Positions 1 to 64,000 of a DNA stretch of 64,000 bases are shown piece by piece. A model generated the notes under the pieces. It did not search any database and was not told the origin of the DNA. It saw only the letters and a list, made by a program, of their open reading frames with translations. Position numbers and translations under genes: made by a program. The stretch's first letter is position 1, and each line of letters opens with the position of its first letter. The DNA comes from Candidatus Gottesmanbacteria bacterium (GTDB taxonomy: Bacteria > Patescibacteriota > Microgenomatia > UBA10105 > UBA927). The DNA is taken from positions 1,098,053 through 1,162,052 of the forward strand of contig JAHFKK010000001.1 of assembly GCA_023245335.1 (NCBI GenBank), given 5' to 3'.

Positions 1-51
1 TGATATACTGTTTGTGAACATAACGACATTATTATTCAAAAAATAAATCTT

Positions 52-654
52 ATGGATGATCAAAAACCCACAGCACCGACCACCGAAACTATCCCGTCGG
101 AACAACCGATGACCTCGCTGGATCCGTCCGTCTCCGGGCGCTGGTATGTAGTACACACGTATTCCGGCCACGAAAATAAAGTAGCCGCTAACCTCAAACA
201 GCGCATCGAAACACAAAAACTGACGCACAAAATTTTTGAAATCGTGGTACCGACCCGAAATGTCGTCAAGGTAGCACACGGTAAAAAGGAAGAAATCAAG
301 GAAAAAATTTTCCCCGGATACATCCTCGTCAAGATGATCCTCGATGATGACAGCTGGCTCGCCGTACGGACGACTCAGGGAGTTACTGCTTTCGTAGGTG
401 CAGGCAACAAACCCACGCCTATTTCTGACCGCGAAGTAGAGGCGATCCGCAAGTTTATGGCCATGGAAGCACCCAAATACAAAGCATCGTTCTCTGTCTC
501 AGAAGCCGTCAAGATCGTGGACGGACCGTTTGCCGACTTTTTGGGCTCGATCGAGTCTATCGATGAAGAAAAAGGCAAAGTCAAAGTTTTGGTTTCGATA
601 TTCGGACGGGAAACACCGGTTGAATTAGACTTTTTGCAGATCGCTAAACTGTAA
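52..654 (+). CDS. nusG: Transcription termination/antitermination factor NusG
   Basis: 200 aa. Residue-level similarity to E. coli NusG across NGN and KOW domains (RWYVV..SG.E, FPGY.LV.M, IVDGPFADF.G, VSIFGR.TPVELDF). ATG at 52 matches printed sequence. Confidence 0.95.
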   Translation: MDDQKPTAPTTETIPSEQPMTSLDPSVSGRWYVVHTYSGHENKVAANLKQRIETQKLTHKIFEIVVPTRNVVKVAHGKKEEIKEKIFPGYILVKMILDDDSWLAVRTTQGVTAFVGAGNKPTPISDREVEAIRKFMAMEAPKYKASFSVSEAVKIVDGPFADFLGSIESIDEEKGKVKVLVSIFGRETPVELDFLQIAKL

Positions 655-660
655 ACGTCC

Positions 661-1890
661 ATGATACATGTCCTCGCCCGCAGGATAACACGCGAAATTG
701 ATCATTACCGCGCCCTCCCCACCACAACGCGACTTCTCATCACCTCGTACTTCTACCGGAGTGCGGCCTACCCCCTCATCTCTACCTTCGCGAGCGCCTA
801 TATCTGGCAGGCGAATCATAATCTGACGCTTCTCGTCCTCTACCAAATCGCAGCAATGACACTCTTGCCGATAACCTTCGTGTGTAATAAATGGCTATTG
901 AAACATTTTCCGTTTCTTCATCTCTATGGCGCAGGCGTCATGTTCTCTGGGCTCAGCGCATTGCTGGTGGTATTTTTCCGATCAACGGCACCACTATCAT
1001 ATCTCGTGTATGGATCACTGTACGGTATAGGAAACGGCTTCTATTGGGCAAACAGAAACTATCTCACGCTTCGGCATACGACCGCGGAAATTCGCGGTAC
1101 GTTTACCGGCATAAATATAAGCCTTGCGACCGCAACATCCACCATTATCCCCCTTATCGCAGGTTGGTTTATCGTACTAACGGTAAATAGTCGTATATTC
1201 CCCACGTCCCAAATCGGATACGAATGCCTGGTTGGAGTGGCCTTTATCCTGTTGGTTCTCGCTGGGTGGATTATACGGAACGGATCGTTTGCGCAACCGG
1301 TCGTGGCAGAAACCTCTCGCCGCCCGTTTTCCGCGCTCTGGCAGAAAGCACGACTGCTTTCCATCGCCATAGGCCTGGTTGATGCACCGAGTTATATCCT
1401 CCCCACGGTCCTTATCCTCAAAGTGCTCGGGAACGAAGGTATATTGGGATCGGTGACGGGTGTCTTGTCGCTTATCACCGCCGGTGCGACGTACATCGTC
1501 GGGAGAGTACAACACCGATACCGGTTTCTTCCGACGTTTGTCCTGTTTCTCATCCTGTTTGTTATCGCGGGTGCCCCGCTTATGGCGTCAATTGCCGTCT
1601 GGTCCGTCGCGTGGTATCTCATACTCACGACACTTCTCAATAACCTCATTTGGACGGTAAATGAGCCGATTCTCATGGGTATGCAGGACGACGAAGCGCA
1701 CAATAATCACATAACCCATATGCGCCTCATCATAGATCGGGAAATATTCATTGATATGGGGCGGATACTGTGGTTTGTTATATTTTTACTTCTGGCGCTC
1801 AAAGACCAAACGCTTGCATTATCGGTAACAGGGACGTTAAGCGGAATTCTTGCCCTGATCTTTATCTTCCCGACCGTGCGTCAACACTAA
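661..1890 (+). CDS. Polytopic membrane protein, putative MFS-type transporter
   Basis: 409 aa, about 10-12 hydrophobic helices with Gly-rich helices (YGIGNGFYWANRNY). No diagnostic motif. Sits between nusG and rplK where no gene is normally found. Confidence 0.4.
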   Translation: MIHVLARRITREIDHYRALPTTTRLLITSYFYRSAAYPLISTFASAYIWQANHNLTLLVLYQIAAMTLLPITFVCNKWLLKHFPFLHLYGAGVMFSGLSALLVVFFRSTAPLSYLVYGSLYGIGNGFYWANRNYLTLRHTTAEIRGTFTGINISLATATSTIIPLIAGWFIVLTVNSRIFPTSQIGYECLVGVAFILLVLAGWIIRNGSFAQPVVAETSRRPFSALWQKARLLSIAIGLVDAPSYILPTVLILKVLGNEGILGSVTGVLSLITAGATYIVGRVQHRYRFLPTFVLFLILFVIAGAPLMASIAVWSVAWYLILTTLLNNLIWTVNEPILMGMQDDEAHNNHITHMRLIIDREIFIDMGRILWFVIFLLLALKDQTLALSVTGTLSGILALIFIFPTVRQH

Positions 1891-2171
1891 ATCGTCTTGC
1901 CTATCTCATCAAATAATTCTGCTATTCTTTCTTGGGCATCAACATCACGTAAAACTTGCTCACGGTATTTTGCCATAAGTGATCGCGCCCTCCGTCTATT
2001 TCCTTCAAATCGCGCAGCCGATACTCTATCAAATAGCTGATGTTCTTGTGATAGGCCCCTCTGTATAGATCGTATTTGCCAAGCCACCTCCGGATTGCTA
2101 TCCCGTATACTTGCTTGTTGCTTGTCTATGAACATATCCTCATTATACATCGGAGCTCACCAATAGGAATC

Positions 2172-3347
2172 TTATTGATTCGACTTGATGTAGACGTACA
2201 CGCCGAAGCCAACAGCGCTAAGGATGAGGATAAGAAGTATGATTCCAAAAGGATTCCCGCCGCCACCGCCGACAACCGTAAATTGCTCGGCAGCCTGGGC
2301 CTGTCCGTCAGGTTTGGTCGCGACAACCAAGAGATTTTTGGTACCGGGATTCAATTTTTTCGTGAACTGAAACGACCACTTACCGTTTTTGTCCGCATAG
2401 ACTTCTCCGCCGATACCATCCGGATAGACCGTAATCGTAATTTTGGAATCGGGCTCGGCCGTACCGCTTATCAAAGGAGTCTCATTGGTTTGATGCTTAC
2501 TATCGGTAAATCCGCCAACCGTGAGAAGAAGCGCGCGCAGCGCATTGCCTCCGGGACCGGGCGTCGGCGTCGCAAATAGAAATGATCCGCCGTTACCGTC
2601 ACACAGACACCCCGGCTTATCCGAACAGAGTTTGTTCCGACAGGCGCGAAGGGTCGCAAATATCGTAGTACACCCAAGTCCCAACTGGCAGTCAGAGTCG
2701 GTCACGCAGGATTTACCGCATACGTCGATGAGCGCAGGTATCGGCGTCGGAGTCGGCGTGATAGTCGGTATCGGCGTATTGGTGGGGTACGGATGATAAA
2801 TATACGGTGTTGACGTCGGCCGAGGTGTGCTGGTCGGGTACGGCGTACTTGTGGGATTCGGCGTATTGGTGGGAACCGGGGTATTAGTGGGAACCGGGGT
2901 ATTAGTAGCCCGCGGCGTCGGAGAGGGGCTCGGCGTCGGAGATGTAGGCGCTACACACGGACCCTCGTAGGTATGTCCAGCGCAAGCAGTCATGTCAGTC
3001 GTCCATTTGCCTCCGCCGGAGGGACAACACCAGGTATGCCCTCCGCACAGGCCCACCCGTCCGGTGGTGTCACATTGTTGTTGATCCCCATCCGGCTCGG
3101 CGGGACAATTCGTCACATTATTGATAACCCAAGCATAACCATTATTACATTGGTTACAATTGTCAAAACTACACTTACTCGCCTGCTGACGAAGCTCCGT
3201 GGGTCTCACAGCCGCGACTACCGAAAGGATGATACCGATAAAGAGAAGAACGAGAAAAATAAGCGTTTTCGGATCTGTCCAACGAAACACGCCCATCCGG
3301 GAAGAACGGGATACGCCGCGGGCTGAGCGCTTTTTAAACTTGGCCAT
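2172..3347 (-). CDS. Cell-surface protein: N-terminal signal anchor, Cys-rich modules, Pro/Thr-rich linker, Ig-like domain, C-terminal TM anchor
   Basis: 391 aa. N-terminal TM (LIFLVLLFIGIILSVVAAV); two Cys-rich segments; ~70-aa low-complexity linker (PTSPTPSPSPTP...NTPVPTNTP). C-terminal GGGGGNPFGIILLILILSAVGFGVYVYIKSNQ looks like a hydrophobic anchor plus basic tail. Confidence 0.5.
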   Translation of the reverse strand: MAKFKKRSARGVSRSSRMGVFRWTDPKTLIFLVLLFIGIILSVVAAVRPTELRQQASKCSFDNCNQCNNGYAWVINNVTNCPAEPDGDQQQCDTTGRVGLCGGHTWCCPSGGGKWTTDMTACAGHTYEGPCVAPTSPTPSPSPTPRATNTPVPTNTPVPTNTPNPTSTPYPTSTPRPTSTPYIYHPYPTNTPIPTITPTPTPIPALIDVCGKSCVTDSDCQLGLGCTTIFATLRACRNKLCSDKPGCLCDGNGGSFLFATPTPGPGGNALRALLLTVGGFTDSKHQTNETPLISGTAEPDSKITITVYPDGIGGEVYADKNGKWSFQFTKKLNPGTKNLLVVATKPDGQAQAAEQFTVVGGGGGNPFGIILLILILSAVGFGVYVYIKSNQ

Positions 3348-3627
3348 ATGACCTTCTCATCATCGCCAATTTTTGCTCTCAAATCAAGTGGGAGATACGC
3401 CGCTCTTGTTTCTCATCGTCAATTTTGCTATAGTACCCCTTACCACAGTTCGTCTGTGGGAGAAACGGGAAAGTTTCGAACGTAAAGTACTATTGCTTCA
3501 CAATAGCCTCTTCAGTTTGAACGAATCCCCGATTAAACAAAAAGTGAATAGAAAGTAGTGAGTAGTGTATAGAATGTACATCTTGTTTTTCTATATTACC
3601 GCTTAACTATTTGCTTAATTACTAACT

Positions 3628-4056
3628 ATGCCAGCAAGAAAAGTCAAAACATTACTTAAGTTAAACCTGAAGGCGGGCGAAGCAACAGCAGCGCCTCCCG
3701 TAGGACCGGCACTCGGCCAGCACGGACTCGCCATCATGGAATTCGTCAAAGCCTACAATGAACGCACGGCCAAACTCAAAGGCCAGACGATCCCGGCAGT
3801 CATTACCGTATACGATGACCGCACATTTACCTTTGTCACCAAACTTCCGCCTGTGGCGGCCATGATCAAAAAAATTCTGGCTTTGGAAAAAGGCGGCGGA
3901 AAAGCGGGCCGGGAATCCGTCGGGAAATTGACCAAAGACCAAGTGAATCAGATCGCCAAAGATAAATTAGCGGACCTCAACACAGACGATGTCGCCCAGG
4001 CGGCCAAAGTGATCGCCGGCACGGCACGGTCCATGGGGATCCAGGTAGAGAAATAA
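3628..4056 (+). CDS. rplK: 50S ribosomal protein L11
   Basis: 142 aa. Conserved L11 N-terminal block (KLQ..AG.A...PPVGPALGQ.G..IM.F.K.FN). Confidence 0.95.
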   Translation: MPARKVKTLLKLNLKAGEATAAPPVGPALGQHGLAIMEFVKAYNERTAKLKGQTIPAVITVYDDRTFTFVTKLPPVAAMIKKILALEKGGGKAGRESVGKLTKDQVNQIAKDKLADLNTDDVAQAAKVIAGTARSMGIQVEK

Positions 4057-4057
4057 T

Positions 4058-4918
4058 ATGGGTAAAATCAGACAGGTCACCTTAGGTGACGAGGAATCAG
4101 AAAAAGAAGCACGGCGAAAAGCCGAGGCTCGACGTCAAACCAAAGCCTCCAAAAAGGACAAGGTCGAAGGCGTCGGGCTCAAGGGCGGCGAACGCACGGT
4201 GTTGGTCGAAGGCACAGACATCAAGCCGGAATTCAAAAAACTTATCGATGAAGTGGAATCAGAAGACGGAACGGGTACCAAAAAAGTCGTTAAGAAGAAA
4301 AAAGAGACGAAAGTAAAAGTCCGGAGTAAACGATATCTTGAGGCGGCCGCTCAAGTCGACAAAAATAAGCTCTACAGCCTCAAAGATGCGGTCGGACTGG
4401 TGAAAAAAACGAGCTTAACCAAATTTGACGGCACCATAGAACTGCATGTGAGTCTCAATCCTCTGTCTTTGGGTGAAAAGAAAGATTTCCGTACCGGCGT
4501 ATCTCTCCCCCACGGGACCGGTAAAGAAGTGAAGGTAGTCATAGCGGACGAAAAAATCATCGAGGAAATTACCGCAGGCAAAATTAATTTCGACATATTA
4601 GTCGCGCACCCAAGCATGATGCCGAAGTTGGCTAAAGTTGCCCGCATACTGGGTCCCAAAGGCCTCATGCCCAACCCAAAGACCGGTACCGTGACCCCCG
4701 ACCCGGAAAAGCGTGCGAAGGAACTCTCAAGCGGCCAAGTAAACATCAAAACCGAGCCCGGCAACCCGCTTATACACATGCCCGTCGGTAAAGTCAGCTT
4801 TGAGGACAAAGATATTATCGATAACGTCAAGGCTGTGCTTGAGGCATTGGGCAGTAAAGTCGCCAAAGTCACGCTCTCTGCCACCATGGCCCCCGGGGTA
4901 AAAGTACAGCTCGGATAA
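4058..4918 (+). CDS. rplA: 50S ribosomal protein L1 with ~87-aa Lys/Glu-rich N-terminal extension
   Basis: 286 aa. L1 core aligns from about residue 88 (KRYLEAAAQVDKNKLYSL.. vs E. coli TKRMRVIREKVD..), with GPKGLMPNPK.GTVT and following motifs. Start 1 nt after rplK stop. Confidence 0.9.
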   Translation: MGKIRQVTLGDEESEKEARRKAEARRQTKASKKDKVEGVGLKGGERTVLVEGTDIKPEFKKLIDEVESEDGTGTKKVVKKKKETKVKVRSKRYLEAAAQVDKNKLYSLKDAVGLVKKTSLTKFDGTIELHVSLNPLSLGEKKDFRTGVSLPHGTGKEVKVVIADEKIIEEITAGKINFDILVAHPSMMPKLAKVARILGPKGLMPNPKTGTVTPDPEKRAKELSSGQVNIKTEPGNPLIHMPVGKVSFEDKDIIDNVKAVLEALGSKVAKVTLSATMAPGVKVQLG

Positions 4919-5157
4919 AAATATTTACACGTGTTATGAGCGAATCTAAGCCCTCAATTGGAGACGTAATCCGGATTGCCAAACGTGTTCAACAAATAGG
5001 TGAAGAGAATCCAACCGCGAACGTGAGCGTAGAACACCCGGACACGCGGGACGCTAACGAGCGGGCCATTGAAGTCGCACGAGAGAAGGGACGAATTCTG
5101 AAGGCGACGCGAAACCGTCGCCGTCTCGAAAGCCTGGCAAATCGAGGCTCGAAATAG

Positions 5158-5399
5158 AGCGACACGAATAAAAAATGCGGGCTTGTGTCAAAGAACGGTT
5201 TTCTGATATAATAATTTTATCCTAAAGACCGTAGGTTGAGCGTAGCGAAATCCTGAGCCTTGCGAAGGACCGCTATATTCAATAAATCCTACCGAGGGAA
5301 AATTAGTTAATAGTAAGTAGTGAATAGTAATTTTTCTGTTTACTCCTCACTACTCTCTATTTTCTAACTCTCCTCGCTTTAGGCGAGGTTTTTTGTTAT
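5158..5399 (+). promoter_or_regulatory. Putative L10 (rplJL) leader region with terminator-like hairpin immediately upstream of rplJ
   Basis: About 240-nt untranslated gap before rplJ. Hairpin CCTCGC-TTTA-GGCGAGG followed by a T-run at about 5372..5395. Position is analogous to known L10(L12)4-responsive leaders (established for E. coli and B. subtilis). Confidence 0.4.
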
Positions 5400-5927
5400 T
5401 TGGAGGTATATATGCCAACACAGAGGAAGATCGATACGGTAAATAATCTGACGGAAAAACTCGGCAAAGCGAAAGTCGTCGTTCTTGCCGACTACCGGGG
5501 CCTCAAACATAAACAGCTGGAGGAACTTCGAAAAACACTCAAAAAAGACCAGGGGGAATTCATTGTCGCCAAAAATAGGCTCGTCAAACGCGCACTCGGT
5601 GATAAAGCCGCAAGCGTCGAAACCTCCCTTTCCGAATCTACGGCTGTTCTTTTCGCGTATGCCGACGAAGTAGCACCTCTTAAAAACTTATTGAAGTTTT
5701 TCAAAACCGCGGGCTTGGGGAAAACTAAAGTCGGATTCATGGGGAGTACGGTCATGACCGAGGCAGACGTGACGAAACTCGCTTCCCTTCCGACACGGGA
5801 GATACTCCTAGGTAAGCTCGTGGCCCAATTAAACGCTCCGATTCAGGGATTACATCACGGATTACAGTGGAACATAAACAAACTGGTCTGGGTGCTTAGT
5901 TCTATAAAGGAGAAAAAGACAGCATAA
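5400..5927 (+). CDS. rplJ: 50S ribosomal protein L10
   Basis: 175 aa. L10 signature (VVLADYRGL..QL.ELRK.L......VAKN.L...AL). TTG start per ORF track; an ATG at 5412 is alternative. Confidence 0.9.
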   Translation: MEVYMPTQRKIDTVNNLTEKLGKAKVVVLADYRGLKHKQLEELRKTLKKDQGEFIVAKNRLVKRALGDKAASVETSLSESTAVLFAYADEVAPLKNLLKFFKTAGLGKTKVGFMGSTVMTEADVTKLASLPTREILLGKLVAQLNAPIQGLHHGLQWNINKLVWVLSSIKEKKTA

Positions 5928-5937
5928 TACATATCTT

Positions 5938-6012
5938 GCCCTCCTTCGCATAAAGCTACGGAGGGCCTAAGAAACGCTAGACTCATTAACATTCATTACG
6001 CGTTTCTAAGGG
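5938..6012 (+). promoter_or_regulatory. Two consecutive hairpins in rplL 5' UTR (GCCCTCC...GGAGGGC and CCTAAGAAACGC...GCGTTTCTAAGG), the second overlapping the RBS
   Basis: Read directly. First stem is 5938..5966. The second 12-bp stem, 5967..5978 with 6001..6012, includes part of AAGGGAGG just upstream of the rplL start. Confidence 0.35.
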
Positions 6013-6014
6013 AG

Positions 6015-6413
6015 GTGACACAAACAATGGCAAAATTATCGAAAAGCGAAATCATGTCAGCCGTCGAGGAAATGACCGTATTGGAGCTTGCTGACCTCGT
6101 CAAAGCATTAGAAGACAAGTTTGGTGTCACCGCAGCCCCCGTGGCTGTAGCTGGAGCCGCTCCAGCCGCCGCGGACAGTGGTGAACCCAAAGAGGAACAG
6201 ACAGTATGGAACGTCGTACTCGCAAACTCAGGTACGAATAAAATCGGAGTCATTAAGGCAGTCCGAGAAATCGTGCCCACGTTGGGACTCCAAGAAGCGA
6301 AGACTCTCGTTGAATCCGCTCCGAAAGATGTCGTGACAGGAGTGAACAAATCCGCAGCCGAAGAAGCCAAGAAAAAGCTTGAGGCCGCAGGAGCTAAGGT
6401 TGAGCTGAAGTAA
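6015..6413 (+). CDS. rplL: 50S ribosomal protein L7/L12
   Basis: 132 aa. N-terminal dimerisation helix, Ala/Pro hinge, C-terminal domain (GVIKAVRE...[32 protein letters not shown]). Printed numbering suggests the ORF may be 6016..6414; track coordinates are used. Confidence 0.9.
6373..6413 (+). repeat. Direct repeat copy 1 (last 13 codons of rplL plus stop)
   Basis: AAAAAGCTTGAGGCCGCAGGAGCTAAGGTTGAGCTGAAGTAA recurs perfectly about 148 bp downstream. Confidence 0.85.
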
Positions 6414-6436
6414 ATAAAAAAACTTGTGAAGAAGCT

Positions 6437-6510
6437 CCGTGGCAGTTTCCGAATCTTTGAGGAAATACTGCCACGGATCCTATACTAAACCGCCGCAAGG
6501 CGGTTTTAGT
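6437..6510 (+). terminator. Two stem-loops downstream of rplL; the second is GC-rich and T-flanked (AAACCGCC-GCAA-GGCGGTTTT)
   Basis: CCGTGGCAGT...ACTGCCACGG (10-bp stem, 18-nt loop) then AAACCGCCGCAAGGCGGTTTTAGTAT. An A-run upstream and a T-run downstream indicate a possible bidirectional terminator. Confidence 0.45.
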
Positions 6511-6520
6511 ATGGGACAAA

Positions 6521-6561
6521 AAAAGCTTGAGGCCGCAGGAGCTAAGGTTGAGCTGAAGTAA
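6521..6561 (+). repeat. Direct repeat copy 2 (non-coding duplicate of rplL 3' end)
   Basis: Identical 41-42 bp to 6373..6413; located after the rplL terminator hairpins. Confidence 0.85.
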
Positions 6562-6690
6562 CAGTCTTCCGTCATCCCGAGCGAAGTCGAGGGATCCCAT
6601 TGGGATTGCCACGTCACTTCGCTCCTCGCAATGACACTTACAAAAAATCCCGTCCGCCTCTGGCGGAGGGGATTTTTTGTAGCAGTTTGA
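6562..6690. repeat. Small imperfect palindromic intergenic element (GTCATCCCGAGCGAAGTCGAGGGATCC ... GGGATTGCCACGTCACTTCGCTCCTCGCAATGAC) followed by an A/T-flanked hairpin
   Basis: Imperfect inverted halves with a CGAGCGAAG(T)CGAGGGATC core. This resembles the short palindromic repeat units that often yield spurious small ORFs. A second hairpin, AAAATCCCGTCCGCC-TCTG-GCGGAGGGGATTTT, follows. Confidence 0.5.
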
Positions 6691-6723
6691 CAAGATTGAC
6701 ACTTTCCTGCCACACTTACCACA

Positions 6724-7389
6724 GTGAGCAAGTTTCTCTGGATCTTATTCCTCATGATTGTTCTCGCCGCCCTTAGCGTTATCGGTTATCTAGGGTATAC
6801 CTACAGTGCAAAGTACCTTAGTCCCCCGGCAGCAACGTCTTTTGTCTTCCCGACAAGGAATCCAACGACAATGCCCACCGGACCGCCCAAAAGCACACCA
6901 ACCACCGGACCGCCCAAAACCGTCACCGCCGGTCTTAATCATGCTAGCGGAAGCGCATTCCCCAAATACACCATCCAGGTACCTACAAGCTGGACCGTCG
7001 ATCACAAAAGTACGCCTTCACCTCCTACGGATACACTCACTATCACACAGACTGATTATCAGGTAAAAATTTTCCAGGGAGCTCTGGGTAAAGGCCTACC
7101 ATGCCTCTACCCCGGTGATCCTGATGTATCCGGCTTGAGCTCCCGGTTTACTTCCTATTTCCAGCTCAGCGGACAGGCTGGAATCACGTACCGAGGCGGG
7201 ATAGCAGTCGGAACCACGGGGACGGTAGCGACCCAAAAACTCTACAGCGTATGCATGAAAGACGCAAAAAGCAAATTATACGGCCAGCCCACCATGTTCG
7301 GACAGATTTCCTTAAGTACTCCAATTGCAATCGACACGAATATGCAAAATCAAATGGGTGCCATGATTTCCTCGCTGAAGACACCCTGA
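6724..7389 (+). CDS. Membrane-anchored secreted protein, paralog A (N-terminal TM, Pro/Thr linker, conserved C-terminal domain)
   Basis: 221 aa. TM (FLWILFLMIVLAALSVIGYLGY), PT-rich linker, then a domain shared with the next gene (TVTAGLNH..G..FP.YTI.VP..WTV.H......P.DTLT.T...YQ.KI.Q.A.G...CLYPGDPD). Confidence 0.5.
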   Translation: MSKFLWILFLMIVLAALSVIGYLGYTYSAKYLSPPAATSFVFPTRNPTTMPTGPPKSTPTTGPPKTVTAGLNHASGSAFPKYTIQVPTSWTVDHKSTPSPPTDTLTITQTDYQVKIFQGALGKGLPCLYPGDPDVSGLSSRFTSYFQLSGQAGITYRGGIAVGTTGTVATQKLYSVCMKDAKSKLYGQPTMFGQISLSTPIAIDTNMQNQMGAMISSLKTP

Positions 7390-7390
7390 T

Positions 7391-8080
7391 TTGACAAAAG
7401 AATCTGATGCTGTGACAATTCTTACAATGGATAAATTCTTTACGGCATTCGGGAAAATTATTCTTATTTTGCTCGTGGTCGGAGGCGTAGGATACGCGAC
7501 GTATACATATAGTAAAATCTCCGTTACCCAAACGCCGCAAACCAACCAGGGAGAAACTACTACTGTCCCGTCAACGAACCCGGTCATACCCACTCCTACG
7601 CCACAGCCATTACAGACTGTTACAGCGGGACTTAATCACTCAGGAGGCATCTCTTTCCCCGGCTATACGATATTAGTGCCCGCGGGATGGACGGTAAACC
7701 ACCAAGGCACATCCGGTGCTTCGCCTTCCGATACGCTCACGCTTACAAACAGCGGCTACCAGATAAAAATATATCAGGCGGCGACCGGCGGCGCGCCGTG
7801 TTTATATCCGGGTGATCCCGATCAGGAAGGCCCAAGCAGCCGATTCACATCGTTTATCGAATTCATGGGCTCCAACAATAACACGTTCCGTCGAAGTTCT
7901 TCATCTAATTCTACGGAGGCATCTACGGGATATACCTTATGTATGAAAGGCAACGGCAATACGACGTTTGGGCAACCGACCGGGTTCGGCCATATTTCCT
8001 ATACTGCGCCTTCCAATAATCCCGACGAATCGGTCCTTTCCCGAATGGACGTCATGATCGCTTCCTTACATGCACAATAG
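7391..8080 (+). CDS. Membrane-anchored secreted protein, paralog B (tandem duplicate of 6724..7389)
   Basis: 229 aa; same architecture and about 50% identity over the C-terminal domain to the upstream gene. Start 2 nt after its stop. Confidence 0.5.
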   Translation: MTKESDAVTILTMDKFFTAFGKIILILLVVGGVGYATYTYSKISVTQTPQTNQGETTTVPSTNPVIPTPTPQPLQTVTAGLNHSGGISFPGYTILVPAGWTVNHQGTSGASPSDTLTLTNSGYQIKIYQAATGGAPCLYPGDPDQEGPSSRFTSFIEFMGSNNNTFRRSSSSNSTEASTGYTLCMKGNGNTTFGQPTGFGHISYTAPSNNPDESVLSRMDVMIASLHAQ

Positions 8081-8097
8081 CAAATCGGCCGATAGAA

Positions 8098-8832
8098 TTA
8101 TTTCCACGACCCCAGCCACGTGAGTGTGGGAATCTGCAGGTGAACATCATTCATGAAAAGATTGCGGACCTTCGTGATCACTTCGGGATCGTATGCGGTA
8201 CCGCTCCCCTTCGCCACTTCCTCCATGGCTTCCTTAAGCGTAAATGACCGGTCGTGGTAGCTACGTGGTTCACACCGACTCACGACCTGATCTATGACCG
8301 CTGCCAGCCGAACGACGGGAGACAGCATATCGCCGATGAGGTGGTTGGGGTTACCGGTTCCGTCAAGCTTCTCGTGGTGCCGGGTGACTATCTCGTACAT
8401 GACATTCGGCAATGTCTCACCGGAAATATATTCGTAGCGCTTAAGAAGAGTGACGGCTGTCGTGACATGGTTCTGAAGCGCTGCAAGCTCGGGTGCCGTC
8501 AAATCGGTACGTTTCCGATGCCAGATAGTTGGGTCGGGTGATACTTCTGATTTTCCTATATCGTGAACCGCATATCCGAAAAGGATATCTTCTAACTTCA
8601 CATCTTTGGGGAGGTCGTTGGGATAATGTATATAGTAAAGAGCACTAATCGCGGCTTCGTCTTTTCCATGTTGAAACCAGCGTTCCCGACTATTATCCTG
8701 CAGTCCTCCATCATGGGACCAAATCGGTGCGCGAAGAAGATTGCCGACCCGCGTATCAATCCGGGCCATCATCGGAGCGATTGTGCGATCCCAATGATCC
8801 GGAGAAAAACCGATACGTTCTTTCGTCATCAT
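8098..8832 (-). CDS. HD-GYP-type metal-dependent phosphohydrolase domain protein
   Basis: 244 aa. HDIGK motif and HHEKLDGTGNP (HD-GYP signature HHExxDGxGYP with N for Y). Confidence 0.6.
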   Translation of the reverse strand: MMTKERIGFSPDHWDRTIAPMMARIDTRVGNLLRAPIWSHDGGLQDNSRERWFQHGKDEAAISALYYIHYPNDLPKDVKLEDILFGYAVHDIGKSEVSPDPTIWHRKRTDLTAPELAALQNHVTTAVTLLKRYEYISGETLPNVMYEIVTRHHEKLDGTGNPNHLIGDMLSPVVRLAAVIDQVVSRCEPRSYHDRSFTLKEAMEEVAKGSGTAYDPEVITKVRNLFMNDVHLQIPTLTWLGSWK

Positions 8833-9000
8833 GAATAATGCATTATATCAGAAAATATTCTCACCGCTTATTAGGACACGTCGTACATTTATTTCCCGCA
8901 TGAACAAATTATCCACTTTTTATATTTATACATTTCATTGTGCGACTCCCTATTGACAAGGTTTGATCGAGGATGTACGTTTATGATCACAAAAGATAAC

Positions 9001-9031
9001 GTCCCTCCCTCGCTTAAGCTACGGAGGGCAC
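9001..9031 (+). promoter_or_regulatory. Hairpin CCCTCC-CTCGCTTAAGCTAC-GGAGGG in 5' UTR; second copy of the rplL-upstream hairpin
   Basis: Near-identical stem and loop to 5938..5966 (loop TTCGCATAAAGCTAC vs CTCGCTTAAGCTAC). Confidence 0.35.
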
Positions 9032-9057
9032 AGTCCCAGCCCAAAGAAAGGAAGTAT

Positions 9058-9258
9058 ATGGCACTAGGTGATGAATGGCCCGATTTACTCACTGTCCGCG
9101 AGGTAGCAAAAATACTGCGGGTCTCCCCGCTTACGATCAAACGGTGGGGTAAACGCGGCAAGTTGCCCGCTATCCGCATCAACTCAAGAGGCGACAGACG
9201 GTACAAAAAAGAAGCAGTACTTTGGCTTCTGGGACAACAGCAAAAGGGGTCAGTTTAG
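9058..9258 (+). CDS. Small HTH DNA-binding protein (excisionase/MerR-like HTH_17 type)
   Basis: LTVREVAKILRVSPLTIKRWGKRGKLPAIRINSRGDRRY. Preferred start is ATG 9058 with upstream GGAAG RBS; the track ORF begins at 8938 and its N-terminal part covers a hairpin element. Confidence 0.5.
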   Translation: MALGDEWPDLLTVREVAKILRVSPLTIKRWGKRGKLPAIRINSRGDRRYKKEAVLWLLGQQQKGSV

Positions 9259-9297
9259 CCTTTCTGTACGGCCCGTAGTATAATAGTCATCCTAAAT

Positions 9298-9327
9298 AAA
9301 GCTCATGAGCAATCATGAGCTTTTTTC
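9298..9327. terminator. Rho-independent terminator hairpin (AAGCTCATGA-GCAA-TCATGAGCTT) with flanking A- and T-runs
   Basis: Perfect 10-bp stem, GCAA loop, TTTTTT downstream. Lies after the HTH gene. Confidence 0.6.
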
Positions 9328-9655
9328 TTTATGAAATCCTACGAAATACAAGAGGCAATGGGGAAACTAGCGGTAAATCAATATGTTCCGCTACGGTCTG
9401 TCTTTCCGGACAAAAAAGATTGGGCCCGTGGGAACGCGGTAATCCATCAGATGGAGTGCGCCGATAATGACGGGAAAATAAGTGGGAAAAACACCCGTCT
9501 CGTACACCGAAAATTCGGAGCCGGCCAATCCTGTATAGATTCAGACTGTCACTTCACACAAAGCGGATCAGAAGGCTGTGTATTACAAAATCCGGCGGTA
9601 CGACGCAAATTTCTCAGAGAAAGAATGAAAAACCAAGCGGAAACAAAAAGTGCGT

Positions 9656-10507
9656 CTATACCATCTCCCGAAGTACCCGAGCAGCCTCGGTCGGGTCAAC
9701 GACATTCACGTTTAGCCCCGTCCCCAATTCAAATCCCGCTCGATGGACAAAGCGCGGCGTGATACGGATAAACCAGTTCGTCCAGTGATAAATGTAATAG
9801 TTATAGACAAATACGCCCTGTTCGTGGACCGAATGAAGATATCCTTTCTCCTGAGCCGACCGGATGCGCTTGAGCGCATCCCGCAGAACATCTGCTAAAT
9901 CCGCAAGTTCACTATCCGGCACGCTTCCGAATTTACCACCGCCTTCTTGCTTGGGCGCTATCCACACCTCAAACGGCCATTGGGAAAAATCCGGACAGTA
10001 CGTGACAAAATAATTATTTTCCTTGACGACGTTGGCGACCGGTTCACGCTCGACTGCATCCAGATTGATCTGCTTAGGAATAACGACCAGCTGAGCATGC
10101 GGATGTTTGAGGCTCGCGCCAGCCGCAAATCCGTGATTACTGAATATAAGCACCTGCCCATCGTCTTCGTGCGCTCGATACCGGTCGCGGTAGGCAGTCA
10201 GGATGCGCGTCACCTGATCGCTCGGCAAGTCTTCTATGTCCCGACTGTCATCTGTACTGTGGATGATCACTTCATGGATATCGGTAATGGGATACAGGTT
10301 TGGTACGACTCGCACCTGCCAACCCGGCTTATCCTTCTCTCCCGGCCCAATACGGTAAATCTCCGGTGGAGTCTGGGATTCATTGCCTTCACAAAACGGG
10401 CACACTTTCACGGTGGGCTTCGGTGCACTTTGGTCCGGACGGGACTTCCGACCCGGTGCGATTATGACCCACCGCTCTGTTTTGATGTCCGGAACGTATT
10501 TGGCCAT
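9656..10507 (-). CDS. galT: Galactose-1-phosphate uridylyltransferase (GalT/HIT-like) family nucleotidyltransferase
   Basis: 283 aa. CPFCEGNE zinc/active-site motif and HPHAQ (HxHxQ) motif typical of the GalT family. Substrate specificity not inferable. Confidence 0.65.
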   Translation of the reverse strand: MAKYVPDIKTERWVIIAPGRKSRPDQSAPKPTVKVCPFCEGNESQTPPEIYRIGPGEKDKPGWQVRVVPNLYPITDIHEVIIHSTDDSRDIEDLPSDQVTRILTAYRDRYRAHEDDGQVLIFSNHGFAAGASLKHPHAQLVVIPKQINLDAVEREPVANVVKENNYFVTYCPDFSQWPFEVWIAPKQEGGGKFGSVPDSELADLADVLRDALKRIRSAQEKGYLHSVHEQGVFVYNYYIYHWTNWFIRITPRFVHRAGFELGTGLNVNVVDPTEAARVLREMV

Positions 10508-10553
10508 AGCTTTAGTATCACGTATCAGGTGTCAGGTATCAAGAAGAGGATAA

Positions 10554-11549
10554 TCAGGTTAAACGGCGAAACTTCTGAAGTAAGGCATTTACTTCTGTCT
10601 TTTTTTCTTCCGTCACCGGTACTTCCACAATCCCCTGTGTCACCGGACCGCAAGCCCACGCAGGAATCGAAGGCTGGCCATAATAAACCACAGATCCTAC
10701 CGGCGCTTCGGCAACTGCCGGAAGCGCGAGTAAATCCTCTTCACCGCTGACTTCCACAACGACCGACCTACCCGCATGAAACGCTTCCCGTATAGCCTCT
10801 ACCGCTTCATTGCTGATATACCCGGGCCCGCTTTTGACTTTCCGGATTGGCACTCCCATGTCCCTGAAGACCGGTTTGAGCAAAGCGTAGGCTTTCCGTT
10901 CTACCTTGTGATCGATGATCATGAGCCCCGGCACTACTGTTCCAGCATCCAAAATGGTTTTCGTGGTGAGGTCACCAACCGTGATAACGAATCGTTCCCT
11001 GTTCCTGATAAACGACTCATCCTGAAGTTCCGCAGTGCTCAATACCGTGCCCAAAGGCTGCGACAGCTCATCGCGCATGGAATCGGGCATGGTGAGTCTG
11101 CCCGTGACGTCCACTTCCCCACGGCGCACACGGCTTGAGGAAATCGCTTTGCCGTCTTCTGCTTTCTGAATCGGCACGACGATAAGAGTAAGCGGCTTAC
11201 ATCCCCCGCTCACTCGCATTCGATTGAGTTCCTCTCCCCGGCCCTTAGTTTCCTCCGACACGACAAGGCTATCTACCTCTTGGGACGAAGCAGCTGGCTC
11301 AAACGGATCATCAATGGAGACTATGGTCACCCGTTTCTGCCATTTCCTGGCCGCTATCCAGGCAGTAAGCGCCTTGAAACGGATGCTGTACGGCAACGCA
11401 TGACCTGACTTATATGCACGAACGTACGCGTCCGACGTCAATCCTATCATGACCCTGTCCCCAGCTTCAAAAGCCTTCAGGAGTATCGCCTCGTGCCCTG
11501 CGTGAATGCCGTCAAACGTGCCTGCAACGCAGACTACCTTATAACTCAT
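10554..11549 (-). CDS. Archaeal-type phosphopantetheine adenylyltransferase fused to DUF359-like putative GTP-dependent dephospho-CoA kinase
   Basis: 331 aa. N-terminal domain has VAGTFDGIHAGHEAILLKAFEAGDRVMIGLTSD (TFDxxHxGH nucleotidyltransferase; archaeal PPAT pattern). C-terminal domain has VITVGDLTTKTILDAGTVVPGLMIIDHKVERK, resembling archaeal DPCK (GDxxT...DxKxxR). Confidence 0.55.
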   Translation of the reverse strand: MSYKVVCVAGTFDGIHAGHEAILLKAFEAGDRVMIGLTSDAYVRAYKSGHALPYSIRFKALTAWIAARKWQKRVTIVSIDDPFEPAASSQEVDSLVVSEETKGRGEELNRMRVSGGCKPLTLIVVPIQKAEDGKAISSSRVRRGEVDVTGRLTMPDSMRDELSQPLGTVLSTAELQDESFIRNRERFVITVGDLTTKTILDAGTVVPGLMIIDHKVERKAYALLKPVFRDMGVPIRKVKSGPGYISNEAVEAIREAFHAGRSVVVEVSGEEDLLALPAVAEAPVGSVVYYGQPSIPAWACGPVTQGIVEVPVTEEKKTEVNALLQKFRRLT

Positions 11550-12381
11550 GGCTGTATTATATGTCGAAAATCATTGACAACGCCATTCCTCACGCCTAAT
11601 ATGTTCACTAAGCTCGTGAACTATTATGACTATCAGACTCCGGGAAAGACTCATACCCCTCACACAAAGCGACATAGAGTTACTAGAGGCAGGCGCCTGG
11701 GTCCATCCAAAATCCGAAACTGTTCGTGCTCGAGAGGGTGAAGTATCAGATCGAATTCCATTTGTCATACATCTCACGCCCGAGAATCGGCTTGAAAAGA
11801 TATTTAAGGAACGATGCGGATGCCAATACACGCTAGTACTCGGAGCGCCGCAGATTACCAAACATTGCGGAAGTGGAAGAGAATGTGCATTTTCCGCACA
11901 GGCAAAATCGAAGTAGATGAGATTACGTACGAACTATTGATACGCTCTAGCCCATAATTGACTCTCTTCAAAGTTAGTGATATAAATAACAATTGATTAT
12001 GCCAAAAGCCAACCTCATTGAGGGCGAATTCAAACAAAGGCATGCAAGACGGCCTGGCCTGGAAGGATGGAATAATCAAACGCCGCTTCAGCGCCTCGTA
12101 AGGAAAGATACTAATCATGGCAATGCTGGAAGCGGAGGATTTATTGGCGGCTTCATAGATTGGGAATATCTCGAACTATCTAAAGATCTTTTTCTTAAAA
12201 ATCTTCCACTTAATGTACGACAATTATTCCTTTCGGGCAAACTAACCCCATCTGAAATTCTTCGCGGCAAAACAGATAAAGGGGTATCTCTTGGCATACC
12301 CAATACGAACGAACCCCTTCATTTAGACCGATAAATCTCGTAAATTTTTTTTCATTTTGAACCTGTTATACTGTCTCTTAT

Positions 12382-13083
12382 ATGGATTCTCTTGCCCAAG
12401 TCCTCGACTTTGCTAATCACAATGCTAATGCAACCCCGGACGACATAAAAAAACTTGTTGCTGATGTCGTCAAATACGGATTCCACGCGGTCTTCGTCAA
12501 CCCTACCTATGTCACGCTCGCCAAAGAACTTGTGGCCGGCAAAGCACCGGTCGGTACGGTCGTCTCCTTTCCTCTCGGCGGCGACACCAAGGCGCTCAAA
12601 ATGGCAGCCGCCAATAACGCGGTGTCCCAGGGGGCGGATGAACTGGATGTGGTCCCGAACATCGGGCTCTACCTTGCGGGCGACACGAATGGATTCATGG
12701 GAGAAATGCAGGAAGTCGTCGAAAGCGCTCATATGACGGGTGCTCCTGTCATCGTCAAATTCATCCTGGATGCCGGATATTTTGATCACGAAAAAGACCC
12801 CAAAGGGAGTCTCATGCGGGCCGCGGAGATCATCCGGGCCGCGGGCGCTGACTTTGTGAAAATCGGCTCCGGTATGGGACCCCGGAATCCGACCTTAGAC
12901 GATCTTGCGGCGGTCAAAGAAGCAGTCGGCGGGACGATAAAGATAAAAGTTGCAGGCGGAGTCACGGACCGGAAAACGGCAGAAGCATTTATCGCGGCCG
13001 GCGCCAACCGCATCGGCACGTCGCACGCGATAGATATCATCAGCGGAACACTGTCTAAAAAAACTTCTGCTGCGGCGGAATGA
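12382..13083 (+). CDS. deoC: Deoxyribose-phosphate aldolase
   Basis: 233 aa. DeoC pattern: Schiff-base lysine context FVKIGSGMG, KVAGGV, N-terminal VNP. ATG at 12382 verified. Confidence 0.8.
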   Translation: MDSLAQVLDFANHNANATPDDIKKLVADVVKYGFHAVFVNPTYVTLAKELVAGKAPVGTVVSFPLGGDTKALKMAAANNAVSQGADELDVVPNIGLYLAGDTNGFMGEMQEVVESAHMTGAPVIVKFILDAGYFDHEKDPKGSLMRAAEIIRAAGADFVKIGSGMGPRNPTLDDLAAVKEAVGGTIKIKVAGGVTDRKTAEAFIAAGANRIGTSHAIDIISGTLSKKTSAAAE

Positions 13084-13718
13084 CTTACCGTTCGGGGTTT
13101 GAACGGGCTTCAACTTCTTGAGTGAAATATCCTATCTTTGGCAAACGAAGGCGCGGAAATAGTAGATACCATCGCTCGTTGTACGTTCGTGCGGCTTTGC
13201 GTATCATCGGCTCAATCGAGGAATCCTACGGTTTAGTTCGTCCGTCCCGATACATCCCGGCTTGCTGCATCACTCTCTCGCGATACATTGCTTCTTGCGG
13301 TTCTGGCTTGACACCTCGAGTTAAAAAGGGAATATTCATGGCTTAACTTCGCAACTTTCTCAACGTTCTTCCTGCCTCTGAGAACCAACGAATAAGAGCC
13401 GGCCGATGAGGCCGTCCTGACAGTATTTCCAGACGTGGCGTGAAGTGGGGTCCAACACCCGTAACATTAACTCCTGCGTCGGTACCCACTCGGCTTCTTA
13501 CAGGTTCTACTTTTATTTTCGTATACACACCACCTCTTCGTATGCCCCACAGTGCGCGTTTTTGATCCACGTCAGGAGGAATTTGTGCTATGAATGTCCG
13601 GGGCTGAGTTTCATTTTTATGTCCAAATAAGTTCATATTATGCCTCTACAAATGGAATAATACCCGATTTCATCGGCTAAACGCAAATTAATTAGATAAA
13701 ACTATATGAGAGGAACTG

Positions 13719-14357
13719 CTATATATTTTTCAAAGCTTCAATACATTGGGCGACGGAAGCCGGATCTTTGAAAATGAAGTTTGTGGCGACCAACCTGGTG
13801 GCACCGGCATCGATCATGGATTTGGCCGTCTGATCGGTAATTCCGCCAACGACTTCGATCGGCAAATCGGGATAATTCTGCCGCAGAAGCTTCACTTTCT
13901 CTACCGCTTCAGGTAAAAACGGCTGGCCCGGCTCCCCTGCTTCTGCGCTCAAAATGACGACGAAGTCCACTTCCTCTATGAATGGCTCTATTTGATCAAT
14001 TTCCGTCGTACCGTCTATCGCAAATCCCACTTCAACTTCTTCAAATTTCGCGAGCTCCAAAAACCTCCTAGGGTCATTGGATTCTACGTGCGCGATGAGC
14101 CGGTTAAACCCCGCATCAACTAAACCCTTGATGTATTTATCGGGACTCGCGACCATGAGGTGCCCTTCAAATGAGAGATTGGGATAGCTATCTTTCAAGG
14201 CTGATAATTGTGAGAAATCCGTTATAGTGACGCCTTCCACCATAGAGCCATCCAGTAGGTCCACATGGATCCATTTGGTATAGGGTGCGGCTAGCGCGAC
14301 CTTCTGGACAAACCCTGCCCAGTCTTTCTCAAAAATACCCGGTATGACGTCTATCAT
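13719..14357 (-). CDS. rpe: Ribulose-phosphate 3-epimerase
   Basis: Rpe signature blocks (HVDLLDGSMV, GHLMV, VVGGI). Start placed at internal Met MIDVIPG (14357); the ORF track extends to 14429, overlapping rpiB. Confidence 0.85.
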   Translation of the reverse strand: MIDVIPGIFEKDWAGFVQKVALAAPYTKWIHVDLLDGSMVEGVTITDFSQLSALKDSYPNLSFEGHLMVASPDKYIKGLVDAGFNRLIAHVESNDPRRFLELAKFEEVEVGFAIDGTTEIDQIEPFIEEVDFVVILSAEAGEPGQPFLPEAVEKVKLLRQNYPDLPIEVVGGITDQTAKSMIDAGATRLVATNFIFKDPASVAQCIEALKNI

Positions 14358-14367
14358 ATAAATTATT

Positions 14368-14814
14368 TTATTTCTCCCGTGCGGCAATTTTTGCCAATCG
14401 CCGTTTGAACCGCGGTTCATGAGCGGCAAACGGGGTTGTCAAAAATGCCTGTACCCACGTCTTCGCTTCTTTCAAATCCGTGTAATCCGAAGCAATCGCC
14501 AAAACATTTGCATTATCGTGTTTTCTGTTATGAACGACATCAGGTACTCCTATTGCCGTCACGCAGCGGATACCTCGCACTTTGTTCGCGGCGATCATGA
14601 CTCCTCCCGACGACCCGCATAAGACTATTCCATAACTTCCCGGATTAGCTGCCACATGATCTGCTACTGCAAAGCTCATATCCGGAAAATCATCATCTGG
14701 GACATACGAAAACGCACCGCAATCCTCAACGTCATATTTCTCCGACACTAACCACGCCTTAAGCTCTTCCTTCAGCGCAAAGCCCCGATGATCTCCTCCG
14801 ATATACAGTTTCAT
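14368..14814 (-). CDS. rpiB: Ribose-5-phosphate isomerase B
   Basis: 148 aa; alignable to E. coli RpiB (GGDHRGF.LK, LCGSSGGVMIAANK..GIR, HNRKHDNANVLA). Confidence 0.85.
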   Translation of the reverse strand: MKLYIGGDHRGFALKEELKAWLVSEKYDVEDCGAFSYVPDDDFPDMSFAVADHVAANPGSYGIVLCGSSGGVMIAANKVRGIRCVTAIGVPDVVHNRKHDNANVLAIASDYTDLKEAKTWVQAFLTTPFAAHEPRFKRRLAKIAAREK

Positions 14815-14832
14815 CTTCGTTATGATACTAGC

Positions 14833-15567
14833 CTACTTGGTGAGCGGACAATCTGTAAAGAGGGTAACGTCATTCATGTCGAGAATTATCCGGGCCGGTA
14901 CAACGTGAACCGGAATCGAGGGATCCATCGCACGTTGAAGCATGACGGTTTTTTCCTGCCCAGAGACGTACCAGATACTCGCGGTTATGAGACCCGCAAA
15001 CGGAACAGTGGTCGTCACCCGCAGGGGATACTGATTTTTGTCGCCTGCATCGTAACCTACCACCCAATGATCCGTATGGACAAACATTCGATCAAAGGCA
15101 AGAGGATCCTCCGCATACGGTATCATGCCGAATGTATGTCCGTCGGGCCCCATGCCCACCGTTGCGATGATTTTGCCGTCCGGAAACTGTATTTTCCACT
15201 TCCTAAGTTCATGCTCAAATTTCGCGGCAAGCTTGGTGGGTGTCTCGCCGGCTGACGCCGTGGTATTGATAGAACGGGCTCCCCGCCCTATCGCTTTTTT
15301 CATAACCGGATGCATAAGAACTTTGAGATAATTACTCGCCGCCGGATCAGAAGAACAGCGCTCGTCGAGGACCGTAAACGTCACACAGGAAGAAAATACG
15401 TTTGGACGTAATGAGTCCAAAATTTTTAGAGCTGAACCGCCAGAAAACAATAATAGAATTGGGCCGTCCGCGTCCTCTAAGACTCTGGATAATGTATTTC
15501 CTGCCTGTATTGCCGCTTTCGCAGCGTTTCCAGATGTAACCACTGTCACGGGAGAGATGTCTGTCAT
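14833..15567 (-). CDS. pgl: 6-phosphogluconolactonase
   Basis: 244 aa. LFSGGSA, VLDERC..DP and GMGPDGHT motifs of the 6PGL/NagB fold; context between gnd and rpiB. Confidence 0.75.
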   Translation of the reverse strand: MTDISPVTVVTSGNAAKAAIQAGNTLSRVLEDADGPILLLFSGGSALKILDSLRPNVFSSCVTFTVLDERCSSDPAASNYLKVLMHPVMKKAIGRGARSINTTASAGETPTKLAAKFEHELRKWKIQFPDGKIIATVGMGPDGHTFGMIPYAEDPLAFDRMFVHTDHWVVGYDAGDKNQYPLRVTTTVPFAGLITASIWYVSGQEKTVMLQRAMDPSIPVHVVPARIILDMNDVTLFTDCPLTK

Positions 15568-15579
15568 ACGCTTGTCCGG

Positions 15580-16497
15580 CTATTTTTGGGTAACCTTATG
15601 TCCGCCGAATGCATTCCGTATCGCGGCAAGAAGTTTAGCGGTAAACGATTGTTGGATAATTTGATCTGTCTGACTTCGGACACGATATGCAAGCGATGCC
15701 TCTATGATGGGCACCGGTACGTTTTCAACTTTGGCCTGTTCTACCGTCCAACGCGCCTCCCCAGTCTCGGCAACCTGACCCACGACGTCATCAAGTTTTT
15801 GGTCCCGGGACAAGACGTCATCGGCGCGATCCAAAAGAAATCCTGAAACTAAGGTCCCCTTTTGCCACAAGTTGGATACCGCGGCTAAATCAAATGTATA
15901 TGGTGCATGTTTCAAGACATCGAACCCTTCCGCCAACGATTGCATGATCCCGTACTCTATGCCGTTATGGACCATTTTGACGAAGTGACCAGCTCCCCCG
16001 GCCCCAAAATATGTGTGACCCCCGTTTGGCAATGCAAGCGTATCGAGCATGGGTTTAACTGCTTCGTATGCCAAACGGTCACCGCCGACCATAAGAGGAT
16101 ATCCCTGACGCTCGGCGACTATCCCTCCGGATACCCCGATCCCCAAAAACCGCACGCTTTTCGCCGCACATGCTTCTGCATGGCGGTCGGAATCACTGAA
16201 ACGGCTATTCGCCGCGTCTATAAGGATATCTTCAGAAGATAAAGCCGGAACAACCGCCCCAAACATTTCATTCGTGGCCGATCCAGCCGGCAACATAACC
16301 CACACGATGCGTGGCGAGGGTAACGCCGTAAGGAGCGCCGTCACTTCATTATGCGCCGTTATCGTTTTCTGCTTCGTCACTAAAGCTTCAGCAACCTCCG
16401 GCGTTCTGTTCCACACATGCACCGTGTGTCCGCCTGCCGCAAGCTTAGCCGCTATGCGTGATCCCATTTTCCCCAAGCCGATAACGCCGATCGTCAT
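15580..16497 (-). CDS. gnd: 6-phosphogluconate dehydrogenase, short (about 300 aa) decarboxylating form
   Basis: GVIGLGKMGSRIAAKL Rossmann N-terminus and 6PGDH-like C-terminal domain. Start taken at MTIGVIGLG (16497); track ORF extends to 16524. Confidence 0.8.
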   Translation of the reverse strand: MTIGVIGLGKMGSRIAAKLAAGGHTVHVWNRTPEVAEALVTKQKTITAHNEVTALLTALPSPRIVWVMLPAGSATNEMFGAVVPALSSEDILIDAANSRFSDSDRHAEACAAKSVRFLGIGVSGGIVAERQGYPLMVGGDRLAYEAVKPMLDTLALPNGGHTYFGAGGAGHFVKMVHNGIEYGIMQSLAEGFDVLKHAPYTFDLAAVSNLWQKGTLVSGFLLDRADDVLSRDQKLDDVVGQVAETGEARWTVEQAKVENVPVPIIEASLAYRVRSQTDQIIQQSFTAKLLAAIRNAFGGHKVTQK

Positions 16498-16539
16498 AGA
16501 AAAAGTGTAGTCGCTCACGCACATAGACGCAAGCGTACT

Positions 16540-18006
16540 TTACCTGTCGTGCAAGTACCAAGAACGTTCATCCGTACTCAAAAGCCCGTCTGATGCATTG
16601 GGCCCCATGGTATGTGCTTCATACGGGAAAAGCGGCGGCTGACGACTTGTCCAGCCTTCAAAAATTTGCGTGCTGAAACGCCAGCTTAGATTGACTTCAC
16701 GGGTATCTGCAAATAGCGTCTGGTCTCCCCGCAGTGCGTCCAATATGAGCCGTTCATATGCCGCTTTCCTGCTTCTTCCTGGTTTTTGCATCTCTTCCAT
16801 GGCAAGTGTCTCAAGATCGAGTCCTGCTCCCGGTTTTTTACCCATGAGACGAAGCCCCACGCCGTGATCCGGGGAAATCCGTATCGCGAGAACGTTGCGC
16901 ATAACTTGAGGTTCGGGGAAGAGACAGACTGGCCCGACACATACCGCCGGCTTTTTGTAATGAAGGGAAATTTCTGCGACCGAGTTCTCCATGGATTTAC
17001 CGGTCCGAAGATAAAACGGCACCCCGTGCCATCGCGGCGTATTGAGAGAAACCTTGAGAGCCACAAACGTTTCTGTCTGGCTGTCCCGCGCGACATTCGG
17101 TTCTGACGTATACCCTTTATATTGACCCCGTACAACATTGGTGGGGACATCGTTCACACCGATCGGATTAAGAGCCATGAGCGCCTGGATACGAGCTTCC
17201 CGCAAATGCATCGAATCGAAACTAACGGGCTGTTCCATGGCGACAAATGCGAGCATCTGCAACATATGATTTTGTACGACATCCCGGAGCGCCCCCACAC
17301 CATCATAGAACGCACCGCGCGATCCTACGCCGTCTTTTTCGAGGAGTTGGATCTGTACGTGATCGATAAACTCATTGTTCCATGTCGGTTCCACGATGCC
17401 GTTTGCAAACCGCAACGCAAGTATATTCTGTACGGTTTGTTTCCCCAAATAGTGATCGATCCTATAGATCTGTTCTTCTGCAAACAGCGACGACACGACA
17501 TTTTCTAGGTGTTCGCTGGTTGCCAAGTCCCGCCCGAACGGCTTTTCGATAAGAAGCCGCGCCTGAGATTGGGTCGGGCCCGTCCGTTTGCCGACGAGTG
17601 CAGCATCTTTGAGATTCGTCAGAATGGTTTCATAATGAACGGGAGGGACGGCAAGATAGAAATAGTGTGTTGATTTGCCGCCGCGCACGGCTTCCTGTTC
17701 CTTGAGTATAGATTTCACCCGCGTATAGAGCTCTGGGTCTTCAAACATCCCGCTTTCGTAGCGCGTATGACGCATGAGGCTATCCCAAATAGACGTGGTG
17801 AATGCAGAACCGACACTTTGTATAACGGCGTCTTTGACGAATTTCTCGTACGCGGTCTCATCCATCTTCCGCCTGCCGACACACACGATAAACGGCAAAT
17901 CAAGGAGCTGCCCTTCCGCGACAAGCCAATACAACGCGGGCCAGAGTTTGTGTTGGGCAAGATCCCCGGTCGCTCCGAAAAGCACGAACGAGTTATACAT
18001 GGACAT
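16540..18006 (-). CDS. zwf: Glucose-6-phosphate 1-dehydrogenase
   Basis: 488 aa. LFGATGDLA NADP site and RIDHYLGKQ G6PD active-site signature. Confidence 0.9.
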   Translation of the reverse strand: MSMYNSFVLFGATGDLAQHKLWPALYWLVAEGQLLDLPFIVCVGRRKMDETAYEKFVKDAVIQSVGSAFTTSIWDSLMRHTRYESGMFEDPELYTRVKSILKEQEAVRGGKSTHYFYLAVPPVHYETILTNLKDAALVGKRTGPTQSQARLLIEKPFGRDLATSEHLENVVSSLFAEEQIYRIDHYLGKQTVQNILALRFANGIVEPTWNNEFIDHVQIQLLEKDGVGSRGAFYDGVGALRDVVQNHMLQMLAFVAMEQPVSFDSMHLREARIQALMALNPIGVNDVPTNVVRGQYKGYTSEPNVARDSQTETFVALKVSLNTPRWHGVPFYLRTGKSMENSVAEISLHYKKPAVCVGPVCLFPEPQVMRNVLAIRISPDHGVGLRLMGKKPGAGLDLETLAMEEMQKPGRSRKAAYERLILDALRGDQTLFADTREVNLSWRFSTQIFEGWTSRQPPLFPYEAHTMGPNASDGLLSTDERSWYLHDR

Positions 18007-18059
18007 AGTATAGAGAATACAGACGGGAAGTGCCAGTAAAATGAGTATAGAAGACGCTA

Positions 18060-18398
18060 TTATCTCGCCCGCTGAAGATCTTCGGTCAGTTGCGCGTATT
18101 TATCGTCCATTGATTTAAACACTTCATCCGTCACCAACCCCCGGCCCCATGCGACGGCAAGGTGCGTGCGTACGACCGCAACCATTCCTATAGCATCAAG
18201 GAGTACCTGACGGCCAAACCGCCGATCTGCCCGGGACAGGCCATCAGCAATCTTCGAAGCGACTGCTGTTGCCGAAGCGATACAATCTTCGACTATTTCC
18301 TCATCTGTACTTCCCCGCAGCCCGTCAAACGTATCATGGACTTCCATAAGGACGACAAATGCGTCCTGCCAGAGTTTTTGATCATGAAAATTTTGCAT
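18060..18398 (-). CDS. Four-helix-bundle protein (TIGR02436 / 23S-rRNA IVS / Avd-like family)
   Basis: 112 aa. Pattern K.LWQ.A..L..EV, A.S...KIADG, F....LLDAIG...E..T.L.VA matches the four-helix-bundle family. No reverse transcriptase nearby. Confidence 0.5.
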   Translation of the reverse strand: MQNFHDQKLWQDAFVVLMEVHDTFDGLRGSTDEEIVEDCIASATAVASKIADGLSRADRRFGRQVLLDAIGMVAVVRTHLAVAWGRGLVTDEVFKSMDDKYAQLTEDLQRAR

Positions 18399-18463
18399 AT
18401 GGTACGTATAGTACCTTGTGAGGCCAGTCAGGTCAATGAAGAGAAGAATTTACTATAGGTTTA

Positions 18464-18515
18464 TACCAGTATTTACCAATCTTTATAAAGGTTTTTACAA
18501 GTATTTACAAATGGC
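18464..18515 (-). promoter_or_regulatory. Repeated motif TTTACAAGTATTTAC / TACCAGTATTTACCAAT upstream of 18060..18398; shared with the region upstream of the HTH-Cache regulator gene
   Basis: TTACAAGTATTTAC at 18496..18509 and GTATTTACCAAT at 18469..18480 recur at 42938..42977 in a similar position relative to a minus-strand start codon. Confidence 0.35.
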
Positions 18516-18526
18516 TTTAGCTTGTA

Positions 18527-18943
18527 TTAAGGCGCCGGAATGGCTTTTGTTGGTGCAACAGTAGCAGATGGTGTAGCGCTCCCCACATTGATAGTCCCGA
18601 AGTTAATAATTTTATTTGCTTGTTCATCATAAAGTATCGCAAGCCGTGCATTGGGATACAATATGACCCGGTCGTCTTTTTTGGCTTTTGCAAAAAACGG
18701 CTGACTTTTTATAAGATCAGGATTTTGGACTGTGGCGACGGTCGGCTGTTCACCAGTCGGTAAATCGATAAGCTTACCTACCTTGGCCAACAAATCTCTT
18801 ACTGCAATATTTGGATCGTTGGTACGGGCGACCAGTGTCTTATATTGAAAGTAATAATAGATCCCAGCAGTAGATCCGGCGACGGCAAGCAGTATGAGAA
18901 TGACGAAAGAAATAATGACCGCTTTTTTCTCCATATATTGCAA
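18527..18943 (-). CDS. Membrane-anchored protein of unknown function (paralog of N-terminal domain of 21045..21764)
   Basis: 138 aa. N-terminal TM; C-terminal block VGKLIDLPTGEQPTVATV...PFFAKAKKDDRVILY...AILY shared with 21045..21764. Confidence 0.5.
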   Translation of the reverse strand: MQYMEKKAVIISFVILILLAVAGSTAGIYYYFQYKTLVARTNDPNIAVRDLLAKVGKLIDLPTGEQPTVATVQNPDLIKSQPFFAKAKKDDRVILYPNARLAILYDEQANKIINFGTINVGSATPSATVAPTKAIPAP

Positions 18944-18981
18944 AGTAAATTTCTTAAAGTATGAGTATTATACACCGACTT

Positions 18982-19149
18982 CTAAAAAGCGGTATACAAA
19001 AAAGGAACCACCGGCGAACTTTGCGCTAAGACAAGCAACACGGCAACGACAATGAGTGTGACGACAAACGGGATCATCCACCACAAACGATTCTGCCAAA
19101 AGAAGGAAAGCAATTCTTTCACGGTAGAGGCTTGATGGATGACTTTCAT
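18982..19149 (-). CDS. Small membrane protein (~55 aa) translationally coupled to the carbamoyltransferase gene
   Basis: Not in the ORF track (under 60 aa). Manual translation gives MKVIHQASTVKELLSFFWQNRLWWMIPFVVTLIVVAVLLVLAQSSPVVPFLYTAF. Its ATG overlaps the carbamoyltransferase TGA (ATGA). Confidence 0.4.
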   Translation of the reverse strand: MKVIHQASTVKELLSFFWQNRLWWMIPFVVTLIVVAVLLVLAQSSPVVPFLYTAF

Positions 19150-20822
19150 AGCGTTATCTTGTCCTTAATAACATACTTCCCTAACACCAAAACGTCAATG
19201 CCGCTCCTCACAAATGTGCTGTAGGCGTCGGCGGGACTGTTGACGATGGGCTCGCCTTTCAGGTTAAATGAGGTATTGAGAAGTATCGGACGCTTGGTCT
19301 TTTTATAAAAAGCTTCAAGAAGCCTCCGGTATCGGCCGGGATACCCCCTACTCACCGTCTGTATGCGGGAAGTGCCGTCCACATGAACGACAGCTGCGGC
19401 GATGCGTTTGGCCAACCTGCTCGCTTGAAAGGTCCCGAGCATAAACGGTATAAGGTTGGACTCCGTGACGGTAAAATACCGTTTTGTCTGCTCTGCCAGT
19501 ATAACCGGAGCAAACGGCCGGAATTCTTCACGGAATTTGATTTTGGCGTTCACGATGTCTTTCATCTTCGATTCTTTGGGGTCCGCAAGTATCGTTCGGT
19601 GCCCGAGAGCCCGTGGCCCGAATTCTGCCCGTCCTTCAAACCAGCCGACCACACGCCCCGATATCAATGCATCCGTAACTGTCGAATATAACCGTGCATC
19701 CTTCATCGCTATATAGGGAATTTTTTTATCAACGAGAAATTGACGGATTGTCCTGTCGCTGTACTCCTTACCCCAAAATACATCCCGTAACGGCTGACGC
19801 TTCTCAGCACCCAACACATGATGATATGCGTATAACGCCGCCCCCGCTGCGGCACCGTCATCCCCGGCTGCCGGAAAAATAAACAGATGTTTAAAGGGGG
19901 TCCGTTTCGTTACCAAACCGTTGATGACGCTGTTTAAAGCGACTCCGCCACCATAAACAAGGTTAGTCTCCCCTGTCTCCCGGGCAATCACCGACATCAT
20001 GGTAAAAATGATTTCTTCGGTGACCTTTTGGATGCTCGCTGCCAAATCAAAACGATCGCACCCCACAAATTCCTTCAGAAACACGTCCGAACACATCCGT
20101 TCGGCACTTCTATGGAACAGAAAGTAATCAAGATTGAGACGAAGGGATCCATCAGAAAACTGGCGGAACGTTTTTTTGACTTTATTCACATATCTTGGCT
20201 TCCCGTATCCGGCCATTCCCATCACTTTGTATTCCCCGTCGTTTACTTCGAACCCAAGGAATGCGGTAAACGCTGAATAAAGCATGCCGACTGAATGCGG
20301 GAACCGCATTTCATACCTTGGGAAAAGACGATGTCCCCGGGCGGTTCCCCAGCTCCCGGTAGTCCACTCGCCGACAGCATCCAAAGTGAGATATGCGGCG
20401 TGAGAAAACGGACTCGGATAAAAACTCGCCGCGGCATGACTCGTGTGCTGGGGAACAAATAATACTTGTTCCGGCGCTATACCAAGCTCACTCACGATCG
20501 TTGATTTGATCCAGAGCTTCTCCGTAAGGCTGTTGCGCATGGATTCGACAAACCAGGAACGTGACTCAGGCGCGTACCGGAGACTGATGGTCAGATTACG
20601 TTCGAACTTCTGAAACGGTTTTTCATAGAACGCAACGTAGTCAAGCTCATTGGCCCTCATACCTGCTTCTTTCAGGCAATATGCGATAGCCTGTTTCGGG
20701 AACCCTGCGTCATGTTTTTTACGGCTGAACCGTTCTTCAGCGGAAGCGGCAATAAGCCTGCCATCTCGGATGATGACCGCTGCCGATTCGTGATAGTGAC
20801 TGGAAATACCCAGGATAGTCAT
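19146..20822 (-). CDS. Carbamoyltransferase, NodU/CmcH family
   Basis: 558 aa. N-terminal block MTILGISSHYHESAAVIIRDGRLIAASAEERFSRKKHDAGFPKQAIAYCL is highly characteristic of NodU/CmcH O-carbamoyltransferases. Confidence 0.8.
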   Translation of the reverse strand: MTILGISSHYHESAAVIIRDGRLIAASAEERFSRKKHDAGFPKQAIAYCLKEAGMRANELDYVAFYEKPFQKFERNLTISLRYAPESRSWFVESMRNSLTEKLWIKSTIVSELGIAPEQVLFVPQHTSHAAASFYPSPFSHAAYLTLDAVGEWTTGSWGTARGHRLFPRYEMRFPHSVGMLYSAFTAFLGFEVNDGEYKVMGMAGYGKPRYVNKVKKTFRQFSDGSLRLNLDYFLFHRSAERMCSDVFLKEFVGCDRFDLAASIQKVTEEIIFTMMSVIARETGETNLVYGGGVALNSVINGLVTKRTPFKHLFIFPAAGDDGAAAGAALYAYHHVLGAEKRQPLRDVFWGKEYSDRTIRQFLVDKKIPYIAMKDARLYSTVTDALISGRVVGWFEGRAEFGPRALGHRTILADPKESKMKDIVNAKIKFREEFRPFAPVILAEQTKRYFTVTESNLIPFMLGTFQASRLAKRIAAAVVHVDGTSRIQTVSRGYPGRYRRLLEAFYKKTKRPILLNTSFNLKGEPIVNSPADAYSTFVRSGIDVLVLGKYVIKDKITL

Positions 20823-20829
20823 ACTGGTT

Positions 20830-21033
20830 TCAAAACTGCTTTCTTAGATCGTCCAGTGTGTTAGCGCGGTAGGACCAGGAATGCCATTCTCCCGGCATGT
20901 GCTTCGTAACAACCCGGTACATGAAACCAAGCGGAACGACAAAAAGCCAATAGATAAAGGACAAAAGAATCGTCGTCTGCCAACGGGTAAGGACTCTGGC
21001 GATAGTCCGGAATAGCTCCATAGATATGCCCAA
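20830..21033 (-). CDS. Small membrane protein (67 aa) immediately upstream of the carbamoyltransferase
   Basis: One TM (TTILLSFIYWLFVVPLGF); 7-nt gap to the carbamoyltransferase start. Confidence 0.35.
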   Translation of the reverse strand: MGISMELFRTIARVLTRWQTTILLSFIYWLFVVPLGFMYRVVTKHMPGEWHSWSYRANTLDDLRKQF

Positions 21034-21044
21034 ACGGCAAAAAA

Positions 21045-21764
21045 TTATTTCTTATCCGCTCCGATTATAATGAGAAAATCCGCTGATGGGGTCGATTCCC
21101 CGGCAGGAAGCGGTGACAGGGTAACTCCCAGGCTCTGCGCCAGTTGCTGAGCAGCCTGCGCCTTATCGCCTTTGACATCAACCAGGAGTGTCGTCGTATA
21201 ATTTTTTCCTTTTGCATTATCCCGATCGGCAACCACGGCATTCGGGGTCTTCCCCTTGAGCTCGACTTCATACTTCTTTGTGAGTCCGACAACCGATGTG
21301 CCGTTCAGAAGAACAAAGGACGGCGTCTGCTGCGCAGCGGTCGTTGTGGGACCGACACTTATAGGACCCACATCAACGATTTTATGTTCGCCGGGCCGAT
21401 AGAGAATTGCTTTTTTGGCTTTGGTATAGATAAGCACACGATCTCCTTTTTTTGCGTTGGCGAAAAACGGATTAGCCTGCAACCGCGAAGCATCCGTCAC
21501 CGTCGCGACCGTCGGAGTCTCACCGGCCGGAAGAACGATAAGTTTACCGACTTCCGTGACGAGTTGCTGTGCATCGGTTTTCGCCGCATCAGCAAGAGAT
21601 GTGGGAGACGACTTGAGACGGTCAAGCTCTTTTTGAATCACGAAAAATCTATAGACACCGAAGCCGGTAAGAAAGACAACCACCACGCCGATAACAATGA
21701 ATACTACCCGTTGGGGCAACCGGAACGAAGAGGTCAAGTGCTCACCAGGACGATCGTCACTCAT
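21045..21764 (-). CDS. Membrane-anchored protein with N-terminal domain paralogous to 18527..18943 and C-terminal LytR_C-like domain
   Basis: Start set at MSDDRPG (21764) to avoid overlap with fcl. TM; shared block VGKLIVLPAGETPTVATV..PFFANAKKGDRVLIY. C-terminal SFVLLNGTSVVGLTKKYEVELKGK...LAQSLG resembles the LytR_C domain. Confidence 0.5.
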   Translation of the reverse strand: MSDDRPGEHLTSSFRLPQRVVFIVIGVVVVFLTGFGVYRFFVIQKELDRLKSSPTSLADAAKTDAQQLVTEVGKLIVLPAGETPTVATVTDASRLQANPFFANAKKGDRVLIYTKAKKAILYRPGEHKIVDVGPISVGPTTTAAQQTPSFVLLNGTSVVGLTKKYEVELKGKTPNAVVADRDNAKGKNYTTTLLVDVKGDKAQAAQQLAQSLGVTLSPLPAGESTPSADFLIIIGADKK

Positions 21765-21816
21765 ATGTACTGGTATATCACGGAACGGGCAATACTGACA
21801 AGCATATATCGCTTTG

Positions 21817-22767
21817 TTACGGATAGGTGGAAAGATACCAGGAAACCGTCCGGTTGAGGCCGGTGCGGAACTTGGTCCCGGCACGGAAACCGAATGCGGT
21901 AGATGCAAGTGAAGAGTCCAACAATCTCTTCGGCTGACCGTCCGGATGGCGACCGTCAAACCGTATGTCGCCCACGAATCCAACCAGCCGCGCAATCTCG
22001 CTGGCAAGCATCCGGATCGACAACTCGCTGCCGCTGCCGATATTTACAGGATCCGGCCTGTCATACTGTTGGGCGGCCAACATGATTGCACGGGCGGCGT
22101 CACCCACATACAGAAACTCCCGCGTCGCGAGCCCAGTTCCCCATAATACGACGGTTTTTGCCCTGCGTTTCTTCGCATCACGCATCTTCCGGATGAGCGA
22201 AGGAATGACATGCGCATACTGCGGGTGATATGAATCTCCGGGCCCGTAGAGATTCACCGGGATGAGATAGATAATCGGAAATCCGTACTGCTGCCGATAT
22301 GCGTGTGCCTGCACCAGGAGAGATTTTTTTGCTACCCCGTATGCGGCATTTGTTTCTTCGGGATACCCGTCCCAAAAATTCCGCTCCGAAAACGGAACCG
22401 GCGTATATTTGGGATAGGAACAAACGGTCCCTATGTGAACGAGTTTCCTGACACCGGCTCGATAGGCCGCCTGAGTTATATACATACCCATAAGGAGGTT
22501 ATCATCAAACAGTGTGGCGGGAAATTTTTCATTCCGTCCGATACCCCCGACTTCACCGGCCGCATGAATGACGATATCCGCTCCTACCACAGCCTTTTTG
22601 CATGCGCTAAGGGTCCGGAGGTCATACTCATCATGCGTCACCCGACGTAACGCACGCGGGCGGAGTTCGGTAAGGAGTGAAACGATGTGGGATCCGAGAA
22701 ATCCCGTTGCACCGGTCACGACGACCCGTTGTTTCCGCCAAAATGCAGGAGAAAATGTGCGTCGCAT
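21817..22767 (-). CDS. fcl: GDP-L-fucose synthase (GDP-4-keto-6-deoxymannose 3,5-epimerase/4-reductase)
   Basis: 316 aa; aligns along its length with E. coli Fcl (VTGATGFLGS, HAAGEVGGI..N...PA.F..DNLLM, CSYPK, YG.AKK, NLYGPGDSYHP...HVIPSLIRK, VLWGTG...REFLYV.D, FDG..PDGQPKRLLD). Confidence 0.85.
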   Translation of the reverse strand: MRRTFSPAFWRKQRVVVTGATGFLGSHIVSLLTELRPRALRRVTHDEYDLRTLSACKKAVVGADIVIHAAGEVGGIGRNEKFPATLFDDNLLMGMYITQAAYRAGVRKLVHIGTVCSYPKYTPVPFSERNFWDGYPEETNAAYGVAKKSLLVQAHAYRQQYGFPIIYLIPVNLYGPGDSYHPQYAHVIPSLIRKMRDAKKRRAKTVVLWGTGLATREFLYVGDAARAIMLAAQQYDRPDPVNIGSGSELSIRMLASEIARLVGFVGDIRFDGRHPDGQPKRLLDSSLASTAFGFRAGTKFRTGLNRTVSWYLSTYP

Positions 22768-22785
22768 AATCCAATGGGTATTGTA

Positions 22786-23553
22786 TCACGACCGGGTCGC
22801 GTCCCTTTTCCTGACACGAAAATCTTTCATCGCATGATATAGGACGACAAGAAGCTTCATGCCGTCGCGAAATCTCGATATTTTGGTGACTCCATAAACA
22901 CGCGCCCGATACACGACGGGTACCTCAACGATAGGCATACCCAGCTTGGCTGCTCCGAGAAGGAGGGTGAAGTCACCATACGGGTCATGGATGCGGAATT
23001 TTTTTGTCGCGTGCCATATGTTCTGATACTGCACGCGGGTCAGGGCCTTTGTTCCGCAAAGAGTATCCGTAATCCGTGAGCCGACCATAAGGGAAAATAT
23101 CCATGAAAACAGAATGTTCCCAGTATGGTTAAGGAGTCGCATCGCACCGGGCTCCTGGGGATAGATGAATCGCGATCCCATAACCAACGCGGACGGTTTT
23201 TTCACCAGTGCCGACACAACATGAACAATGACCGTAGGATCGACGGACATATCCGCGTCATAGATCACAAGCGCCTGTCCGCGTGCGCGCCGCATGCCAT
23301 AAGAAACGGCATCCCATTTTCCCCTGCCGGGTTGTTGCTTGTCATAGATACGCCAGGAACGGTGACGCCCTCCTCCCAATGTACGAATGGCACGACGGAT
23401 GGCTTCTCTGGTGCCGTCCGTAGAATGACCGTCGACAAAGATAAGCTCTCCCCGCAGGGGAATTTTGGAAACGGAGACAACGATACGGGAGACGGTCCCT
23501 GCTTCATCTTTGCAGGGAACTATAACACTCACATCTATAGCTCTCGTTGTCAT
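22786..23553 (-). CDS. Family 2 glycosyltransferase (dolichyl/polyprenyl-phosphate sugar synthase-like)
   Basis: 255 aa. VSVIVPCKDEAGTV, FVDGHSTDGT and YDADMS (DxD) motifs of the GT2/DPM1-like fold. Confidence 0.8.
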   Translation of the reverse strand: MTTRAIDVSVIVPCKDEAGTVSRIVVSVSKIPLRGELIFVDGHSTDGTREAIRRAIRTLGGGRHRSWRIYDKQQPGRGKWDAVSYGMRRARGQALVIYDADMSVDPTVIVHVVSALVKKPSALVMGSRFIYPQEPGAMRLLNHTGNILFSWIFSLMVGSRITDTLCGTKALTRVQYQNIWHATKKFRIHDPYGDFTLLLGAAKLGMPIVEVPVVYRARVYGVTKISRFRDGMKLLVVLYHAMKDFRVRKRDATRS

Positions 23554-23564
23554 TATATTTGTAA

Positions 23565-24581
23565 TTGATTATGATAAGTGAACGCAAACATCAGGCTGCA
23601 GACATGAAACAAACGCTTCTTATTGTACTCGGATTGTCCATAATCGCCAACATTATCGGCTTTACGTATATCAGCCTGAACGCACATCCGCCGGACGGAT
23701 ATCAATCCGGCTCGGCAGATCAATATCCGTTATTATCACCAAGGATATTTGCCGAAAAACAAAACGATATCCTCGTGAACTTCGTCAAACTGAGAGCTGA
23801 CATCGCCGCATATATCTCCGCAACTAATCTCAATACAGACTCGAAAAAATCCCCTTCATTCGGGATGTACTTTGAATATCTGCCATCCGGCATATCAATC
23901 GGCGTAGGAGAAAAAAATTCATATATTGCCGCGAGCCTTCTCAAGGTTCCGATCATCATGGGAGTATATAAGTATATAGCCAGTGGACACATACATGAAG
24001 ACGATGTCCTGACCATCAAAGACGAATTCCTCGACCCGTCATACGGCGATTTATGGAAAAAAGGCGCAGGGAGTACCATATCCGTCGCTGACGCCATCAA
24101 GCTCACGCTCATCAAATCGGATAACACCGCAAAGTCGGTCCTCTATGGTAATACCCCGCCGGAAACGCTCACTGACGTCTATCAGTATTTGGACATACCC
24201 TTTGAGCTGAACGGGAACGTCCCGGTAGTTTCACCCAAAAATTACTCCTCCATTCTCCGAAGCCTTTACCTGTCAAGTTACCTGACCCCTGAATATTCCA
24301 ACAAACTGCTCACATTGCTCACCCAATCTGATTTCAATGATAAATTAAGCGCCGGTATTCCGGATGCAGTAAAAGTCGCTCACAAAATCGGCGTACAGGA
24401 TGTAAACAATCCGAATGGCTCCATCTACACGGATTGCGGTATCGTCTACGTTCCGAAACGCCCGTATATCCTATGTCTCATGATGCGGGATACGGAAACA
24501 AACGCACAGACGCACATGAAATCGATCTCAAAAATAATCTATGACTACGTCACCAAAACAAATACGCCGTCCTCCAACTGA
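23565..24581 (+). CDS. Membrane-anchored class A beta-lactamase-like serine hydrolase fold protein
   Basis: 338 aa. N-terminal TM; AASLLK (S-x-x-K), KSDNTAKSVL (class A SDN box) and HKIG (KTG-like) in the expected order. Catalytic competence unknown. Confidence 0.5.
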   Translation: MIMISERKHQAADMKQTLLIVLGLSIIANIIGFTYISLNAHPPDGYQSGSADQYPLLSPRIFAEKQNDILVNFVKLRADIAAYISATNLNTDSKKSPSFGMYFEYLPSGISIGVGEKNSYIAASLLKVPIIMGVYKYIASGHIHEDDVLTIKDEFLDPSYGDLWKKGAGSTISVADAIKLTLIKSDNTAKSVLYGNTPPETLTDVYQYLDIPFELNGNVPVVSPKNYSSILRSLYLSSYLTPEYSNKLLTLLTQSDFNDKLSAGIPDAVKVAHKIGVQDVNNPNGSIYTDCGIVYVPKRPYILCLMMRDTETNAQTHMKSISKIIYDYVTKTNTPSSN

Positions 24582-26556
24582 TGTCCGGCTGTGGATCACC
24601 TGCGCCTTTGGTCTGTTGACCCTTCTTCTGTGCGCACGATATCTCCTGGGAAACACCATGTCACCGGACTCGTGGCTCCATATCGGAACGGGGCGATTTA
24701 TTCTGGAACACAAATATTTGCCGCATCATGGAGATATTTCGTACAAAATCACCGCGCCAATTTTTGAATGGGTTCCCGCAAGCTGGTTATCCGACGTCAT
24801 GCTCTACGTAAGCAGCGCAAAATTAACTGTCGGCGGGCCGCTCATCAGCATAACCATACTGCTCTTCACATTATGGCTCCTGTATATCGTGGGCGGGTTT
24901 CTGACCATTCCGAACGTGCTGAGGGTTGTATCTATCACGATCGCGGCAATCCTGACCCTGTCGTTTTGGAGACTGCACCCACTACTTTTTCTGGTACCGC
25001 TCACCGTCCTTCTGGAACTCGTATTCATCCGCTGGACACAAACCAAAATACACCGGCTCCTCTGGATTCTTCCTCTTATTACAGTCCTCTGGGCAAATAT
25101 AGGCGGAGGATTTTTATTTATTCCCCTGGGTATCATCATCGCGTATATAGCACACTATCTGTTGACTGAAAAATATAGTAAAAAGGAACGGATCGGTATC
25201 ATCACGCCCGCCGTTACAGGCGCGCTCGTGACCCTCATAAATCCAAGCGGTATACGGGTCTGGATCTACAACGTCACCGTCATCGGACTGTTAGACTCAC
25301 GAAAATGGTATTCGACCCTCACGGGAGCGCTTGAGGCCACCAATACGAGCATCATCAAAAACGCTCCTTCTACTATTCCGTTTGTTTTGGCCCTCGCGTA
25401 CCTCCTGGTGACGGTGTTCGCACTCGGATACGTTCTCGTATCGGACTGGAGAATTTCGTACCCGAAGGTACGTCCCGTCCTTCCTTTGGCCGTACTCCTT
25501 ATCCTACCCTTTCTCTGGATACGGTTTATTCCTATTGGACTCATACCGACATTGCCGCTTTTTATCGTGGTACTATCATTGCTTCTCCGTCGATTGAACG
25601 GCCCGGGGACTCGCTTCGCCGGGCTATTCGGCGTATCGACCGGCCTTCTCATACTCCTTGGCCTCCTATCTCTGCCCGCAGAACCTTCACAGTCTCCGCC
25701 GGTCCACCAGCTCGATATGATCGAGGCCTTTCAACTCCCCCGGACCGTACTTGTGAGCACTGATTTAGTCGGGTACTCCTACTACCGTCTCTATCCGGAT
25801 AAAGGTTTTATAGACGCACAGGACGACATGTTTGATGATAACGACACCCTCGCCATTTACTCGCAGTTTTCAACCGTTTCCGACACACAGGCAAAGCAAC
25901 TCCTCGCTGCGTATCCGAACATAAACGCCGTGATGCTATCGAAAGAAAATGATTACCTGACCGGATATTTCGACAAACAGCCGGACTGGGCGCTCGTCTA
26001 CCTGGACTACAACGGCCTGCTATTTGTGAGAAAATCTTTTGTTTCCGAATCGTTCCTCCGGGATCACGAATTGAGCGCTCTCGATCTCACGACCGACTTG
26101 GGTACTGACCCAAAACATATTCCCGATGCCATCATCCAACTTGAAAAATTCACAAAAACCTACCCCGACAGTACGCTTGCTATCGGTCAACTGGCGAGTC
26201 TCTATAGGGTCAGCGGCAGGCTTGATCAGGCGATCGGAACTATCAAACGTATTCCACAGGCCAAGTGGGATTTCGTCGTCAAGACGGAAATGGGCCGGAT
26301 TCTCGCGGCAAAAGGCGATTGCGCTGATGCGGAACGATTCTTCCTGGATGCTTTGGGCGATCGGAATGAGAAAAATGTCTCAAAAACCACACTGGATCTG
26401 GCGATACTCTATGCTGTGTGCCTCAAAGATAATGCAAAAGCACAACATTATTTCAAACGATATACTTCCTACCCTATCCCGCAGACGGAACGGGACCGCG
26501 CAACAGAGATCATGAAGCGGTATGTCATCAACCTGGAGCTTGATACCCCACCATGA
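24541..26556 (+). CDS. Large polytopic membrane protein (about 13 TM) with C-terminal TPR-like region
   Basis: 671 aa. Many hydrophobic helices through about residue 390; C-terminal soluble region with TPR-like helices. No DD/DE loop-1 motif seen. Confidence 0.45.
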   Translation: MTTSPKQIRRPPTDVRLWITCAFGLLTLLLCARYLLGNTMSPDSWLHIGTGRFILEHKYLPHHGDISYKITAPIFEWVPASWLSDVMLYVSSAKLTVGGPLISITILLFTLWLLYIVGGFLTIPNVLRVVSITIAAILTLSFWRLHPLLFLVPLTVLLELVFIRWTQTKIHRLLWILPLITVLWANIGGGFLFIPLGIIIAYIAHYLLTEKYSKKERIGIITPAVTGALVTLINPSGIRVWIYNVTVIGLLDSRKWYSTLTGALEATNTSIIKNAPSTIPFVLALAYLLVTVFALGYVLVSDWRISYPKVRPVLPLAVLLILPFLWIRFIPIGLIPTLPLFIVVLSLLLRRLNGPGTRFAGLFGVSTGLLILLGLLSLPAEPSQSPPVHQLDMIEAFQLPRTVLVSTDLVGYSYYRLYPDKGFIDAQDDMFDDNDTLAIYSQFSTVSDTQAKQLLAAYPNINAVMLSKENDYLTGYFDKQPDWALVYLDYNGLLFVRKSFVSESFLRDHELSALDLTTDLGTDPKHIPDAIIQLEKFTKTYPDSTLAIGQLASLYRVSGRLDQAIGTIKRIPQAKWDFVVKTEMGRILAAKGDCADAERFFLDALGDRNEKNVSKTTLDLAILYAVCLKDNAKAQHYFKRYTSYPIPQTERDRATEIMKRYVINLELDTPP

Positions 26557-28220
26557 ACAAAATTATTATCAGTGACCTAGCACCCTGGGTCGTCACCGCG
26601 GCGCTATGTATTGTCATGGGGTATCTCGTCACCTGCATACCGGCCTGTATACGCTCATGGACGAGACCTGGACGTCGCACGGCGCTATTCTTCTTATTGG
26701 TCTCAGTTTCCATAGCGGCGTTTGTACGATTTGCCTGGGTCCCGAATACGCGCCGGATTTATTTTGATGAAGACCGGTATCTCATGTATGCAGTATCATT
26801 TGCCAGAACGGGACAGGAGCTGGGAATACGGCTGGCAACACCGACCAAGGTCTTGCTCGGAGATCCGGACCCGGGAGCGCGCGTCACGGTGCCCACTCTC
26901 CATGCATGGATTATGCGTTTGTTCGGATATAATGACACGCCACTTTTTACCGCCGCCAAAGTAGCCAGCACCATACAGATCCTTCTTCTGTTTGCATTGT
27001 CGTTTCTCTTGTTTGGATCGCCCGTAGGGGCTATAGTCGCCGCCTGCATCTACGCGCTGCTACCGATCACTGCTTATTGGTCTGTAACGACCAATCTCGA
27101 CTCTTACTTCGTGTTTTTCGGCATGCTCGCGGCAATTGCAGCCCTCTGGTATGTGAAACGTCCATCGCTCGCCCGCAGCATATTCCTATGTGCCACGATA
27201 ACGCTATTATTATTTGTACGTATCGAGGGATTGGCATTCATACCGATCCTCGTCATAGCGATCGTCCTGCGCAGAAGGGAAATCCGAGCGCCACTCCTTC
27301 AACGGTCAGATATTTTCGCTATCGCATTTACTGCACTTTTATTAGGAATGCGGCTTTTTATTGCCCTTCCCTTATTTTCACAAACCTGGTGTTGCGCTGA
27401 AGCCACCCCTCTCGAGATATTCCAGATCGGATATGTTGCCCGGAATATCATTCCGAACATCCAAACCTTCGTGATGCAACCGGAATTTCCGGCTATACTC
27501 TCACTTCTTGCGTTCGTCACGCTGTTTCTGCCGTACGAGTGGACCAAAAAACGGCTGCCCTCGCTATCTGGATCGGCCCGCTGGATGCTTGTTTTGTGGA
27601 TTCTTTTTTACTTTGTCATCTACTCCTGTTATTACGCAGGACAATTTTATTCGTTTACGTTTTCGGGCTCCTATGGACGGTTTTTCCTCGTGCTCGTGCC
27701 TCCCATCGTACTTCTTGCCGCCTTCGGCCTGACACGCATAGGGAACGTATTTGTTACGGCAAACAATAAATCCAAAATACGGATGCTCGGTGTGGCGCTT
27801 ATCGTCGGTTTGACGCTCTATCCGACCATAATAAATTATCAAACTATGATCCGAATATCCCCGTGGGACGCGCTTGTTGATATGGGGCCGCGTATTTCCC
27901 GTACGCAGCTTACGCAAAATATCCTGCCGAACATTCCAAGATCCGCTATCCTCATCCATCCGTTAACCGCAGCGCCACTCATGGACGGACGGACCATTGT
28001 TGCCTACGAGGCTTTCCTGTCATCGCCACAGGCGCAATCCTATGTGAAACAAAAACTTAAAGAAGGTGTCCAGGTATATATCCTGCATACGAATACGTGC
28101 GATTCAACCCCGTACAAATGCGCGGGCCTTCGTGGGACGTTCACTTTCGTCCCTACTCCTCTTGGACAAGATACGACACAAACCATTGTCGGAATTGACC
28201 AAGTCAAGCTTGTCCATTAG
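26553..28220 (+). CDS. GT-C fold membrane glycosyltransferase, PMT/ArnT (GT39/GT83)-like
   Basis: 555 aa. Polytopic; YFDEDRYLMYAVSF after TM1 resembles the conserved loop-1 FDE motif of protein O-mannosyltransferases/ArnT. Start overlaps the upstream gene by 4 nt. Confidence 0.5.
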   Translation: MNKIIISDLAPWVVTAALCIVMGYLVTCIPACIRSWTRPGRRTALFFLLVSVSIAAFVRFAWVPNTRRIYFDEDRYLMYAVSFARTGQELGIRLATPTKVLLGDPDPGARVTVPTLHAWIMRLFGYNDTPLFTAAKVASTIQILLLFALSFLLFGSPVGAIVAACIYALLPITAYWSVTTNLDSYFVFFGMLAAIAALWYVKRPSLARSIFLCATITLLLFVRIEGLAFIPILVIAIVLRRREIRAPLLQRSDIFAIAFTALLLGMRLFIALPLFSQTWCCAEATPLEIFQIGYVARNIIPNIQTFVMQPEFPAILSLLAFVTLFLPYEWTKKRLPSLSGSARWMLVLWILFYFVIYSCYYAGQFYSFTFSGSYGRFFLVLVPPIVLLAAFGLTRIGNVFVTANNKSKIRMLGVALIVGLTLYPTIINYQTMIRISPWDALVDMGPRISRTQLTQNILPNIPRSAILIHPLTAAPLMDGRTIVAYEAFLSSPQAQSYVKQKLKEGVQVYILHTNTCDSTPYKCAGLRGTFTFVPTPLGQDTTQTIVGIDQVKLVH

Positions 28221-28226
28221 ACCCAT

Positions 28227-29987
28227 ATGTCATTTGCTCAATATCTCTTCAAACGTATCAATCAAAAATCCGTAGGGATGCTGATCGTCCTTTTGGTCGT
28301 CACGCTTTCGTATGTAAATACGTTTTCCAACGCATTCGTCTGGGATGACTTTGATACCATAGTCAACTGGCAGGCCACCCGGACGTGGGCAAGTATCCCT
28401 ACGATGCTTGCCGGCGCCACGCCACCGGGGCATCCCGGTAATTACCGGCCCGTACGCAATGTACTCTATGTCGTCTCCTATATGCTCTGGGGACAAAATC
28501 CCTGGGGCTATCATCTGCAGGCAATCATACTCGCCGTGCTTATGGCGCTTCTGGTGTATGTCATAACCGAAAAACTGGTTAAACGACCCTTTGCACCGCT
28601 TATCACGGCGCTTCTTTTCGGCGTGCATCCCATGCACGTCGAGGCATTCACCTGGATCACATCCAGTATGGACATGTTCGGCATCGTATTTGGCTTCGGC
28701 GCAGTCGCTGCATTCCTGTCCTGGCGCGACCGGCCAAGCCACTGGGGATGGTATGTCCTGACCTGGGTCCTGACGCTGTTGGCGGCTTTTTCTAACGAAA
28801 TCGCCCTTACCGTGCCCATGCTACTTACGGCCATTATTTTACTCATTCCCCGATACCGCGTCCGCCGGCCTGTTGTCACGATGACGCCTCTCTACATACC
28901 GCTTATCGTCAATGTATTTGTACGGGCAGCCCTTCTTCATATCGGTGCCCGCTACATCTATATAGGCAACAGCTTCTGGAAAACCATGCTCATCATGGGG
29001 AAAGCGCTGGTGCTATATCTGCGGCTTCTGGTATTTCCTGTGGGGCTCACTATCGACCATAGTCTGGGCGGCGGACTGACTTCGTGGGCCGTAGAACTCA
29101 CGAATCCGGGCTCCCGAGGCGAACACGCCGTCACGCTGCTTTCCGTATCGGACCCCATGGTTCTTCTCGCCTTAGCGACCTTACTCACCATCATCATCAT
29201 GTTTTTCGTATACCGGAAACGCAACCCCATTATATCGCTCGGTATCGCCTGGTTTGGGATCGGCATGCTTCCGGTATCGAACCTCATACCGACGGAAGCC
29301 ATGATGACCGAACGGTATGCATTGTTCGCTTCGTTTGGATTTTGTCTCATCGTGGGATACGTTTTGACCAAAACGGCAATTCTTACCAAAATACAGATGC
29401 GCTCGTCGCAATTACTGTGGGTGACGTTCATCCTGATCATCGGAAGCTTCAGCATACTCACCATCATGCGTAATGAGGACTGGGCGAACAATAAGACGCT
29501 TTTTGCATCCGCCGTTGCCCGTAATCCGGACGCCTACGTCTCGCGTCTCCAATTGGCAACCGTATATATAGGAGAAGGAAATATGCAGGCTGCATTGGAT
29601 CAATATCTCATTGTGAGTAAAATTATTCCTCAAGAACCGCAAGTAGATATATATATCGCTACGATGTACTCCGTAATGCAGAAATATCCGGAATCAGTCA
29701 TTTATTTCAACCGTGCACTCAAAAAGGATCCCTGGGACATCGAATCTTACTACCGATTGGGTAATATGATGAAGACACTGAAACGATACGACGAGGCGAT
29801 CGACGTCTACACCACGGGAATCAAATTAGCACCCAATCATATTGCCATGATCAATAACCTCGGAGTCGTCTACAGCATAGAGGGCAAATATGCACAAGCC
29901 CACGAGCTCTTTGAACGCGCCCTCACCATAAATCCGTCCTACGAAAGCGCCCGAGAGAATCTTCTGCATCTTAAAGAACGCAACTAG
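28227..29987 (+). CDS. TMTC-like GT-C membrane glycosyltransferase with C-terminal TPR repeats
   Basis: 586 aa. Loop-1 FVWDDFDTIVNW (DD motif), about 11 TM, then clear TPR repeats (AYVSRLQLATVYIGEGNMQAALDQY ... YRLGNMMKTLKRYDEAIDVYTTGIKLAPNHIAMINNLGVVY). Confidence 0.55.
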   Translation: MSFAQYLFKRINQKSVGMLIVLLVVTLSYVNTFSNAFVWDDFDTIVNWQATRTWASIPTMLAGATPPGHPGNYRPVRNVLYVVSYMLWGQNPWGYHLQAIILAVLMALLVYVITEKLVKRPFAPLITALLFGVHPMHVEAFTWITSSMDMFGIVFGFGAVAAFLSWRDRPSHWGWYVLTWVLTLLAAFSNEIALTVPMLLTAIILLIPRYRVRRPVVTMTPLYIPLIVNVFVRAALLHIGARYIYIGNSFWKTMLIMGKALVLYLRLLVFPVGLTIDHSLGGGLTSWAVELTNPGSRGEHAVTLLSVSDPMVLLALATLLTIIIMFFVYRKRNPIISLGIAWFGIGMLPVSNLIPTEAMMTERYALFASFGFCLIVGYVLTKTAILTKIQMRSSQLLWVTFILIIGSFSILTIMRNEDWANNKTLFASAVARNPDAYVSRLQLATVYIGEGNMQAALDQYLIVSKIIPQEPQVDIYIATMYSVMQKYPESVIYFNRALKKDPWDIESYYRLGNMMKTLKRYDEAIDVYTTGIKLAPNHIAMINNLGVVYSIEGKYAQAHELFERALTINPSYESARENLLHLKERN

Positions 29988-30039
29988 CGCGTAAAGTGTC
30001 TTGTATTCTGTCTCCTCATGCTGCATAATTTCACCCATC

Positions 30040-31332
30040 ATGAAATTCCCCGCTCACCCTATCACGCGTTGCAGAATATGCCACCATACGGGACTCCGGG
30101 AGATCCTCAGCCTGGGTAATCAGACGGTGTCAACATTTGTCGCTCCCGGCGAAACAGCTCCCGTTGCGCCGCTTACTCTCCTTCTGTGCGACCCCTCAAC
30201 CAGCGGCTGTGGACTCGTACAGCTCAAACACACCTCCCCGGCAAACTCGCTCTACCGGCACTACTGGTACAAATCCGGGGTAAACGCATCAATGAAGTCT
30301 GCTCTCCGGGATGTCGCGCAGTCCGCAGTCAAACGGCATCCGCTCCAAACCGGCGAAATTGTTCTGGATATCGGCGCGAACGACGGAACATTGCTCCGGG
30401 AATTCCGACGGAGAGACCTACGGAAAATAGCAGTGGAGCCAGCAATAAATCTTACGGGTGAACTTTCGCGTCACGCCGACACCGTCATCAACGATTTTTA
30501 TACCCACCGGGCATTTATCAAAGCTTCCAAAGGAAAAAAAGCCGCGATCATTACGACTGTAGCTATGTTTTATGACCTGGAAGACCCGAATTCTTTCGTT
30601 TCTGACCTACGTAAATCTATCGCTCGAAACGGACTTTGGGTTAATCAGATGGCTTCGCTATATGACATGGTCAAATACACAATGTTTGATAATGTATGTC
30701 ACGAACACATTGAATATTATTCGCTTGCGGCTCTAGAAAGACTACTTGCACGACACAAATTCATGGTCGTCGATCTAGAAATAAATGATGTCAACGGCGG
30801 CAGCATGCGCGTCTACGCAACGCCGGCGGCGTACGCGCACACCTATGTCACCCCCCAATCGACAATCCGTTTACGTCACTATAGAGCTTTGGAAAAAACA
30901 ATGCGCCTGGAAGACCCGCAAACCTATAGACAGTTCTCCCGCCGCGTGACCCGGTACAAACACCTCCTTCATACATTCATCGCGAAAGCCAAAACAAAAG
31001 GAAAAACCGTATGGGGGTATGGCGCATCTACGAAAGGAAACACGCTCCTGCAGTATTTTCAATTCAATGACCGCATACTCGCCGCTATTGCGGAACGCAA
31101 TCCTCTTAAATGGGGACGTGTTACCGCCGGCACCCGCATCCCCATCGTTTCGGAATCAGCCATGCGCAAAGCCAAACCGACGTATCTTCTCATCCTACCC
31201 TGGCATTTCCGCCCGGAATTTATACGACGGGAACAAGCATATCTACGAGGCGGCGGTACGATGATCTTCCCGCTTCCCCGGCTGTCACTCGTCACTATGA
31301 AACACGGGAAACTTCATACGACGTATCTCTAA
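30040..31332 (+). CDS. SAM-dependent sugar C-methyltransferase family protein (Zn-ribbon + MTase + C-methyltransferase C-terminal domain)
   Basis: N-terminal Cys4 (CRIC...CDPSTSGC), SAM motif I (VLDIGANDGTLL) and a C-terminal YGASTKGNTLLQYF block typical of NDP-hexose C-methyltransferases (TylC3-like). ATG 30040 preferred over track TTG 30001. Confidence 0.65.
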   Translation: MKFPAHPITRCRICHHTGLREILSLGNQTVSTFVAPGETAPVAPLTLLLCDPSTSGCGLVQLKHTSPANSLYRHYWYKSGVNASMKSALRDVAQSAVKRHPLQTGEIVLDIGANDGTLLREFRRRDLRKIAVEPAINLTGELSRHADTVINDFYTHRAFIKASKGKKAAIITTVAMFYDLEDPNSFVSDLRKSIARNGLWVNQMASLYDMVKYTMFDNVCHEHIEYYSLAALERLLARHKFMVVDLEINDVNGGSMRVYATPAAYAHTYVTPQSTIRLRHYRALEKTMRLEDPQTYRQFSRRVTRYKHLLHTFIAKAKTKGKTVWGYGASTKGNTLLQYFQFNDRILAAIAERNPLKWGRVTAGTRIPIVSESAMRKAKPTYLLILPWHFRPEFIRREQAYLRGGGTMIFPLPRLSLVTMKHGKLHTTYL

Positions 31333-31344
31333 GAATCCCGTCCG

Positions 31345-34300
31345 TTATGGCGTCGGACTCGGGGCTGAAGTCGGCGCCGGGCTTGGTGATATGGTCGGCG
31401 CAGGAGAAAGTGTCGGTGTATCTGTTGGCGCAGGAGTTATCGTATCAGTGATGACGGGAGTGGGCGTCACGGTGGGTTGTATCGAACCCGTCGGTACCGG
31501 TGACACTTGCACGCTACCGCCTAGAGGAATACTTGTCGGAGCTGGGACAGACGGGTTGACGGTCGGAGACGGGGTCGGCGCAACCGTCGACGAACCCGCA
31601 ACCGTGCCCGTCGCCTCCTCCTGACCGGAAGTGAATGTCTTCGCGCTGTCAACGGCAATAGCCGTCCAGGAGAACGTGAGGTCTACCGGTGTATCTTTAT
31701 CCAAAAGAATCATGAATCCCTGGGTCGATTGCCCCGTAACCGCCACGTGGACGTTACTCGTAAATACCGTGTTGACGACCGTCTGATGACATTCATCCAG
31801 CGTCGCATCGGGCGCACAAATACCGTCAGTCATATATTGATGATATTTGTCCGTGGAAAGCGCCGGTATGACGATGGTTGCGTTCACAATCGGCGTCTGG
31901 TCATACGCGGACTGGAACGTAATATCCACAAAGCGCTTTCCCTTTTCGATGACCGCATATCCTGCAGCATCCTGGTTGAATTTCACATTTCCGCGGAAGC
32001 TTACTTTGCCGGAATAAATGACGTCTTTCAAATATTCCACCACATCATGGAACCGTACATGCGCCAGAAATTCTACCTGACCTTTAAAGAGTGCTTGTCC
32101 CAGGGAGACCAGCATCTTATCGACGGTGATCCCCTGTCCGAAGTCAGCCAGTTTATCCAGAATTGATTGCTGTACTTGGGCCGTTTCCGTTGCCTGTCCC
32201 GCGAGAAGTCCTGAGTCTGTCGCGATGGTGAGTTCGCTCAACGCATCCGCGGTATGAGCGATCGTGACTTCGCGCGGTTGTTCCAAAAGTGCCGTATCCT
32301 GTTGGTCCCCGAGATAATAGCCGATATTCACGTTCACGAGGAGTTTCGTTTCATCCGCGGGGGCTGCCGGATCATATGCTTCGGCTGCAGTTCCCAATAT
32401 TTTCCCCGGCTTCGTCGCCTTCATCGCAACCCCGGCAACACCGGAAGATGTGATGGGATCACCGATTTTGATCGCTCCGCCGGTACCGTTTACGCGCGTC
32501 TCTACCCGTCCGCTCAATGCGACGGGCCAGGTCATCGAACTCGATGCGCCGATCGTGAGTCCGGGATCAGCAGAGGCGACGCCCAGGAGCTTACGGTCAT
32601 ACGGGATCGCTGACAGCGTCGCTTCGCCGGTCGTATCGGAAATTGCAAGCACTTGCCCGTCGGGTATATCCGCATCTGTGTTTACATAATAATGTTCTGC
32701 GACATCAGCACCCGCGATGGGATCGGGCCGAAGTGATGCAGCCGGCGTCTCTTGGGAACCTCCCTGCTGTACGAGCGGTGAAGCGCCGTTCTGAATCGGA
32801 TCATCCTGAACGAACGCAAACAAATCTACGTTTGCCGTCCACGGGAAACCGTTTGAAACGGCACCGCCCGCGGCACCTACCTGCGCTTGCCCGACGTTTA
32901 TGGCCGGCCCTAAGTTAAATGTAGGAATGGCATTGGCGTTGGTGGCATTACCACAATAGGTCATGCTGATGCCGTCGGACATATTGTTGTCGACAAAAAA
33001 CCGGATATCATTGGTTGCCCTCGCTTCTATCCTTAGAAGGGCAAACGCGTTAGTTTTGATATTTTGGCCGGCACATTGGACCACCTGGTTATTGGATGCC
33101 GTGCCCATACGGACGTTTCCTGCCCATTGCTGACCCAATCCCGTCGCATTGGCGGAATCACCGTTAAAGAACATAATGGCGCCGGAATTTGGCTGCGTCC
33201 AGGGAATCGTATACTGCCATCCCTGGGAATAATTGTTCGCACCGAAGTACATATTTTTGATGGAGGACATTGCGGTAAATCCGGGTGACGGCATGACTTT
33301 CCAGTACATCACCCATTTATTCGCGATATTGAGTATGGCCGCCGTTGCTGCCCCGGTACCACTACCCATATGTAACCGACACTCGCCGCCTTTGTAACCT
33401 GTATCGGTGAGACTCGTACCATTAGAGCTTGTTTGGGTATCCGGTGAAAGTTCCAAAAGCCCCATACTGCCATTCGTTAAAGCTGATCTTGCCTCGTTTC
33501 CAGTGCAGCCGATAGAACCGGAACTCAAACTTCCGAGTGTGAGCGTCCCGCCTTCATCAAATACCCAGCCATACTGATCACCGAACCTGCCGGTAGCGGT
33601 CTGATCTGCTGTTGCTTGCGCTACGTTTCTATTGAAATTGTCCATATAGAAACTTCCGTCGATGTTGATAAATCCGCCTGATTCCGTCACCCCGTATCCT
33701 TCTCCGGTGAAGTATTCTTTGAGTGACGCGAGTGTCGTGCCTGACGCACTTTGATAACTGAGTGCGCTGCCGTCGGCGAGTTGTATGACGGGTGCGGTAT
33801 TCGTGAATTGGATATCTCTGTCGTAACCTGTGCCAATTTTCAGCGCGACCTCTGTCGCGTTTGCCTGCCCGGTAACATTTCCTATGGATATTGCTTCCAG
33901 TGTTCGGCCCGCAGTATTGTCATTTGAAGTGAGGTTTACACGAAGTCCTGCGTTATCAACGGTAGAACTGCCGCCGTTTGCAAAATCTATCTGTAAACCG
34001 TCTACGCCTGCTGTCGCTGCACCCTGACTGGTACCGGTATTGAGGATATTCATCATATCCACAGTGGGTGCAGTAGAGGTTGCCATCGTAACCTGGAATT
34101 GTGTCCCGGTCGTATCCTGAAAAATGATACTGCCATTGGTTCCTGTCATAAGCACGGTTTGATCACCCGCAGATCCCGTCGTGTAGGCTTGTTGCAACGT
34201 CCCGCCCCCACCGCCGCCTGTTCCCGTAGCCCCGGTGGGACCGATAGGACCGGTAGTTCCCTGAAGTCCCGTCGGGCCGGTTGTACCTGTCGGGCCGGTC

Positions 34301-37300
34301 ACTGCCGCCCCGACGTCTCCCGTGCTTCCTGTTGCGCCGGTCGGGCCGTTGGTCTGACCAGTCGGACCAGTCGGACCAGTCGGACCGTTATTACCGGTTG
34401 TACCGGTTACTCCTGTCGGACCGTTTGCTCCGGCACCGCCATTACCTCCGGTTGCACCGGTTGAACCAGTGGGACCGGCATTACCAGTAACGCCTGTTGA
34501 ACCTGTAGGACCGGCATTACCGGTTGCGCCCGTACTTCCCGTTGGCCCGGAAGAACCTTGTGTTCCGGTAGATCCTGTGGAACCGGTTGGTCCGGATGAA
34601 CCTGCAGTCCCGTTAGCTCCGGTAGAACCCGTCGGCCCCGTAGGACCATTATTTCCTGTTGCTCCGGTCGAGCCAGTTGGTCCAGCATTTCCAGTAGTAC
34701 CGGTTGAGCCAGTGGGACCTGAAGTTCCTTGAGTTCCGGTCGCACCGGTTGAGCCGGTAGGACCACTTGACCCTTGAGCTCCTGTTGCTCCGGTAGAACC
34801 CGTCGGCCCCGTAGGACCATTATTTCCTGTTGCTCCGGTCGAGCCCGTTGATCCCGTTGGTCCGTTATTTCCGGTAGACCCGGTGGAACCAGTGGGACCG
34901 TTTGCGCCGTTTGCCCCAGCTCCGCCAGCGGTACCCGTAGCACCTGTTGAGCCGGTTGGACCGCTCGAACCCTGTGTACCTGTAGCCCCGGTCGACCCGG
35001 TGGAACCAGTGGGACCGTTGTTCCCGGTTACACCAGTTGAACCAGTGGGACCGGCATTGCCAGTTGTTCCTGTTGTCCCTGTCGGACCACCTGCGCCTTG
35101 TGTGCCTGTTGCACCCGTCGAGCCGGTGGGGCCGGAAGATCCTTGTGTCCCGGTCGCACCTGTTGAGCCGGTACTACCGCTCGGACCGTTGTTTCCCGTT
35201 GTTCCAGTTGAACCAGTCGGCCCATTATTTCCAGTAGATCCTGTTGAACCAGTTGGGCCGGAACCGCCACCCGCTCCGGTTGCACCGGTACTGCCTGTCG
35301 GTCCTGACGAACCTTGTATTCCCGTCGCACCAGTAGAACCAGTGCTTCCCGTGGGGCCGTTATTTCCTGTTATACCTGTGGATCCGGTCGGACCCGCGTT
35401 TCCTGTGGCTCCTGAGGAACCGGTCGGGCCGGAAGATCCTTGCGTCCCGGTTGCACCGGTAGAACCTGTGGGACCGGAAGATCCCTGTACACCAGTTGCT
35501 CCGGTAGAGCCTGTTGAACCCGTAGGACCATTGTTTCCTGTGGCACCCGTACTCCCGGTGGGGCCGGCGTTACCAGTGGAACCGGTGCTTCCCGTTGGGC
35601 CGGAAGATCCTTGTGTCCCGGTCGCACCCGTACTCCCGGTCGGACCAACATTTCCAGTTATTCCCGTACTTCCTGTCGGACCAACATTTCCTGTTGACCC
35701 AGTTGATCCAGTCGGTCCGGAACCACCAGCTGCTCCGGTAACACCAGTTGAGCCAGTAGGACCGGAAAATCCTTGCGTACCTGTAGCCCCGGTCGATCCG
35801 GTAGATCCTGTGGGACCGGCATTACCCGTGGATCCTGTTGAACCAGTCGGACCGGCATTACCCGTGGATCCTGTTGAACCAGTCGGACCGTTTGATCCTT
35901 GTGTTCCGGTTGAACCAGTACTACCAGTGGGCCCGGATGAGCCTTGAGTACCTGTTGCACCTGTCGATCCCGTATTACCCGTCGGACCAGCATTTCCTGT
36001 TGCACCCGTTGAACCGGTGGGGCCGTTATTTCCTGTTGACCCCGTACTCCCGGTCGGACCTGAGCTTCCGCCTGCACCTGTCGCACCTGTTGATCCGGTA
36101 GGCCCGGATGAGCCTTGAGTACCTGTTGCTCCGGTTGATCCTGTGCTACCAGTTGGTCCATTGTTTCCCGTTGTACCAGTTGACCCCGTGGGTCCATTGT
36201 TTCCCGTTGCTCCCGTACTTCCGGTTGGACCGGAACTTCCTCCCGTGCCGGTAGATCCTGTTGATCCCGTTGGGCCAGACGAACCTTGAGTTCCTGTTGC
36301 TCCTGTGGAACCGGTGGGGCCACCGTTACCTGTTGTTCCTGTTGATCCAGTCGGACCGTTGGATCCTTGTGTTCCCGTTGAACCGGTTGAGCCAGTCGGA
36401 CCACTTGACCCTTGGGCGCCCGTCGCACCGGTTGAGCCTGTGCTACCAGTTGGCCCGGCGTTTCCTGTGGCCCCTGTTGAACCCGTTGGGCCGGTCGGAC
36501 CATTGTTTCCTGTTGTTCCCGTAGAACCAGTCGGACCTGCATTTCCGGTCGTACCAGTTGATCCGGTGGGACCGCTTGAACCTTGAACTCCTGTCGTTCC
36601 AGTTGAACCCGTTGATCCAGTGGGCCCGTTATTTCCAGTTGAACCCGTACTTCCTGTAGGACCGGCATTACCGGTAGTACCTGTTGAACCCGTGGGACCA
36701 GATCCGCCACCAGCACCTGTCGCACCAGTTGATCCTGTAGGACCGGAAGAACCTTGGGTACCAGTTGCGCCCGTTGATCCCGTAGAACCTGTCGGGCCAT
36801 TTATTCCAGTAGTTCCAGTGGAACCGGTCGGTCCGTTATTGCCTGTTGTTCCTGTTGATCCAGTCGGACCGTTGGATCCTTGTGTTCCCGTTGACCCGGT
36901 ACTACCAGTCGGACCACTTGACCCTTGGGCGCCCGTCGCACCGGTTGAGCCGGTAGAACCTGTCGGGCCTACATTTCCAGTCGCTCCGGTTGACCCCGTG
37001 GGCCCATTATTTCCCGTTGCACCAGTTGATCCGGTGGGACCGGATGAACCTTGTGTTCCGGTAGCTCCTGTGGAACCGGTGGGACCCGATGAACCTTGTG
37101 TTCCTGTTGATCCTGTAGAACCGGTTGTACCGGTGGGACCATTGTTTCCTGTTGGTCCAGTTGAGCCAGTAGGACCGGCATTACCGGTAGAACCTGTGGA
37201 ACCCGTGGGGCCAGATCCGCCACCAGCACCTGTCGCACCCGTTGATCCCGTTGGGCCGGAAGATCCCTGTGTCCCTGTTGCACCCGTTGATCCCGTAGAA

Positions 37301-40300
37301 CCTGTGGGGCCTGCATTTCCTGTTGTCCCCGTAGAACCAGTCGGACCGGCGTTTCCCGTTGATCCCGTACTTCCGGTTGGACCGGAAGAACCTTGAGTTC
37401 CCGTTGACCCAGTACTACCCGTCGGACCACTTGACCCTTGGGCGCCCGTCGCTCCGGTTGATCCTGTAGAACCTGTGGGGCCTGCATTTCCTGTAGCTCC
37501 TGTTGATCCCGTTGGCCCATTATTTCCGGTAGCTCCGGTTGATCCGCTGGGACCATTTACCCCAGCTCCACCGGCTGTTCCGGTAGCTCCGGTTGATCCC
37601 GTTGGGCCAGACGAACCTTGCGTTCCTGTTGCACCCGTTGATCCCGTAGAACCTGTCGGGCCATTGTTTCCTGTTGACCCGGTGGAACCGGTCGGGCCAT
37701 TGTTTCCGGTTGCGCCCGTTACACCTGTTGGGCCACCTGCACCTTGTGTCCCTGTTACACCTGTGGAACCGGTGGGACCGGAAGATCCCTGTGTCCCTGT
37801 TGCACCGGTACTTCCGGTTGTACCGGTGGGACCATTGTTTCCCGTTACACCAGTAGACCCCGTGGGTCCATTGTTTCCTGTAGAACCTGTGGAACCAGTT
37901 GCTCCGTTTGCTCCGGCATTCCCGGCTGTTCCTGTCGCACCAGTTGATCCCGTTGGGCCAGACGAACCTTGCGTTCCTGTTGCACCCGTGGAACCGGTAC
38001 TTCCGGTGGGACCAACGTTTCCTGTTGTTCCAGTTGAACCAGTCGGACCATTGTTTCCAGTTGATCCCGTACTTCCGGTTGGACCGGAAGATCCTTGCGT
38101 CCCTGTTGCTCCTGTGGAACCGGTGGGACCCGATGAACCTTGCGTTCCTGTTGCACCCGTTGATCCCGTAGAACCTGTGGGGCCTGCATTTCCTGTTGTC
38201 CCTGTTGAGCCGGTAGGACCATTGTTGCCGGTTACTCCTGTGCTTCCCGTCGGACCATTGGATCCTTGTGTTCCCGTTGACCCGGTACTACCCGTCGGAC
38301 CACTTGACCCTTGGGCGCCCGTTGCACCTGTGGGACCAGCATTTCCTGTTGTTCCAGTTGAGCCGGTCGGACCATTGTTGCCAGTTGCGCCAGTACTTCC
38401 GGTTGGACCGGAAGATCCTTGCGTCCCTGTTGCTCCTGTGGAACCGGTGGGACCCGATGAACCTTGCGTTCCTGTTGCACCCGTGGAACCGGTTGGACCG
38501 ACGTTACCGGTTATTCCTGTTGATCCTGTCGGACCGTTATTACCTGTCGTTCCTGTAGATCCTGTCGGACCGGAAAAACCTTGAGCTCCTGTTGCTCCAG
38601 TTGATCCCGTTGATCCGGTCGGACCATTGTTTCCTGTTGAACCAGAACTTCCTGTAGGACCGGCATTACCGGTAGTACCTGTTGAACCCGTGGGGCCGGA
38701 TCCACCACCAGCACCTGTCGCGCCAGTTGAACCAGTAGGACCAGAAGATCCTTGGGTACCCGTTGCTCCTGTGGAACCAGTTGTTCCGGTCGGACCAGCG
38801 TTTCCGGTAGCTCCGGTAGAACCGGTCGGACCAGCGTTTCCAGTTGTTCCAGTTGAGCCTGTTGCTCCATTGGCTCCATTTGCGCCGGCAGTCCCGGCAG
38901 TTCCCGTAGCGCCGGTGGAACCGGTGGGACCAGATGAACCTTGAATTCCTGTTGATCCCGTACTTCCTGTCGGACCGTTTGTACCGGTAGTTCCAGTAGA
39001 ACCGGTCGGTCCTGCATTTCCGCTCGGGCCTGTTGCTCCCGTCGGGCCGGCTGCACCGGCTGCACCACCCTGTGATCCGGTCGGTCCTGTTGCCCCAGTA
39101 GGACCACCTTCGCCGGTAACCCCTGTTGATCCAGTACTTCCAGTCGCGCCCGTGGAACCACTCGTCCCTACTCCACCGGTTGCACCGGTGGAACCGGTCG
39201 GACCGCTTACTCCTTGAATACCTGTTGCTCCTGTAGAACCGGTTGGACCGGCATTGCCGGTAGATCCCGTACTACCAGTTGGACCTGAGGAACCTGCAGA
39301 TCCAGTTGCGCCACTTGACCCAGTCGGACCATTATTTCCTGTAGATCCGGTAGAACCGGTCGGACCCGCATTCCCTGTAGGCCCTGTCGATCCGGTTGGT
39401 CCATTCCCACCATTTGCACCTGTTGCACCTGTACTACCAGTTGGACCTGAGGAACCTGCAGATCCAGTTGCGCCACTTGACCCAGTCGGACCGGCGATAC
39501 CTGTTATACCTGTGGCTCCGGTAGGACCACTCGTCCCTATTCCACCGGTTGCACCGGTAGAACCGGTCGGACCGCCGATTCCGGTGGCGCCCGTAACACC
39601 GGTTGATCCTGTAGGTCCAACTATACCTGTCGCTCCTGTTGAACCGGTAGGTCCGTTTGACCCGCCTCCGCCACCCCCGCTACCGGTACCGGTAGCTCCG
39701 GTGGGACCTATGGGACCGAGTTCTCCGGTAGATCCCGCTGTCCCGACACCAGTTGCCCCGGTTGCCCCGTCTACACCAATAGTGCCGTTCGTTCCGTTCG
39801 TCCCATTAGAGCCATTTGCTCCCGCATCTCCTTTCTCTCCCTGGGGGCCACTGACTCCTGTAGCTCCTGTTGCGCCAGTTTCCCCAATACCTCCGAATGT
39901 GCCGCCGGAATAAAGCGTAGCGCTGCCGGTTTGCAATCCTGTGTTGTTCTGCTGTTGAGTCGTATTGAAGTTGTTGACTGTGGTAAATTGCGGGCTAAGT
40001 TGTTGTGTCGCGGTGGGTGAAGAAGTAACTGATGTAGAACCTATCCTAATGATACCTTGTGCATCAAAACGTTGCACGGTCAATCCAATTGTTGGCAAGT
40101 TTGGTGCCAATATCTGAGGTGATGATCCAAAAGAACCCGCATCTGTCGAAACTCCTAATACGCTCGTGTCGTTATTCGATACGACAACCATCTTGAGTGT
40201 TTCACGGCTTATGAGTGTTGAGACGGCATCCAGAGATTGTAAGGTCGGCTGAATAGAAAGCGACAGCATGGCGTTATTGGCACTTCTATCTCCCGTAATG

Positions 40301-40905
40301 CGGCTGTGTTGAATATCAGTTATAGCCGAAAAATTACTAATGAGTTTGTCGCCTGCTACCGTCGCATCTGTATAATGAACCGGAAGTATGGAACCATCCG
40401 GTAATGTTATACCGGCCACGAGATGCTCTAGAATCTTTGCCTGATTTCCTGCCCCTTGTTTTGAGATAAAAAGCGGTATCACACCGTTCGCATCTTCAGA
40501 CACGGTCCCGCTGTCGCCGTTTGCATACTGGAGAGTAATATCACCGATAAACTTGCCATTCTGAAGTAGTGCTTCATGAACAAACGCATACGAATAAGAG
40601 CCATCCGGTAGCTGGACAATAAGGAGAAGCGGTCCGTTCCAATCGCTTTTCATGAGAAGATCACTCGTAAGTTGTGGTATTTCCGGGGTCGTCGGCGGTT
40701 GGGGAGACGTAGTAGTCGTATTTTTCGCTACGTTCAAACCGCGGATGGCCGAATATGTGCCCCACGCCAAAGTTGTCAGAATAGCCCCAACGAGGAAAAT
40801 AAGAAAGTACTGGACAAACCCAGCCTCAGATTGTGCATGACGACTGTTAATATGTGCACTCCATACAGAATGACAAAATCCGCTTGAGGCGGATCTTTGG
40901 TGCAT
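31345..40905 (-). CDS. Giant (~3,190 aa) N-terminally anchored surface protein with ~1,900-residue Thr-rich collagen-like (G-X-Y) repeat region, ~950-aa C-terminal globular region and Pro/Thr/Ser-rich tail
   Basis: Single uninterrupted minus-strand ORF (track 31345..41091; start set at the Met just downstream of the upstream gene stop). N-terminal TM ([21 protein letters not shown]); ~300-aa N domain. Then continuous GXY triplets dominated by [13 protein letters not shown] / GTQGSSG units with no Pro at Y positions. A non-repetitive C-terminal region follows, ending [22 protein letters not shown]...[12 protein letters not shown]. Confidence 0.85.
34200..39900 (-). repeat. Collagen-like coding repeat array (about 5.7 kb of degenerate 9-nt/45-nt/171-nt periodic GGx-CCx-ACx units)
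   Basis: Visible as GGACC/GTTGGACC/CCGGT periodicity on the + strand. Protein-level superunit of about 57 aa ([57 protein letters not shown]). Generates long spurious ORFs in other frames and on the opposite strand. Confidence 0.9.
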
Positions 40906-40928
40906 AGCGGGACGCCATTTTTTGTCTT

Positions 40929-42890
40929 TCACGGCGATCCCCCTCCCACAACCTTTGGACGTACATACAAATAATAAAAAGCACTCGTACCAAGGGTAAG
41001 AACTACAAGTATTATGGCAAAGAGCGAAATGACCGAGGCTGTATTGATCATCACTACCGAACCAATCGGTATGCGCAAACTCAAACTCCAACCTAAATTG
41101 GGCACGATATTATACCCATCTACTCCCATGTGATCATTAAAAACTATGCTTTCGCTGGCATGAGGAGTCGTATCATTCAAATACAAACGCATTGGATCAT
41201 CCTTCGGAAGCTCTTTACCGACCATCGCCATATTGCTACTTATGACGTATTGCCCTTTACGATCAACTATCGTGAACCCTTCGCCTCTCGTTTGATCTGC
41301 TATCTGCTGCACCTCCAAATTAAGTTGATTTATGTCTATAGATCCAGCCAAAACGCCCACAAAATCATTTTTGGTGGAAATAAGCGGCACGGAGACCGTA
41401 ACTACTTGTCGGTGGGAGTTATCAGCAAGGGCCTCAAAAACACCGGATACGTATGGCTTTCTCGTATTCCGGGCAGCGATAAAATAATCACGGAATGATA
41501 AATTGGATTGATCAAACGTCCCATACGGGTACAAGGCGACTCCTTTTCCTTCCGCATCCAGTATGATGATACGGCGAAGATAAGAATGGCTTTCATACAG
41601 CACTTTTGCGTACTTATCGATTGTCGTAAAATCTTTCTTCCCCACGGCAACAACAAGGTCTTGATTTACAGCAGCCGTCGCAAGGACTGCCTGTGCCGTA
41701 TCAAATGCATCCTGCACGAGCCTTTGGGCAATGATCATTTTATTATGCAATTCGACCTGCTTTTGATTCCATAGCGTCTGCTGAAGTTCATACACCGCGA
41801 ATATGGAAGCGAGTATGACGACGCTCACTAAGCCCAAAAAGATATGAAGAATTGTTTTATCACGCCGCGAATCATGCCCACGGATCAACATAGACCATAA
41901 CGGCACAACGAGGCTGAAAAATCCCAAAACGACAAAGTACATAGCCCTGCTCCAATACTCCATGTTGGCGTACCAAAGGGCCGCCACGAAACAAAAACAC
42001 ATAGTTACCCAGGCGCCAATTCGAAACCATACGGAACCCGTCCGATAACCGCGCCAAAAAAGGAACAAATTGGTTCCCGCGACACCGGTGAGCAAGAGAG
42101 CCACTGCATAATTGGGAAGGGAAAATAAGCTGGTGAACATCTGCACATGCCCGACATTGGCGCCCAAAAATAACAGCGTCACTACACCTGTTAAAAGAAG
42201 GTCGAGATACAAAAGATAGGAAATAATACCGTCAACATCAAATATCGCGTTATATAAAACGACAATTCCCATGGTGCCGTATAGGATAGCGCCATCAAAA
42301 TCCTGAACATTTATAAAAGGCATCACGCTGCCAAACGCAAGAAGTGCAAGTAATCCAAAAAATACACTCCGCCACTTCCGCATTCCCTGAAATATGTTAA
42401 TCGTGACAATGCCGGCGCCTATGGCTATGAGGGCAACGCGTGCAGTAATAAGATATGCCGACAACGAGGCGTCACCTGCGGTGTTTGTTAGATTGAACAA
42501 AAACAAACTCGCCCCGGATACGATAGCGCCTAGTCCTACCAACCAATCAAAAATATTTGGTGCGGCTACCAGATTCCAGTCATGCTTTTTAGTCCATCGG
42601 GTAATATGAGAAATTAATGCTGATTGGGATATTTCATTGCCAGCAGACACAGGCGGGGTGCTTGGAGCAACTACGGTTTGGACTTTTCCTGCTGTTTCTA
42701 CCGGCCGCTTTGAGAGGTGTAATATACGAGCAAGTTCTTCTTCCGGGATACGGAATCTCCCCTTCCCCAAACGGACTCCTCTGATGCGCTTTTCTTTGAG
42801 GAACGCATAGATGCTATTGGTAGAATAGCCTAATATATCCGCGACTTCTTTGACAGTATAGTTCTTCGGCATGCTCGGGCAGCTTGTCAT
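40929..42890 (-). CDS. Membrane-bound one-component regulator: N-terminal HTH (excisionase/MerR-like) + polytopic TM region + extracytoplasmic Cache domain + C-terminal TM
   Basis: 653 aa. N-terminus [43 protein letters not shown] (HTH_17-like); about 8 TM helices; a Cache-type sensor block ([58 protein letters not shown]); a final TM. No kinase or other output domain. Confidence 0.6.
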
Positions 42891-42937
42891 ACTCCACCCA
42901 AACTTTGGAGTATTCGGATGCTCTAATTAACAAATTA

Positions 42938-42977
42938 TTACAAGTATTTACCTATCTATTTACAAGTCTTTACCAAT
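42938..42977 (-). promoter_or_regulatory. Tandem motif TTACAAGTATTTACC ... TTTACAAGTCTTTACCAAT upstream of the HTH-Cache gene (shared with 18464..18515)
   Basis: Two copies about 21 bp apart, 50-90 bp upstream of the minus-strand start at 42890. Confidence 0.35.
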
Positions 42978-43053
42978 TCTTATTATTAATTGTGAAACCC
43001 TATAAATACTATGCACTAAGATTTCACGGGTTGTCAAGTCTGCAATTAATCAT

Positions 43054-43145
43054 ATCGTAATCTTATCGTTATGCTGCATATTTACCGCATATACGTGCTA
43101 TATACTTAAGTACCAATAAATTGACGTTTGTGATAAGATTACGAT
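43054..43145. repeat. 14-bp perfect inverted repeat ATCGTAATCTTATC / GATAAGATTACGAT separated by 64 bp, upstream of 43162
   Basis: Read directly in the divergent intergenic region between the regulator gene and the Fic-like gene. Confidence 0.4.
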
Positions 43146-43161
43146 AAGAACTGCTTCACTT

Positions 43162-44103
43162 ATGATTTCTATTTCGTATACCATCACCCCGACTATCACT
43201 GACCATCTGATCGCTATAGACGCACACCGACGAACAATCCTGACAACGCCTCTTTCTCCTCGGAACGAACAACGGCTTCACTGGGATTCGATCATAGGGC
43301 ATATAACCGCTTCTCTCGCCCTCGCAAATACCACCATTCCGAAATCACAGATCGTCACTATACTCACGCACCCTTCCAAACACCCGACGGCCACAGAACA
43401 ATTAGTACTTTCCTATAAACGTGCACTGGACTGGCTGCATGAGGAGTGGTCCGCGAACCCAAAGACGATCACATTTCCGGTGGTCGAGACACTGGCTTCC
43501 ATCGCACTCCCGGCTCATTCTGCCCGCGCGGCTCTCCGAGATGATGAAGAAAATATCCGGCACTTACTGACCTATCTGCAGTCCCAATCAGACCATCCCA
43601 TCCTGGTCGCCGGTCTCGCACATGGTCAAATTGCCTCTTCCTCAAACCGCAATCTATCCAGTGGTCTCATTTGTCGGCTTACCACAGCGCTTATTCTTGC
43701 CAAATACGGGTACGATTGCCGTGGGATGCTTGCTATAGACCCGTTTTGGACCGAAAACCGCGAACGATATGATCGGGCACTCGAAAGCATTAACCGGCTC
43801 GGACAACTCACCGCGTGGCTTGAGTATTTTACGGGTGTCGCACAGGAAGCTTATGACGGTCTTGCCGAGGAAATATCCCATGCGGCCGCTCACCTACCCA
43901 TTTCAACCTGGCTACTCGCACCGAGGGAAGATCAAATCATGCATCGCCTGGATTCCCCGACCAGCCGCATTACCAACCGTGACGTCCAGCGCTCATTCCA
44001 TATCTCCCAGGTAACCGCCAGCCGTGTCCTTACCAGACTCGTTTCCTTGGGACTTTTGTTTGCGCATGGCAAAGGAAGAAGCGTATATTACACGAAAGCC
44101 TAG
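43162..44103 (+). CDS. Fic/DOC-fold-like protein with degenerate active-site motif and C-terminal winged-helix
   Basis: 313 aa. The region AHGQIASSSNRNLSSGLICRLTTALILAKYGYD resembles the Fic core (HPFxDGNGR..R......L...GY) but lacks the canonical motif. C-terminus RVLTRLVSLGLLFAHGKGRSVYY is winged-helix-like. Confidence 0.3.
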   Translation: MISISYTITPTITDHLIAIDAHRRTILTTPLSPRNEQRLHWDSIIGHITASLALANTTIPKSQIVTILTHPSKHPTATEQLVLSYKRALDWLHEEWSANPKTITFPVVETLASIALPAHSARAALRDDEENIRHLLTYLQSQSDHPILVAGLAHGQIASSSNRNLSSGLICRLTTALILAKYGYDCRGMLAIDPFWTENRERYDRALESINRLGQLTAWLEYFTGVAQEAYDGLAEEISHAAAHLPISTWLLAPREDQIMHRLDSPTSRITNRDVQRSFHISQVTASRVLTRLVSLGLLFAHGKGRSVYYTKA

Positions 44104-44124
44104 CGGGGAATCTGAACGGGTACA

Positions 44125-45549
44125 TCAAAAAAGCTTTCGGTATAAATTTATATATTCTTGTACCTGATGGCTCCACGAAAAGTCTTCCTTCATAGCATTT
44201 TTCATCATGGTCGAGAATTTACGAGGTTGTTTTGCATAAACACTTATCGCTTCCTGCATTTTCGTAACCAGCGCTGCAGTCGAATATGGACCAAATACAA
44301 ACCCGGTCAAACCATCTCGTACACTATCAGCTAACCCGCCTGTTTTCCGCACGAGAGGTAGCGTCCCGTAGCGCATCGCGATCATCTGCGTCAATCCGCA
44401 TGGCTCAAATTTACTTGGGACGAGCATAATGTCGCTCCCGGCGTAAATCCGCCGGGCCAGACGCTCATCGAAGGTGTTGACGTACGAAATATTTTCATGC
44501 ATCTCGGAAAGCTTCTGAAACTCCCCTACTAATTTCTTCTGCCCGGTACCCAAAAGTACGATCTGGTACGTTTCCGGCGGCAATGTTTTGACTGCACGCG
44601 CGATGAGATCAAGCCCTTTTTGCCTTGATTCAAAGCGCCCCACGAAGCCAAAAAGCGGCACGTTGACCTGCGGAAGACGTACGGCCGATTGCAACTGCTC
44701 TTTTATCTTCTGTTTGGCAGAAACAACGGTCGCATGGGTATACTGCACCGGTAGTGCCGCATCATCACTGGGACTCCAGAGATTCGTATCTATACCGTTT
44801 AAAATTCCGACAATCTTGTCACCCCTCCGATGAAATACTTCGCGTACGCGCTTGCCATGCATGCCTTTCATGATTTCCTGAGCGTACGTCGGTGATACTG
44901 TGGTCACCATATCGGCATATTCAAACCCTTCGGTAAGCAACCGCACCGCCCTTCCGAGAGGCGTCATGAAGGCATGAAAGAGTGTTTTGGGGAATCCGAG
45001 CTTCAGCGTGATACTGCTCCCCGCCTCCCCCTGATAGAGAAGGTTGTGAACAGTGAGTATAGTCCTGGTCGTTCGGGATTCTATGGTCTCCCGTTCGCGA
45101 TACCCGACTTTACTGGCCTCTCCGAGAAGTAATGGGACGAGAGCCGTATGCCAATCATTACAGTGGACTATGTCATACGGGCCGCCAAGAAGACCTGATG
45201 AATACAGGTATAACTGGGCGACCGCCTTCGCAAAAAACCCAAACCTTTCTACGATATCCGGACCATCATATTCGTGAAGGAGCGGATGCCGAAAAAGGTA
45301 TACCGGCACGTCTGTTCCGGGTAACCTCGTCTCAAAAATAAACATGAGCTCCCGTCTGCGGTCATAATCTATGGCCAGCTGGCCGATGCAACTCACAGAA
45401 TGCCCTTTGATGCTTTGGTAATACGGCATCGCGATTGCCACATGGATCCCGCGCTTCTCAAGGGCTACGGGCAAACTATAACTCACATCCGCAAGTCCCC
45501 CTCGTTTATACAGTCCGGCAACTTCGCTGGTGACAAATAATACCTTCAT
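44125..45549 (-). CDS. glgA: Glycogen/starch synthase-like GT5 glycosyltransferase
   Basis: 474 aa. N-terminus MKVLFVTSEVAGLYKRGGLADVSYSLPVALEKRGIHVAIAMPYY matches the GlgA K-x-G-G-L motif region. Confidence 0.7.
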   Translation of the reverse strand: MKVLFVTSEVAGLYKRGGLADVSYSLPVALEKRGIHVAIAMPYYQSIKGHSVSCIGQLAIDYDRRRELMFIFETRLPGTDVPVYLFRHPLLHEYDGPDIVERFGFFAKAVAQLYLYSSGLLGGPYDIVHCNDWHTALVPLLLGEASKVGYRERETIESRTTRTILTVHNLLYQGEAGSSITLKLGFPKTLFHAFMTPLGRAVRLLTEGFEYADMVTTVSPTYAQEIMKGMHGKRVREVFHRRGDKIVGILNGIDTNLWSPSDDAALPVQYTHATVVSAKQKIKEQLQSAVRLPQVNVPLFGFVGRFESRQKGLDLIARAVKTLPPETYQIVLLGTGQKKLVGEFQKLSEMHENISYVNTFDERLARRIYAGSDIMLVPSKFEPCGLTQMIAMRYGTLPLVRKTGGLADSVRDGLTGFVFGPYSTAALVTKMQEAISVYAKQPRKFSTMMKNAMKEDFSWSHQVQEYINLYRKLF

Positions 45550-45576
45550 ACTTCAATACATTAAATATTTAGAGTA

Positions 45577-46713
45577 TCAATCAATAACTTTATGATATAT
45601 CTTCTCATATCCCACAGCCATTTTGCTCAAAGAAAAATTTTTCTCGATATACTTCCTGCACGCAGACCTGTCTATCTCATCTATCCGATTAACAGCCTCT
45701 ATTAATCCTGCTATTCCTCGTTTTTTGATACGGTTATGAGTAGTATTGATACTCATATTGTCAGGTTCTACAATATATCCGTTCAAACCATCTCTTACTA
45801 TCTCAGAAACACTCCCTCTATCATATGCTATGACAGGTGTGCCGCACGCCATGGCCTCTATCATTACCAAACCGAATGGCTCTTCCCATTGGATTGGAAA
45901 AAGGAGTGCTTTCGCAGTCTGGTAATGGCCCACCAAATGCTCCTGTTTCACCACAGACTCCCATAACACCGTTTTGCCGTCGATAGAAGGTTTAATTTCT
46001 TTTTCAAAGTAATCGCGGCTCACTTTTTTGGCTTCATACTCCTGACCCACGATAAGAAGACGGATTTTGGTCGTGTGAGCAACAACTATTGCATCGGTAA
46101 ACCCCTTCTCCGGTACGATCCTACCGGTCATGAGAAGCGGGCGTTTACGCAAATTCATGGCTCCATCCGGCTGAAACAATGTGGTGTCAACCCCGTTTGG
46201 TACTACTCCGGCAAATGGAAACGGCACACCGGACTGCTGAGATTTGGATAACGACACCAAATGGATGTTCCCGAGCTCCATAACCTTCTCGAGCGACGGA
46301 AAACGTTCCGGCCGGATAGGATCATGAAATGTAATGATAACCGGAAATTTAGGCGGAAGCGCTGCAAGAGCCGGATAAAGCCGCTCTACCGGCTGATGGA
46401 TGTGGATACAATCAAGAGTACCTGCTTTTGCCTGTTTGATGACTTCACGGAACAACAGCAATTCCTGCGCTATCACAAACGATTTGTATGCCTCGGAATC
46501 AGTATATGTAGGCGCGACGAGCACAGTCGGCGAAATTCCCGCATGGACGAGCTTCGCATTTGTTTTACTTCCCTTCGCGGCAAAAAGCGTGACGTTATGT
46601 CCCATACCAACCAAACTGTTAGTGAGTTCTCTCACGAGTATCCATGGCGCCAGAATATTATTCTCTGTCGGCGGTACCGCGTGCGACGGTGATATATAAA
46701 GTCCTATACGCAT
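45577..46713 (-). CDS. GT4 family glycosyltransferase (paralog 1)
   Basis: 378 aa; C-terminal EPFGLVMIEAMACGTPVIAY..GSVSEIVRDGLNGYIV (GT4 E-x7-E motif region). Confidence 0.8.
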   Translation of the reverse strand: MRIGLYISPSHAVPPTENNILAPWILVRELTNSLVGMGHNVTLFAAKGSKTNAKLVHAGISPTVLVAPTYTDSEAYKSFVIAQELLLFREVIKQAKAGTLDCIHIHQPVERLYPALAALPPKFPVIITFHDPIRPERFPSLEKVMELGNIHLVSLSKSQQSGVPFPFAGVVPNGVDTTLFQPDGAMNLRKRPLLMTGRIVPEKGFTDAIVVAHTTKIRLLIVGQEYEAKKVSRDYFEKEIKPSIDGKTVLWESVVKQEHLVGHYQTAKALLFPIQWEEPFGLVMIEAMACGTPVIAYDRGSVSEIVRDGLNGYIVEPDNMSINTTHNRIKKRGIAGLIEAVNRIDEIDRSACRKYIEKNFSLSKMAVGYEKIYHKVID

Positions 46714-46864
46714 AGACTATTCAGGCGCGGAGAGGATACGAAATTTTCGCAAATCGCTTCCCGAGCTCTAGAACAATACAAATATCAAATGACTGGCAAT
46801 CAGCAAGACGAATAATTCCTGGGAAATCTCGCGGGCAGCGGAGTAAGAAAATTTCGCACCGACC

Positions 46865-47929
46865 TCAGCGCCATCGAGCATATCCTTCAACAATTTTTTG
46901 GTAGACCGCCTCGTAATCCAGAACCATTCTGTCTTTATGAAAGTATTTCTCGACGCGGGTACGGCAGGCCTTCCGGTCAATTTCACCTAGCCGTTTGACC
47001 CCCTGTACCAACCCATCTATCCCAGCGCGTGGCGCCAAAACGAAACCAGTAACACCATCCTCGACCACTTCAGGCACTGAACCCATATTGTAGCCGACAA
47101 CAGGAGTCCCGCACGCCATCGATTCAATCATGACCAGTCCAAACGGTTCATGCCAGGATATAGGATACAGGACCGCTTTTGCATTCCCATAGAGTGTCAT
47201 GAGCATAGGATGCGTCATCTCACCATGAAATACGATGTTCACGCCGTCTATCTTCGGTTTTACTTCTTTTTCAAAATACGGGACATCTATGGGATCAAGA
47301 GCCGCAGCCATCTGGAGCCGCATTCCAAGCTTCCGTGCGACTTCTATCGCCTCCACCGCTCCTTTTTTCGGGCTCATACGGCCAACCCAAAGTAAATAAT
47401 CCGCGGTAGGTTTTTCGACATACGGATATTCTTGTATGTCGAGGCTATTGTAGACCGTCGCCGGGTAATTGAGTCCCGGTAACGCTTGACGCTGATTATT
47501 GGAGATGGAAATGATGGGCAGGTCGGAAAATGCCCGAAGCGTCTCCCGTTTCTCTTCAGGAACTTCTCCCGGAAAAAACGACCCGTGCCACGTGAAGACG
47601 ACCGGCGTACCCAAATTCCTCGCACCAAAAAGACTCAAGTATTGTCCGTGACTGTGGATGATGTCAAATTCTTTGGCGCGGCGATAACATGCATCGTATT
47701 GAAGAAGCGGCTCCAATGTATCTGATTTTTTGAGTCCGCTGTTTCCGAGGGACGCCGGATACGTACTGACCAGCTTGGCTTTCGTAATACTGTCGCCTGC
47801 CGCAAACAGCGTGACGTCATGACCGCGGGCGACCAACCCTTCGGCAAGAAGTGATACTATTTTCTCCGTTCCGCCGTAGGCTTTCGGCGGCACCGGGAGA
47901 TATGGCGGGGCAAGTAGCGCGATGCGCAT
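46865..47929 (-). CDS. GT4 family glycosyltransferase (paralog 2)
   Basis: 354 aa; EPFGLVMIESMACGTPVVGY..GSVPEVVEDGVTGFVL. Confidence 0.8.
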   Translation of the reverse strand: MRIALLAPPYLPVPPKAYGGTEKIVSLLAEGLVARGHDVTLFAAGDSITKAKLVSTYPASLGNSGLKKSDTLEPLLQYDACYRRAKEFDIIHSHGQYLSLFGARNLGTPVVFTWHGSFFPGEVPEEKRETLRAFSDLPIISISNNQRQALPGLNYPATVYNSLDIQEYPYVEKPTADYLLWVGRMSPKKGAVEAIEVARKLGMRLQMAAALDPIDVPYFEKEVKPKIDGVNIVFHGEMTHPMLMTLYGNAKAVLYPISWHEPFGLVMIESMACGTPVVGYNMGSVPEVVEDGVTGFVLAPRAGIDGLVQGVKRLGEIDRKACRTRVEKYFHKDRMVLDYEAVYQKIVEGYARWR

Positions 47930-48027
47930 AGATACATCATACCACGATTATTTCTTCTGACATTCGTGGAATCCGTACAATCATTTGCCAATACCCCCCT
48001 CCTGGCAATATAATCCTCCCTAACCCT

Positions 48028-48453
48028 ATGCCGGAAGTTACGCCAAAGACATGCCTCATTATAGAAAACGAAAGCCACTACCGGCAGGATCTGGCATACG
48101 AACTCAGAAGGAACGGTTGGCGCGTATTGGGTCACGCCGACAGGATGCCGGATGCATTGGAGCTTGCCCGACAAGTCTCTAGAGGGACCTATGGACCTAT
48201 AGACGTCATATTCATGGATGGAAATTTGACAAAAGGAGATACATCAGGAAAAAACGGCTGGGAGCTCTCCGCGCTATTTGAGCAAAAAACACGCCATGGA
48301 ACCTTCATTCTTCCGTTCACACGAACACCGGAAAACGCTGCCTGGGCTGATTCTCCCGCAAACAAAGACCCGAAAGTTATCGTCAGACAGGCTGATGCAT
48401 TACTCCTGGGAGAACTCCCGACTCGGGACGTTTTTGATGTAATTAAGAAATAA
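48028..48453 (+). CDS. Stand-alone receiver (REC)-like domain protein
   Basis: 141 aa. CLIIENE (beta1 acidic cluster), IDVIFMDGNL (putative phospho-acceptor Asp), downstream Thr/Lys positions. Confidence 0.4.
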   Translation: MPEVTPKTCLIIENESHYRQDLAYELRRNGWRVLGHADRMPDALELARQVSRGTYGPIDVIFMDGNLTKGDTSGKNGWELSALFEQKTRHGTFILPFTRTPENAAWADSPANKDPKVIVRQADALLLGELPTRDVFDVIKK

Positions 48454-49156
48454 ATAATCCTATTTCATCCTTCCCGAAACCTTCCTACCATCGGATAAAC
48501 CGTCTCGCGGCTCTGCTCCATTGTCTCAAGGCCCGCTGTCTGAACTCACTATTTATTCGTTCTGACGCTTCAAATAGTACTTCATTCGCAGCGATGCCAT
48601 AGTCTGCCGAACGGCTCCGGTCGGCTACCTTTGTTGCCTGCTCAAGTCCTCGCACGATATTCGCTTTACCGCTTCTTCCGTGTAATCCTGATGCTTCGAT
48701 AAATGCAGGGACGTGTTCTTTGAGAAAATCAACCTGATCTCTATGAGCCTTTCCACGCGAAAAAGCCAATTGTGCACTCCACGCGTTCATTCTGGCAACA
48801 CTCGCAGATATAACCCAATCAGCGAGTTCGTCCGCCACACGGTGAGTGGCCTGAAATAAATCTATTGCTTCCAGAGATTTGCGTCTCATAGTTATCGCCA
48901 GAAAAAATGAATGACGTCTAACGTCCGTTGGTAACGGTTTGCACTTGACCGGTGTTCACGGGCAAATCTGCGTAACCGATCTGCAGCCTGGGGTCTCGTC
49001 TTTTGTGCCGCCAATACGGTAAATATCCTATCACGCTCGATCTCTTTTGCTTTGAGTGAAGTGAGCTTTTCTGTCGTACGTATGATCCATCTAGGCTTTG
49101 GAATACCGATACGCTCTAACATAAGAACGCTAGTATAGCGCAAACGGGGATTACCG

Positions 49157-50245
49157 TCACTGTATCGGGGACGAAGCATTCACGAGGGATTGTTCCAGGC
49201 TTTCTATCATCTTTTCTACCGTAAAGTTTTCTTCCACGTATTTCCGGCAGGCCGACCGGTCAATCTCACCAACGCGCTTGACGGCCATCGCAAGTCCCTC
49301 CACCCCCTGCGATTCATCCACGATGAATCCCGTCTTCCCTTCAACAACCACCTCCGGCACGGCGCCGTTCCCATAGGCCACGACGGGCGTACCGCTTGCC
49401 ATCGCCTCAATCATGACGAGTCCGAAGGGTTCGGGCCAAACGATCGGGAAAAGCAACGCATCGGCGTTTGCAAGTAATGCCGCTTTTTCACCTATCCCCA
49501 ATTCTCCTTCATGCACCACCATCTTGCCGTCAACGAGTGGCGCAATCTCCGCATCCCAATAGGCCTGATTGCCGATTTTTCCCGCCATGACAATCTTTTT
49601 ATTCACAGCTTTCGCAGCCAATATGCCGTCTTTCTGATTTTTATGCGGGGCGATACTGCCCATCATCAAGAGGTAACCCTTCGGCGTAGCGTTAAAGGGT
49701 AATTCCGACAAATCAGTCGCGTTATAGACCGTCCCTATGTAGTTAAGTCCATCAAATCCTTGTCTCTGGGCATTACTTATGGTAATCACAGCGGTATTAT
49801 GTGCCCGAAAAAATTCCGCAAGTTCAGTGAAAATCGGCAGATGCATGACCGTGGCATATGCGACACCGACTGCTTTTGCTGCCGGCACAAAAAGAGATTC
49901 GCCCGCCCGCATGTTATTCAGGATGACATCGTATTCCTTGCCATGCATAAGGATATATTCCTCAACTTGGGCAAGGTAAATCGATTCCTTACGCATCTTG
50001 CGGGAACCTTCGGTATATACGGTCGTTTCGTTCTTTTCGTTGACCGAGCCGACCACGGTATCTCCTCCGCCGATCTCTACTAGATGGTACGCGGGATCTT
50101 TCTTGGAGCCCTGAGCCGCAACCAGCGTCACTTCATGCCCCCGCTTGGCAAGTCCGGTGGCCTGCCACCAGGCAATGCGTTCCGTCCCTCCTTGCATCGG
50201 AGGCGGCACTGGGAGAGCGACGGAACCCAAAATAAGAATCTTCAT
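49157..50245 (-). CDS. GT4 family glycosyltransferase (paralog 3)
   Basis: 362 aa; EPFGLVMIEAMASGTPVVAYGNGAVPEVVVEGKTGFIV. Confidence 0.8.
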   Translation of the reverse strand: MKILILGSVALPVPPPMQGGTERIAWWQATGLAKRGHEVTLVAAQGSKKDPAYHLVEIGGGDTVVGSVNEKNETTVYTEGSRKMRKESIYLAQVEEYILMHGKEYDVILNNMRAGESLFVPAAKAVGVAYATVMHLPIFTELAEFFRAHNTAVITISNAQRQGFDGLNYIGTVYNATDLSELPFNATPKGYLLMMGSIAPHKNQKDGILAAKAVNKKIVMAGKIGNQAYWDAEIAPLVDGKMVVHEGELGIGEKAALLANADALLFPIVWPEPFGLVMIEAMASGTPVVAYGNGAVPEVVVEGKTGFIVDESQGVEGLAMAVKRVGEIDRSACRKYVEENFTVEKMIESLEQSLVNASSPIQ

Positions 50246-50581
50246 GACTATAGCCTACACTATCCGGGTGAAGAAATCATTTCGATCGCAGCTCGTCGTC
50301 GCGATTGACGAAAACGGAGGTTTATCCGTATAATTCACTTCTTATGCTGCAAAAATTGGAACAAATGGATGAAGGCTGGCAGCCTCCCGACGAACGAGAC
50401 AGAGAACTCTACTCGTTAACTCGGAAACGCTTTGGACTAGTACTCGAGGAATCTCGCTCCGACCCAAAAAGGTTGAGTTTATTTCAACGACTGACGGACG
50501 GGGCATCCGCCGAAGGCGGACCCGGGTATTGTGAGGTACTCGCCTCGGAGCTGTTCGAGAGACTGCTCGGTCACGTGAGAA

Positions 50582-51286
50582 CTATCGCACAGGAAACACT
50601 GTTGCAGCAATCGGGAGATGGTCGCTCCCGTCGGAGGGAATCACGCGGTAGTTTGAGACCGTAAGATCCCGTGTGGTAAATATATAATCCAGCCGGTCTT
50701 TCACGGCTCCCGGGTAGCAGGTCGGGCAGCCGTCAGGATACACACACCACGTGGGTTGATTCGCCGAATCGGCAAGCGTCAATGAGTCATTCATGATGCC
50801 TATGGTTTTACTCTCCGGCAATGCGTTAAAGTCTCCCATGATGATCGTGCGGTCTTTCGGGGTCTGCCGGACCAGGGAAAGCGCTTCTTCTTCCTGATGA
50901 ACGGATGCCGACTGATGGGTATGTGTGAGATGTGTACTGATGACGTGAAGTGTTTGGTTTCCAATACGGATATTTGCCAGTAATCCGACATGCCTTGGAT
51001 CAATCGAAAGTTCCAATACTTTCGACGTATCTATATCATAACGGCTCAAAATCGCTTCTCCCCAATCTACTGTTCGCCCTTCATGAGTGAAAGAAGTCAC
51101 CGGCGCGAACTCCCAATGGTATCCCAATTTTTTTGCTATAGTTTCTGCTGTGTTATTTTTTCCGCCCTGATCCTGAATCACTTCCTGAAACGCTATAATG
51201 TCAGGGTGTTCCTTGCGAAGGAGATCAACTATCTCGGGTAAATATTTCCCCATCCAGATATTCCAGGATAACAGACGAACATTCAT
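50582..51286 (-). CDS. Endonuclease/exonuclease/phosphatase (EEP) family protein
   Basis: 234 aa. LLSWNIW..., DIIAFQEV, C-terminal SDHLP motifs of the EEP fold. Confidence 0.7.
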   Translation of the reverse strand: MNVRLLSWNIWMGKYLPEIVDLLRKEHPDIIAFQEVIQDQGGKNNTAETIAKKLGYHWEFAPVTSFTHEGRTVDWGEAILSRYDIDTSKVLELSIDPRHVGLLANIRIGNQTLHVISTHLTHTHQSASVHQEEEALSLVRQTPKDRTIIMGDFNALPESKTIGIMNDSLTLADSANQPTWCVYPDGCPTCYPGAVKDRLDYIFTTRDLTVSNYRVIPSDGSDHLPIAATVFPVR

Positions 51287-51288
51287 AA

Positions 51289-52527
51289 CTACTTTCCGAT
51301 AGGTTTACCATTGGAAAAACTGACAGACCCATTCTGATTGAGATTCATGATGGCAGGGTTCGGTTTCTTCGCATATTTGTCATAGGTCCTCTCAAAGTGC
51401 GCGGCTATGGTTTCCCACGAAAATTTTTCCTCCACGGACTTCCGTGCATTCTGTCCCATTTTGATACGTATTGATTCATTATCTAATAGTTCGTTCACCA
51501 TCTCAACTATCTCCGAGCTATTCCTCGGACGGACAAAAAATCCGTTGAATCCCTCTTTCACCGCAAGCGGTATCCCACCTTTCCGGGTGACGACAACGGG
51601 GGTATTACATGCCATAGCTTCCAAAATTACTAATCCCAACGGTTCGTCCCATACGCTTGGCGCGACGAATACGTCGGCGCGTGAATAGTACGGCACCAAT
51701 TTTTTCACCCCGGCGCCCAAATGCCCCACCCAATGGACATTGGTTAATCCCATTTGTTTCGCCTTTTCTTGAAGTCGAGCCCGTTCCGGCCCGTCGCCTA
51801 AAATCACAACTTCTCCGTGTATCTTTCGGGCTGCCCCGATAAGATAATCCACGCCTTTATATTTGGTAATTTTTCCGGCAAATAACACAACAGGCTTCCC
51901 GTGAAGACCGAGCTCTTTATCGACAGCCTTATAGCCGGATTCGCTATAGACGAACTTGTGGATATTGACGCCTCCCGGTATCACGCGGCATTTCTCATGG
52001 AAATTTCCCTTAAAGATACGCAAAAACCACTCCCTCGTCCAGCCGGAATTCGGAAATATGCGCTTCGCACGCAACATAGCATCCGCTGTACGCTGATAAT
52101 AGCGTCTGTCCCTTTCAAGTGTCGGTAACTCTGAACCGTGGATCGTCACCACGTAGTTGATGTTATACATGTCTTTGATAAACGCCGCTACCCACGAGAG
52201 AGGAAATGCATGATGTACGTGGATAATATCCGGCTTAAACTCATCGACAGCCTTCATTGAAGCACGGAGGAACGCATCATACAGCTCCCAGATCTCCATA
52301 CTTTTGAGATCGGTGTAGAGTTTGCAGCCTGGCCATTCCGGGTGTCCGGTATAAGCGACGGGAAACGGCAGGGTGACGGGATATAGTTTGGCGTACTCAA
52401 TGGGACGGGTATCTGGAGCGAGGATAGCGACTTTGTGGTGTCTGCCCACTTCGGAGGCAAGATGCCGGGCATATGTACCGCTGCCGGAACCCCAAAATGG
52501 GAATGTCTGAAGGTATAGTATTCTCAT
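51289..52527 (-). CDS. GT4 family glycosyltransferase (paralog 4, more divergent)
   Basis: 412 aa; DEPLGLVILEAMACNTPVVVTRKGGIPLAVKEGFNGFFV. Confidence 0.8.
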   Translation of the reverse strand: MRILYLQTFPFWGSGSGTYARHLASEVGRHHKVAILAPDTRPIEYAKLYPVTLPFPVAYTGHPEWPGCKLYTDLKSMEIWELYDAFLRASMKAVDEFKPDIIHVHHAFPLSWVAAFIKDMYNINYVVTIHGSELPTLERDRRYYQRTADAMLRAKRIFPNSGWTREWFLRIFKGNFHEKCRVIPGGVNIHKFVYSESGYKAVDKELGLHGKPVVLFAGKITKYKGVDYLIGAARKIHGEVVILGDGPERARLQEKAKQMGLTNVHWVGHLGAGVKKLVPYYSRADVFVAPSVWDEPLGLVILEAMACNTPVVVTRKGGIPLAVKEGFNGFFVRPRNSSEIVEMVNELLDNESIRIKMGQNARKSVEEKFSWETIAAHFERTYDKYAKKPNPAIMNLNQNGSVSFSNGKPIGK

Positions 52528-53106
52528 GGGTTTCCCTGCGTTATGACTGGTATTATATCATGAATCCTAGGAAATTTGTCTGTAAGATATCCCGCTTGAC
52601 ATACTTCTTAGCCCGTAGTATCAATACAATCCTATATGACAAAGCCGGGTTTCTACGGAAAAAGTGGCCGAGGACTTTCGTCGAGGGAAATTTTGCATCT
52701 TCCTGAGAGCGAAGAAATTATACTCCATACTCATTTGGATGATAACGAATTTGCAGAAAAAATACGTCAGGCGCGTCACCACGACGGACTAATCCCTGTC
52801 GTCCAGGCCGTAAGATTTGGCAACTTATCGGTAACTTCAAACCTTATTGACGCCGCGGCACACCTGGGCCATGAATTTAATCGACCCGCCAGAAACTACA
52901 CTATTGCGCTGCGACCGGTCATAGGAGATCCGAATCAACGGTTACGCACAGGGAAAGAAGCAGGAGGCAAGCATAGGAGAAGGAAAAGATCATTGCCGTC
53001 TTGGTTAAAAAAGTGACATCCCCACCGTAAAACATCCAAACAGCGCCGTACATCAAAGAAAACTGATAATCTTGCACTTTTATCTCGGAACTGTTAGATT
53101 TCTCCC

Positions 53107-53700
53107 ATGTTTCAGGAAGTCCGAAGGTTTTTCCGTACTGCAGCAACCACGCTCGTCGTGGGCGGCATGCTCACGGGATCTGTCCCGATACGACATCCGT
53201 CTGAGGTTCCCGGATCTCACCAGGCCAGCATCCCTCCCCGGGCGGAATTGGCTCTTCCGCCTGTCCCAACCCGTCTACGCCCCACCCGCACACCTATCCC
53301 AGCAGCAACTGATTATTACCAGGATGCGGTCTATATTTCCCTTCGGCTATGCAAGGGCATGCACCTTGACGGGATATGTCAGGAAGACGAACCGGGGATA
53401 ATCGGGGCTGGGATTACTATCTACCAAAATCCGCCAGGCATCCAAACGGTTAATCATGCAGCAGAAATTACCCGACAATCTGATGATTCAGGTCGGGTGT
53501 TGCTTTCGTATTTAGCCCGTCCCGGCGAGCTCTTGCATCTCAACTATCCTCCGCTTATAAAAGAATTAGGAAAAAACGGCTCGGAAAGTAAATATTGTGC
53601 AGGAAATCTATATACTCATCAAAATACACATACGTACAAATCATTCGACTTGGAATATAGCTCTGACTATTGCGACGTAAAACCTGGAAATGGCTCGTAA
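53107..53700 (+). CDS. Hypothetical secreted protein (possible Tat-like signal RRFFRTAATTLVVGGML)
   Basis: 197 aa; N-terminal RR motif followed by a hydrophobic stretch and Pro-rich segment. No similarity recognised. Confidence 0.3.
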   Translation: MFQEVRRFFRTAATTLVVGGMLTGSVPIRHPSEVPGSHQASIPPRAELALPPVPTRLRPTRTPIPAATDYYQDAVYISLRLCKGMHLDGICQEDEPGIIGAGITIYQNPPGIQTVNHAAEITRQSDDSGRVLLSYLARPGELLHLNYPPLIKELGKNGSESKYCAGNLYTHQNTHTYKSFDLEYSSDYCDVKPGNGS

Positions 53701-54040
53701 GGACGGGCCGTATATATGACCTATACTATGCTTTCTGAGCATCCTCGAAGGGCGGACAGCCGCCGTATCGGTTTTTAAGCCTGACGCATCCTCCACATCG
53801 TCTGTCCGGCGGATGGAAATTTATGCGAATAAACCCGATTGCGCCACGACTAACACAAGCTACACGATCCACCTGAACAAGCTGCTGAAGCGTGCTCCAT
53901 GGAACTTGCGATGTAATTCCCGCCGAAAATTCTGAGATTGGGATGTCTGATTGCGGAATGCGCTTCTGGTCATGCAAAAATGTTAAAGCTTCCCGCACGT
54001 TAGTGCCATATCCCATAGATAGTATTCCTTAAGAGACGTA

Positions 54041-54886
54041 TTATATACCAACTTTCTCACGGATCAATAAGACCACAAACGTTATAAGCGCCAGTTGTCT
54101 TTTCCACCTCCATGGCTCCTGAAGTAGTCTCCATGCCCACTCAAACCCTATCGATCTAATAAATACTGGTGCACGTTTGAGTCTATCGGCAATTATTTCA
54201 AACGAGCCACCGACCGCCATAAGCACCAAAGGTTTATGATAATCGCGCTTTTCCATCTCGCGTATAAGCTCGTTTATGTACGCTTCCTGCTTCGGTGCAC
54301 CCAAACCGACGAATATCAAACTTGCTTTCGTGCGTTGGATACGATCTGCTGTGTGGAGAATGGCAGCTTTATCCATCGTGATACCGTGAGGAAAGTAAGA
54401 TATATGAGGGCCATCCTCTCCCCATCCTACCAGCTTCGTATACTTAGAACGTAAGCGCTCATAAGCTTTGACTGCTAATCCGTCAAAACCCCCTATAAGT
54501 CCTATTGTATCGCCCCAATTCGCGGCGTAGCCTATCAGATCTTCCATAAATTCAACACCGGGAATCCTCTCTTGTATCAGTGCGTGATTATCCATATCCG
54601 GTCGCCTGCCCAAAAATTGACTTGCCCATACTAGGCCAATGCCATCCGGGAGCGCCACATCGGCCTGATTAAGAATAGTCGCAAACCACTGGTGCGACTG
54701 GGCGTAGACGATTTGTTCGGGATTCGGGGTAAAAATAATGAACGGTTTCGATACTCGTTGCACATTCCGCGAGATGGATTTAGACGTGTTACCTAAATAC
54801 TTTTGAATTTCTTCTAGGATCTTTTTTTTAGTATCGGACGTTATAGATATTTTCAGTATTTTTCCCGCAGATAGACTCATAGTCAA
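54041..54886 (-). CDS. WecB/TagA/CpsF family (GT26) glycosyltransferase
   Basis: 281 aa; ADVALPDGIGLVWASQFLG block typical of the N-acetylmannosaminyltransferase family. Confidence 0.75.
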   Translation of the reverse strand: MTMSLSAGKILKISITSDTKKKILEEIQKYLGNTSKSISRNVQRVSKPFIIFTPNPEQIVYAQSHQWFATILNQADVALPDGIGLVWASQFLGRRPDMDNHALIQERIPGVEFMEDLIGYAANWGDTIGLIGGFDGLAVKAYERLRSKYTKLVGWGEDGPHISYFPHGITMDKAAILHTADRIQRTKASLIFVGLGAPKQEAYINELIREMEKRDYHKPLVLMAVGGSFEIIADRLKRAPVFIRSIGFEWAWRLLQEPWRWKRQLALITFVVLLIREKVGI

Positions 54887-55117
54887 TATAAAAATCTATA
54901 AAAAATATCCTATTAACGTGTTTTCTTTCTTTATTGAGTACAAAAAATAGTAGCTGAATATAGAATCAGTCACAAAGTTAGCTTCACTTGCGGGAAAAAT
55001 GTTATGAGCCATATACATATTCCGTGATTTTACTCAAATATTTTTTATTATCCCAAAATAAATATTTTCTATAAGATATATAACTTAAAATATTTCTTTT
55101 GCGATTTAAGTTCCTTG

Positions 55118-56212
55118 CTATTTTTTACTGACACTTCGCTTATAGAGCTCTATATTTTCTATCGCGACGCCGGTCCCCCGCACGACGCAAAGTAGCGGCT
55201 CGTCAGCAATGTGTGCGGGCACGCCGGTCAATTGAGTTACCAACTTATCGAGATTACGCAGTAAGCTCGTCCCTCCCGCCATGACAATCCCTTTATCAAT
55301 GATGTCCGCGGCCAGCTCGGGCGGCGTCTCTTCAAGCACATGCTTAATGGCACCGATGATATGATATAAAACCGGAGTTATCGCGTCTGTAAGCTCTGAT
55401 CGAGTCAATGTAACGATACGCGGCAGTCCGGTCACCGCATCCCGGCCTCGGATTTCCATAGATTGGGCTGGCATTGGTGATTCCGGGTTCAGACCGACAG
55501 GCTGTTCTTTCGTTTTTTGCTGTCTTTCCGTAAACGATGAGCTATGTACTTTCGGATCGTTTCCTAATGCATCCGCAATAGTTATTTTGATTGTCTCCGC
55601 CATCCGTTCACCGATAATGAGATTGTAATTTTTTTTGACAAAATTTGTGATGGCTTCGTCAATCTTGTTCCCGGCAACCCGCGCGCTTTTGTGCACAACG
55701 ACACCGCCAAGAGAAATGACTGCGGCCTCAGTCGATCCACCGCCAATATCGACAATCATGTGCCCTGATGCTTGGGCTATAGGGATTTTCGCTCCAATTG
55801 CTGCGGCAAGAGGCTCTTCGATAAGATAAGCGACCTTTGCTCCGGCCGAAAGCGTCGCGTCGATGACAGCCCGCCGCTCGACCTGAGAAGCTCCGGTAGG
55901 TACGCAAATCATGACTTCCGGTTTAAATATTCGGTTCCGCCCTACTGCCCTATCTATGAAATAGCGAAGCATCGCCTCAGTGATCCGATAATCGGCGATG
56001 ACGCCATCCCGCATCGGACGGCTCGCCGTGATGTTGCCGGGAGTACGACCAAGCATTTCCTTCGCCTCATTTCCCACAGCGACGACCCGCCCGTCATCTA
56101 CCGTGACGGCAACGACGGTAGGCTCATTGAGGACTACCCCGCTGCCTGCAAGCCACACAACGCTATTGGCAGTTCCTAAATCGATTCCTAATCGTTTGGT
56201 AAGTCCGAACAT
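55118..56212 (-). CDS. mreB: Rod-shape-determining protein MreB (with about 35-aa insertion)
   Basis: 364 aa. GIDLGTANSVV, actin-fold phosphate motifs, DIGGGSTE. Extra segment ALGNDPKVHSSSFTERQQKTKEQPVGLNPESPMPAQSM relative to typical MreB. Confidence 0.85.
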   Translation of the reverse strand: MFGLTKRLGIDLGTANSVVWLAGSGVVLNEPTVVAVTVDDGRVVAVGNEAKEMLGRTPGNITASRPMRDGVIADYRITEAMLRYFIDRAVGRNRIFKPEVMICVPTGASQVERRAVIDATLSAGAKVAYLIEEPLAAAIGAKIPIAQASGHMIVDIGGGSTEAAVISLGGVVVHKSARVAGNKIDEAITNFVKKNYNLIIGERMAETIKITIADALGNDPKVHSSSFTERQQKTKEQPVGLNPESPMPAQSMEIRGRDAVTGLPRIVTLTRSELTDAITPVLYHIIGAIKHVLEETPPELAADIIDKGIVMAGGTSLLRNLDKLVTQLTGVPAHIADEPLLCVVRGTGVAIENIELYKRSVSKK

Positions 56213-56357
56213 AAAAAAAAGATAAACGTGGATTGCGCGGAAGCGGCTACCTACTTCTTCGTCACTTGAGCAGTGCGGCGGCGGCCGGGCACGCGCGACA
56301 TTTCCATTAGCATTTTAACACAGTTCACGCTATAATACTCTCAACTCCGAGATCACT

Positions 56358-57635
56358 ATGTTTTCAAGTTTCCGATCATTTCTGATATCTTTCGTTACAT
56401 TTATTATCATATTTGGAACGGCTGCCGCGATAATCGCCTATGGCCGCGGCTACCGGTTTAATTTCGGAAACCATGTTTTAAACTCCACCGGGCTTGTCGT
56501 CATTCAATCAGATCCGTCAGGCGCACAGATCATCGTTGACGGTACAGTGAAAACCGCCACTCAAGCCACCCTCACCCTCACTCCAGGCTGGTACGACATA
56601 ACGGTCGCAAAAGAAGGATTTCAGGCATGGAAAAAGCGTGTAAAAGTACAAGGAGAGGTCGTCAATAAAATCGACGCGCTGCTTTTGCCGGCAAATCCCA
56701 GTCTCAATGCGCTCACCATAAGCGGCGTCATATCACCTACGCTTTCTCCGGACGGCAGTAAATTAGCCTATGTGGTGCCCGATCAGCCACAAGCGACCAT
56801 ATCCGGTACGTTAAGCCCCGCGACCCCGGGCATTTGGGTTTTGGATCTGGTCGATAAACCCTTGGGCTTAAACCGTGATGCCCGACAGATTGCCCAATCA
56901 AACGGTGTAGACTTCACCAAGGCGACACTCGCTTGGTCTCCCGACAGTAAACAAGTTTTAACCACGGATTTAAATGGTCTTTCCTATCTTATGGATACGG
57001 ACAAACTCAACGCTCCATTTAATACTGTCAATATCAAAACAGTTCAAACCGCTTGGCAAACGATCAAAGAATTACAAACAAAAGAACAACTCAACACTAT
57101 CCCTCGAGTGTTTACAGATATGGCATCTGCCTCAGCTTCTATCATCAGACTTTCTCCGGATGAAACAAAAATTCTTTACGCGGCGACGGCGAGTGCATCA
57201 CTTCCACAAATTATCACACCCCCGCTTATCGGCACAAACCCCACCGAAGAATCTCGGACGATAAAATCGGGAAACATATACGTCTATGACGTCAAGGAAG
57301 ACCGTAATTATCTCGTGGTTATGCCGTCCATGTTGCCCGCTTCCCCCACGCCTACCCCCAGCCGCATCAAAAAACTACCCGCGACAGCAGCGATCCCCCT
57401 CGATATAGGCTCGATTTTGCATTGGCTACCCACCTCACGACATCTCGTACTGGTCCTGAAAGACCGGGTGGAAATCATGGATTACGACGGCACCAATACC
57501 CGTACCGCCTATGCAGGACCATTTTGGGATAGCTTTGCAGTCCCGTGGGCATCGGGAGGCAAACTCGTCATACTCACGAACCTCAACTCTTCAGCTTCAG
57601 CGGTAAACAATCTGTATGTGGTAAATTTGCACTGA
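56358..57635 (+). CDS. Membrane-anchored PEGA-domain + TolB-like beta-propeller repeat protein
   Basis: 425 aa. N-terminal TM; PEGA-like block (VVIQSDPSGAQIIVDGTVKTAT..TLTPGWYDITVAKEGFQAW); repeated SPDGSKLAYV / WSPDSKQVL / LSPDETKILYAA units. Confidence 0.5.
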   Translation: MFSSFRSFLISFVTFIIIFGTAAAIIAYGRGYRFNFGNHVLNSTGLVVIQSDPSGAQIIVDGTVKTATQATLTLTPGWYDITVAKEGFQAWKKRVKVQGEVVNKIDALLLPANPSLNALTISGVISPTLSPDGSKLAYVVPDQPQATISGTLSPATPGIWVLDLVDKPLGLNRDARQIAQSNGVDFTKATLAWSPDSKQVLTTDLNGLSYLMDTDKLNAPFNTVNIKTVQTAWQTIKELQTKEQLNTIPRVFTDMASASASIIRLSPDETKILYAATASASLPQIITPPLIGTNPTEESRTIKSGNIYVYDVKEDRNYLVVMPSMLPASPTPTPSRIKKLPATAAIPLDIGSILHWLPTSRHLVLVLKDRVEIMDYDGTNTRTAYAGPFWDSFAVPWASGGKLVILTNLNSSASAVNNLYVVNLH

Positions 57636-57926
57636 TGGAAAAAAACTTTCAACCCACTCTTGACCCTACGACATTATACGATCTTCAACCCGGTGAAGAG
57701 CTTTATACCACAGCTGACATTCTCACAATACATAGAAAAAAATCTGAAAACGGCCCGGGGACGCCACAAAACTCAACGGGTGTAGTCGCAAGGATGAGAC
57801 TGACAGAAAAGTATTCTTCTATTCGTGTGGTACCTCAAAGAAACTTGTTTACCGGCGAAGTGGTCAACAATTCTCATCAAATCATCGTCATCCGTACATC
57901 ATCGCAGCCACGCTGACAACGCATTG

Positions 57927-57998
57927 TGCCCCTAGAAGGAATCGAACCCTCATCTCACCCTTAGGACGGGTTTGCTCTATCCATTGAGCTATAGAGGC
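57927..57998 (-). tRNA. tRNA-Arg (anticodon CCT)
   Basis: Reverse complement folds as a cloverleaf: acceptor GCCTCTA/TAGGGGC, D-loop AATGGATA, anticodon loop xTCCTAA, T-arm GAGGG-TTCGATT-CCTTC. CCA not encoded. Ends about +/-1 nt. Confidence 0.7.
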
Positions 57999-58151
57999 GT
58001 ATGTCTATTATACCATCGTCAACCTCACGGTTGACGTACGTAAGGTTCAGCGGGATACTCTAATTATGTATTCTACTCATCAAAAGGGCTTGTATGGCGG
58101 ATTAGCATTCGCCCTGCGGTTAATTGAAAAAACTACACGGTCCTTCACCCC

Positions 58152-58397
58152 ATGAATCCTAATTCCTGTTATGACTTGGCTATAGAGAAGGATGGTGTTT
58201 TTCAAAGAATCCAGGTAAAATACCTTACATCACGTAAAGGAGTATTACGAATTGAGCTTAAACGTCCAAAACGCAGGACTCTTCCATATCGTGATCGGGG
58301 TATTGATGCGATTGGGATATACGAGTCATCACAAAAAAATATTATCTCATTCCGCTCACATCGATACATACAGTCACCGACTTTTGGTTACGGTTAG
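58152..58397 (+). CDS. Small ORF with PD-(D/E)xK nuclease-like motif (possibly degenerate), located between two tRNA genes
   Basis: 81 aa. YDLAIEKDGVFQRIQVKY resembles the DLxAxDxdGxxxxIExK core of RecB/NucS/Hjc-type nucleases, but with Q at the Glu position. Confidence 0.25.
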   Translation: MNPNSCYDLAIEKDGVFQRIQVKYLTSRKGVLRIELKRPKRRTLPYRDRGIDAIGIYESSQKNIISFRSHRYIQSPTFGYG

Positions 58398-58456
58398 ATA
58401 ACCCGAAGAATAGTCAGCGGACAGGAATTCATTTCGCAAAAGAGTTTGAAATATAG

Positions 58457-58529
58457 CGGGGTGTGGCTCAGTTGGTAGAGCGCTTCGTTCGGGACGAAGA
58501 GGTCGTGAGTTCAAGTCTCACCACCCCGA
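58457..58529 (+). tRNA. tRNA-Pro (anticodon CGG)
   Basis: CGGGGTG acceptor pairing with CACCCCG, D-arm GCTC-AGTTGGTA-GAGC, anticodon stem-loop CTTCG-TTCGGGA-CGAAG, T-arm GTGAG-TTCAAGT-CTCAC, discriminator A. CCA not encoded. Confidence 0.8.
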
Positions 58530-59131
58530 CTCGCTAATTTTGGAAAGGCTCTCTTTGTGATATACTCTGCCTCAATATGGTGGCTCACCTACAAGCAATC
58601 GAGTTAGAACCGACTAATCTGCAAAAAATTGAGGCGCTTGCCGCGCGTCAGGCAGTTGAAAGGTATGGCGTCGGAAGCGCCTATGATAATTTAAGACATC
58701 GGCAGGAAAGACTTCGGGCGCTACTTAAGAACCCCAAAAGAGCACTTCATGCGTGGAACGCATTACCTGATCCCGCCTTCGGGAAGAAAGTCGGGTAACG
58801 GCAAGGGTATTGTACCGTGAGGTATAATACATGTATGGCAACGACAGCACAGATTAGTGTCAGAACTGAATTTGGACCGAGTATCCGGATTACTTTGCCC
58901 TTTCAGGATCAACAAAACATAGTGCGGGGAGCTATGGCAAGTCTTACGCACACGCTTCCGGATCTAGATGAACGAACAATCCTGAATACTCCTTGGCCGA
59001 ATTTCACAAGGCTGCGAAAAAACGCTATTCGAAGGGATTTAACCGCATTTGCCAGAGATAACGCTGAATTCTTGCCTGACGCGTAATCCCCTTCTCGCAA
59101 ATTTCTTCAAAATGCGGTATACTACCCTCTA

Positions 59132-59782
59132 ATGAAGTTATCGTTTTCCTCACGTAACCAGCCCGAAGTACCGCTCCAACCGGACGTAGTTTTGGCTTCA
59201 CAATCCATTGGCCGACGGTCACTTCTCGAAAAGCTGGGCCTTCGATTCCGTGTCGCAGTTACCCGACTGGAAGAAGACAAAATTGTCGACGCTAACCCTA
59301 TCAAAACCATACAAAAACGCGCATCAGCCAAATCACAGGAAGTCATCAACAACCCCCGCATCTACATGATCCCGGAGGATCGTGATGTTGTCCTCATCGC
59401 CGCAGACAGCGAGGCCATAGTCGGCAAAAAGAGCTACGGCAAAGCGGTAGATCGGGACGATGCCACACGTATCCTCAAAGACCTCATGGGTAAAACCCAC
59501 ACGTTCACGACGGCAGTCGTCATCACCCACCTGGCGATGGGCAAAGTGAAAAAAACCTGGACAAAAACAGTAACAACAAAAGTTACACTACGCAAACTGT
59601 CCGGTCCGGAATTAGAAAGTTATGTCACGCATTACGACTTCTCCCGCTTCGCGGCAGGATACGCACTCAACGAAACTCCATGGGACTTGGTAACCAAAAT
59701 TGACGGCAGCTACACCAACGTCATCGGATTACCATTCGAAGTCCTCCTCCCTATCCTCCGGACGCTCAACATAATCGCGTAA
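59132..59782 (+). CDS. maf: Maf-like nucleoside triphosphate pyrophosphatase
   Basis: 216 aa; N-terminal VVLASQSIGRRSLLEKLGLRF (Maf ILAS.SPRR..LL) and overall Maf length and pattern. Confidence 0.75.
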   Translation: MKLSFSSRNQPEVPLQPDVVLASQSIGRRSLLEKLGLRFRVAVTRLEEDKIVDANPIKTIQKRASAKSQEVINNPRIYMIPEDRDVVLIAADSEAIVGKKSYGKAVDRDDATRILKDLMGKTHTFTTAVVITHLAMGKVKKTWTKTVTTKVTLRKLSGPELESYVTHYDFSRFAAGYALNETPWDLVTKIDGSYTNVIGLPFEVLLPILRTLNIIA

Positions 59783-60079
59783 TTCAGCCTGATTTGACAA
59801 GCCGATAGTATTTTTCGTATCATGAGCGCCTTATGACTGAATTCTGCCCATCCTGCAAAGCAGCTGATTCCTGTAAACTCTACGCACGGAACTCAAATAC
59901 AGAAGCCGACCTACAAGCAAGAATTGATCGGTTTCAGACTGCACTGGGCAAACGATTTAACAAACCAGACTTTTCTCATATACAGTCATCTATCGAAGCG
60001 ACAACGGCGAGCATCGAGGAAGCGAGGGGCCGGCACGCGACCGAAATAAAAGGATTCAGATGCTATAGACCCTAATCTT

Positions 60080-60409
60080 ATGAGAGAATCCAACCGGCGC
60101 TTAAGCGGAATAATAGTATCCGGAAGACAGCTTCTTCCGGAGGCACGGCCGTACGAGGTTATTCCCGGTAGTGATCTTACGACAATCGTAGGTTTTCAGG
60201 CGTTACGAAGAGGGTGGGATCGGGTAAGTGAAGCTGCCGCACTTAAAAGGGCCGCAAATAAACGGGGGATCGAGTTTACTGAAATAACAAAAGAAGGCCA
60301 TGTGATTGCGGTCAAGGCAAAAGTGCCTCAGGAACAATTACAGAATATATTGGATAGCATGAATCAACAGGGATTTACGAGAGGAAAAACGCCCGCGAAA
60401 AAAAAGTAA
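60080..60409 (+). CDS. Hypothetical protein
   Basis: 109 aa; no recognisable motif; Lys-rich C-terminus. Confidence 0.25.
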   Translation: MRESNRRLSGIIVSGRQLLPEARPYEVIPGSDLTTIVGFQALRRGWDRVSEAAALKRAANKRGIEFTEITKEGHVIAVKAKVPQEQLQNILDSMNQQGFTRGKTPAKKK

Positions 60410-60453
60410 ATCGCACATCGTACGTTCGCTCGTGCGAGTGTTACAATATCTCC

Positions 60454-61320
60454 ATGGATTCATTCCTAGACCGTATAGACCGCTCACCCATACTTGCCCA
60501 GTTCATCCCGCTTACCCTCACGGTAGTCGTCATGGCGGTACTCATCGCCATTCTGCATGGCTCACTTCTTCTCTTTAATACGCTACCCGTCTCTCAACGG
60601 ATTGTCATGAATTTACGCTGGTATGACATAGTGATCGGTGCCACTATTTATCTCAAAACAAGTATCGACTTTGCCATATTTATGGGCCGTATGATGGCCG
60701 CAAACCCGGGCTGGCGCAACCGCGTGGCGATCGAAATCGGCACGGCCGCGGGGAACGCAATCGGCACTATCGCGATTATCGGCTTATGGGTGCTCCTGAA
60801 AGACATCAGCATTCTCCTTGCGCTCATGGTATTTATCGCTTCACTGGTTTTATTTGAGCTGGCGCACAGTTCTCTCGAACATTTCGTCAGCTGGCAGGCA
60901 GAAGGAGGCATCAAGCGCATGGCATTCTTGGGCCTCCACAATCTCCTGGATGGGGTGAAGAAGCTTATTGACCCCATACTGGTCCGCGTCATGCCGGATT
61001 TGGGTGCGAAAATGCGTGGCCGCGCGGATCTTCCCTGGGCGGGGCTCCTCAGCTTTGCTGTCACCGTACCGTTTATCCTGGGACTCGATGATTTTGCCGG
61101 CTACGTGCCGCTTTTTAATGTCGTCAACGTCTATGGATTTGCGGTCGGCGTTATAGGGGCACATACACTACTCAACATTGCTCTTTTTCTCTCCCCGGCC
61201 CGCACGATACGGGCAGTCCAAAATGAAGTTGTTTCTTTCTTAGGCGCTCTTGCGTTTATCGGGCTTGGAGTTTATGGATTGATAGAGACGGGGAAGATAC
61301 TCATACAACTTGTTCGGTAG
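60454..61320 (+). CDS. Polytopic membrane protein of unknown function
   Basis: 288 aa; about 7-8 hydrophobic helices. Confidence 0.45.
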   Translation: MDSFLDRIDRSPILAQFIPLTLTVVVMAVLIAILHGSLLLFNTLPVSQRIVMNLRWYDIVIGATIYLKTSIDFAIFMGRMMAANPGWRNRVAIEIGTAAGNAIGTIAIIGLWVLLKDISILLALMVFIASLVLFELAHSSLEHFVSWQAEGGIKRMAFLGLHNLLDGVKKLIDPILVRVMPDLGAKMRGRADLPWAGLLSFAVTVPFILGLDDFAGYVPLFNVVNVYGFAVGVIGAHTLLNIALFLSPARTIRAVQNEVVSFLGALAFIGLGVYGLIETGKILIQLVR

Positions 61321-61326
61321 AAAATA

Positions 61327-61665
61327 TTAGAGCCCGCGAACCTTTATACCTTGTTTCCCCCACGCTTTCTGAATGTCTTTTGTTCGCTTATCCAGTTCAT
61401 CTGCTTTTCTCAATAATGCTGTTGACGCTTCGCTTGACCGTGCAAACAGCGACCGCCGGGCAAAACTATTCGCGCTATTTCGAAGTCTGAGTACGACTTC
61501 AATCTGAGAAGCAACTTCCCGTAAGTCTTCTTTGTGTATTACTGTTACCACAACTCTCCTGTCATAACGGCCGCCTTTAGTTCGGATAACGAATGGCTCT
61601 TGGACCCTAGGTCTCCATAACCAGTCATGCGTAGGCTGTATATCTCCGGTTGGTTCCACTTTCAT
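61327..61665 (-). CDS. Hypothetical protein
   Basis: 112 aa; first of four co-oriented small ORFs (61327..62947) without recognisable motifs. Confidence 0.3.
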   Translation of the reverse strand: MKVEPTGDIQPTHDWLWRPRVQEPFVIRTKGGRYDRRVVVTVIHKEDLREVASQIEVVLRLRNSANSFARRSLFARSSEASTALLRKADELDKRTKDIQKAWGKQGIKVRGL

Positions 61666-61709
61666 AAGATGTGTATCCTAATAAATTATCCCAAAAAAAG
61701 CAACTCCCG

Positions 61710-62060
61710 TTACCAATCCTCGAATACACCGCCGCCGAGATACTGATCCACTCGAAATGCCCGAATAGTAAGTTGCTGTATGGCCGAACCAAGCCGCTTC
61801 CGATACGGATCCGCTTCAGAAAGGCTATGGTATAAAGCCTGTTTTTCCCGAATTAGTTTTTCCAGCTTGCCAAGCGTCTGAGCGAGGGGGTTATCCGTTC
61901 TGAATCGGATACGGCCCGGCTCTCTTCGAGCGCTCCTGCCTCCGCGGCCTTTTTCATTTGGGATTACTAACTCCACATGGGGAGAAGGTCTGGGCGGTCT
62001 GATAGGCCTGCCAGGCGTAAATGCACGACCTTTAAATTCGGGAGTTGGCGGTACTGACAT
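61710..62060 (-). CDS. Hypothetical protein
   Basis: 116 aa; Arg/Pro-rich N-terminus. Confidence 0.3.
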   Translation of the reverse strand: MSVPPTPEFKGRAFTPGRPIRPPRPSPHVELVIPNEKGRGGRSARREPGRIRFRTDNPLAQTLGKLEKLIREKQALYHSLSEADPYRKRLGSAIQQLTIRAFRVDQYLGGGVFEDW

Positions 62061-62108
62061 AATGCCGTATTGTACCGGAATCAGGCTGGGACACGCAAAT
62101 ACATAGAC

Positions 62109-62438
62109 TCAGACTGCTAACGGCAAATCGTCGTTTTGAACCCTAAATTGCCGCAGAAATGCTTTTGTACGTGCATATTGAATTTCATACGGAGCCCTTC
62201 GGGTGCCATATCTTGCCGAGGATAGTTCCTGTAATATATCCCGAAACTGCATGAATTGGTCATACGGCAGACTCAAATGCCACATCCGTACACCACGCGC
62301 GCTCGTTTCACCCACCGTGGTTACAAGCCGACCAACTTCATTTATTTCAAACGTACCGTATTGGATGAACTCTATGCGGGGACGATGACGGAATAAATAG
62401 TGCGGGCGTACAACTCTATTTTCAGCCAGGATGGCCAT
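62109..62438 (-). CDS. Hypothetical protein
   Basis: 109 aa. Confidence 0.3.
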   Translation of the reverse strand: MAILAENRVVRPHYLFRHRPRIEFIQYGTFEINEVGRLVTTVGETSARGVRMWHLSLPYDQFMQFRDILQELSSARYGTRRAPYEIQYARTKAFLRQFRVQNDDLPLAV

Positions 62439-62590
62439 ACGTTACCCGAAATATATACCTAAACACCTCGAGTTTGCAACTTTTTCGAAAAAAACGTTGT
62501 CAAACCAATGCAAATACGTTAATACTCGCAACAATTCCGATTGTGAAGGGTATATCGCGATGTCGCCGTCAAATCAAATTCCGTGACGGA

Positions 62591-62947
62591 TTAATAGACT
62601 AAATCTCGTATAGAGCCTGGCTCGATACCGTGTTTACCCACGACAATTCCCTTACGAAACAGGTGCCAGCGCGTGATGAGAGCGGCATCGCGCAGATATT
62701 GCGCTTTCATTTTCGAGGAACGCTGCGCTCTTCGTTCCAACTGAAGCACCCGCACAATATCCGGCAAATTCGTCTGGATATCCTCGGCTGTGCCGCCTCG
62801 TACTCTGGTAGGAAGGTGGAAATGCCCGTTTCCGTCACGGAGAGATATTTGTACGGTGTGGCGGCGGGAAAGCCAACCTTTTATCCCCGGTTCTTTTGTA
62901 ACCGGACTGCACGCAAATTCCGCTGTTGGTCCATTCTGGCCCATCAT
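62591..62947 (-). CDS. Hypothetical protein
   Basis: 118 aa. Confidence 0.3.
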   Translation of the reverse strand: MMGQNGPTAEFACSPVTKEPGIKGWLSRRHTVQISLRDGNGHFHLPTRVRGGTAEDIQTNLPDIVRVLQLERRAQRSSKMKAQYLRDAALITRWHLFRKGIVVGKHGIEPGSIRDLVY

Positions 62948-63279
62948 GCTGACCGCATCCTACCGTTTCAGCCTCAAAATTGCAACCTATGCGCATGGCA
63001 CGACGACGGTTTGACTTTACCCTGCTACGGATCTATAGTGCGGCTGAAACTATGAGCGTTATCCACGAAGTCGCTCAGAGAAACGTAGATGAAAATCCCG
63101 TCTATACAGTACAGGATGTGTTACAACGCGGCCGGATACTTGCGTATCCTCACCAAACCGGACCGTTTGTAGTGGGTGATGGATATGTCGGCGACAGATT
63201 CGTAGCACCGATAGAGACCACAATCTCAGTGGAGGGCCACATTGACACCATAGAAGACCTGACCCCCTGACCGACAAGA

Positions 63280-63696
63280 TCAATAGAGATCCTGAGGCGC
63301 GAAAAGCAACCCTATCTCTTTTTGCGCCGCCTCGGCGGAATCGGAACGGTGAACGACGTTATGAGGCTTGTCGACGCCGTAGTCTCGACGGATGGTACCG
63401 GGCTTCGCTTCAGCCGGATCCGTAGGACCGCATATATCAAAGACTTTTTGAATCGCTCCCTCGCCGGTAAGAACCATGGCAACCACAGGGGTCGACATCA
63501 TTTGTTTGGAAAGCTCTGGGAAAAACGGTTTGTCTTTGTGATGGGCATACCACACATCAAGGATGTGCTGAGTCAGTTGGACCAGCTTTAATGCGGTAAG
63601 AGATAGTCCTGCGCGTTCAAACCGATCGATAATCTGACCGACGACGTGCTTTTCCATCCCATCGGGTTTAATAAGAACGACTGTTTTTTCTATCAT
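63280..63696 (-). CDS. ndk: Nucleoside diphosphate kinase
   Basis: 138 aa; VLIKPDG, NVVHRSDS (NxxHxSD active-site His) and overall NDK pattern. Confidence 0.9.
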   Translation of the reverse strand: MIEKTVVLIKPDGMEKHVVGQIIDRFERAGLSLTALKLVQLTQHILDVWYAHHKDKPFFPELSKQMMSTPVVAMVLTGEGAIQKVFDICGPTDPAEAKPGTIRRDYGVDKPHNVVHRSDSAEAAQKEIGLLFAPQDLY

Positions 63697-63932
63697 ATTT
63701 TCTCCTTTTTATGCCAATGAAACATCATACCCAATCTCGGAATTGTCTCTATGCTTTCCTCTCCGAATTTTTGTCGGAGTCTTTGCGTCGTAGCAGTTAC
63801 AGAAACCTCTGTAACACCAAGTAATACCGCTAACTCTCCCCTATTCCAACGCCTGTCAGCTATAAGCTTAAGAAGCTCATGTTCCCCCTCCGTAACACGC
63901 ACGCCCATATATGTTTGTTGATTTTTAGTCAT
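63693..63932 (-). CDS. Small putative HTH DNA-binding protein
   Basis: 79 aa; LLKLIADRRWNRGELAVLLGVTEVSVTATTQRLRQKF is HTH-like. Overlaps the ndk start by 4 nt. Confidence 0.3.
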   Translation of the reverse strand: MTKNQQTYMGVRVTEGEHELLKLIADRRWNRGELAVLLGVTEVSVTATTQRLRQKFGEESIETIPRLGMMFHWHKKEKI

Positions 63933-64000
63933 TTTGCGAAGGGTTTTAAGTATATCAGGTTTGAGTATGAAAAAAAATATCTTGAATCTTCCCCTCTCGC

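Follow-up and report, generated by a model that had tools for sequence, protein, structure and literature searches.

A giant collagen-repeat protein of Candidatus Gottesmanbacteria as a candidate membrane-anchored, glycosylated attachment fibre

The 64,000-nucleotide stretch of Candidatus Gottesmanbacteria DNA analysed here (the window) contains a giant gene rich in collagen-like repeats, and the question that it raises is whether the product is a surface fibre of the cell, a phage fibre or something else. The gene is one intact open reading frame on the minus strand (31345..41091 in the ORF list), which gives 3248 amino acids (aa) when counted from the first TTG. From the ORF list, the translation and the start-codon context, the gene itself is placed at 31345..40932, with its stop codon at 31345..31347; the gene and all of its parts described below are on the minus strand. 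The product has 3195 aa if translation begins at GTG 40932 and 3186 aa if it begins at ATG 40905. The latter is the first ATG of the ORF and the start chosen by gene callers in two independent contigs, whereas GTG 40932 shares the letters GTGA with the stop of the upstream gene and is preceded, at a distance of 6 nt, by GGGAGGGGG; judged on this context, the GTG is at least as good a start as the ATG.

A sequence-only reading of this DNA had described a collagen-repeat ORF of about 3,190 aa, without giving its strand, and this is confirmed. The layout that it proposed is also upheld by translation, hydropathy and composition: an N-terminal transmembrane (TM) segment is followed by an orphan N-domain, a Thr-rich G-X-Y region of 1902 residues and a non-repetitive C-terminal head (the C-module) with a Pro/Thr tail. 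A Kyte-Doolittle scan finds only one segment above 1.6 in the entire protein, at aa 37-63 (GTG numbering; 40744..40824), preceded by a basic stretch of ~36 aa, and this is the putative signal-anchor or TM helix. The extracellular domain that follows (aa 64-343, ~280 aa; 39904..40743) has no match in Pfam, NCBIfam, PHROG or PDB. Its one homologue, P0010, is 61% identical and also continues into G-X-Y.

The collagen-like region (34198..39903) contains 631 G-X-Y triplets, 483 Thr residues and a higher-order repeat of 57 aa (171 bp). The triplets form six runs of 18, 6, 68, 523, 5 and 11, separated by five breaks of 1-3 residues. The earlier figure of about 630 triplets was therefore correct, but they are not strictly consecutive, as the longest perfect run has 523 triplets (1569 aa). 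A run of 523 would be the longest uninterrupted collagen helix in the present comparison. The commonest triplets are GST (158), GPT (132) and GAT (75). Position X is S in 33% of the triplets, P in 22%, A in 16%, T in 11% and N in 9.5%, and position Y is T in 65%, with S, N, Q and A at ~7-9% each and never Pro; these counts agree with the dominance of GPT, GST and GAT, without Pro in Y, that had been claimed. Only eight residues in ~1900 are charged, and Ser and Thr together account for 39% of the stalk (~740 residues). The Pfam family Collagen (PF01391) matches a 300-aa sample of the stalk with E=1.1e-45 (153.6 bits versus a cut-off of 27.2).

Gly occupies every third position over 523 triplets while the DNA copies are only 67-80% identical, which argues for selection for triple-helix periodicity itself. 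From this periodicity and the adjacent trimerising module, we infer that the stalk forms a homotrimeric triple helix. If it were triple-helical throughout, its predicted length would be 1902 x 0.286 nm = 544 nm, and the earlier estimate of ~0.5 micrometre stands under the same assumption. It is known that (Gly-Pro-Thr)10 folds only with glycosylated Thr and that (GPT)10 without glycans forms a random coil (PMC11923368). A stalk with almost no charge and just 22% Pro in X might fail to fold unless it is glycosylated.

About 950 aa follow the repeats (the C-terminal 959 aa were examined), and they have no significant match in the sequence libraries. They include a Pro/Thr/Ser-rich tail of ~78 aa (31348..31581), recognised from sequence and composition, and similar tails are seen in the relatives P0001-P0006. 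The C-module models as a ConA-like fold, a beta-tulip, a possible beta-helix, an H-lectin-like knob and the Pro/Thr tail. Its beta-rich start (TLQQAYT..., 33784..34197) is conserved in alignments A1 and A3, and the pLDDT is <50 over most of it. Next is a predicted ConA-like lectin/glucanase beta-sandwich (approximate limits 32797..33783), for which Foldseek against PDB returned 198 chains at E<=1e-3 (best 7e-7, TM(target) 0.5-0.6); the top matches are GH16 laminarinases/glucanases, ERGIC-53/VIP36 (L-type) and legume lectins. The model of this region is moderately confident (mean pLDDT 60, and 80-88 in the core, C-module aa 300-450) and has the curved beta-sandwich of the ConA-like lectin/glucanase superfamily. 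The GH16 catalytic motif E-x-D-x(1,2)-E (ExDxxE) is absent from the entire C-terminal 959 aa. Beyond the beta-tulip lie a linker with a short-strand repeat, possibly a trimeric beta-helix (31984..32310), and a knob (31648..31983) for which fold searches suggest a resemblance to H-type lectins (Pfam PF09458). The suggestion that the head would have tail-fibre chaperone or lectin folds was thus a good one, as the fold searches give ConA-like, gp12-type autochaperone and H-type-lectin-like folds.

The beta-tulip autochaperone-like domain (32311..32712) starts at A2741|D2742 (ADVAEHYY). In an AlphaFold monomer model made from 19 sequences, it has the fold of the C-terminal fragment of the phi29 gp12 tailspike. 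Its best fold match is a phage tailspike domain, and R-pyocin fibre tips and tailspike C-termini are among the other matches; the gp12 structure 3gqh is not among the Foldseek matches. The PDB profile match of the region has E=0.11, and the HMM profile alignments have as their exact starting point gp12 D692, the first residue of the C-terminal fragment that was crystallised. The fibre protein has A|D-V-A-E-H-Y where gp12 has S691|D692-F-A-E-Y-F, and the pattern D[LVIF][AS]E.[YF] is present in 141 of the 174 fetched proteins searched, with Ala preceding it in 108. Pfam PF11962 (Peptidase_G2) does not match the fibre protein at E<=1 and matches just one relative (E=0.0081); the Phage_cement_2 family gives E=0.0037 with 18 bits, below its cut-off of 24. 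The gp12 C-terminal domain is an autochaperone of beta-tulips that is cleaved off after folding (bioRxiv 10.1101/216911; PMC3357383). Self-cleavage at A2741|D2742 would throw away the conserved lectin-like knob, which would be odd.

The search for homologous giant proteins that the sequence-only reading had proposed was run, and it recovered giant proteins that share the C-module, few of them with G-X-Y. The C-module occurs at 14 GTDB loci; none of the complete or longest ORFs there, which measure 2067-2958 aa, contains G-X-Y. Its profile finds 26,865 cluster representatives at E<=1e-3, of which 2,009 remain at E<=1e-30. At least 10 G-X-Y triplets are present in 11 of 175 fetched proteins. Judging from these sequences, the stalk in most relatives is of a non-collagen type, and the fibre protein belongs to a large family of putative giant surface proteins that is defined by the conserved C-module and not by the stalk. 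Proteins named Candidatus Gottesmanbacteria and Levybacteria share 38-64% identity with the C-module, and the host group is probably the Patescibacteria (Microgenomates group, small genome). Several of the related GTDB records carry Gammaproteobacteria or Pseudomonadales in their titles.

The neighbourhood of the gene displays some patterns that bear on its role. Among the 37 flanking ORFs scanned in the 64-kb window are those for ribosomal L1, G6PD, 6PGD, RPE, MreB and Maf, as well as many glycosyltransferases; none belongs to a phage family, and the window genes examined include none for sporulation. The upstream gene (40929..42890, minus strand), which overlaps GTG 40932, has an HTH_17 domain, ~9 TM segments and a dCache_1 sensor (Pfam and TM scan), and locus comparison did not find it beside the fibre relatives. 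On the other side, a 671-aa polytopic membrane protein with ~9 TM (24541..26556, plus strand), which has no family match in Pfam or NCBIfam, is followed by a PMT_2-family (GT-C) polytopic glycosyltransferase with nine TM (26553..28220, plus strand; 28.2 bits versus a cut-off of 26.1). These two genes are kept beside the fibre gene in eight loci at 31-50% identity, and the PMT_2 homologues (34-50%) adjoin it in L003-L010. The next gene (28227..29987, plus strand) encodes a polytopic membrane protein with ~10 TM and a C-terminal TPR that is weakly related to the PMT_2 protein; of the loci compared, only L003 and L005 have a homologue of it adjoining the fibre gene.

Two more neighbours are predicted to work on sugars. 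A small GT2 glycosyltransferase (Pfam Glycos_transf_2; 22786..23553, minus strand) resembles polyprenyl-phosphate-sugar synthases, with sub-threshold NCBIfam similarity to AglJ, dolichyl-phosphate hexose transferase and PpgS, and is syntenic with the fibre gene in L005 and L010. A sugar C-methyltransferase (Pfam Methyltransf_13/23/14; 30001..31332, plus strand) is convergent with the fibre gene and is retained beside it, at 53% identity, in the closest relative L003. From this gene content, the fibre would be a candidate acceptor of O-glycosylation from polyprenyl-phosphate sugars by GT-C/PMT-type enzymes. Alternatively, gene order may be conserved generally within one lineage, in which case the synteny would not point to a shared function.

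We consider it reasonably probable that the protein is an N-anchored, O-glycosylated, homotrimeric adhesin fibre of ~0.54 µm that is registered from its C-terminus. The chain would be exported N to C via Sec, with the N-terminal signal-anchor keeping it tethered, and the ~740 Ser and Thr residues of the stalk would be O-glycosylated outside the membrane while the chain is still unfolded; the donors would be polyprenyl-phosphate sugars from the GT2 enzyme, with transfer by the GT-C-type enzymes. The C-module would emerge last and trimerise via the beta-tulip, and the register of the chains would be set in this way. Collagen is known to fold from C to N (PMC11923368), and the triple helix would then zip in this direction, towards the cell, into a rod of ~0.54 µm, with glycosylated Thr replacing hydroxyproline. 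Presumably the distal lectin-like domains would bind glycans on a partner cell or surface. The least certain step is a self-cut at A2741|D2742, as in phi29 gp12, which would make the ConA-like domain the tip. A surface-attachment fibre had been named as a candidate at the outset; the TM anchor and the flanks of housekeeping and glycosylation genes, free of phage genes, support a cellular surface fibre.

Could the length of the ORF be an assembly artefact, produced by a chimeric join or by wrongly expanding a shorter collagen-like gene? When the same organism is assembled from short reads, the contigs end within the repeat region, and nearly all database relatives with G-X-Y run off contig ends. 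However, repeat collapse is unlikely because the repeats have diverged (67-80% DNA identity, period 171 bp by TRF) and the longest exact internal repeat, at 92 bp, does not reach 100 bp. Frame and Gly phase are both maintained across 5.7 kb, the source contig is 1,218,111 bp, and each of the two unique ends has homologues of its own that are of the kind expected: for the N-end P0010, which continues into G-X-Y, and for the C-end P0001, P0003 and L003. A contig assembled independently from short reads (ENA ERZ27279977 k141_3130178) matches window positions 46239..39547, which take in the 5' 1.36 kb of the gene, with 100% identity and ends within the repeats. Altogether, we find an artefact very improbable. 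The same holds for a tail fibre, encoded by a phage or prophage or captured very recently, that works in a virion or tailocin, a reading that we would hardly expect to be right. It draws on the tailspike and R-pyocin fold matches of the beta-tulip, on the fact that collagen-like tail fibres exist (PHROG 'collagen like minor tail') and on two IMG/VR proteins that carry the beta-tulip module and motif and match tail-fibre PHROGs; the beta-tulip alone matches eight IMG/VR loci (38-46% identity, short stretches only). Against it, the product has an N-terminal membrane anchor, PHROGs gives no match on its N- or C-terminal regions, the C-module has no tblastn match in 50,697 phage records, a pattern scan of IMG/VR with the ConA region also gave no match, and GC3 in the non-repeat parts is native (0.43-0.54 versus 0.47-0.60 in neighbouring genes). 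The gene keeps the same chromosomal neighbours in eight genomes at 31-50% identity, and with housekeeping and glycosylation genes around it in 64 kb without a phage gene, it is chromosomal and not part of a prophage. The idea of a prophage-derived fibre is therefore borne out for one module common to phage tail fibres and not for the locus.

The G-X-Y region might instead be a flexible, heavily O-glycosylated, mucin-like spacer or cell coat (glycocalyx or S-layer-associated) and not a rigid triple helix; its role would be a hydrated surface layer, with the C-module serving just for folding or anchoring. The near-uncharged stalk with 39% Ser plus Thr and no Pro in Y would suit such a coat, as would the random coil of unglycosylated (GPT)10 (PMC11923368) and the conserved glycosylation genes. 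In addition, the relatives carry unrelated Thr/Ser/Gly-rich stalks in place of collagen, so the exact stalk structure seems to be interchangeable. Nevertheless, we think a coat rather unlikely, as the Gly phase has not slipped in 523 triplets despite the DNA divergence, the end from which collagen folding starts carries the trimerising phage-type module, and two distal lectin-like folds suit binding more than coating. As for an exosporium or spore-surface nap protein of the BclA type, BclA likewise has a collagen region rich in GPT/GST/GAT and glycosylation genes close by (PMC8968730), but the chance that the fibre is such a protein is close to nil. The candidate is contradicted by the fold searches, which give no C1q/TNF-like head; the N-terminus is a basic stretch with a TM anchor and not an exosporium-targeting region; and the named relatives are non-sporulating Patescibacteria, with no sporulation genes among the window genes examined. 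Hence 'BclA-like' is apt for the Thr-rich stalk and wrong as a family name. It was also an overstatement to call the protein an order of magnitude longer than known ones, since the collagen regions of Bacillus Bcl proteins reach 1,158 residues (PMC8968730) and collagen polypeptides as long as 6,000 aa have been reported from bacteria (PMC11923368).

The anchored, C-terminally registered adhesin fibre thus remains our preferred reading. A bolder version, possible but rather doubtful, is that an ultrasmall episymbiont makes a glycosylated collagen tether about twice its cell diameter, registered by a recruited self-cleaving phage-tailspike chaperone, and that stalks are swapped on a constant lectin-plus-chaperone head. 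If this were true, swapping collagen for beta-repeat stalks within one giant-adhesin family would set the reach, and the cell would encode its own 'tail fibre' for catching host cells, together with a dedicated extracytoplasmic glycosylation line. Either way, a bacterium of the candidate phyla radiation has a candidate half-micrometre, sugar-coated attachment fibre that is open to testing.

In known systems, the head of BclA/Bcl is a C-terminal C1q/TNF-like jelly-roll trimer. The fibre resembles these spore proteins of Bacillus and Clostridioides in its Thr-rich GXT repeats (Thr in 65% of Y, 132 GPT), its N-terminal attachment end, its predicted C-terminal trimerising head and the expected O-glycosylation of its stalk. 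It differs in that its head is ConA-like, beta-tulip and H-lectin-like, it is attached by a TM segment, its host is not a spore former, its stalk is 1.6 times the longest cited Bcl region, and there is no sequence homology outside G-X-Y. Phage and prophage collagen-like fibres, such as E. coli O157 EPclA, consist of a G-X-Y stalk with a phage-fibre C-terminal trimerisation/chaperone domain. The fibre likewise joins a G-X-Y stalk to a phage-type module, and its beta-tulip has relatives in viral tail fibres. However, the phage fibres have no more than tens to a few hundred triplets and are soluble components of the virion that are phage-encoded, whereas the present one is chromosomal and membrane-anchored, with more than 600 triplets, lectin-like domains and a glycosylation neighbourhood.

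The phi29 gp12 tailspike (pre-neck appendage, domain D4, PDB 3gqh; MEROPS G2 / PF11962) has a C-terminal beta-tulip after an elongated homotrimeric shaft, as is expected of the fibre, and D-x-A-E-x-[YF] is kept (DFAEYF in gp12, DVAEHY in the fibre). The gp12 trimer is assembled by the action of domain D4, which is afterwards cleaved away; for the fibre we propose a like role in trimerisation, and release may follow. The differences are that the fibre shaft is a putative ~1900-residue collagen triple helix while that of gp12 is a beta-helix, that the fibre is anchored in the cell membrane and gp12 on the virion, that the residue before the Asp is Ala instead of Ser, that ~320 residues follow the beta-tulip whereas that of gp12 ends the protein, and that PF11962 stays below significance on the fibre protein. 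The procollagen C-propeptide, a type II intramolecular chaperone, is similar in that a C-terminal domain trimerises, sets the register for C-to-N zipping and is later removed (PMC3357383; PMC11923368). Its fold is unrelated, the fibre has no hydroxyproline, and the propeptide is removed by a separate proteinase while any removal in the fibre would be self-catalysed. A further comparison is with giant Microgenomates/Parcubacteria proteins such as L005 (2935 aa), L010 (2067 aa) and P0014 (2567 aa). Their stalks of Thr/Ser/Gly-rich beta-type repeats with Cys-containing 'MYYNS..KFRCY' knobs are unlike the collagen of the fibre, their N-terminal domain (INFQGKVVNKT...) differs, and some end in Peptidase_M23, which the fibre protein does not; nonetheless they have homologous C-modules (38-48% identity) and the same neighbouring membrane proteins.

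The fibre gene is genuine and complete. It encodes an unusually long protein with a collagen stalk, one of a large family of giant surface fibres that has no annotation, and the predicted head has both lectin-like folds and a phage-type autochaperone. The gene is a single ORF on the minus strand (31345..41091, 3248 codons from the first TTG in the ORF list) for which two starts are plausible. The ATG at 40905 is the coordinate of the sequence-only reading and was chosen by gene callers in two independent contigs; the GTG at 40932 forms a GTGA overlap with the stop codon of the upstream gene and has GGGAGGGGG six bases 5' of it. With residues numbered from the GTG, the product has 3195 aa (292.5 kDa, pI 4.6), a sole hydrophobic segment at aa 37-63, about 280 residues between this segment and the repeats, and about 950 residues after the repeats that end in a Pro/Thr/Ser tail. 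An exact look-up found no record of the ATG-start product, and the product of the neighboring methyltransferase gene is likewise not on record. A promoter and terminator scan gave the same counts as shuffled controls.

The assembled sequence has 631 G-X-Y triplets, counted as Gly at every third position, in six runs (18, 6, 68, 523, 5 and 11), and the G-X-Y region spans 1902 residues with five interruptions of one to three residues each. The sequence-only reading described the ORF, the repeats, the transmembrane segment and the flanking regions correctly, because the ORF list, the triplet and flank counts and the hydrophobicity agree with it; the exceptions are the strand, which it left unstated, and its claim of about 630 consecutive triplets, of which the number stands and 'consecutive' does not. 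The commonest triplets are GST (158), GPT (132) and GAT (75). Thr fills the Y position in 65% of the triplets and Pro in none, and only eight charged residues occur in the approximately 1900-residue collagen region. A 300-aa sample of the repeats matches Pfam Collagen with E=1e-45, and the predicted stalk length is 544 nm at 0.286 nm per residue, if helical throughout. This length is notable, yet it has precedent, because Bcl collagen regions have up to 1,158 residues (PMC8968730) and collagen polypeptides as long as 6,000 aa have been noted in bacteria (PMC11923368); the earlier phrase 'an order of magnitude longer' therefore makes the stalk seem rarer than it is. The repeat region (34407..39913) also has nine more ORFs of 178-380 aa in its other frames on both strands, which were rejected as genes and arise mechanically from the G-X-Y codon pattern.

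A repeat collapse or a chimera seems unlikely for this gene. The G+C content at 34-40 kb is high (0.59 vs. about 0.49), which is due to codon positions 1 and 2, as GC3 in the repeats is 0.36; the two unique ends have GC3 values of 0.43 and 0.54, within or just below the range of the neighboring genes (0.47-0.60). No exact internal repeat is longer than 92 bp, so that none reaches 100 bp, and the repeat copies are just 67-80% identical at the DNA level, with a higher-order period of 171 bp, or 19 triplets. A contig from ENA ERZ27279977 (MEGAHIT-style, k141) has 100% identity to 46239..39547 and stops about 110 residues into the repeats, so short reads confirm the 5' part of the gene and the break comes where it is expected. 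The database record of the window's proteins places them on a 1,218,111-bp contig.

The N-terminal domain has one homolog in 5.8 billion sequences, a 279-aa fragment with 61% identity that runs into G-X-Y. The C-terminal 877 aa have matches at 38-64% identity, and the named ones, a 'collagen-like protein, partial [Candidatus Gottesmanbacteria]' and a Levybacteria protein, belong to the Microgenomates group of the Patescibacteria; NCBI thus already labels relatives 'collagen-like protein'. Further giants, of 1700-2570 aa, came from a profile search; two of them, P0011 (aa 2201-2287 of 2365) and P0013, end in Peptidase_M23, a peptidoglycan endopeptidase, which hints that some family members may attack the cell wall of a partner. 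A scan of GTDB species representatives gave 14 loci, in which the complete or longest relatives have 2067-2958 aa and are without G-X-Y; in these non-collagen relatives an N-terminal signal and an 'INFQGKVVNKT...' domain are combined with long stalks of Thr/Ser/Gly-rich repeats that carry Cys-containing knobs ('MYYNS..KFRCY..W.DC'). This knob recurs between repeats as 'G(A/E)MYYNSxxxKFRCYxxxxWxDC' in L005 (2771..11575), L016 (3734..11608) and other non-collagen relatives; P0002 has one between its collagen region and the C-module, the conserved part after the stalk, and the window protein has none.

With HMMER, 26,865 of 1.84 billion cluster representatives match at E<=1e-3 and 2,009 at E<=1e-30, and in most of the best 150 the match covers the final 440 or so profile positions and lies at the C-terminus of a protein of 1000-6800 aa. 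A search for giant G-X-Y homologs had been suggested from the sequence; 11 of the 175 fetched proteins have at least 10 triplets, and the highest count, 145, comes from a sequence that a contig end truncates. The collagen-bearing database relatives are truncated by assembly breaks, and the window protein is the only complete collagen-stalk member among the relatives examined. Because the relatives share the C-module and differ in their stalks, the family is defined by the C-terminal module and the stalk is interchangeable. Nine of the GTDB contigs (L003, L005-L009, L011, L012 and L016) carry titles such as 'uncultured Gammaproteobacteria/Pseudomonadales bacterium'; seven of these (L003, L005-L009 and L016) have long (>=650 aa) C-module ORFs and six (L003 and L005-L009) share neighboring genes with loci titled Candidatus Gottesmanbacteria and Levyibacteriota. 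These titles are probably wrong.

Searches of Pfam, NCBIfam, PHROGs and PDB sequences gave nothing significant for the N-terminal 344 aa or the C-terminal 961 aa, so the Pfam check of both ends proposed in the sequence-only reading was unproductive. The structure prediction that it also proposed for the C-terminus was more rewarding. An AlphaFold model of the 877-aa C-module (19 sequences, mean pLDDT 60) has three confident blocks, and the first of these (roughly C-module aa 150-478) has a ConA-like lectin/glucanase fold by Foldseek against the PDB, with GH16 laminarinases, ERGIC-53/VIP36 and legume lectins among its matches (E to 7e-7, TM(target) 0.5-0.6). The block was rejected as a GH16 enzyme and, because the catalytic ExDxxE motif is absent, we read it as a probable binding domain. 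When a profile of the C-terminal 378 residues was run against PDB sequences, a single weak match appeared (E=0.11): the C-terminal fragment (3gqh) of gp12, the phi29 pre-neck appendage protein. This alignment begins at residue 1 of the chain ('DFAEYF...GEKIIGVISETAGFVLGESS' vs. 'DLAENY...'), which is D692 in full-length gp12. The C-terminal region of gp12 has beta-tulip domains, serves as an autochaperone for trimer assembly and is later cut off (bioRxiv 10.1101/216911; PMC3357383).

The corresponding motif in the window protein is A2741|D2742-V-A-E-H-Y. Of the 174 fetched proteins searched, 141 contain the pattern D[LVIF][AS]E.[YF], at a median of 498 residues from the C-terminus, and Ala precedes it in 108. 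The beta-tulip module and the same motif are also found in eight IMG/VR loci, and the module-bearing proteins of two viral loci, L020 and L021, match tail-fiber PHROGs. The fiber protein of L021 (UViG_3300033073_000160) has the motif ADVAEWY, and adjoining it (2096..6163) is a 1355-aa protein that matches many tail-fiber PHROGs, including 'collagen like minor tail'. The H-lectin-like knob is at approximately aa 2984-3095; the stretch between it and the beta-tulip has low model confidence and short regular strands, and this stretch may be a trimeric beta-helix.

Two earlier suggestions about this gene fared less well. It had been considered as possibly prophage-derived, and its module does occur in viral fibers; however, none of the 37 scanned flanking ORFs belongs to a phage family, neither terminus of the giant protein has a PHROGs match, a tblastn search of phage genomes with the C-module found nothing, and an IMG/VR scan with patterns of the ConA-like region found no relative. 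The flanking ORFs instead include housekeeping genes (ribosomal protein L1, G6PD, 6PGD, ribulose-phosphate epimerase, MreB, Maf and a carbamoyltransferase), and the reading as a prophage gene was rejected. The label 'BclA-like' was also given up as a family assignment, as both the head fold and the N-terminus contradict it.

The same 37 ORFs encode many glycosylation proteins: at least five GT4, a GT5 glycogen-synthase-like protein, WecG/TagA, an NDP-sugar epimerase, a small GT2, a sugar C-methyltransferase and a PMT_2 protein. A dense glycosyltransferase block lies upstream (44125..52527 and 54041..54886; GT5 glycogen-synthase-like, at least four GT4 and WecG/TagA), with an Exo_endo_phos gene at 50582..51286. 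Local BLASTP of the window neighbors against the ORFs of the 14 GTDB loci indicates that eight loci have homologs, at 31-50% identity, of a 671-aa membrane protein (24541..26556) and of the PMT_2 protein (26553..28220), placed downstream of the fibre gene and convergent with it. A class-A beta-lactamase-like gene (Beta-lactamase2; 23565..24581, plus strand) has homologs in seven of those eight and is duplicated in L007 and L009; the TPR protein (28227..29987) has homologs in two loci, the GT2 and the epimerase in several each, and the closest locus keeps the C-methyltransferase. The 671-, 555- and 586-aa neighbors have 9-10 predicted transmembrane segments apiece, and the 255-aa GT2 resembles AglJ, dolichyl-phosphate hexose transferase and PpgS, with every score below threshold. 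Together, the GT2 and the polytopic neighbors would supply the parts for extracytoplasmic glycosylation from polyprenyl-phosphate sugars, and their adjacency, together with approximately 740 Ser/Thr in the stalk, suggests that the fibre may be the substrate.

Directly upstream, with the GTGA overlap, is a minus-strand gene (40929..42890) that encodes HTH_17 (aa 11-57), about nine transmembrane segments, a dCache_1 sensor (aa 387-603) and a last transmembrane segment; no homolog adjoins the relatives' fibre genes. Since the distant giant relatives P0024 and P0025 have a MerR/HTH_17 domain (aa 22-72) at their own N-terminus, the coupling of giant extracellular proteins to DNA-binding domains in the cytoplasm may be a recurring theme. 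Between the dCache and GT5 genes is a 313-aa ORF (43162..44103, plus strand) without a Pfam or NCBIfam match or a predicted transmembrane segment, which was also gene-called in two independent contigs. Likely surface proteins are encoded at 2172..3347 (minus strand; Big_13/Big_6 Ig-like) and 56358..57635 (plus strand; PEGA).

Given the architecture, family, synteny and fold assignments established here, the last at the confidence stated for each, we propose that the protein would be exported by Sec with its N-terminal segment as a signal-anchor, and that the unfolded stalk would be O-glycosylated outside the membrane. The C-module, exported last, would trimerize through the beta-tulip, and the triple helix would zip from C to N; collagens fold in this direction, and (GPT)10 requires Thr glycosylation to fold (PMC11923368). 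The chaperone part might release itself at A|D, and the lectin-like domains would be presented at a distance of about 0.5 µm from the cell.

The fibre would exceed the cell diameter if the organism is typical of the ultrasmall members of the candidate phyla radiation, taking the usual size of such cells; the isolate name of one relative points to a 0.1-µm filter fraction. To our knowledge, how these bacteria find and hold their hosts is largely an open question, and the fibre gene is a concrete and complete candidate for this role: the predicted reach is about 0.54 µm, and there are two lectin-like domains and a neighboring set of glycosylation genes. Literature searches on collagen-like or giant proteins in Patescibacteria/CPR yielded no paper on the family or its gp12-type module. 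The C-module has tens of thousands of cluster representatives and no significant Pfam, NCBIfam or PHROGs match. The tie to the gp12 autochaperone offers a working hypothesis for a very large number of giant proteins that lack annotation. The stalk is a natural, very long, nearly charge-free and hydroxyproline-free predicted G-X-Thr helix with a non-collagen registration domain, which makes it useful to collagen science for testing glycosylation-based stabilization and for recombinant collagen design.

In conclusion, the window protein is a member of the bacterial collagen-like proteins, and we propose that it works like two known systems, the phage tail fiber or tailspike with its C-terminal intramolecular chaperone and procollagen with its C-propeptide.

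Follow-up and report, generated by a model that had tools for sequence, protein, structure and literature searches.

Phased direct-repeat arrays as candidate operators of a predicted membrane-bound HTH-Cache protein in Patescibacteria

Overview

The window, that is, the whole stretch of 64,000 nucleotides that was analysed, contains two arrays of direct repeats on the gene strand, in which the core T(T/G)GTAAA recurs about every 10.7 bp. One array lies in the predicted leader of a gene for an HTH-Cache protein (site A), the other upstream of a gene for a four-helix-bundle (4HB) protein (site B). These arrays are probably operators of the HTH-Cache protein, which would then be a membrane-tethered, BldC/Xis-like one-component regulator that controls its own gene. 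The original prediction had named this protein as a possible binder, and it emerges here as the best candidate, as judged from sequence: arrays of the same kind lie beside its homologues in about 50 loci, independent of other neighbours. To our knowledge, very little work has been done on gene regulation in candidate-phyla-radiation bacteria, and a literature search found no description of the HTH_17-9TM-dCache-TM architecture or of the array motif. The features discussed below are collected in Table 1.

Table 1. Features of the window and additional arrays in related loci, with coordinates in the window or in the named locus
Feature	Position	Strand	Remarks
rpe	13719-14429	-	Pfam; one short ORF between pgl and rpe
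pgl	14833-15567	-	named from translation
gnd	15580-16524	-	named from translation
zwf	16540-18006	-	named from translation
4HB gene	18060-18398	-	Pfam PF05635
Predicted 4HB promoter	18408..18436	-	TTGACC, 17-nt spacer, TACTAT; ends 9 nt before ATG 18398
Site B array	18450..18512	-	six phased units, two of them degenerate; 25 nt upstream of the 4HB promoter -35
Small HTH_17/MerR protein gene	9058-9258	+	66 aa; BldC-like by motif (LLTVREVAKILRVSPLTIKRW) and Pfam; beside galT in relatives
Giant collagen-repeat surface protein gene	31345..40908 (ORF called to 41091)	-	Pfam Collagen match
Hairpin ATCCGC-ctcaa-GCGGAT + TTTT	40874-40894	-	about 35 nt after the HTH-Cache stop codon; same place in relatives
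Candidate regulator (HTH-Cache) gene	40929..42872 (ORF called to 42890)	-	Pfam HTH_17 and dCache_1
Site A array	42927..42977	-	five phased direct repeats in the predicted HTH-Cache gene leader
Predicted sigma-70 promoter, HTH-Cache gene	43008..43037	-	promoter scan and homologous loci
Divergent 313-aa gene	43162-44103	+	no Pfam match; winged-helix-like C-terminus
Convergent-spacer array, L046	8592-8620
Convergent-spacer array, L048	638-666
Convergent-spacer array, L049	2308-2346
Convergent-spacer array, L065	3081-3108
Convergent-spacer array, L106	236-274
Convergent-spacer array, L115	142-180

Repeat Arrays in the Window

With up to three mismatches, the 19-mer TTTACAAGTMTTTACCAAT has exactly four matches in the window, all on the forward strand (18462, 18494, 42937 and 42959) and confined to 18462-18512 and 42937-42977. 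None was found in 100 dinucleotide shuffles of the window, which sets the expectation at 0. The 12-mer core gives five matches against 0.3 expected, namely the four places of the 19-mer and one intragenic near-match. The original prediction of a motif shared by two distant minus-strand gene starts is thus borne out, and the distances to the start codons that it gave hold at both sites.

Read on the gene strand, each 19-mer consists of two GTAAA-type cores 10 bp apart, and both sites extend beyond the feature first noted, to five units at site A and six at site B. The strict core T[TG]GTA[ACT][AT] forms 8 phased pairs in the window, all of them at these two sites, whereas 200 shuffles gave 0.6 on average and 4 at most. 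The consensus of the arrays may be written as about AACTTGTAAAAAC, with the core and the 10-11 bp period named above. The repeats are direct and non-palindromic, and the number of units varies from 2 to 6 among loci. The earlier description of two half-sites for a dimeric regulator is not supported, because the repeats are non-palindromic; the sites consist of four to six direct repeats in a phase of about 10.7 bp, in varying number. Its more general proposal, that the motif is a regulator-binding element rather than a low-complexity word, is supported. A search with Rfam 15 at the gathering score returned two tRNAs as the sole matches in the window and no family on the arrays.

At site A, the units on the gene strand are TGGTAAA, TTGTAAA, AGGTAAA, TTGTAAT and TTGTTAA, with spacings of 10, 12, 10 and 10 and with cores at 42969, 42959, 42947, 42937 and 42927 (forward-strand coordinates). 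They lie 47-87 nt upstream of ATG 42890 and 65-105 nt from ATG 42872. The latter is probably the start of the HTH-Cache protein (MPKNYTV...), because ATG 42890 reads ATA in the closely related locus L130. ATG 42890 also falls within a conserved leader hairpin (AATACTCC...GGAGTAT).

The predicted promoter, from which the putative transcription start of the gene was placed, precedes the array and consists of TTGACA (43037-43032), an 18-nt spacer and CATAGT (43013-43008). In the alignment of the closest relatives this promoter is invariant, and the array is kept unit by unit (L130-L132, L051, L093 and L102). In L130, a block of 13 nt, or about one turn, has been lost, which cuts a spacing of 22 nt to 11 nt.

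Two further repeats were observed in this region. A GTGAAA...TTTCAC inverted repeat (42992-43002 / 43017-43027) brackets the predicted -10 element CATAGT and is conserved in the closest clade (L130, L131, L051, L093 and L102); its form suggests a third, palindrome-binding regulator at the HTH-Cache promoter. The divergent promoter region also contains an 18-nt inverted repeat, TCATATCGTAATCTTATC / GATAAGATTACGATAAGA (43050-43067 / 43132-43149), which is 94% complementary and belongs to a GATAAGA/TTATCA-type motif. This motif is present only in those related loci that retain the divergent 313-aa gene and disappears along with it; the repeat is probably the operator of the 313-aa protein.

Arrays in Related Patescibacteria

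Judged by its ribosomal protein genes, its other gene content and the names of its homologues, the window belongs to the Patescibacteria (CPR), probably close to Gottesmanbacteria. More than 120 HTH-Cache homologues share both Pfam domains, and all of those listed carry PF12728. Homologous loci were taken from a metagenome scan, which gave 75 loci, and from one Gottesmanbacteria genome. The comparison set comprised 50 non-redundant loci, whose proteins are 25-57% identical to that of the window. The common leader layout in these 50 loci consists of a TTGACA-N17/18-CATAGT promoter, a T(T/G)GTA(A/C)A array on the coding strand, a ribosome-binding site and the ATG. The distance from TTGACA to CATAGT or a similar -10-like hexamer ranges from 15 to 21 nt and is mostly 17-18 nt. 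Each leader contains on average 2.62 cores on the coding strand, compared with 0.46 on the other strand and 0.22 in the background. An unbiased count of 6-mers gave 89 occurrences of TTGTAA against 1.9 expected (47-fold), distributed over 45 of the 50 leaders.

The spacing of the cores is as regular as their sequence. Core-to-core distances in the 50 leaders peak at 10, 22, 32 and 43 bp, and the offset of the first core from the -10 element is likewise phased, at 10, 21, 32 and 41. Such periodicity is a property of duplex DNA, and it therefore points to a protein that recognises one face of the helix. On a larger scale, 522 kb of sequence from 66 loci contain 49 arrays of at least three phased cores, against none in reversed-sequence controls. 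The leader holds 26 of these arrays, the region just downstream of the regulator gene 13, and the remaining 10 lie mostly within about 1.5 kb of that gene. The order promoter, array, gene is identical in all 66 loci, with an inverted variant in none, and the arrays accompany the HTH-Cache gene with or without the divergent wHTH gene.

Reference genomes were scanned with the pattern GTAAANACTNGTA-N5-32-GTAAANACTNGTA. Among the 43 stretches obtained, the majority of those inspected appear to be tandem repeats of an unrelated kind (Caldilineaceae, Lachnospiraceae, Companilactobacillus and others), and an HTH homologue is encoded at one only (L042, Gottesmanbacteria RBG_16_52_11). Similar TTGTAAA(N)ACTTGTAAA tandem arrays with no HTH-Cache-type HTH gene nearby were seen in a Streptococcus, a gammaproteobacterium, a Tissierella, a member of the Ruminococcaceae and an actinomycete (L020, L023, L026, L032 and L036). 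In these unrelated bacteria the arrays may be iterons or the sites of other proteins. In three related loci (L091, L110 and L111), an ORF of 93 aa lies between the array and the HTH-Cache gene (about 850-1130 in L091). By eye its product looks like a GIY-YIG nuclease, and the arrangement resembles a homing-endonuclease insertion.

The giant ORF directly downstream of the regulator gene has 3248 codons, and the N-terminal domain of its product is, by eye, common to the downstream genes of homologous loci. In many relatives, a hairpin with a T-run follows the stop codon of the regulator gene, and a reverse-oriented array then stands just before the giant gene. At least 13 loci have a forward array before the regulator gene and a reverse array after it; in L064 the two arrays are direct, not inverted. 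The spacer between the regulator and giant genes of the window (about 20 nt) contains the hairpin and no second array. Since the hairpin lies inside the giant ORF as called from its start, either that start is wrong or the hairpin is an intercistronic attenuator.

Extra arrays also occur in the convergent spacer between glgA and the divergent wHTH gene (Table 1), with an orientation that differs between clades and no evident gene start beside them. In L046, such an array is followed by a 38-codon ORF with a ribosome-binding site. The occurrence of arrays in both orientations and in convergent spacers goes unexplained by a simple operator model.

The HTH-Cache Protein and Other Candidate Binders

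The gene annotations in the original prediction hold at the level of Pfam: HTH_17 and dCache_1 in the regulator, PF05635 in the 4HB protein and collagen repeats in the giant protein. The HTH-Cache protein is 647-653 aa long and consists, in order, of an N-terminal HTH_17 winged helix, a disordered linker, nine predicted transmembrane helices, the dCache_1 domain and a tenth transmembrane helix. HTH_17 (PF12728) matches residues 11-57 with 38 bits against a gathering cut-off of 27. Hydropathy and the positive-inside pattern place the HTH domain in the cytoplasm and the Cache domain outside, in agreement with the full-length AlphaFold2 model, whose pLDDT is 85.7.

The AlphaFold2 model of the HTH domain has a pLDDT of 88.9. 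In Foldseek comparisons it matches the BldC-DNA complexes 6ama and 6amk with a TM-score of 0.82-0.83 (rmsd 1.2-1.4 A over 50-51 residues) and the Xis protein of mycobacteriophage Pukovnik (4j2n) with a TM-score of 0.76. Sequence searches of the PDB with the HTH domain, using a single sequence as well as a profile, also recovered Xis 4j2n. BldC was absent from the results of both searches, so the link to BldC comes from the fold search only. The recognition helix, STNSIY, is (nearly) invariant in the family, and so is the TTGTA core of the repeats, whose variants include TTGTAAA, TTGTACA and TTGTGAA. This joint invariance is consistent with binding of the arrays by the HTH-Cache protein. The recognition helix STNSIY recurs in a 171-aa paralogue that lacks a Cache domain and has two membrane helices; the gene of this paralogue carries a GGTAAA array after a TTGACA promoter.

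The arrays could instead be the operators of some other protein, either a small HTH_17/MerR protein or a response regulator of the OmpR/PhoB type, a class whose sites are likewise direct repeats with a period of 10-11 bp; the HTH-Cache gene would then be just a conserved target. This explanation is unlikely, though it has points in its favour. Helically spaced direct repeats are typical of response regulators and of BldC, and the gene of a small, BldC-like HTH_17/MerR protein (Table 1) is syntenic in L121, L123-L126 and L129. The arrays, however, go with HTH-Cache genes in about 50 loci, as well as with the short paralogue that shares the recognition helix, and the small HTH_17 gene has no array upstream. 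Neither the reviewed ORFs of the window nor the gene tables of the related loci include a DNA-binding response regulator; the sole receiver-like ORF (48028-48453) lacks both a Pfam match and an output domain. The pattern TGTAAA-N4-TGTAAA resembles TGTWAH-N5-TGTWAH, which we take to be the form of WalR-type boxes, but the spacer here is N4, not N5. As a separate observation, a TTATCCAC word that resembles a DnaA box occurs at about 8910, upstream of the small HTH_17 gene.

Alternative Roles of the Repeats

A different possibility is that the repeats act in RNA, either as a UUGUAAA leader recognised by an RNA-binding protein or occluding the ribosome-binding site, or through long-range pairing between the leader and the intercistronic region. 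Site A and most homologous arrays do lie downstream of the predicted transcription start and reach the Shine-Dalgarno sequence, the leader folds modestly better than shuffled sequences (z = -2.6), and the reverse arrays after the gene would be complementary to the leader arrays. Nevertheless, an RNA role is improbable. The spacings are multiples of 10.7 nt in phase with the -10 element, which is a feature of duplex DNA, and site B lies upstream of its own promoter. The arrays occur in either orientation relative to transcription, and they match no Rfam family. Complementarity between leader and downstream arrays averages 14.75 within loci and 14.98 between loci. Long-range RNA pairing and recombination-type inverted repeats were both rejected on this ground, the within-locus value not exceeding the between-locus value.

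The original prediction had also considered an extended promoter. In this explanation the repeats would be promoter architecture, with TTGTAA and TGTAAT acting as -35/-10-like hexamers, or phased A-tracts that bend the DNA in the manner of an UP element. TTGTAA resembles TTGACA, the family consensus is A-rich, and the promoter scan does report TTGGTA-16-TATAGT within site B and TTTACA-16-TATTAT on the opposite strand of site A. Against this, both sites have a separate and far better conserved promoter, which precedes the array at site A and follows it at site B. Loci also differ in unit number, from 2 to 6, and arrays are seen in both orientations. The extended-promoter proposal fails, and the explanation as a whole has only a slim chance of being correct. 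The curved-DNA variant was rejected: AAAAAA is not enriched in the 50 leaders in which TTGTAA is enriched 47-fold, and the window sites hold only AAA runs.

It is very improbable that the arrays are recombination or architectural sites, with inverted pairs marking an invertible or mobile segment. In favour of such a role, HTH_17 is the family of the excisionases, a phage Xis is the best match in sequence and structure, and forward and reverse arrays flank the regulator gene in at least 13 loci. Against it, no recombinase gene was found among the window ORFs that were reviewed or in gene tables for the related loci, none of the 66 loci shows an inverted variant, and the arrays of L064 are direct. 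Two arrays from one locus resemble each other no more than arrays from separate loci do. In addition, the locus lies in syntenic chromosomal DNA beside genes for ribosomal proteins.

Site B and the Genes Downstream of It

The units of site B are TTGTAAA, TTGTAAA, TTTATAA, TGGTAAA, TGGTATA and ATAGTAA, at a spacing of 10-11, with cores at 18504, 18494, 18483, 18472, 18462 and about 18450. They lie 64-114 nt upstream of ATG 18398. The 4HB protein is 60-91% identical in many Patescibacteria and thus far more conserved than the neighbouring regulator. Nine loci (L121-L129) were fetched for six close 4HB orthologues. All have a TTGACC-N17-TACTAT-type promoter that ends 7-10 nt before the ATG, and the leaderless-type layout of the window promoter is conserved in the orthologous loci L123, L125, L127 and L128. 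An array upstream of the 4HB gene is absent in all nine. The alignment with L127 shows site B within about 85-90 bp of inserted DNA, located between the preceding gene's stop codon and the conserved -35 element. As far as these alignments show, site B is a lineage-specific insertion upstream of a conserved promoter. Its function rests on its likeness to site A, because it has no counterpart in the relatives examined.

In relatives, the genes follow the order HTH-Cache gene, giant gene, gene of about 240 aa, gene of about 136 aa, 4HB gene and rpe, and continue to the ribosomal protein cluster. This order indicates that the 4HB gene belonged ancestrally to the string that contains the HTH-Cache and giant genes. 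The window keeps the overall order with two differences. First, about 12 kb (about 19146-31332) with genes for a carbamoyltransferase, a glycosyltransferase and membrane proteins separate the giant gene from the gene of 138 aa. Second, compared with L121-L129, zwf, gnd and pgl (14833-18006) are inserted between the 4HB gene and rpe. From strand and spacing, we infer that the minus-strand genes at 13719..18398 form one operon. Within the 12-kb segment, the stretch at 21045-22770, between the carbamoyltransferase and glycosyltransferase genes, contains only overlapping, odd-looking ORFs and no Rfam match; it may be a disrupted gene or non-coding DNA.

The link between the 4HB gene and the fibre operon that was part of the original prediction is plausible, in that the 4HB gene comes right after the giant gene in the string of relatives. 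The array at site B is specific to the lineage of the window, with none in the nine loci. It may be speculated that this array restored co-regulation after the rearrangement.

Proposed Model

In the model inferred for the array binder, its head-to-tail mode, the transcription starts and the direction of regulation, the N-terminal HTH_17 domain of the HTH-Cache protein would bind the repeats, with several copies arranged head-to-tail on one face of the DNA. With the ligand-binding Cache domain outside the cell and the HTH domain in the cytoplasm, the protein would act as a one-component sensor-regulator. Because site A follows closely on a conserved sigma-70 promoter, its occupancy would be expected to hinder initiation or early elongation and thereby cause autorepression; the giant collagen-like surface protein, whose gene would be co-transcribed, would come under the same control. 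Through site B, 25 bp ahead of the -35 element, the 4HB/pentose-phosphate operon would likewise be subject to this regulator. One point that counts against the model is the assembly of four to six HTH domains of a polytopic membrane protein on one DNA array.

A broader proposal can be put forward tentatively, with somewhat less than even confidence. The HTH-Cache proteins, found here only in Patescibacteria, would form a family of membrane-tethered, filament-forming BldC/Xis-like factors. These would connect an extracellular Cache ligand sensor directly to the expression of a giant, collagen-like surface protein, probably one of host contact, and in the lineage of the window also to the oxidative pentose-phosphate operon, by means of flanking arrays that may loop or coat the DNA.

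If this broader proposal is correct, the circuit would be among the first in these uncultured episymbionts to be readable from sequence from sensor to operator. The regulator-array pair would extend the direct-repeat binding mode of BldC and Xis to a membrane-anchored sensor. It is connected with a giant surface protein, which may serve in contact with hosts or surfaces. It also offers a concrete, testable combination, a domain of about 60 residues and a DNA array of 40-60 bp, which can be studied in vitro and requires no culturing. Should the HTH-Cache protein not bind, the arrays would still be a strongly conserved, unexplained element.

Comparison with Known Systems

The closest structural parallel is BldC of Streptomyces, a member of the MerR-like family, with which the modelled HTH domain shares a small winged-helix fold. 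BldC multimers assemble head-to-tail on direct repeats, the number of which varies, and sites in either orientation are used (PMC5859096). If the arrays are indeed the sites of the HTH-Cache protein, they resemble BldC sites in having direct repeats about one turn apart, in varying number (2-6) and in either orientation. The differences are equally clear. BldC is a free protein of 68 residues, whereas the HTH domain described here heads a polytopic membrane protein of 647-653 aa with a Cache sensor, and the sequence identity of the HTH domain is only about 22%. The BldC repeat is AATTNNNN(C) at 9 bp (PMC5859096), in contrast to T(T/G)GTAAA at 10-11 bp. By analogy with BldC, the HTH-Cache protein may bind its arrays in a head-to-tail assembly.

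The second parallel is provided by excisionases of the HTH_17 type, such as Pukovnik Xis (4j2n), the best sequence and Foldseek match, and Apl of phage 186. Recombination directionality factors recognise direct repeats spaced by one helical turn, as in the arrays, and Apl doubles as a transcriptional regulator (PMC7498355). Unlike the excisionases, the HTH-Cache protein is membrane-anchored and encoded in a syntenic chromosomal block, with no integrase, attachment site or mobile element here.

In its predicted arrangement, with a DNA-binding domain at the cytoplasmic N-terminus, a membrane anchor and an external sensor, the HTH-Cache protein resembles ToxR, TcpP and CadC. Regulators of this type also bind direct repeats near their target promoters. 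They differ, however, in having an OmpR-type winged helix and one membrane helix, whereas the protein described here has an HTH_17 domain (not Trans_reg_C), ten predicted membrane helices and a dCache_1 domain.
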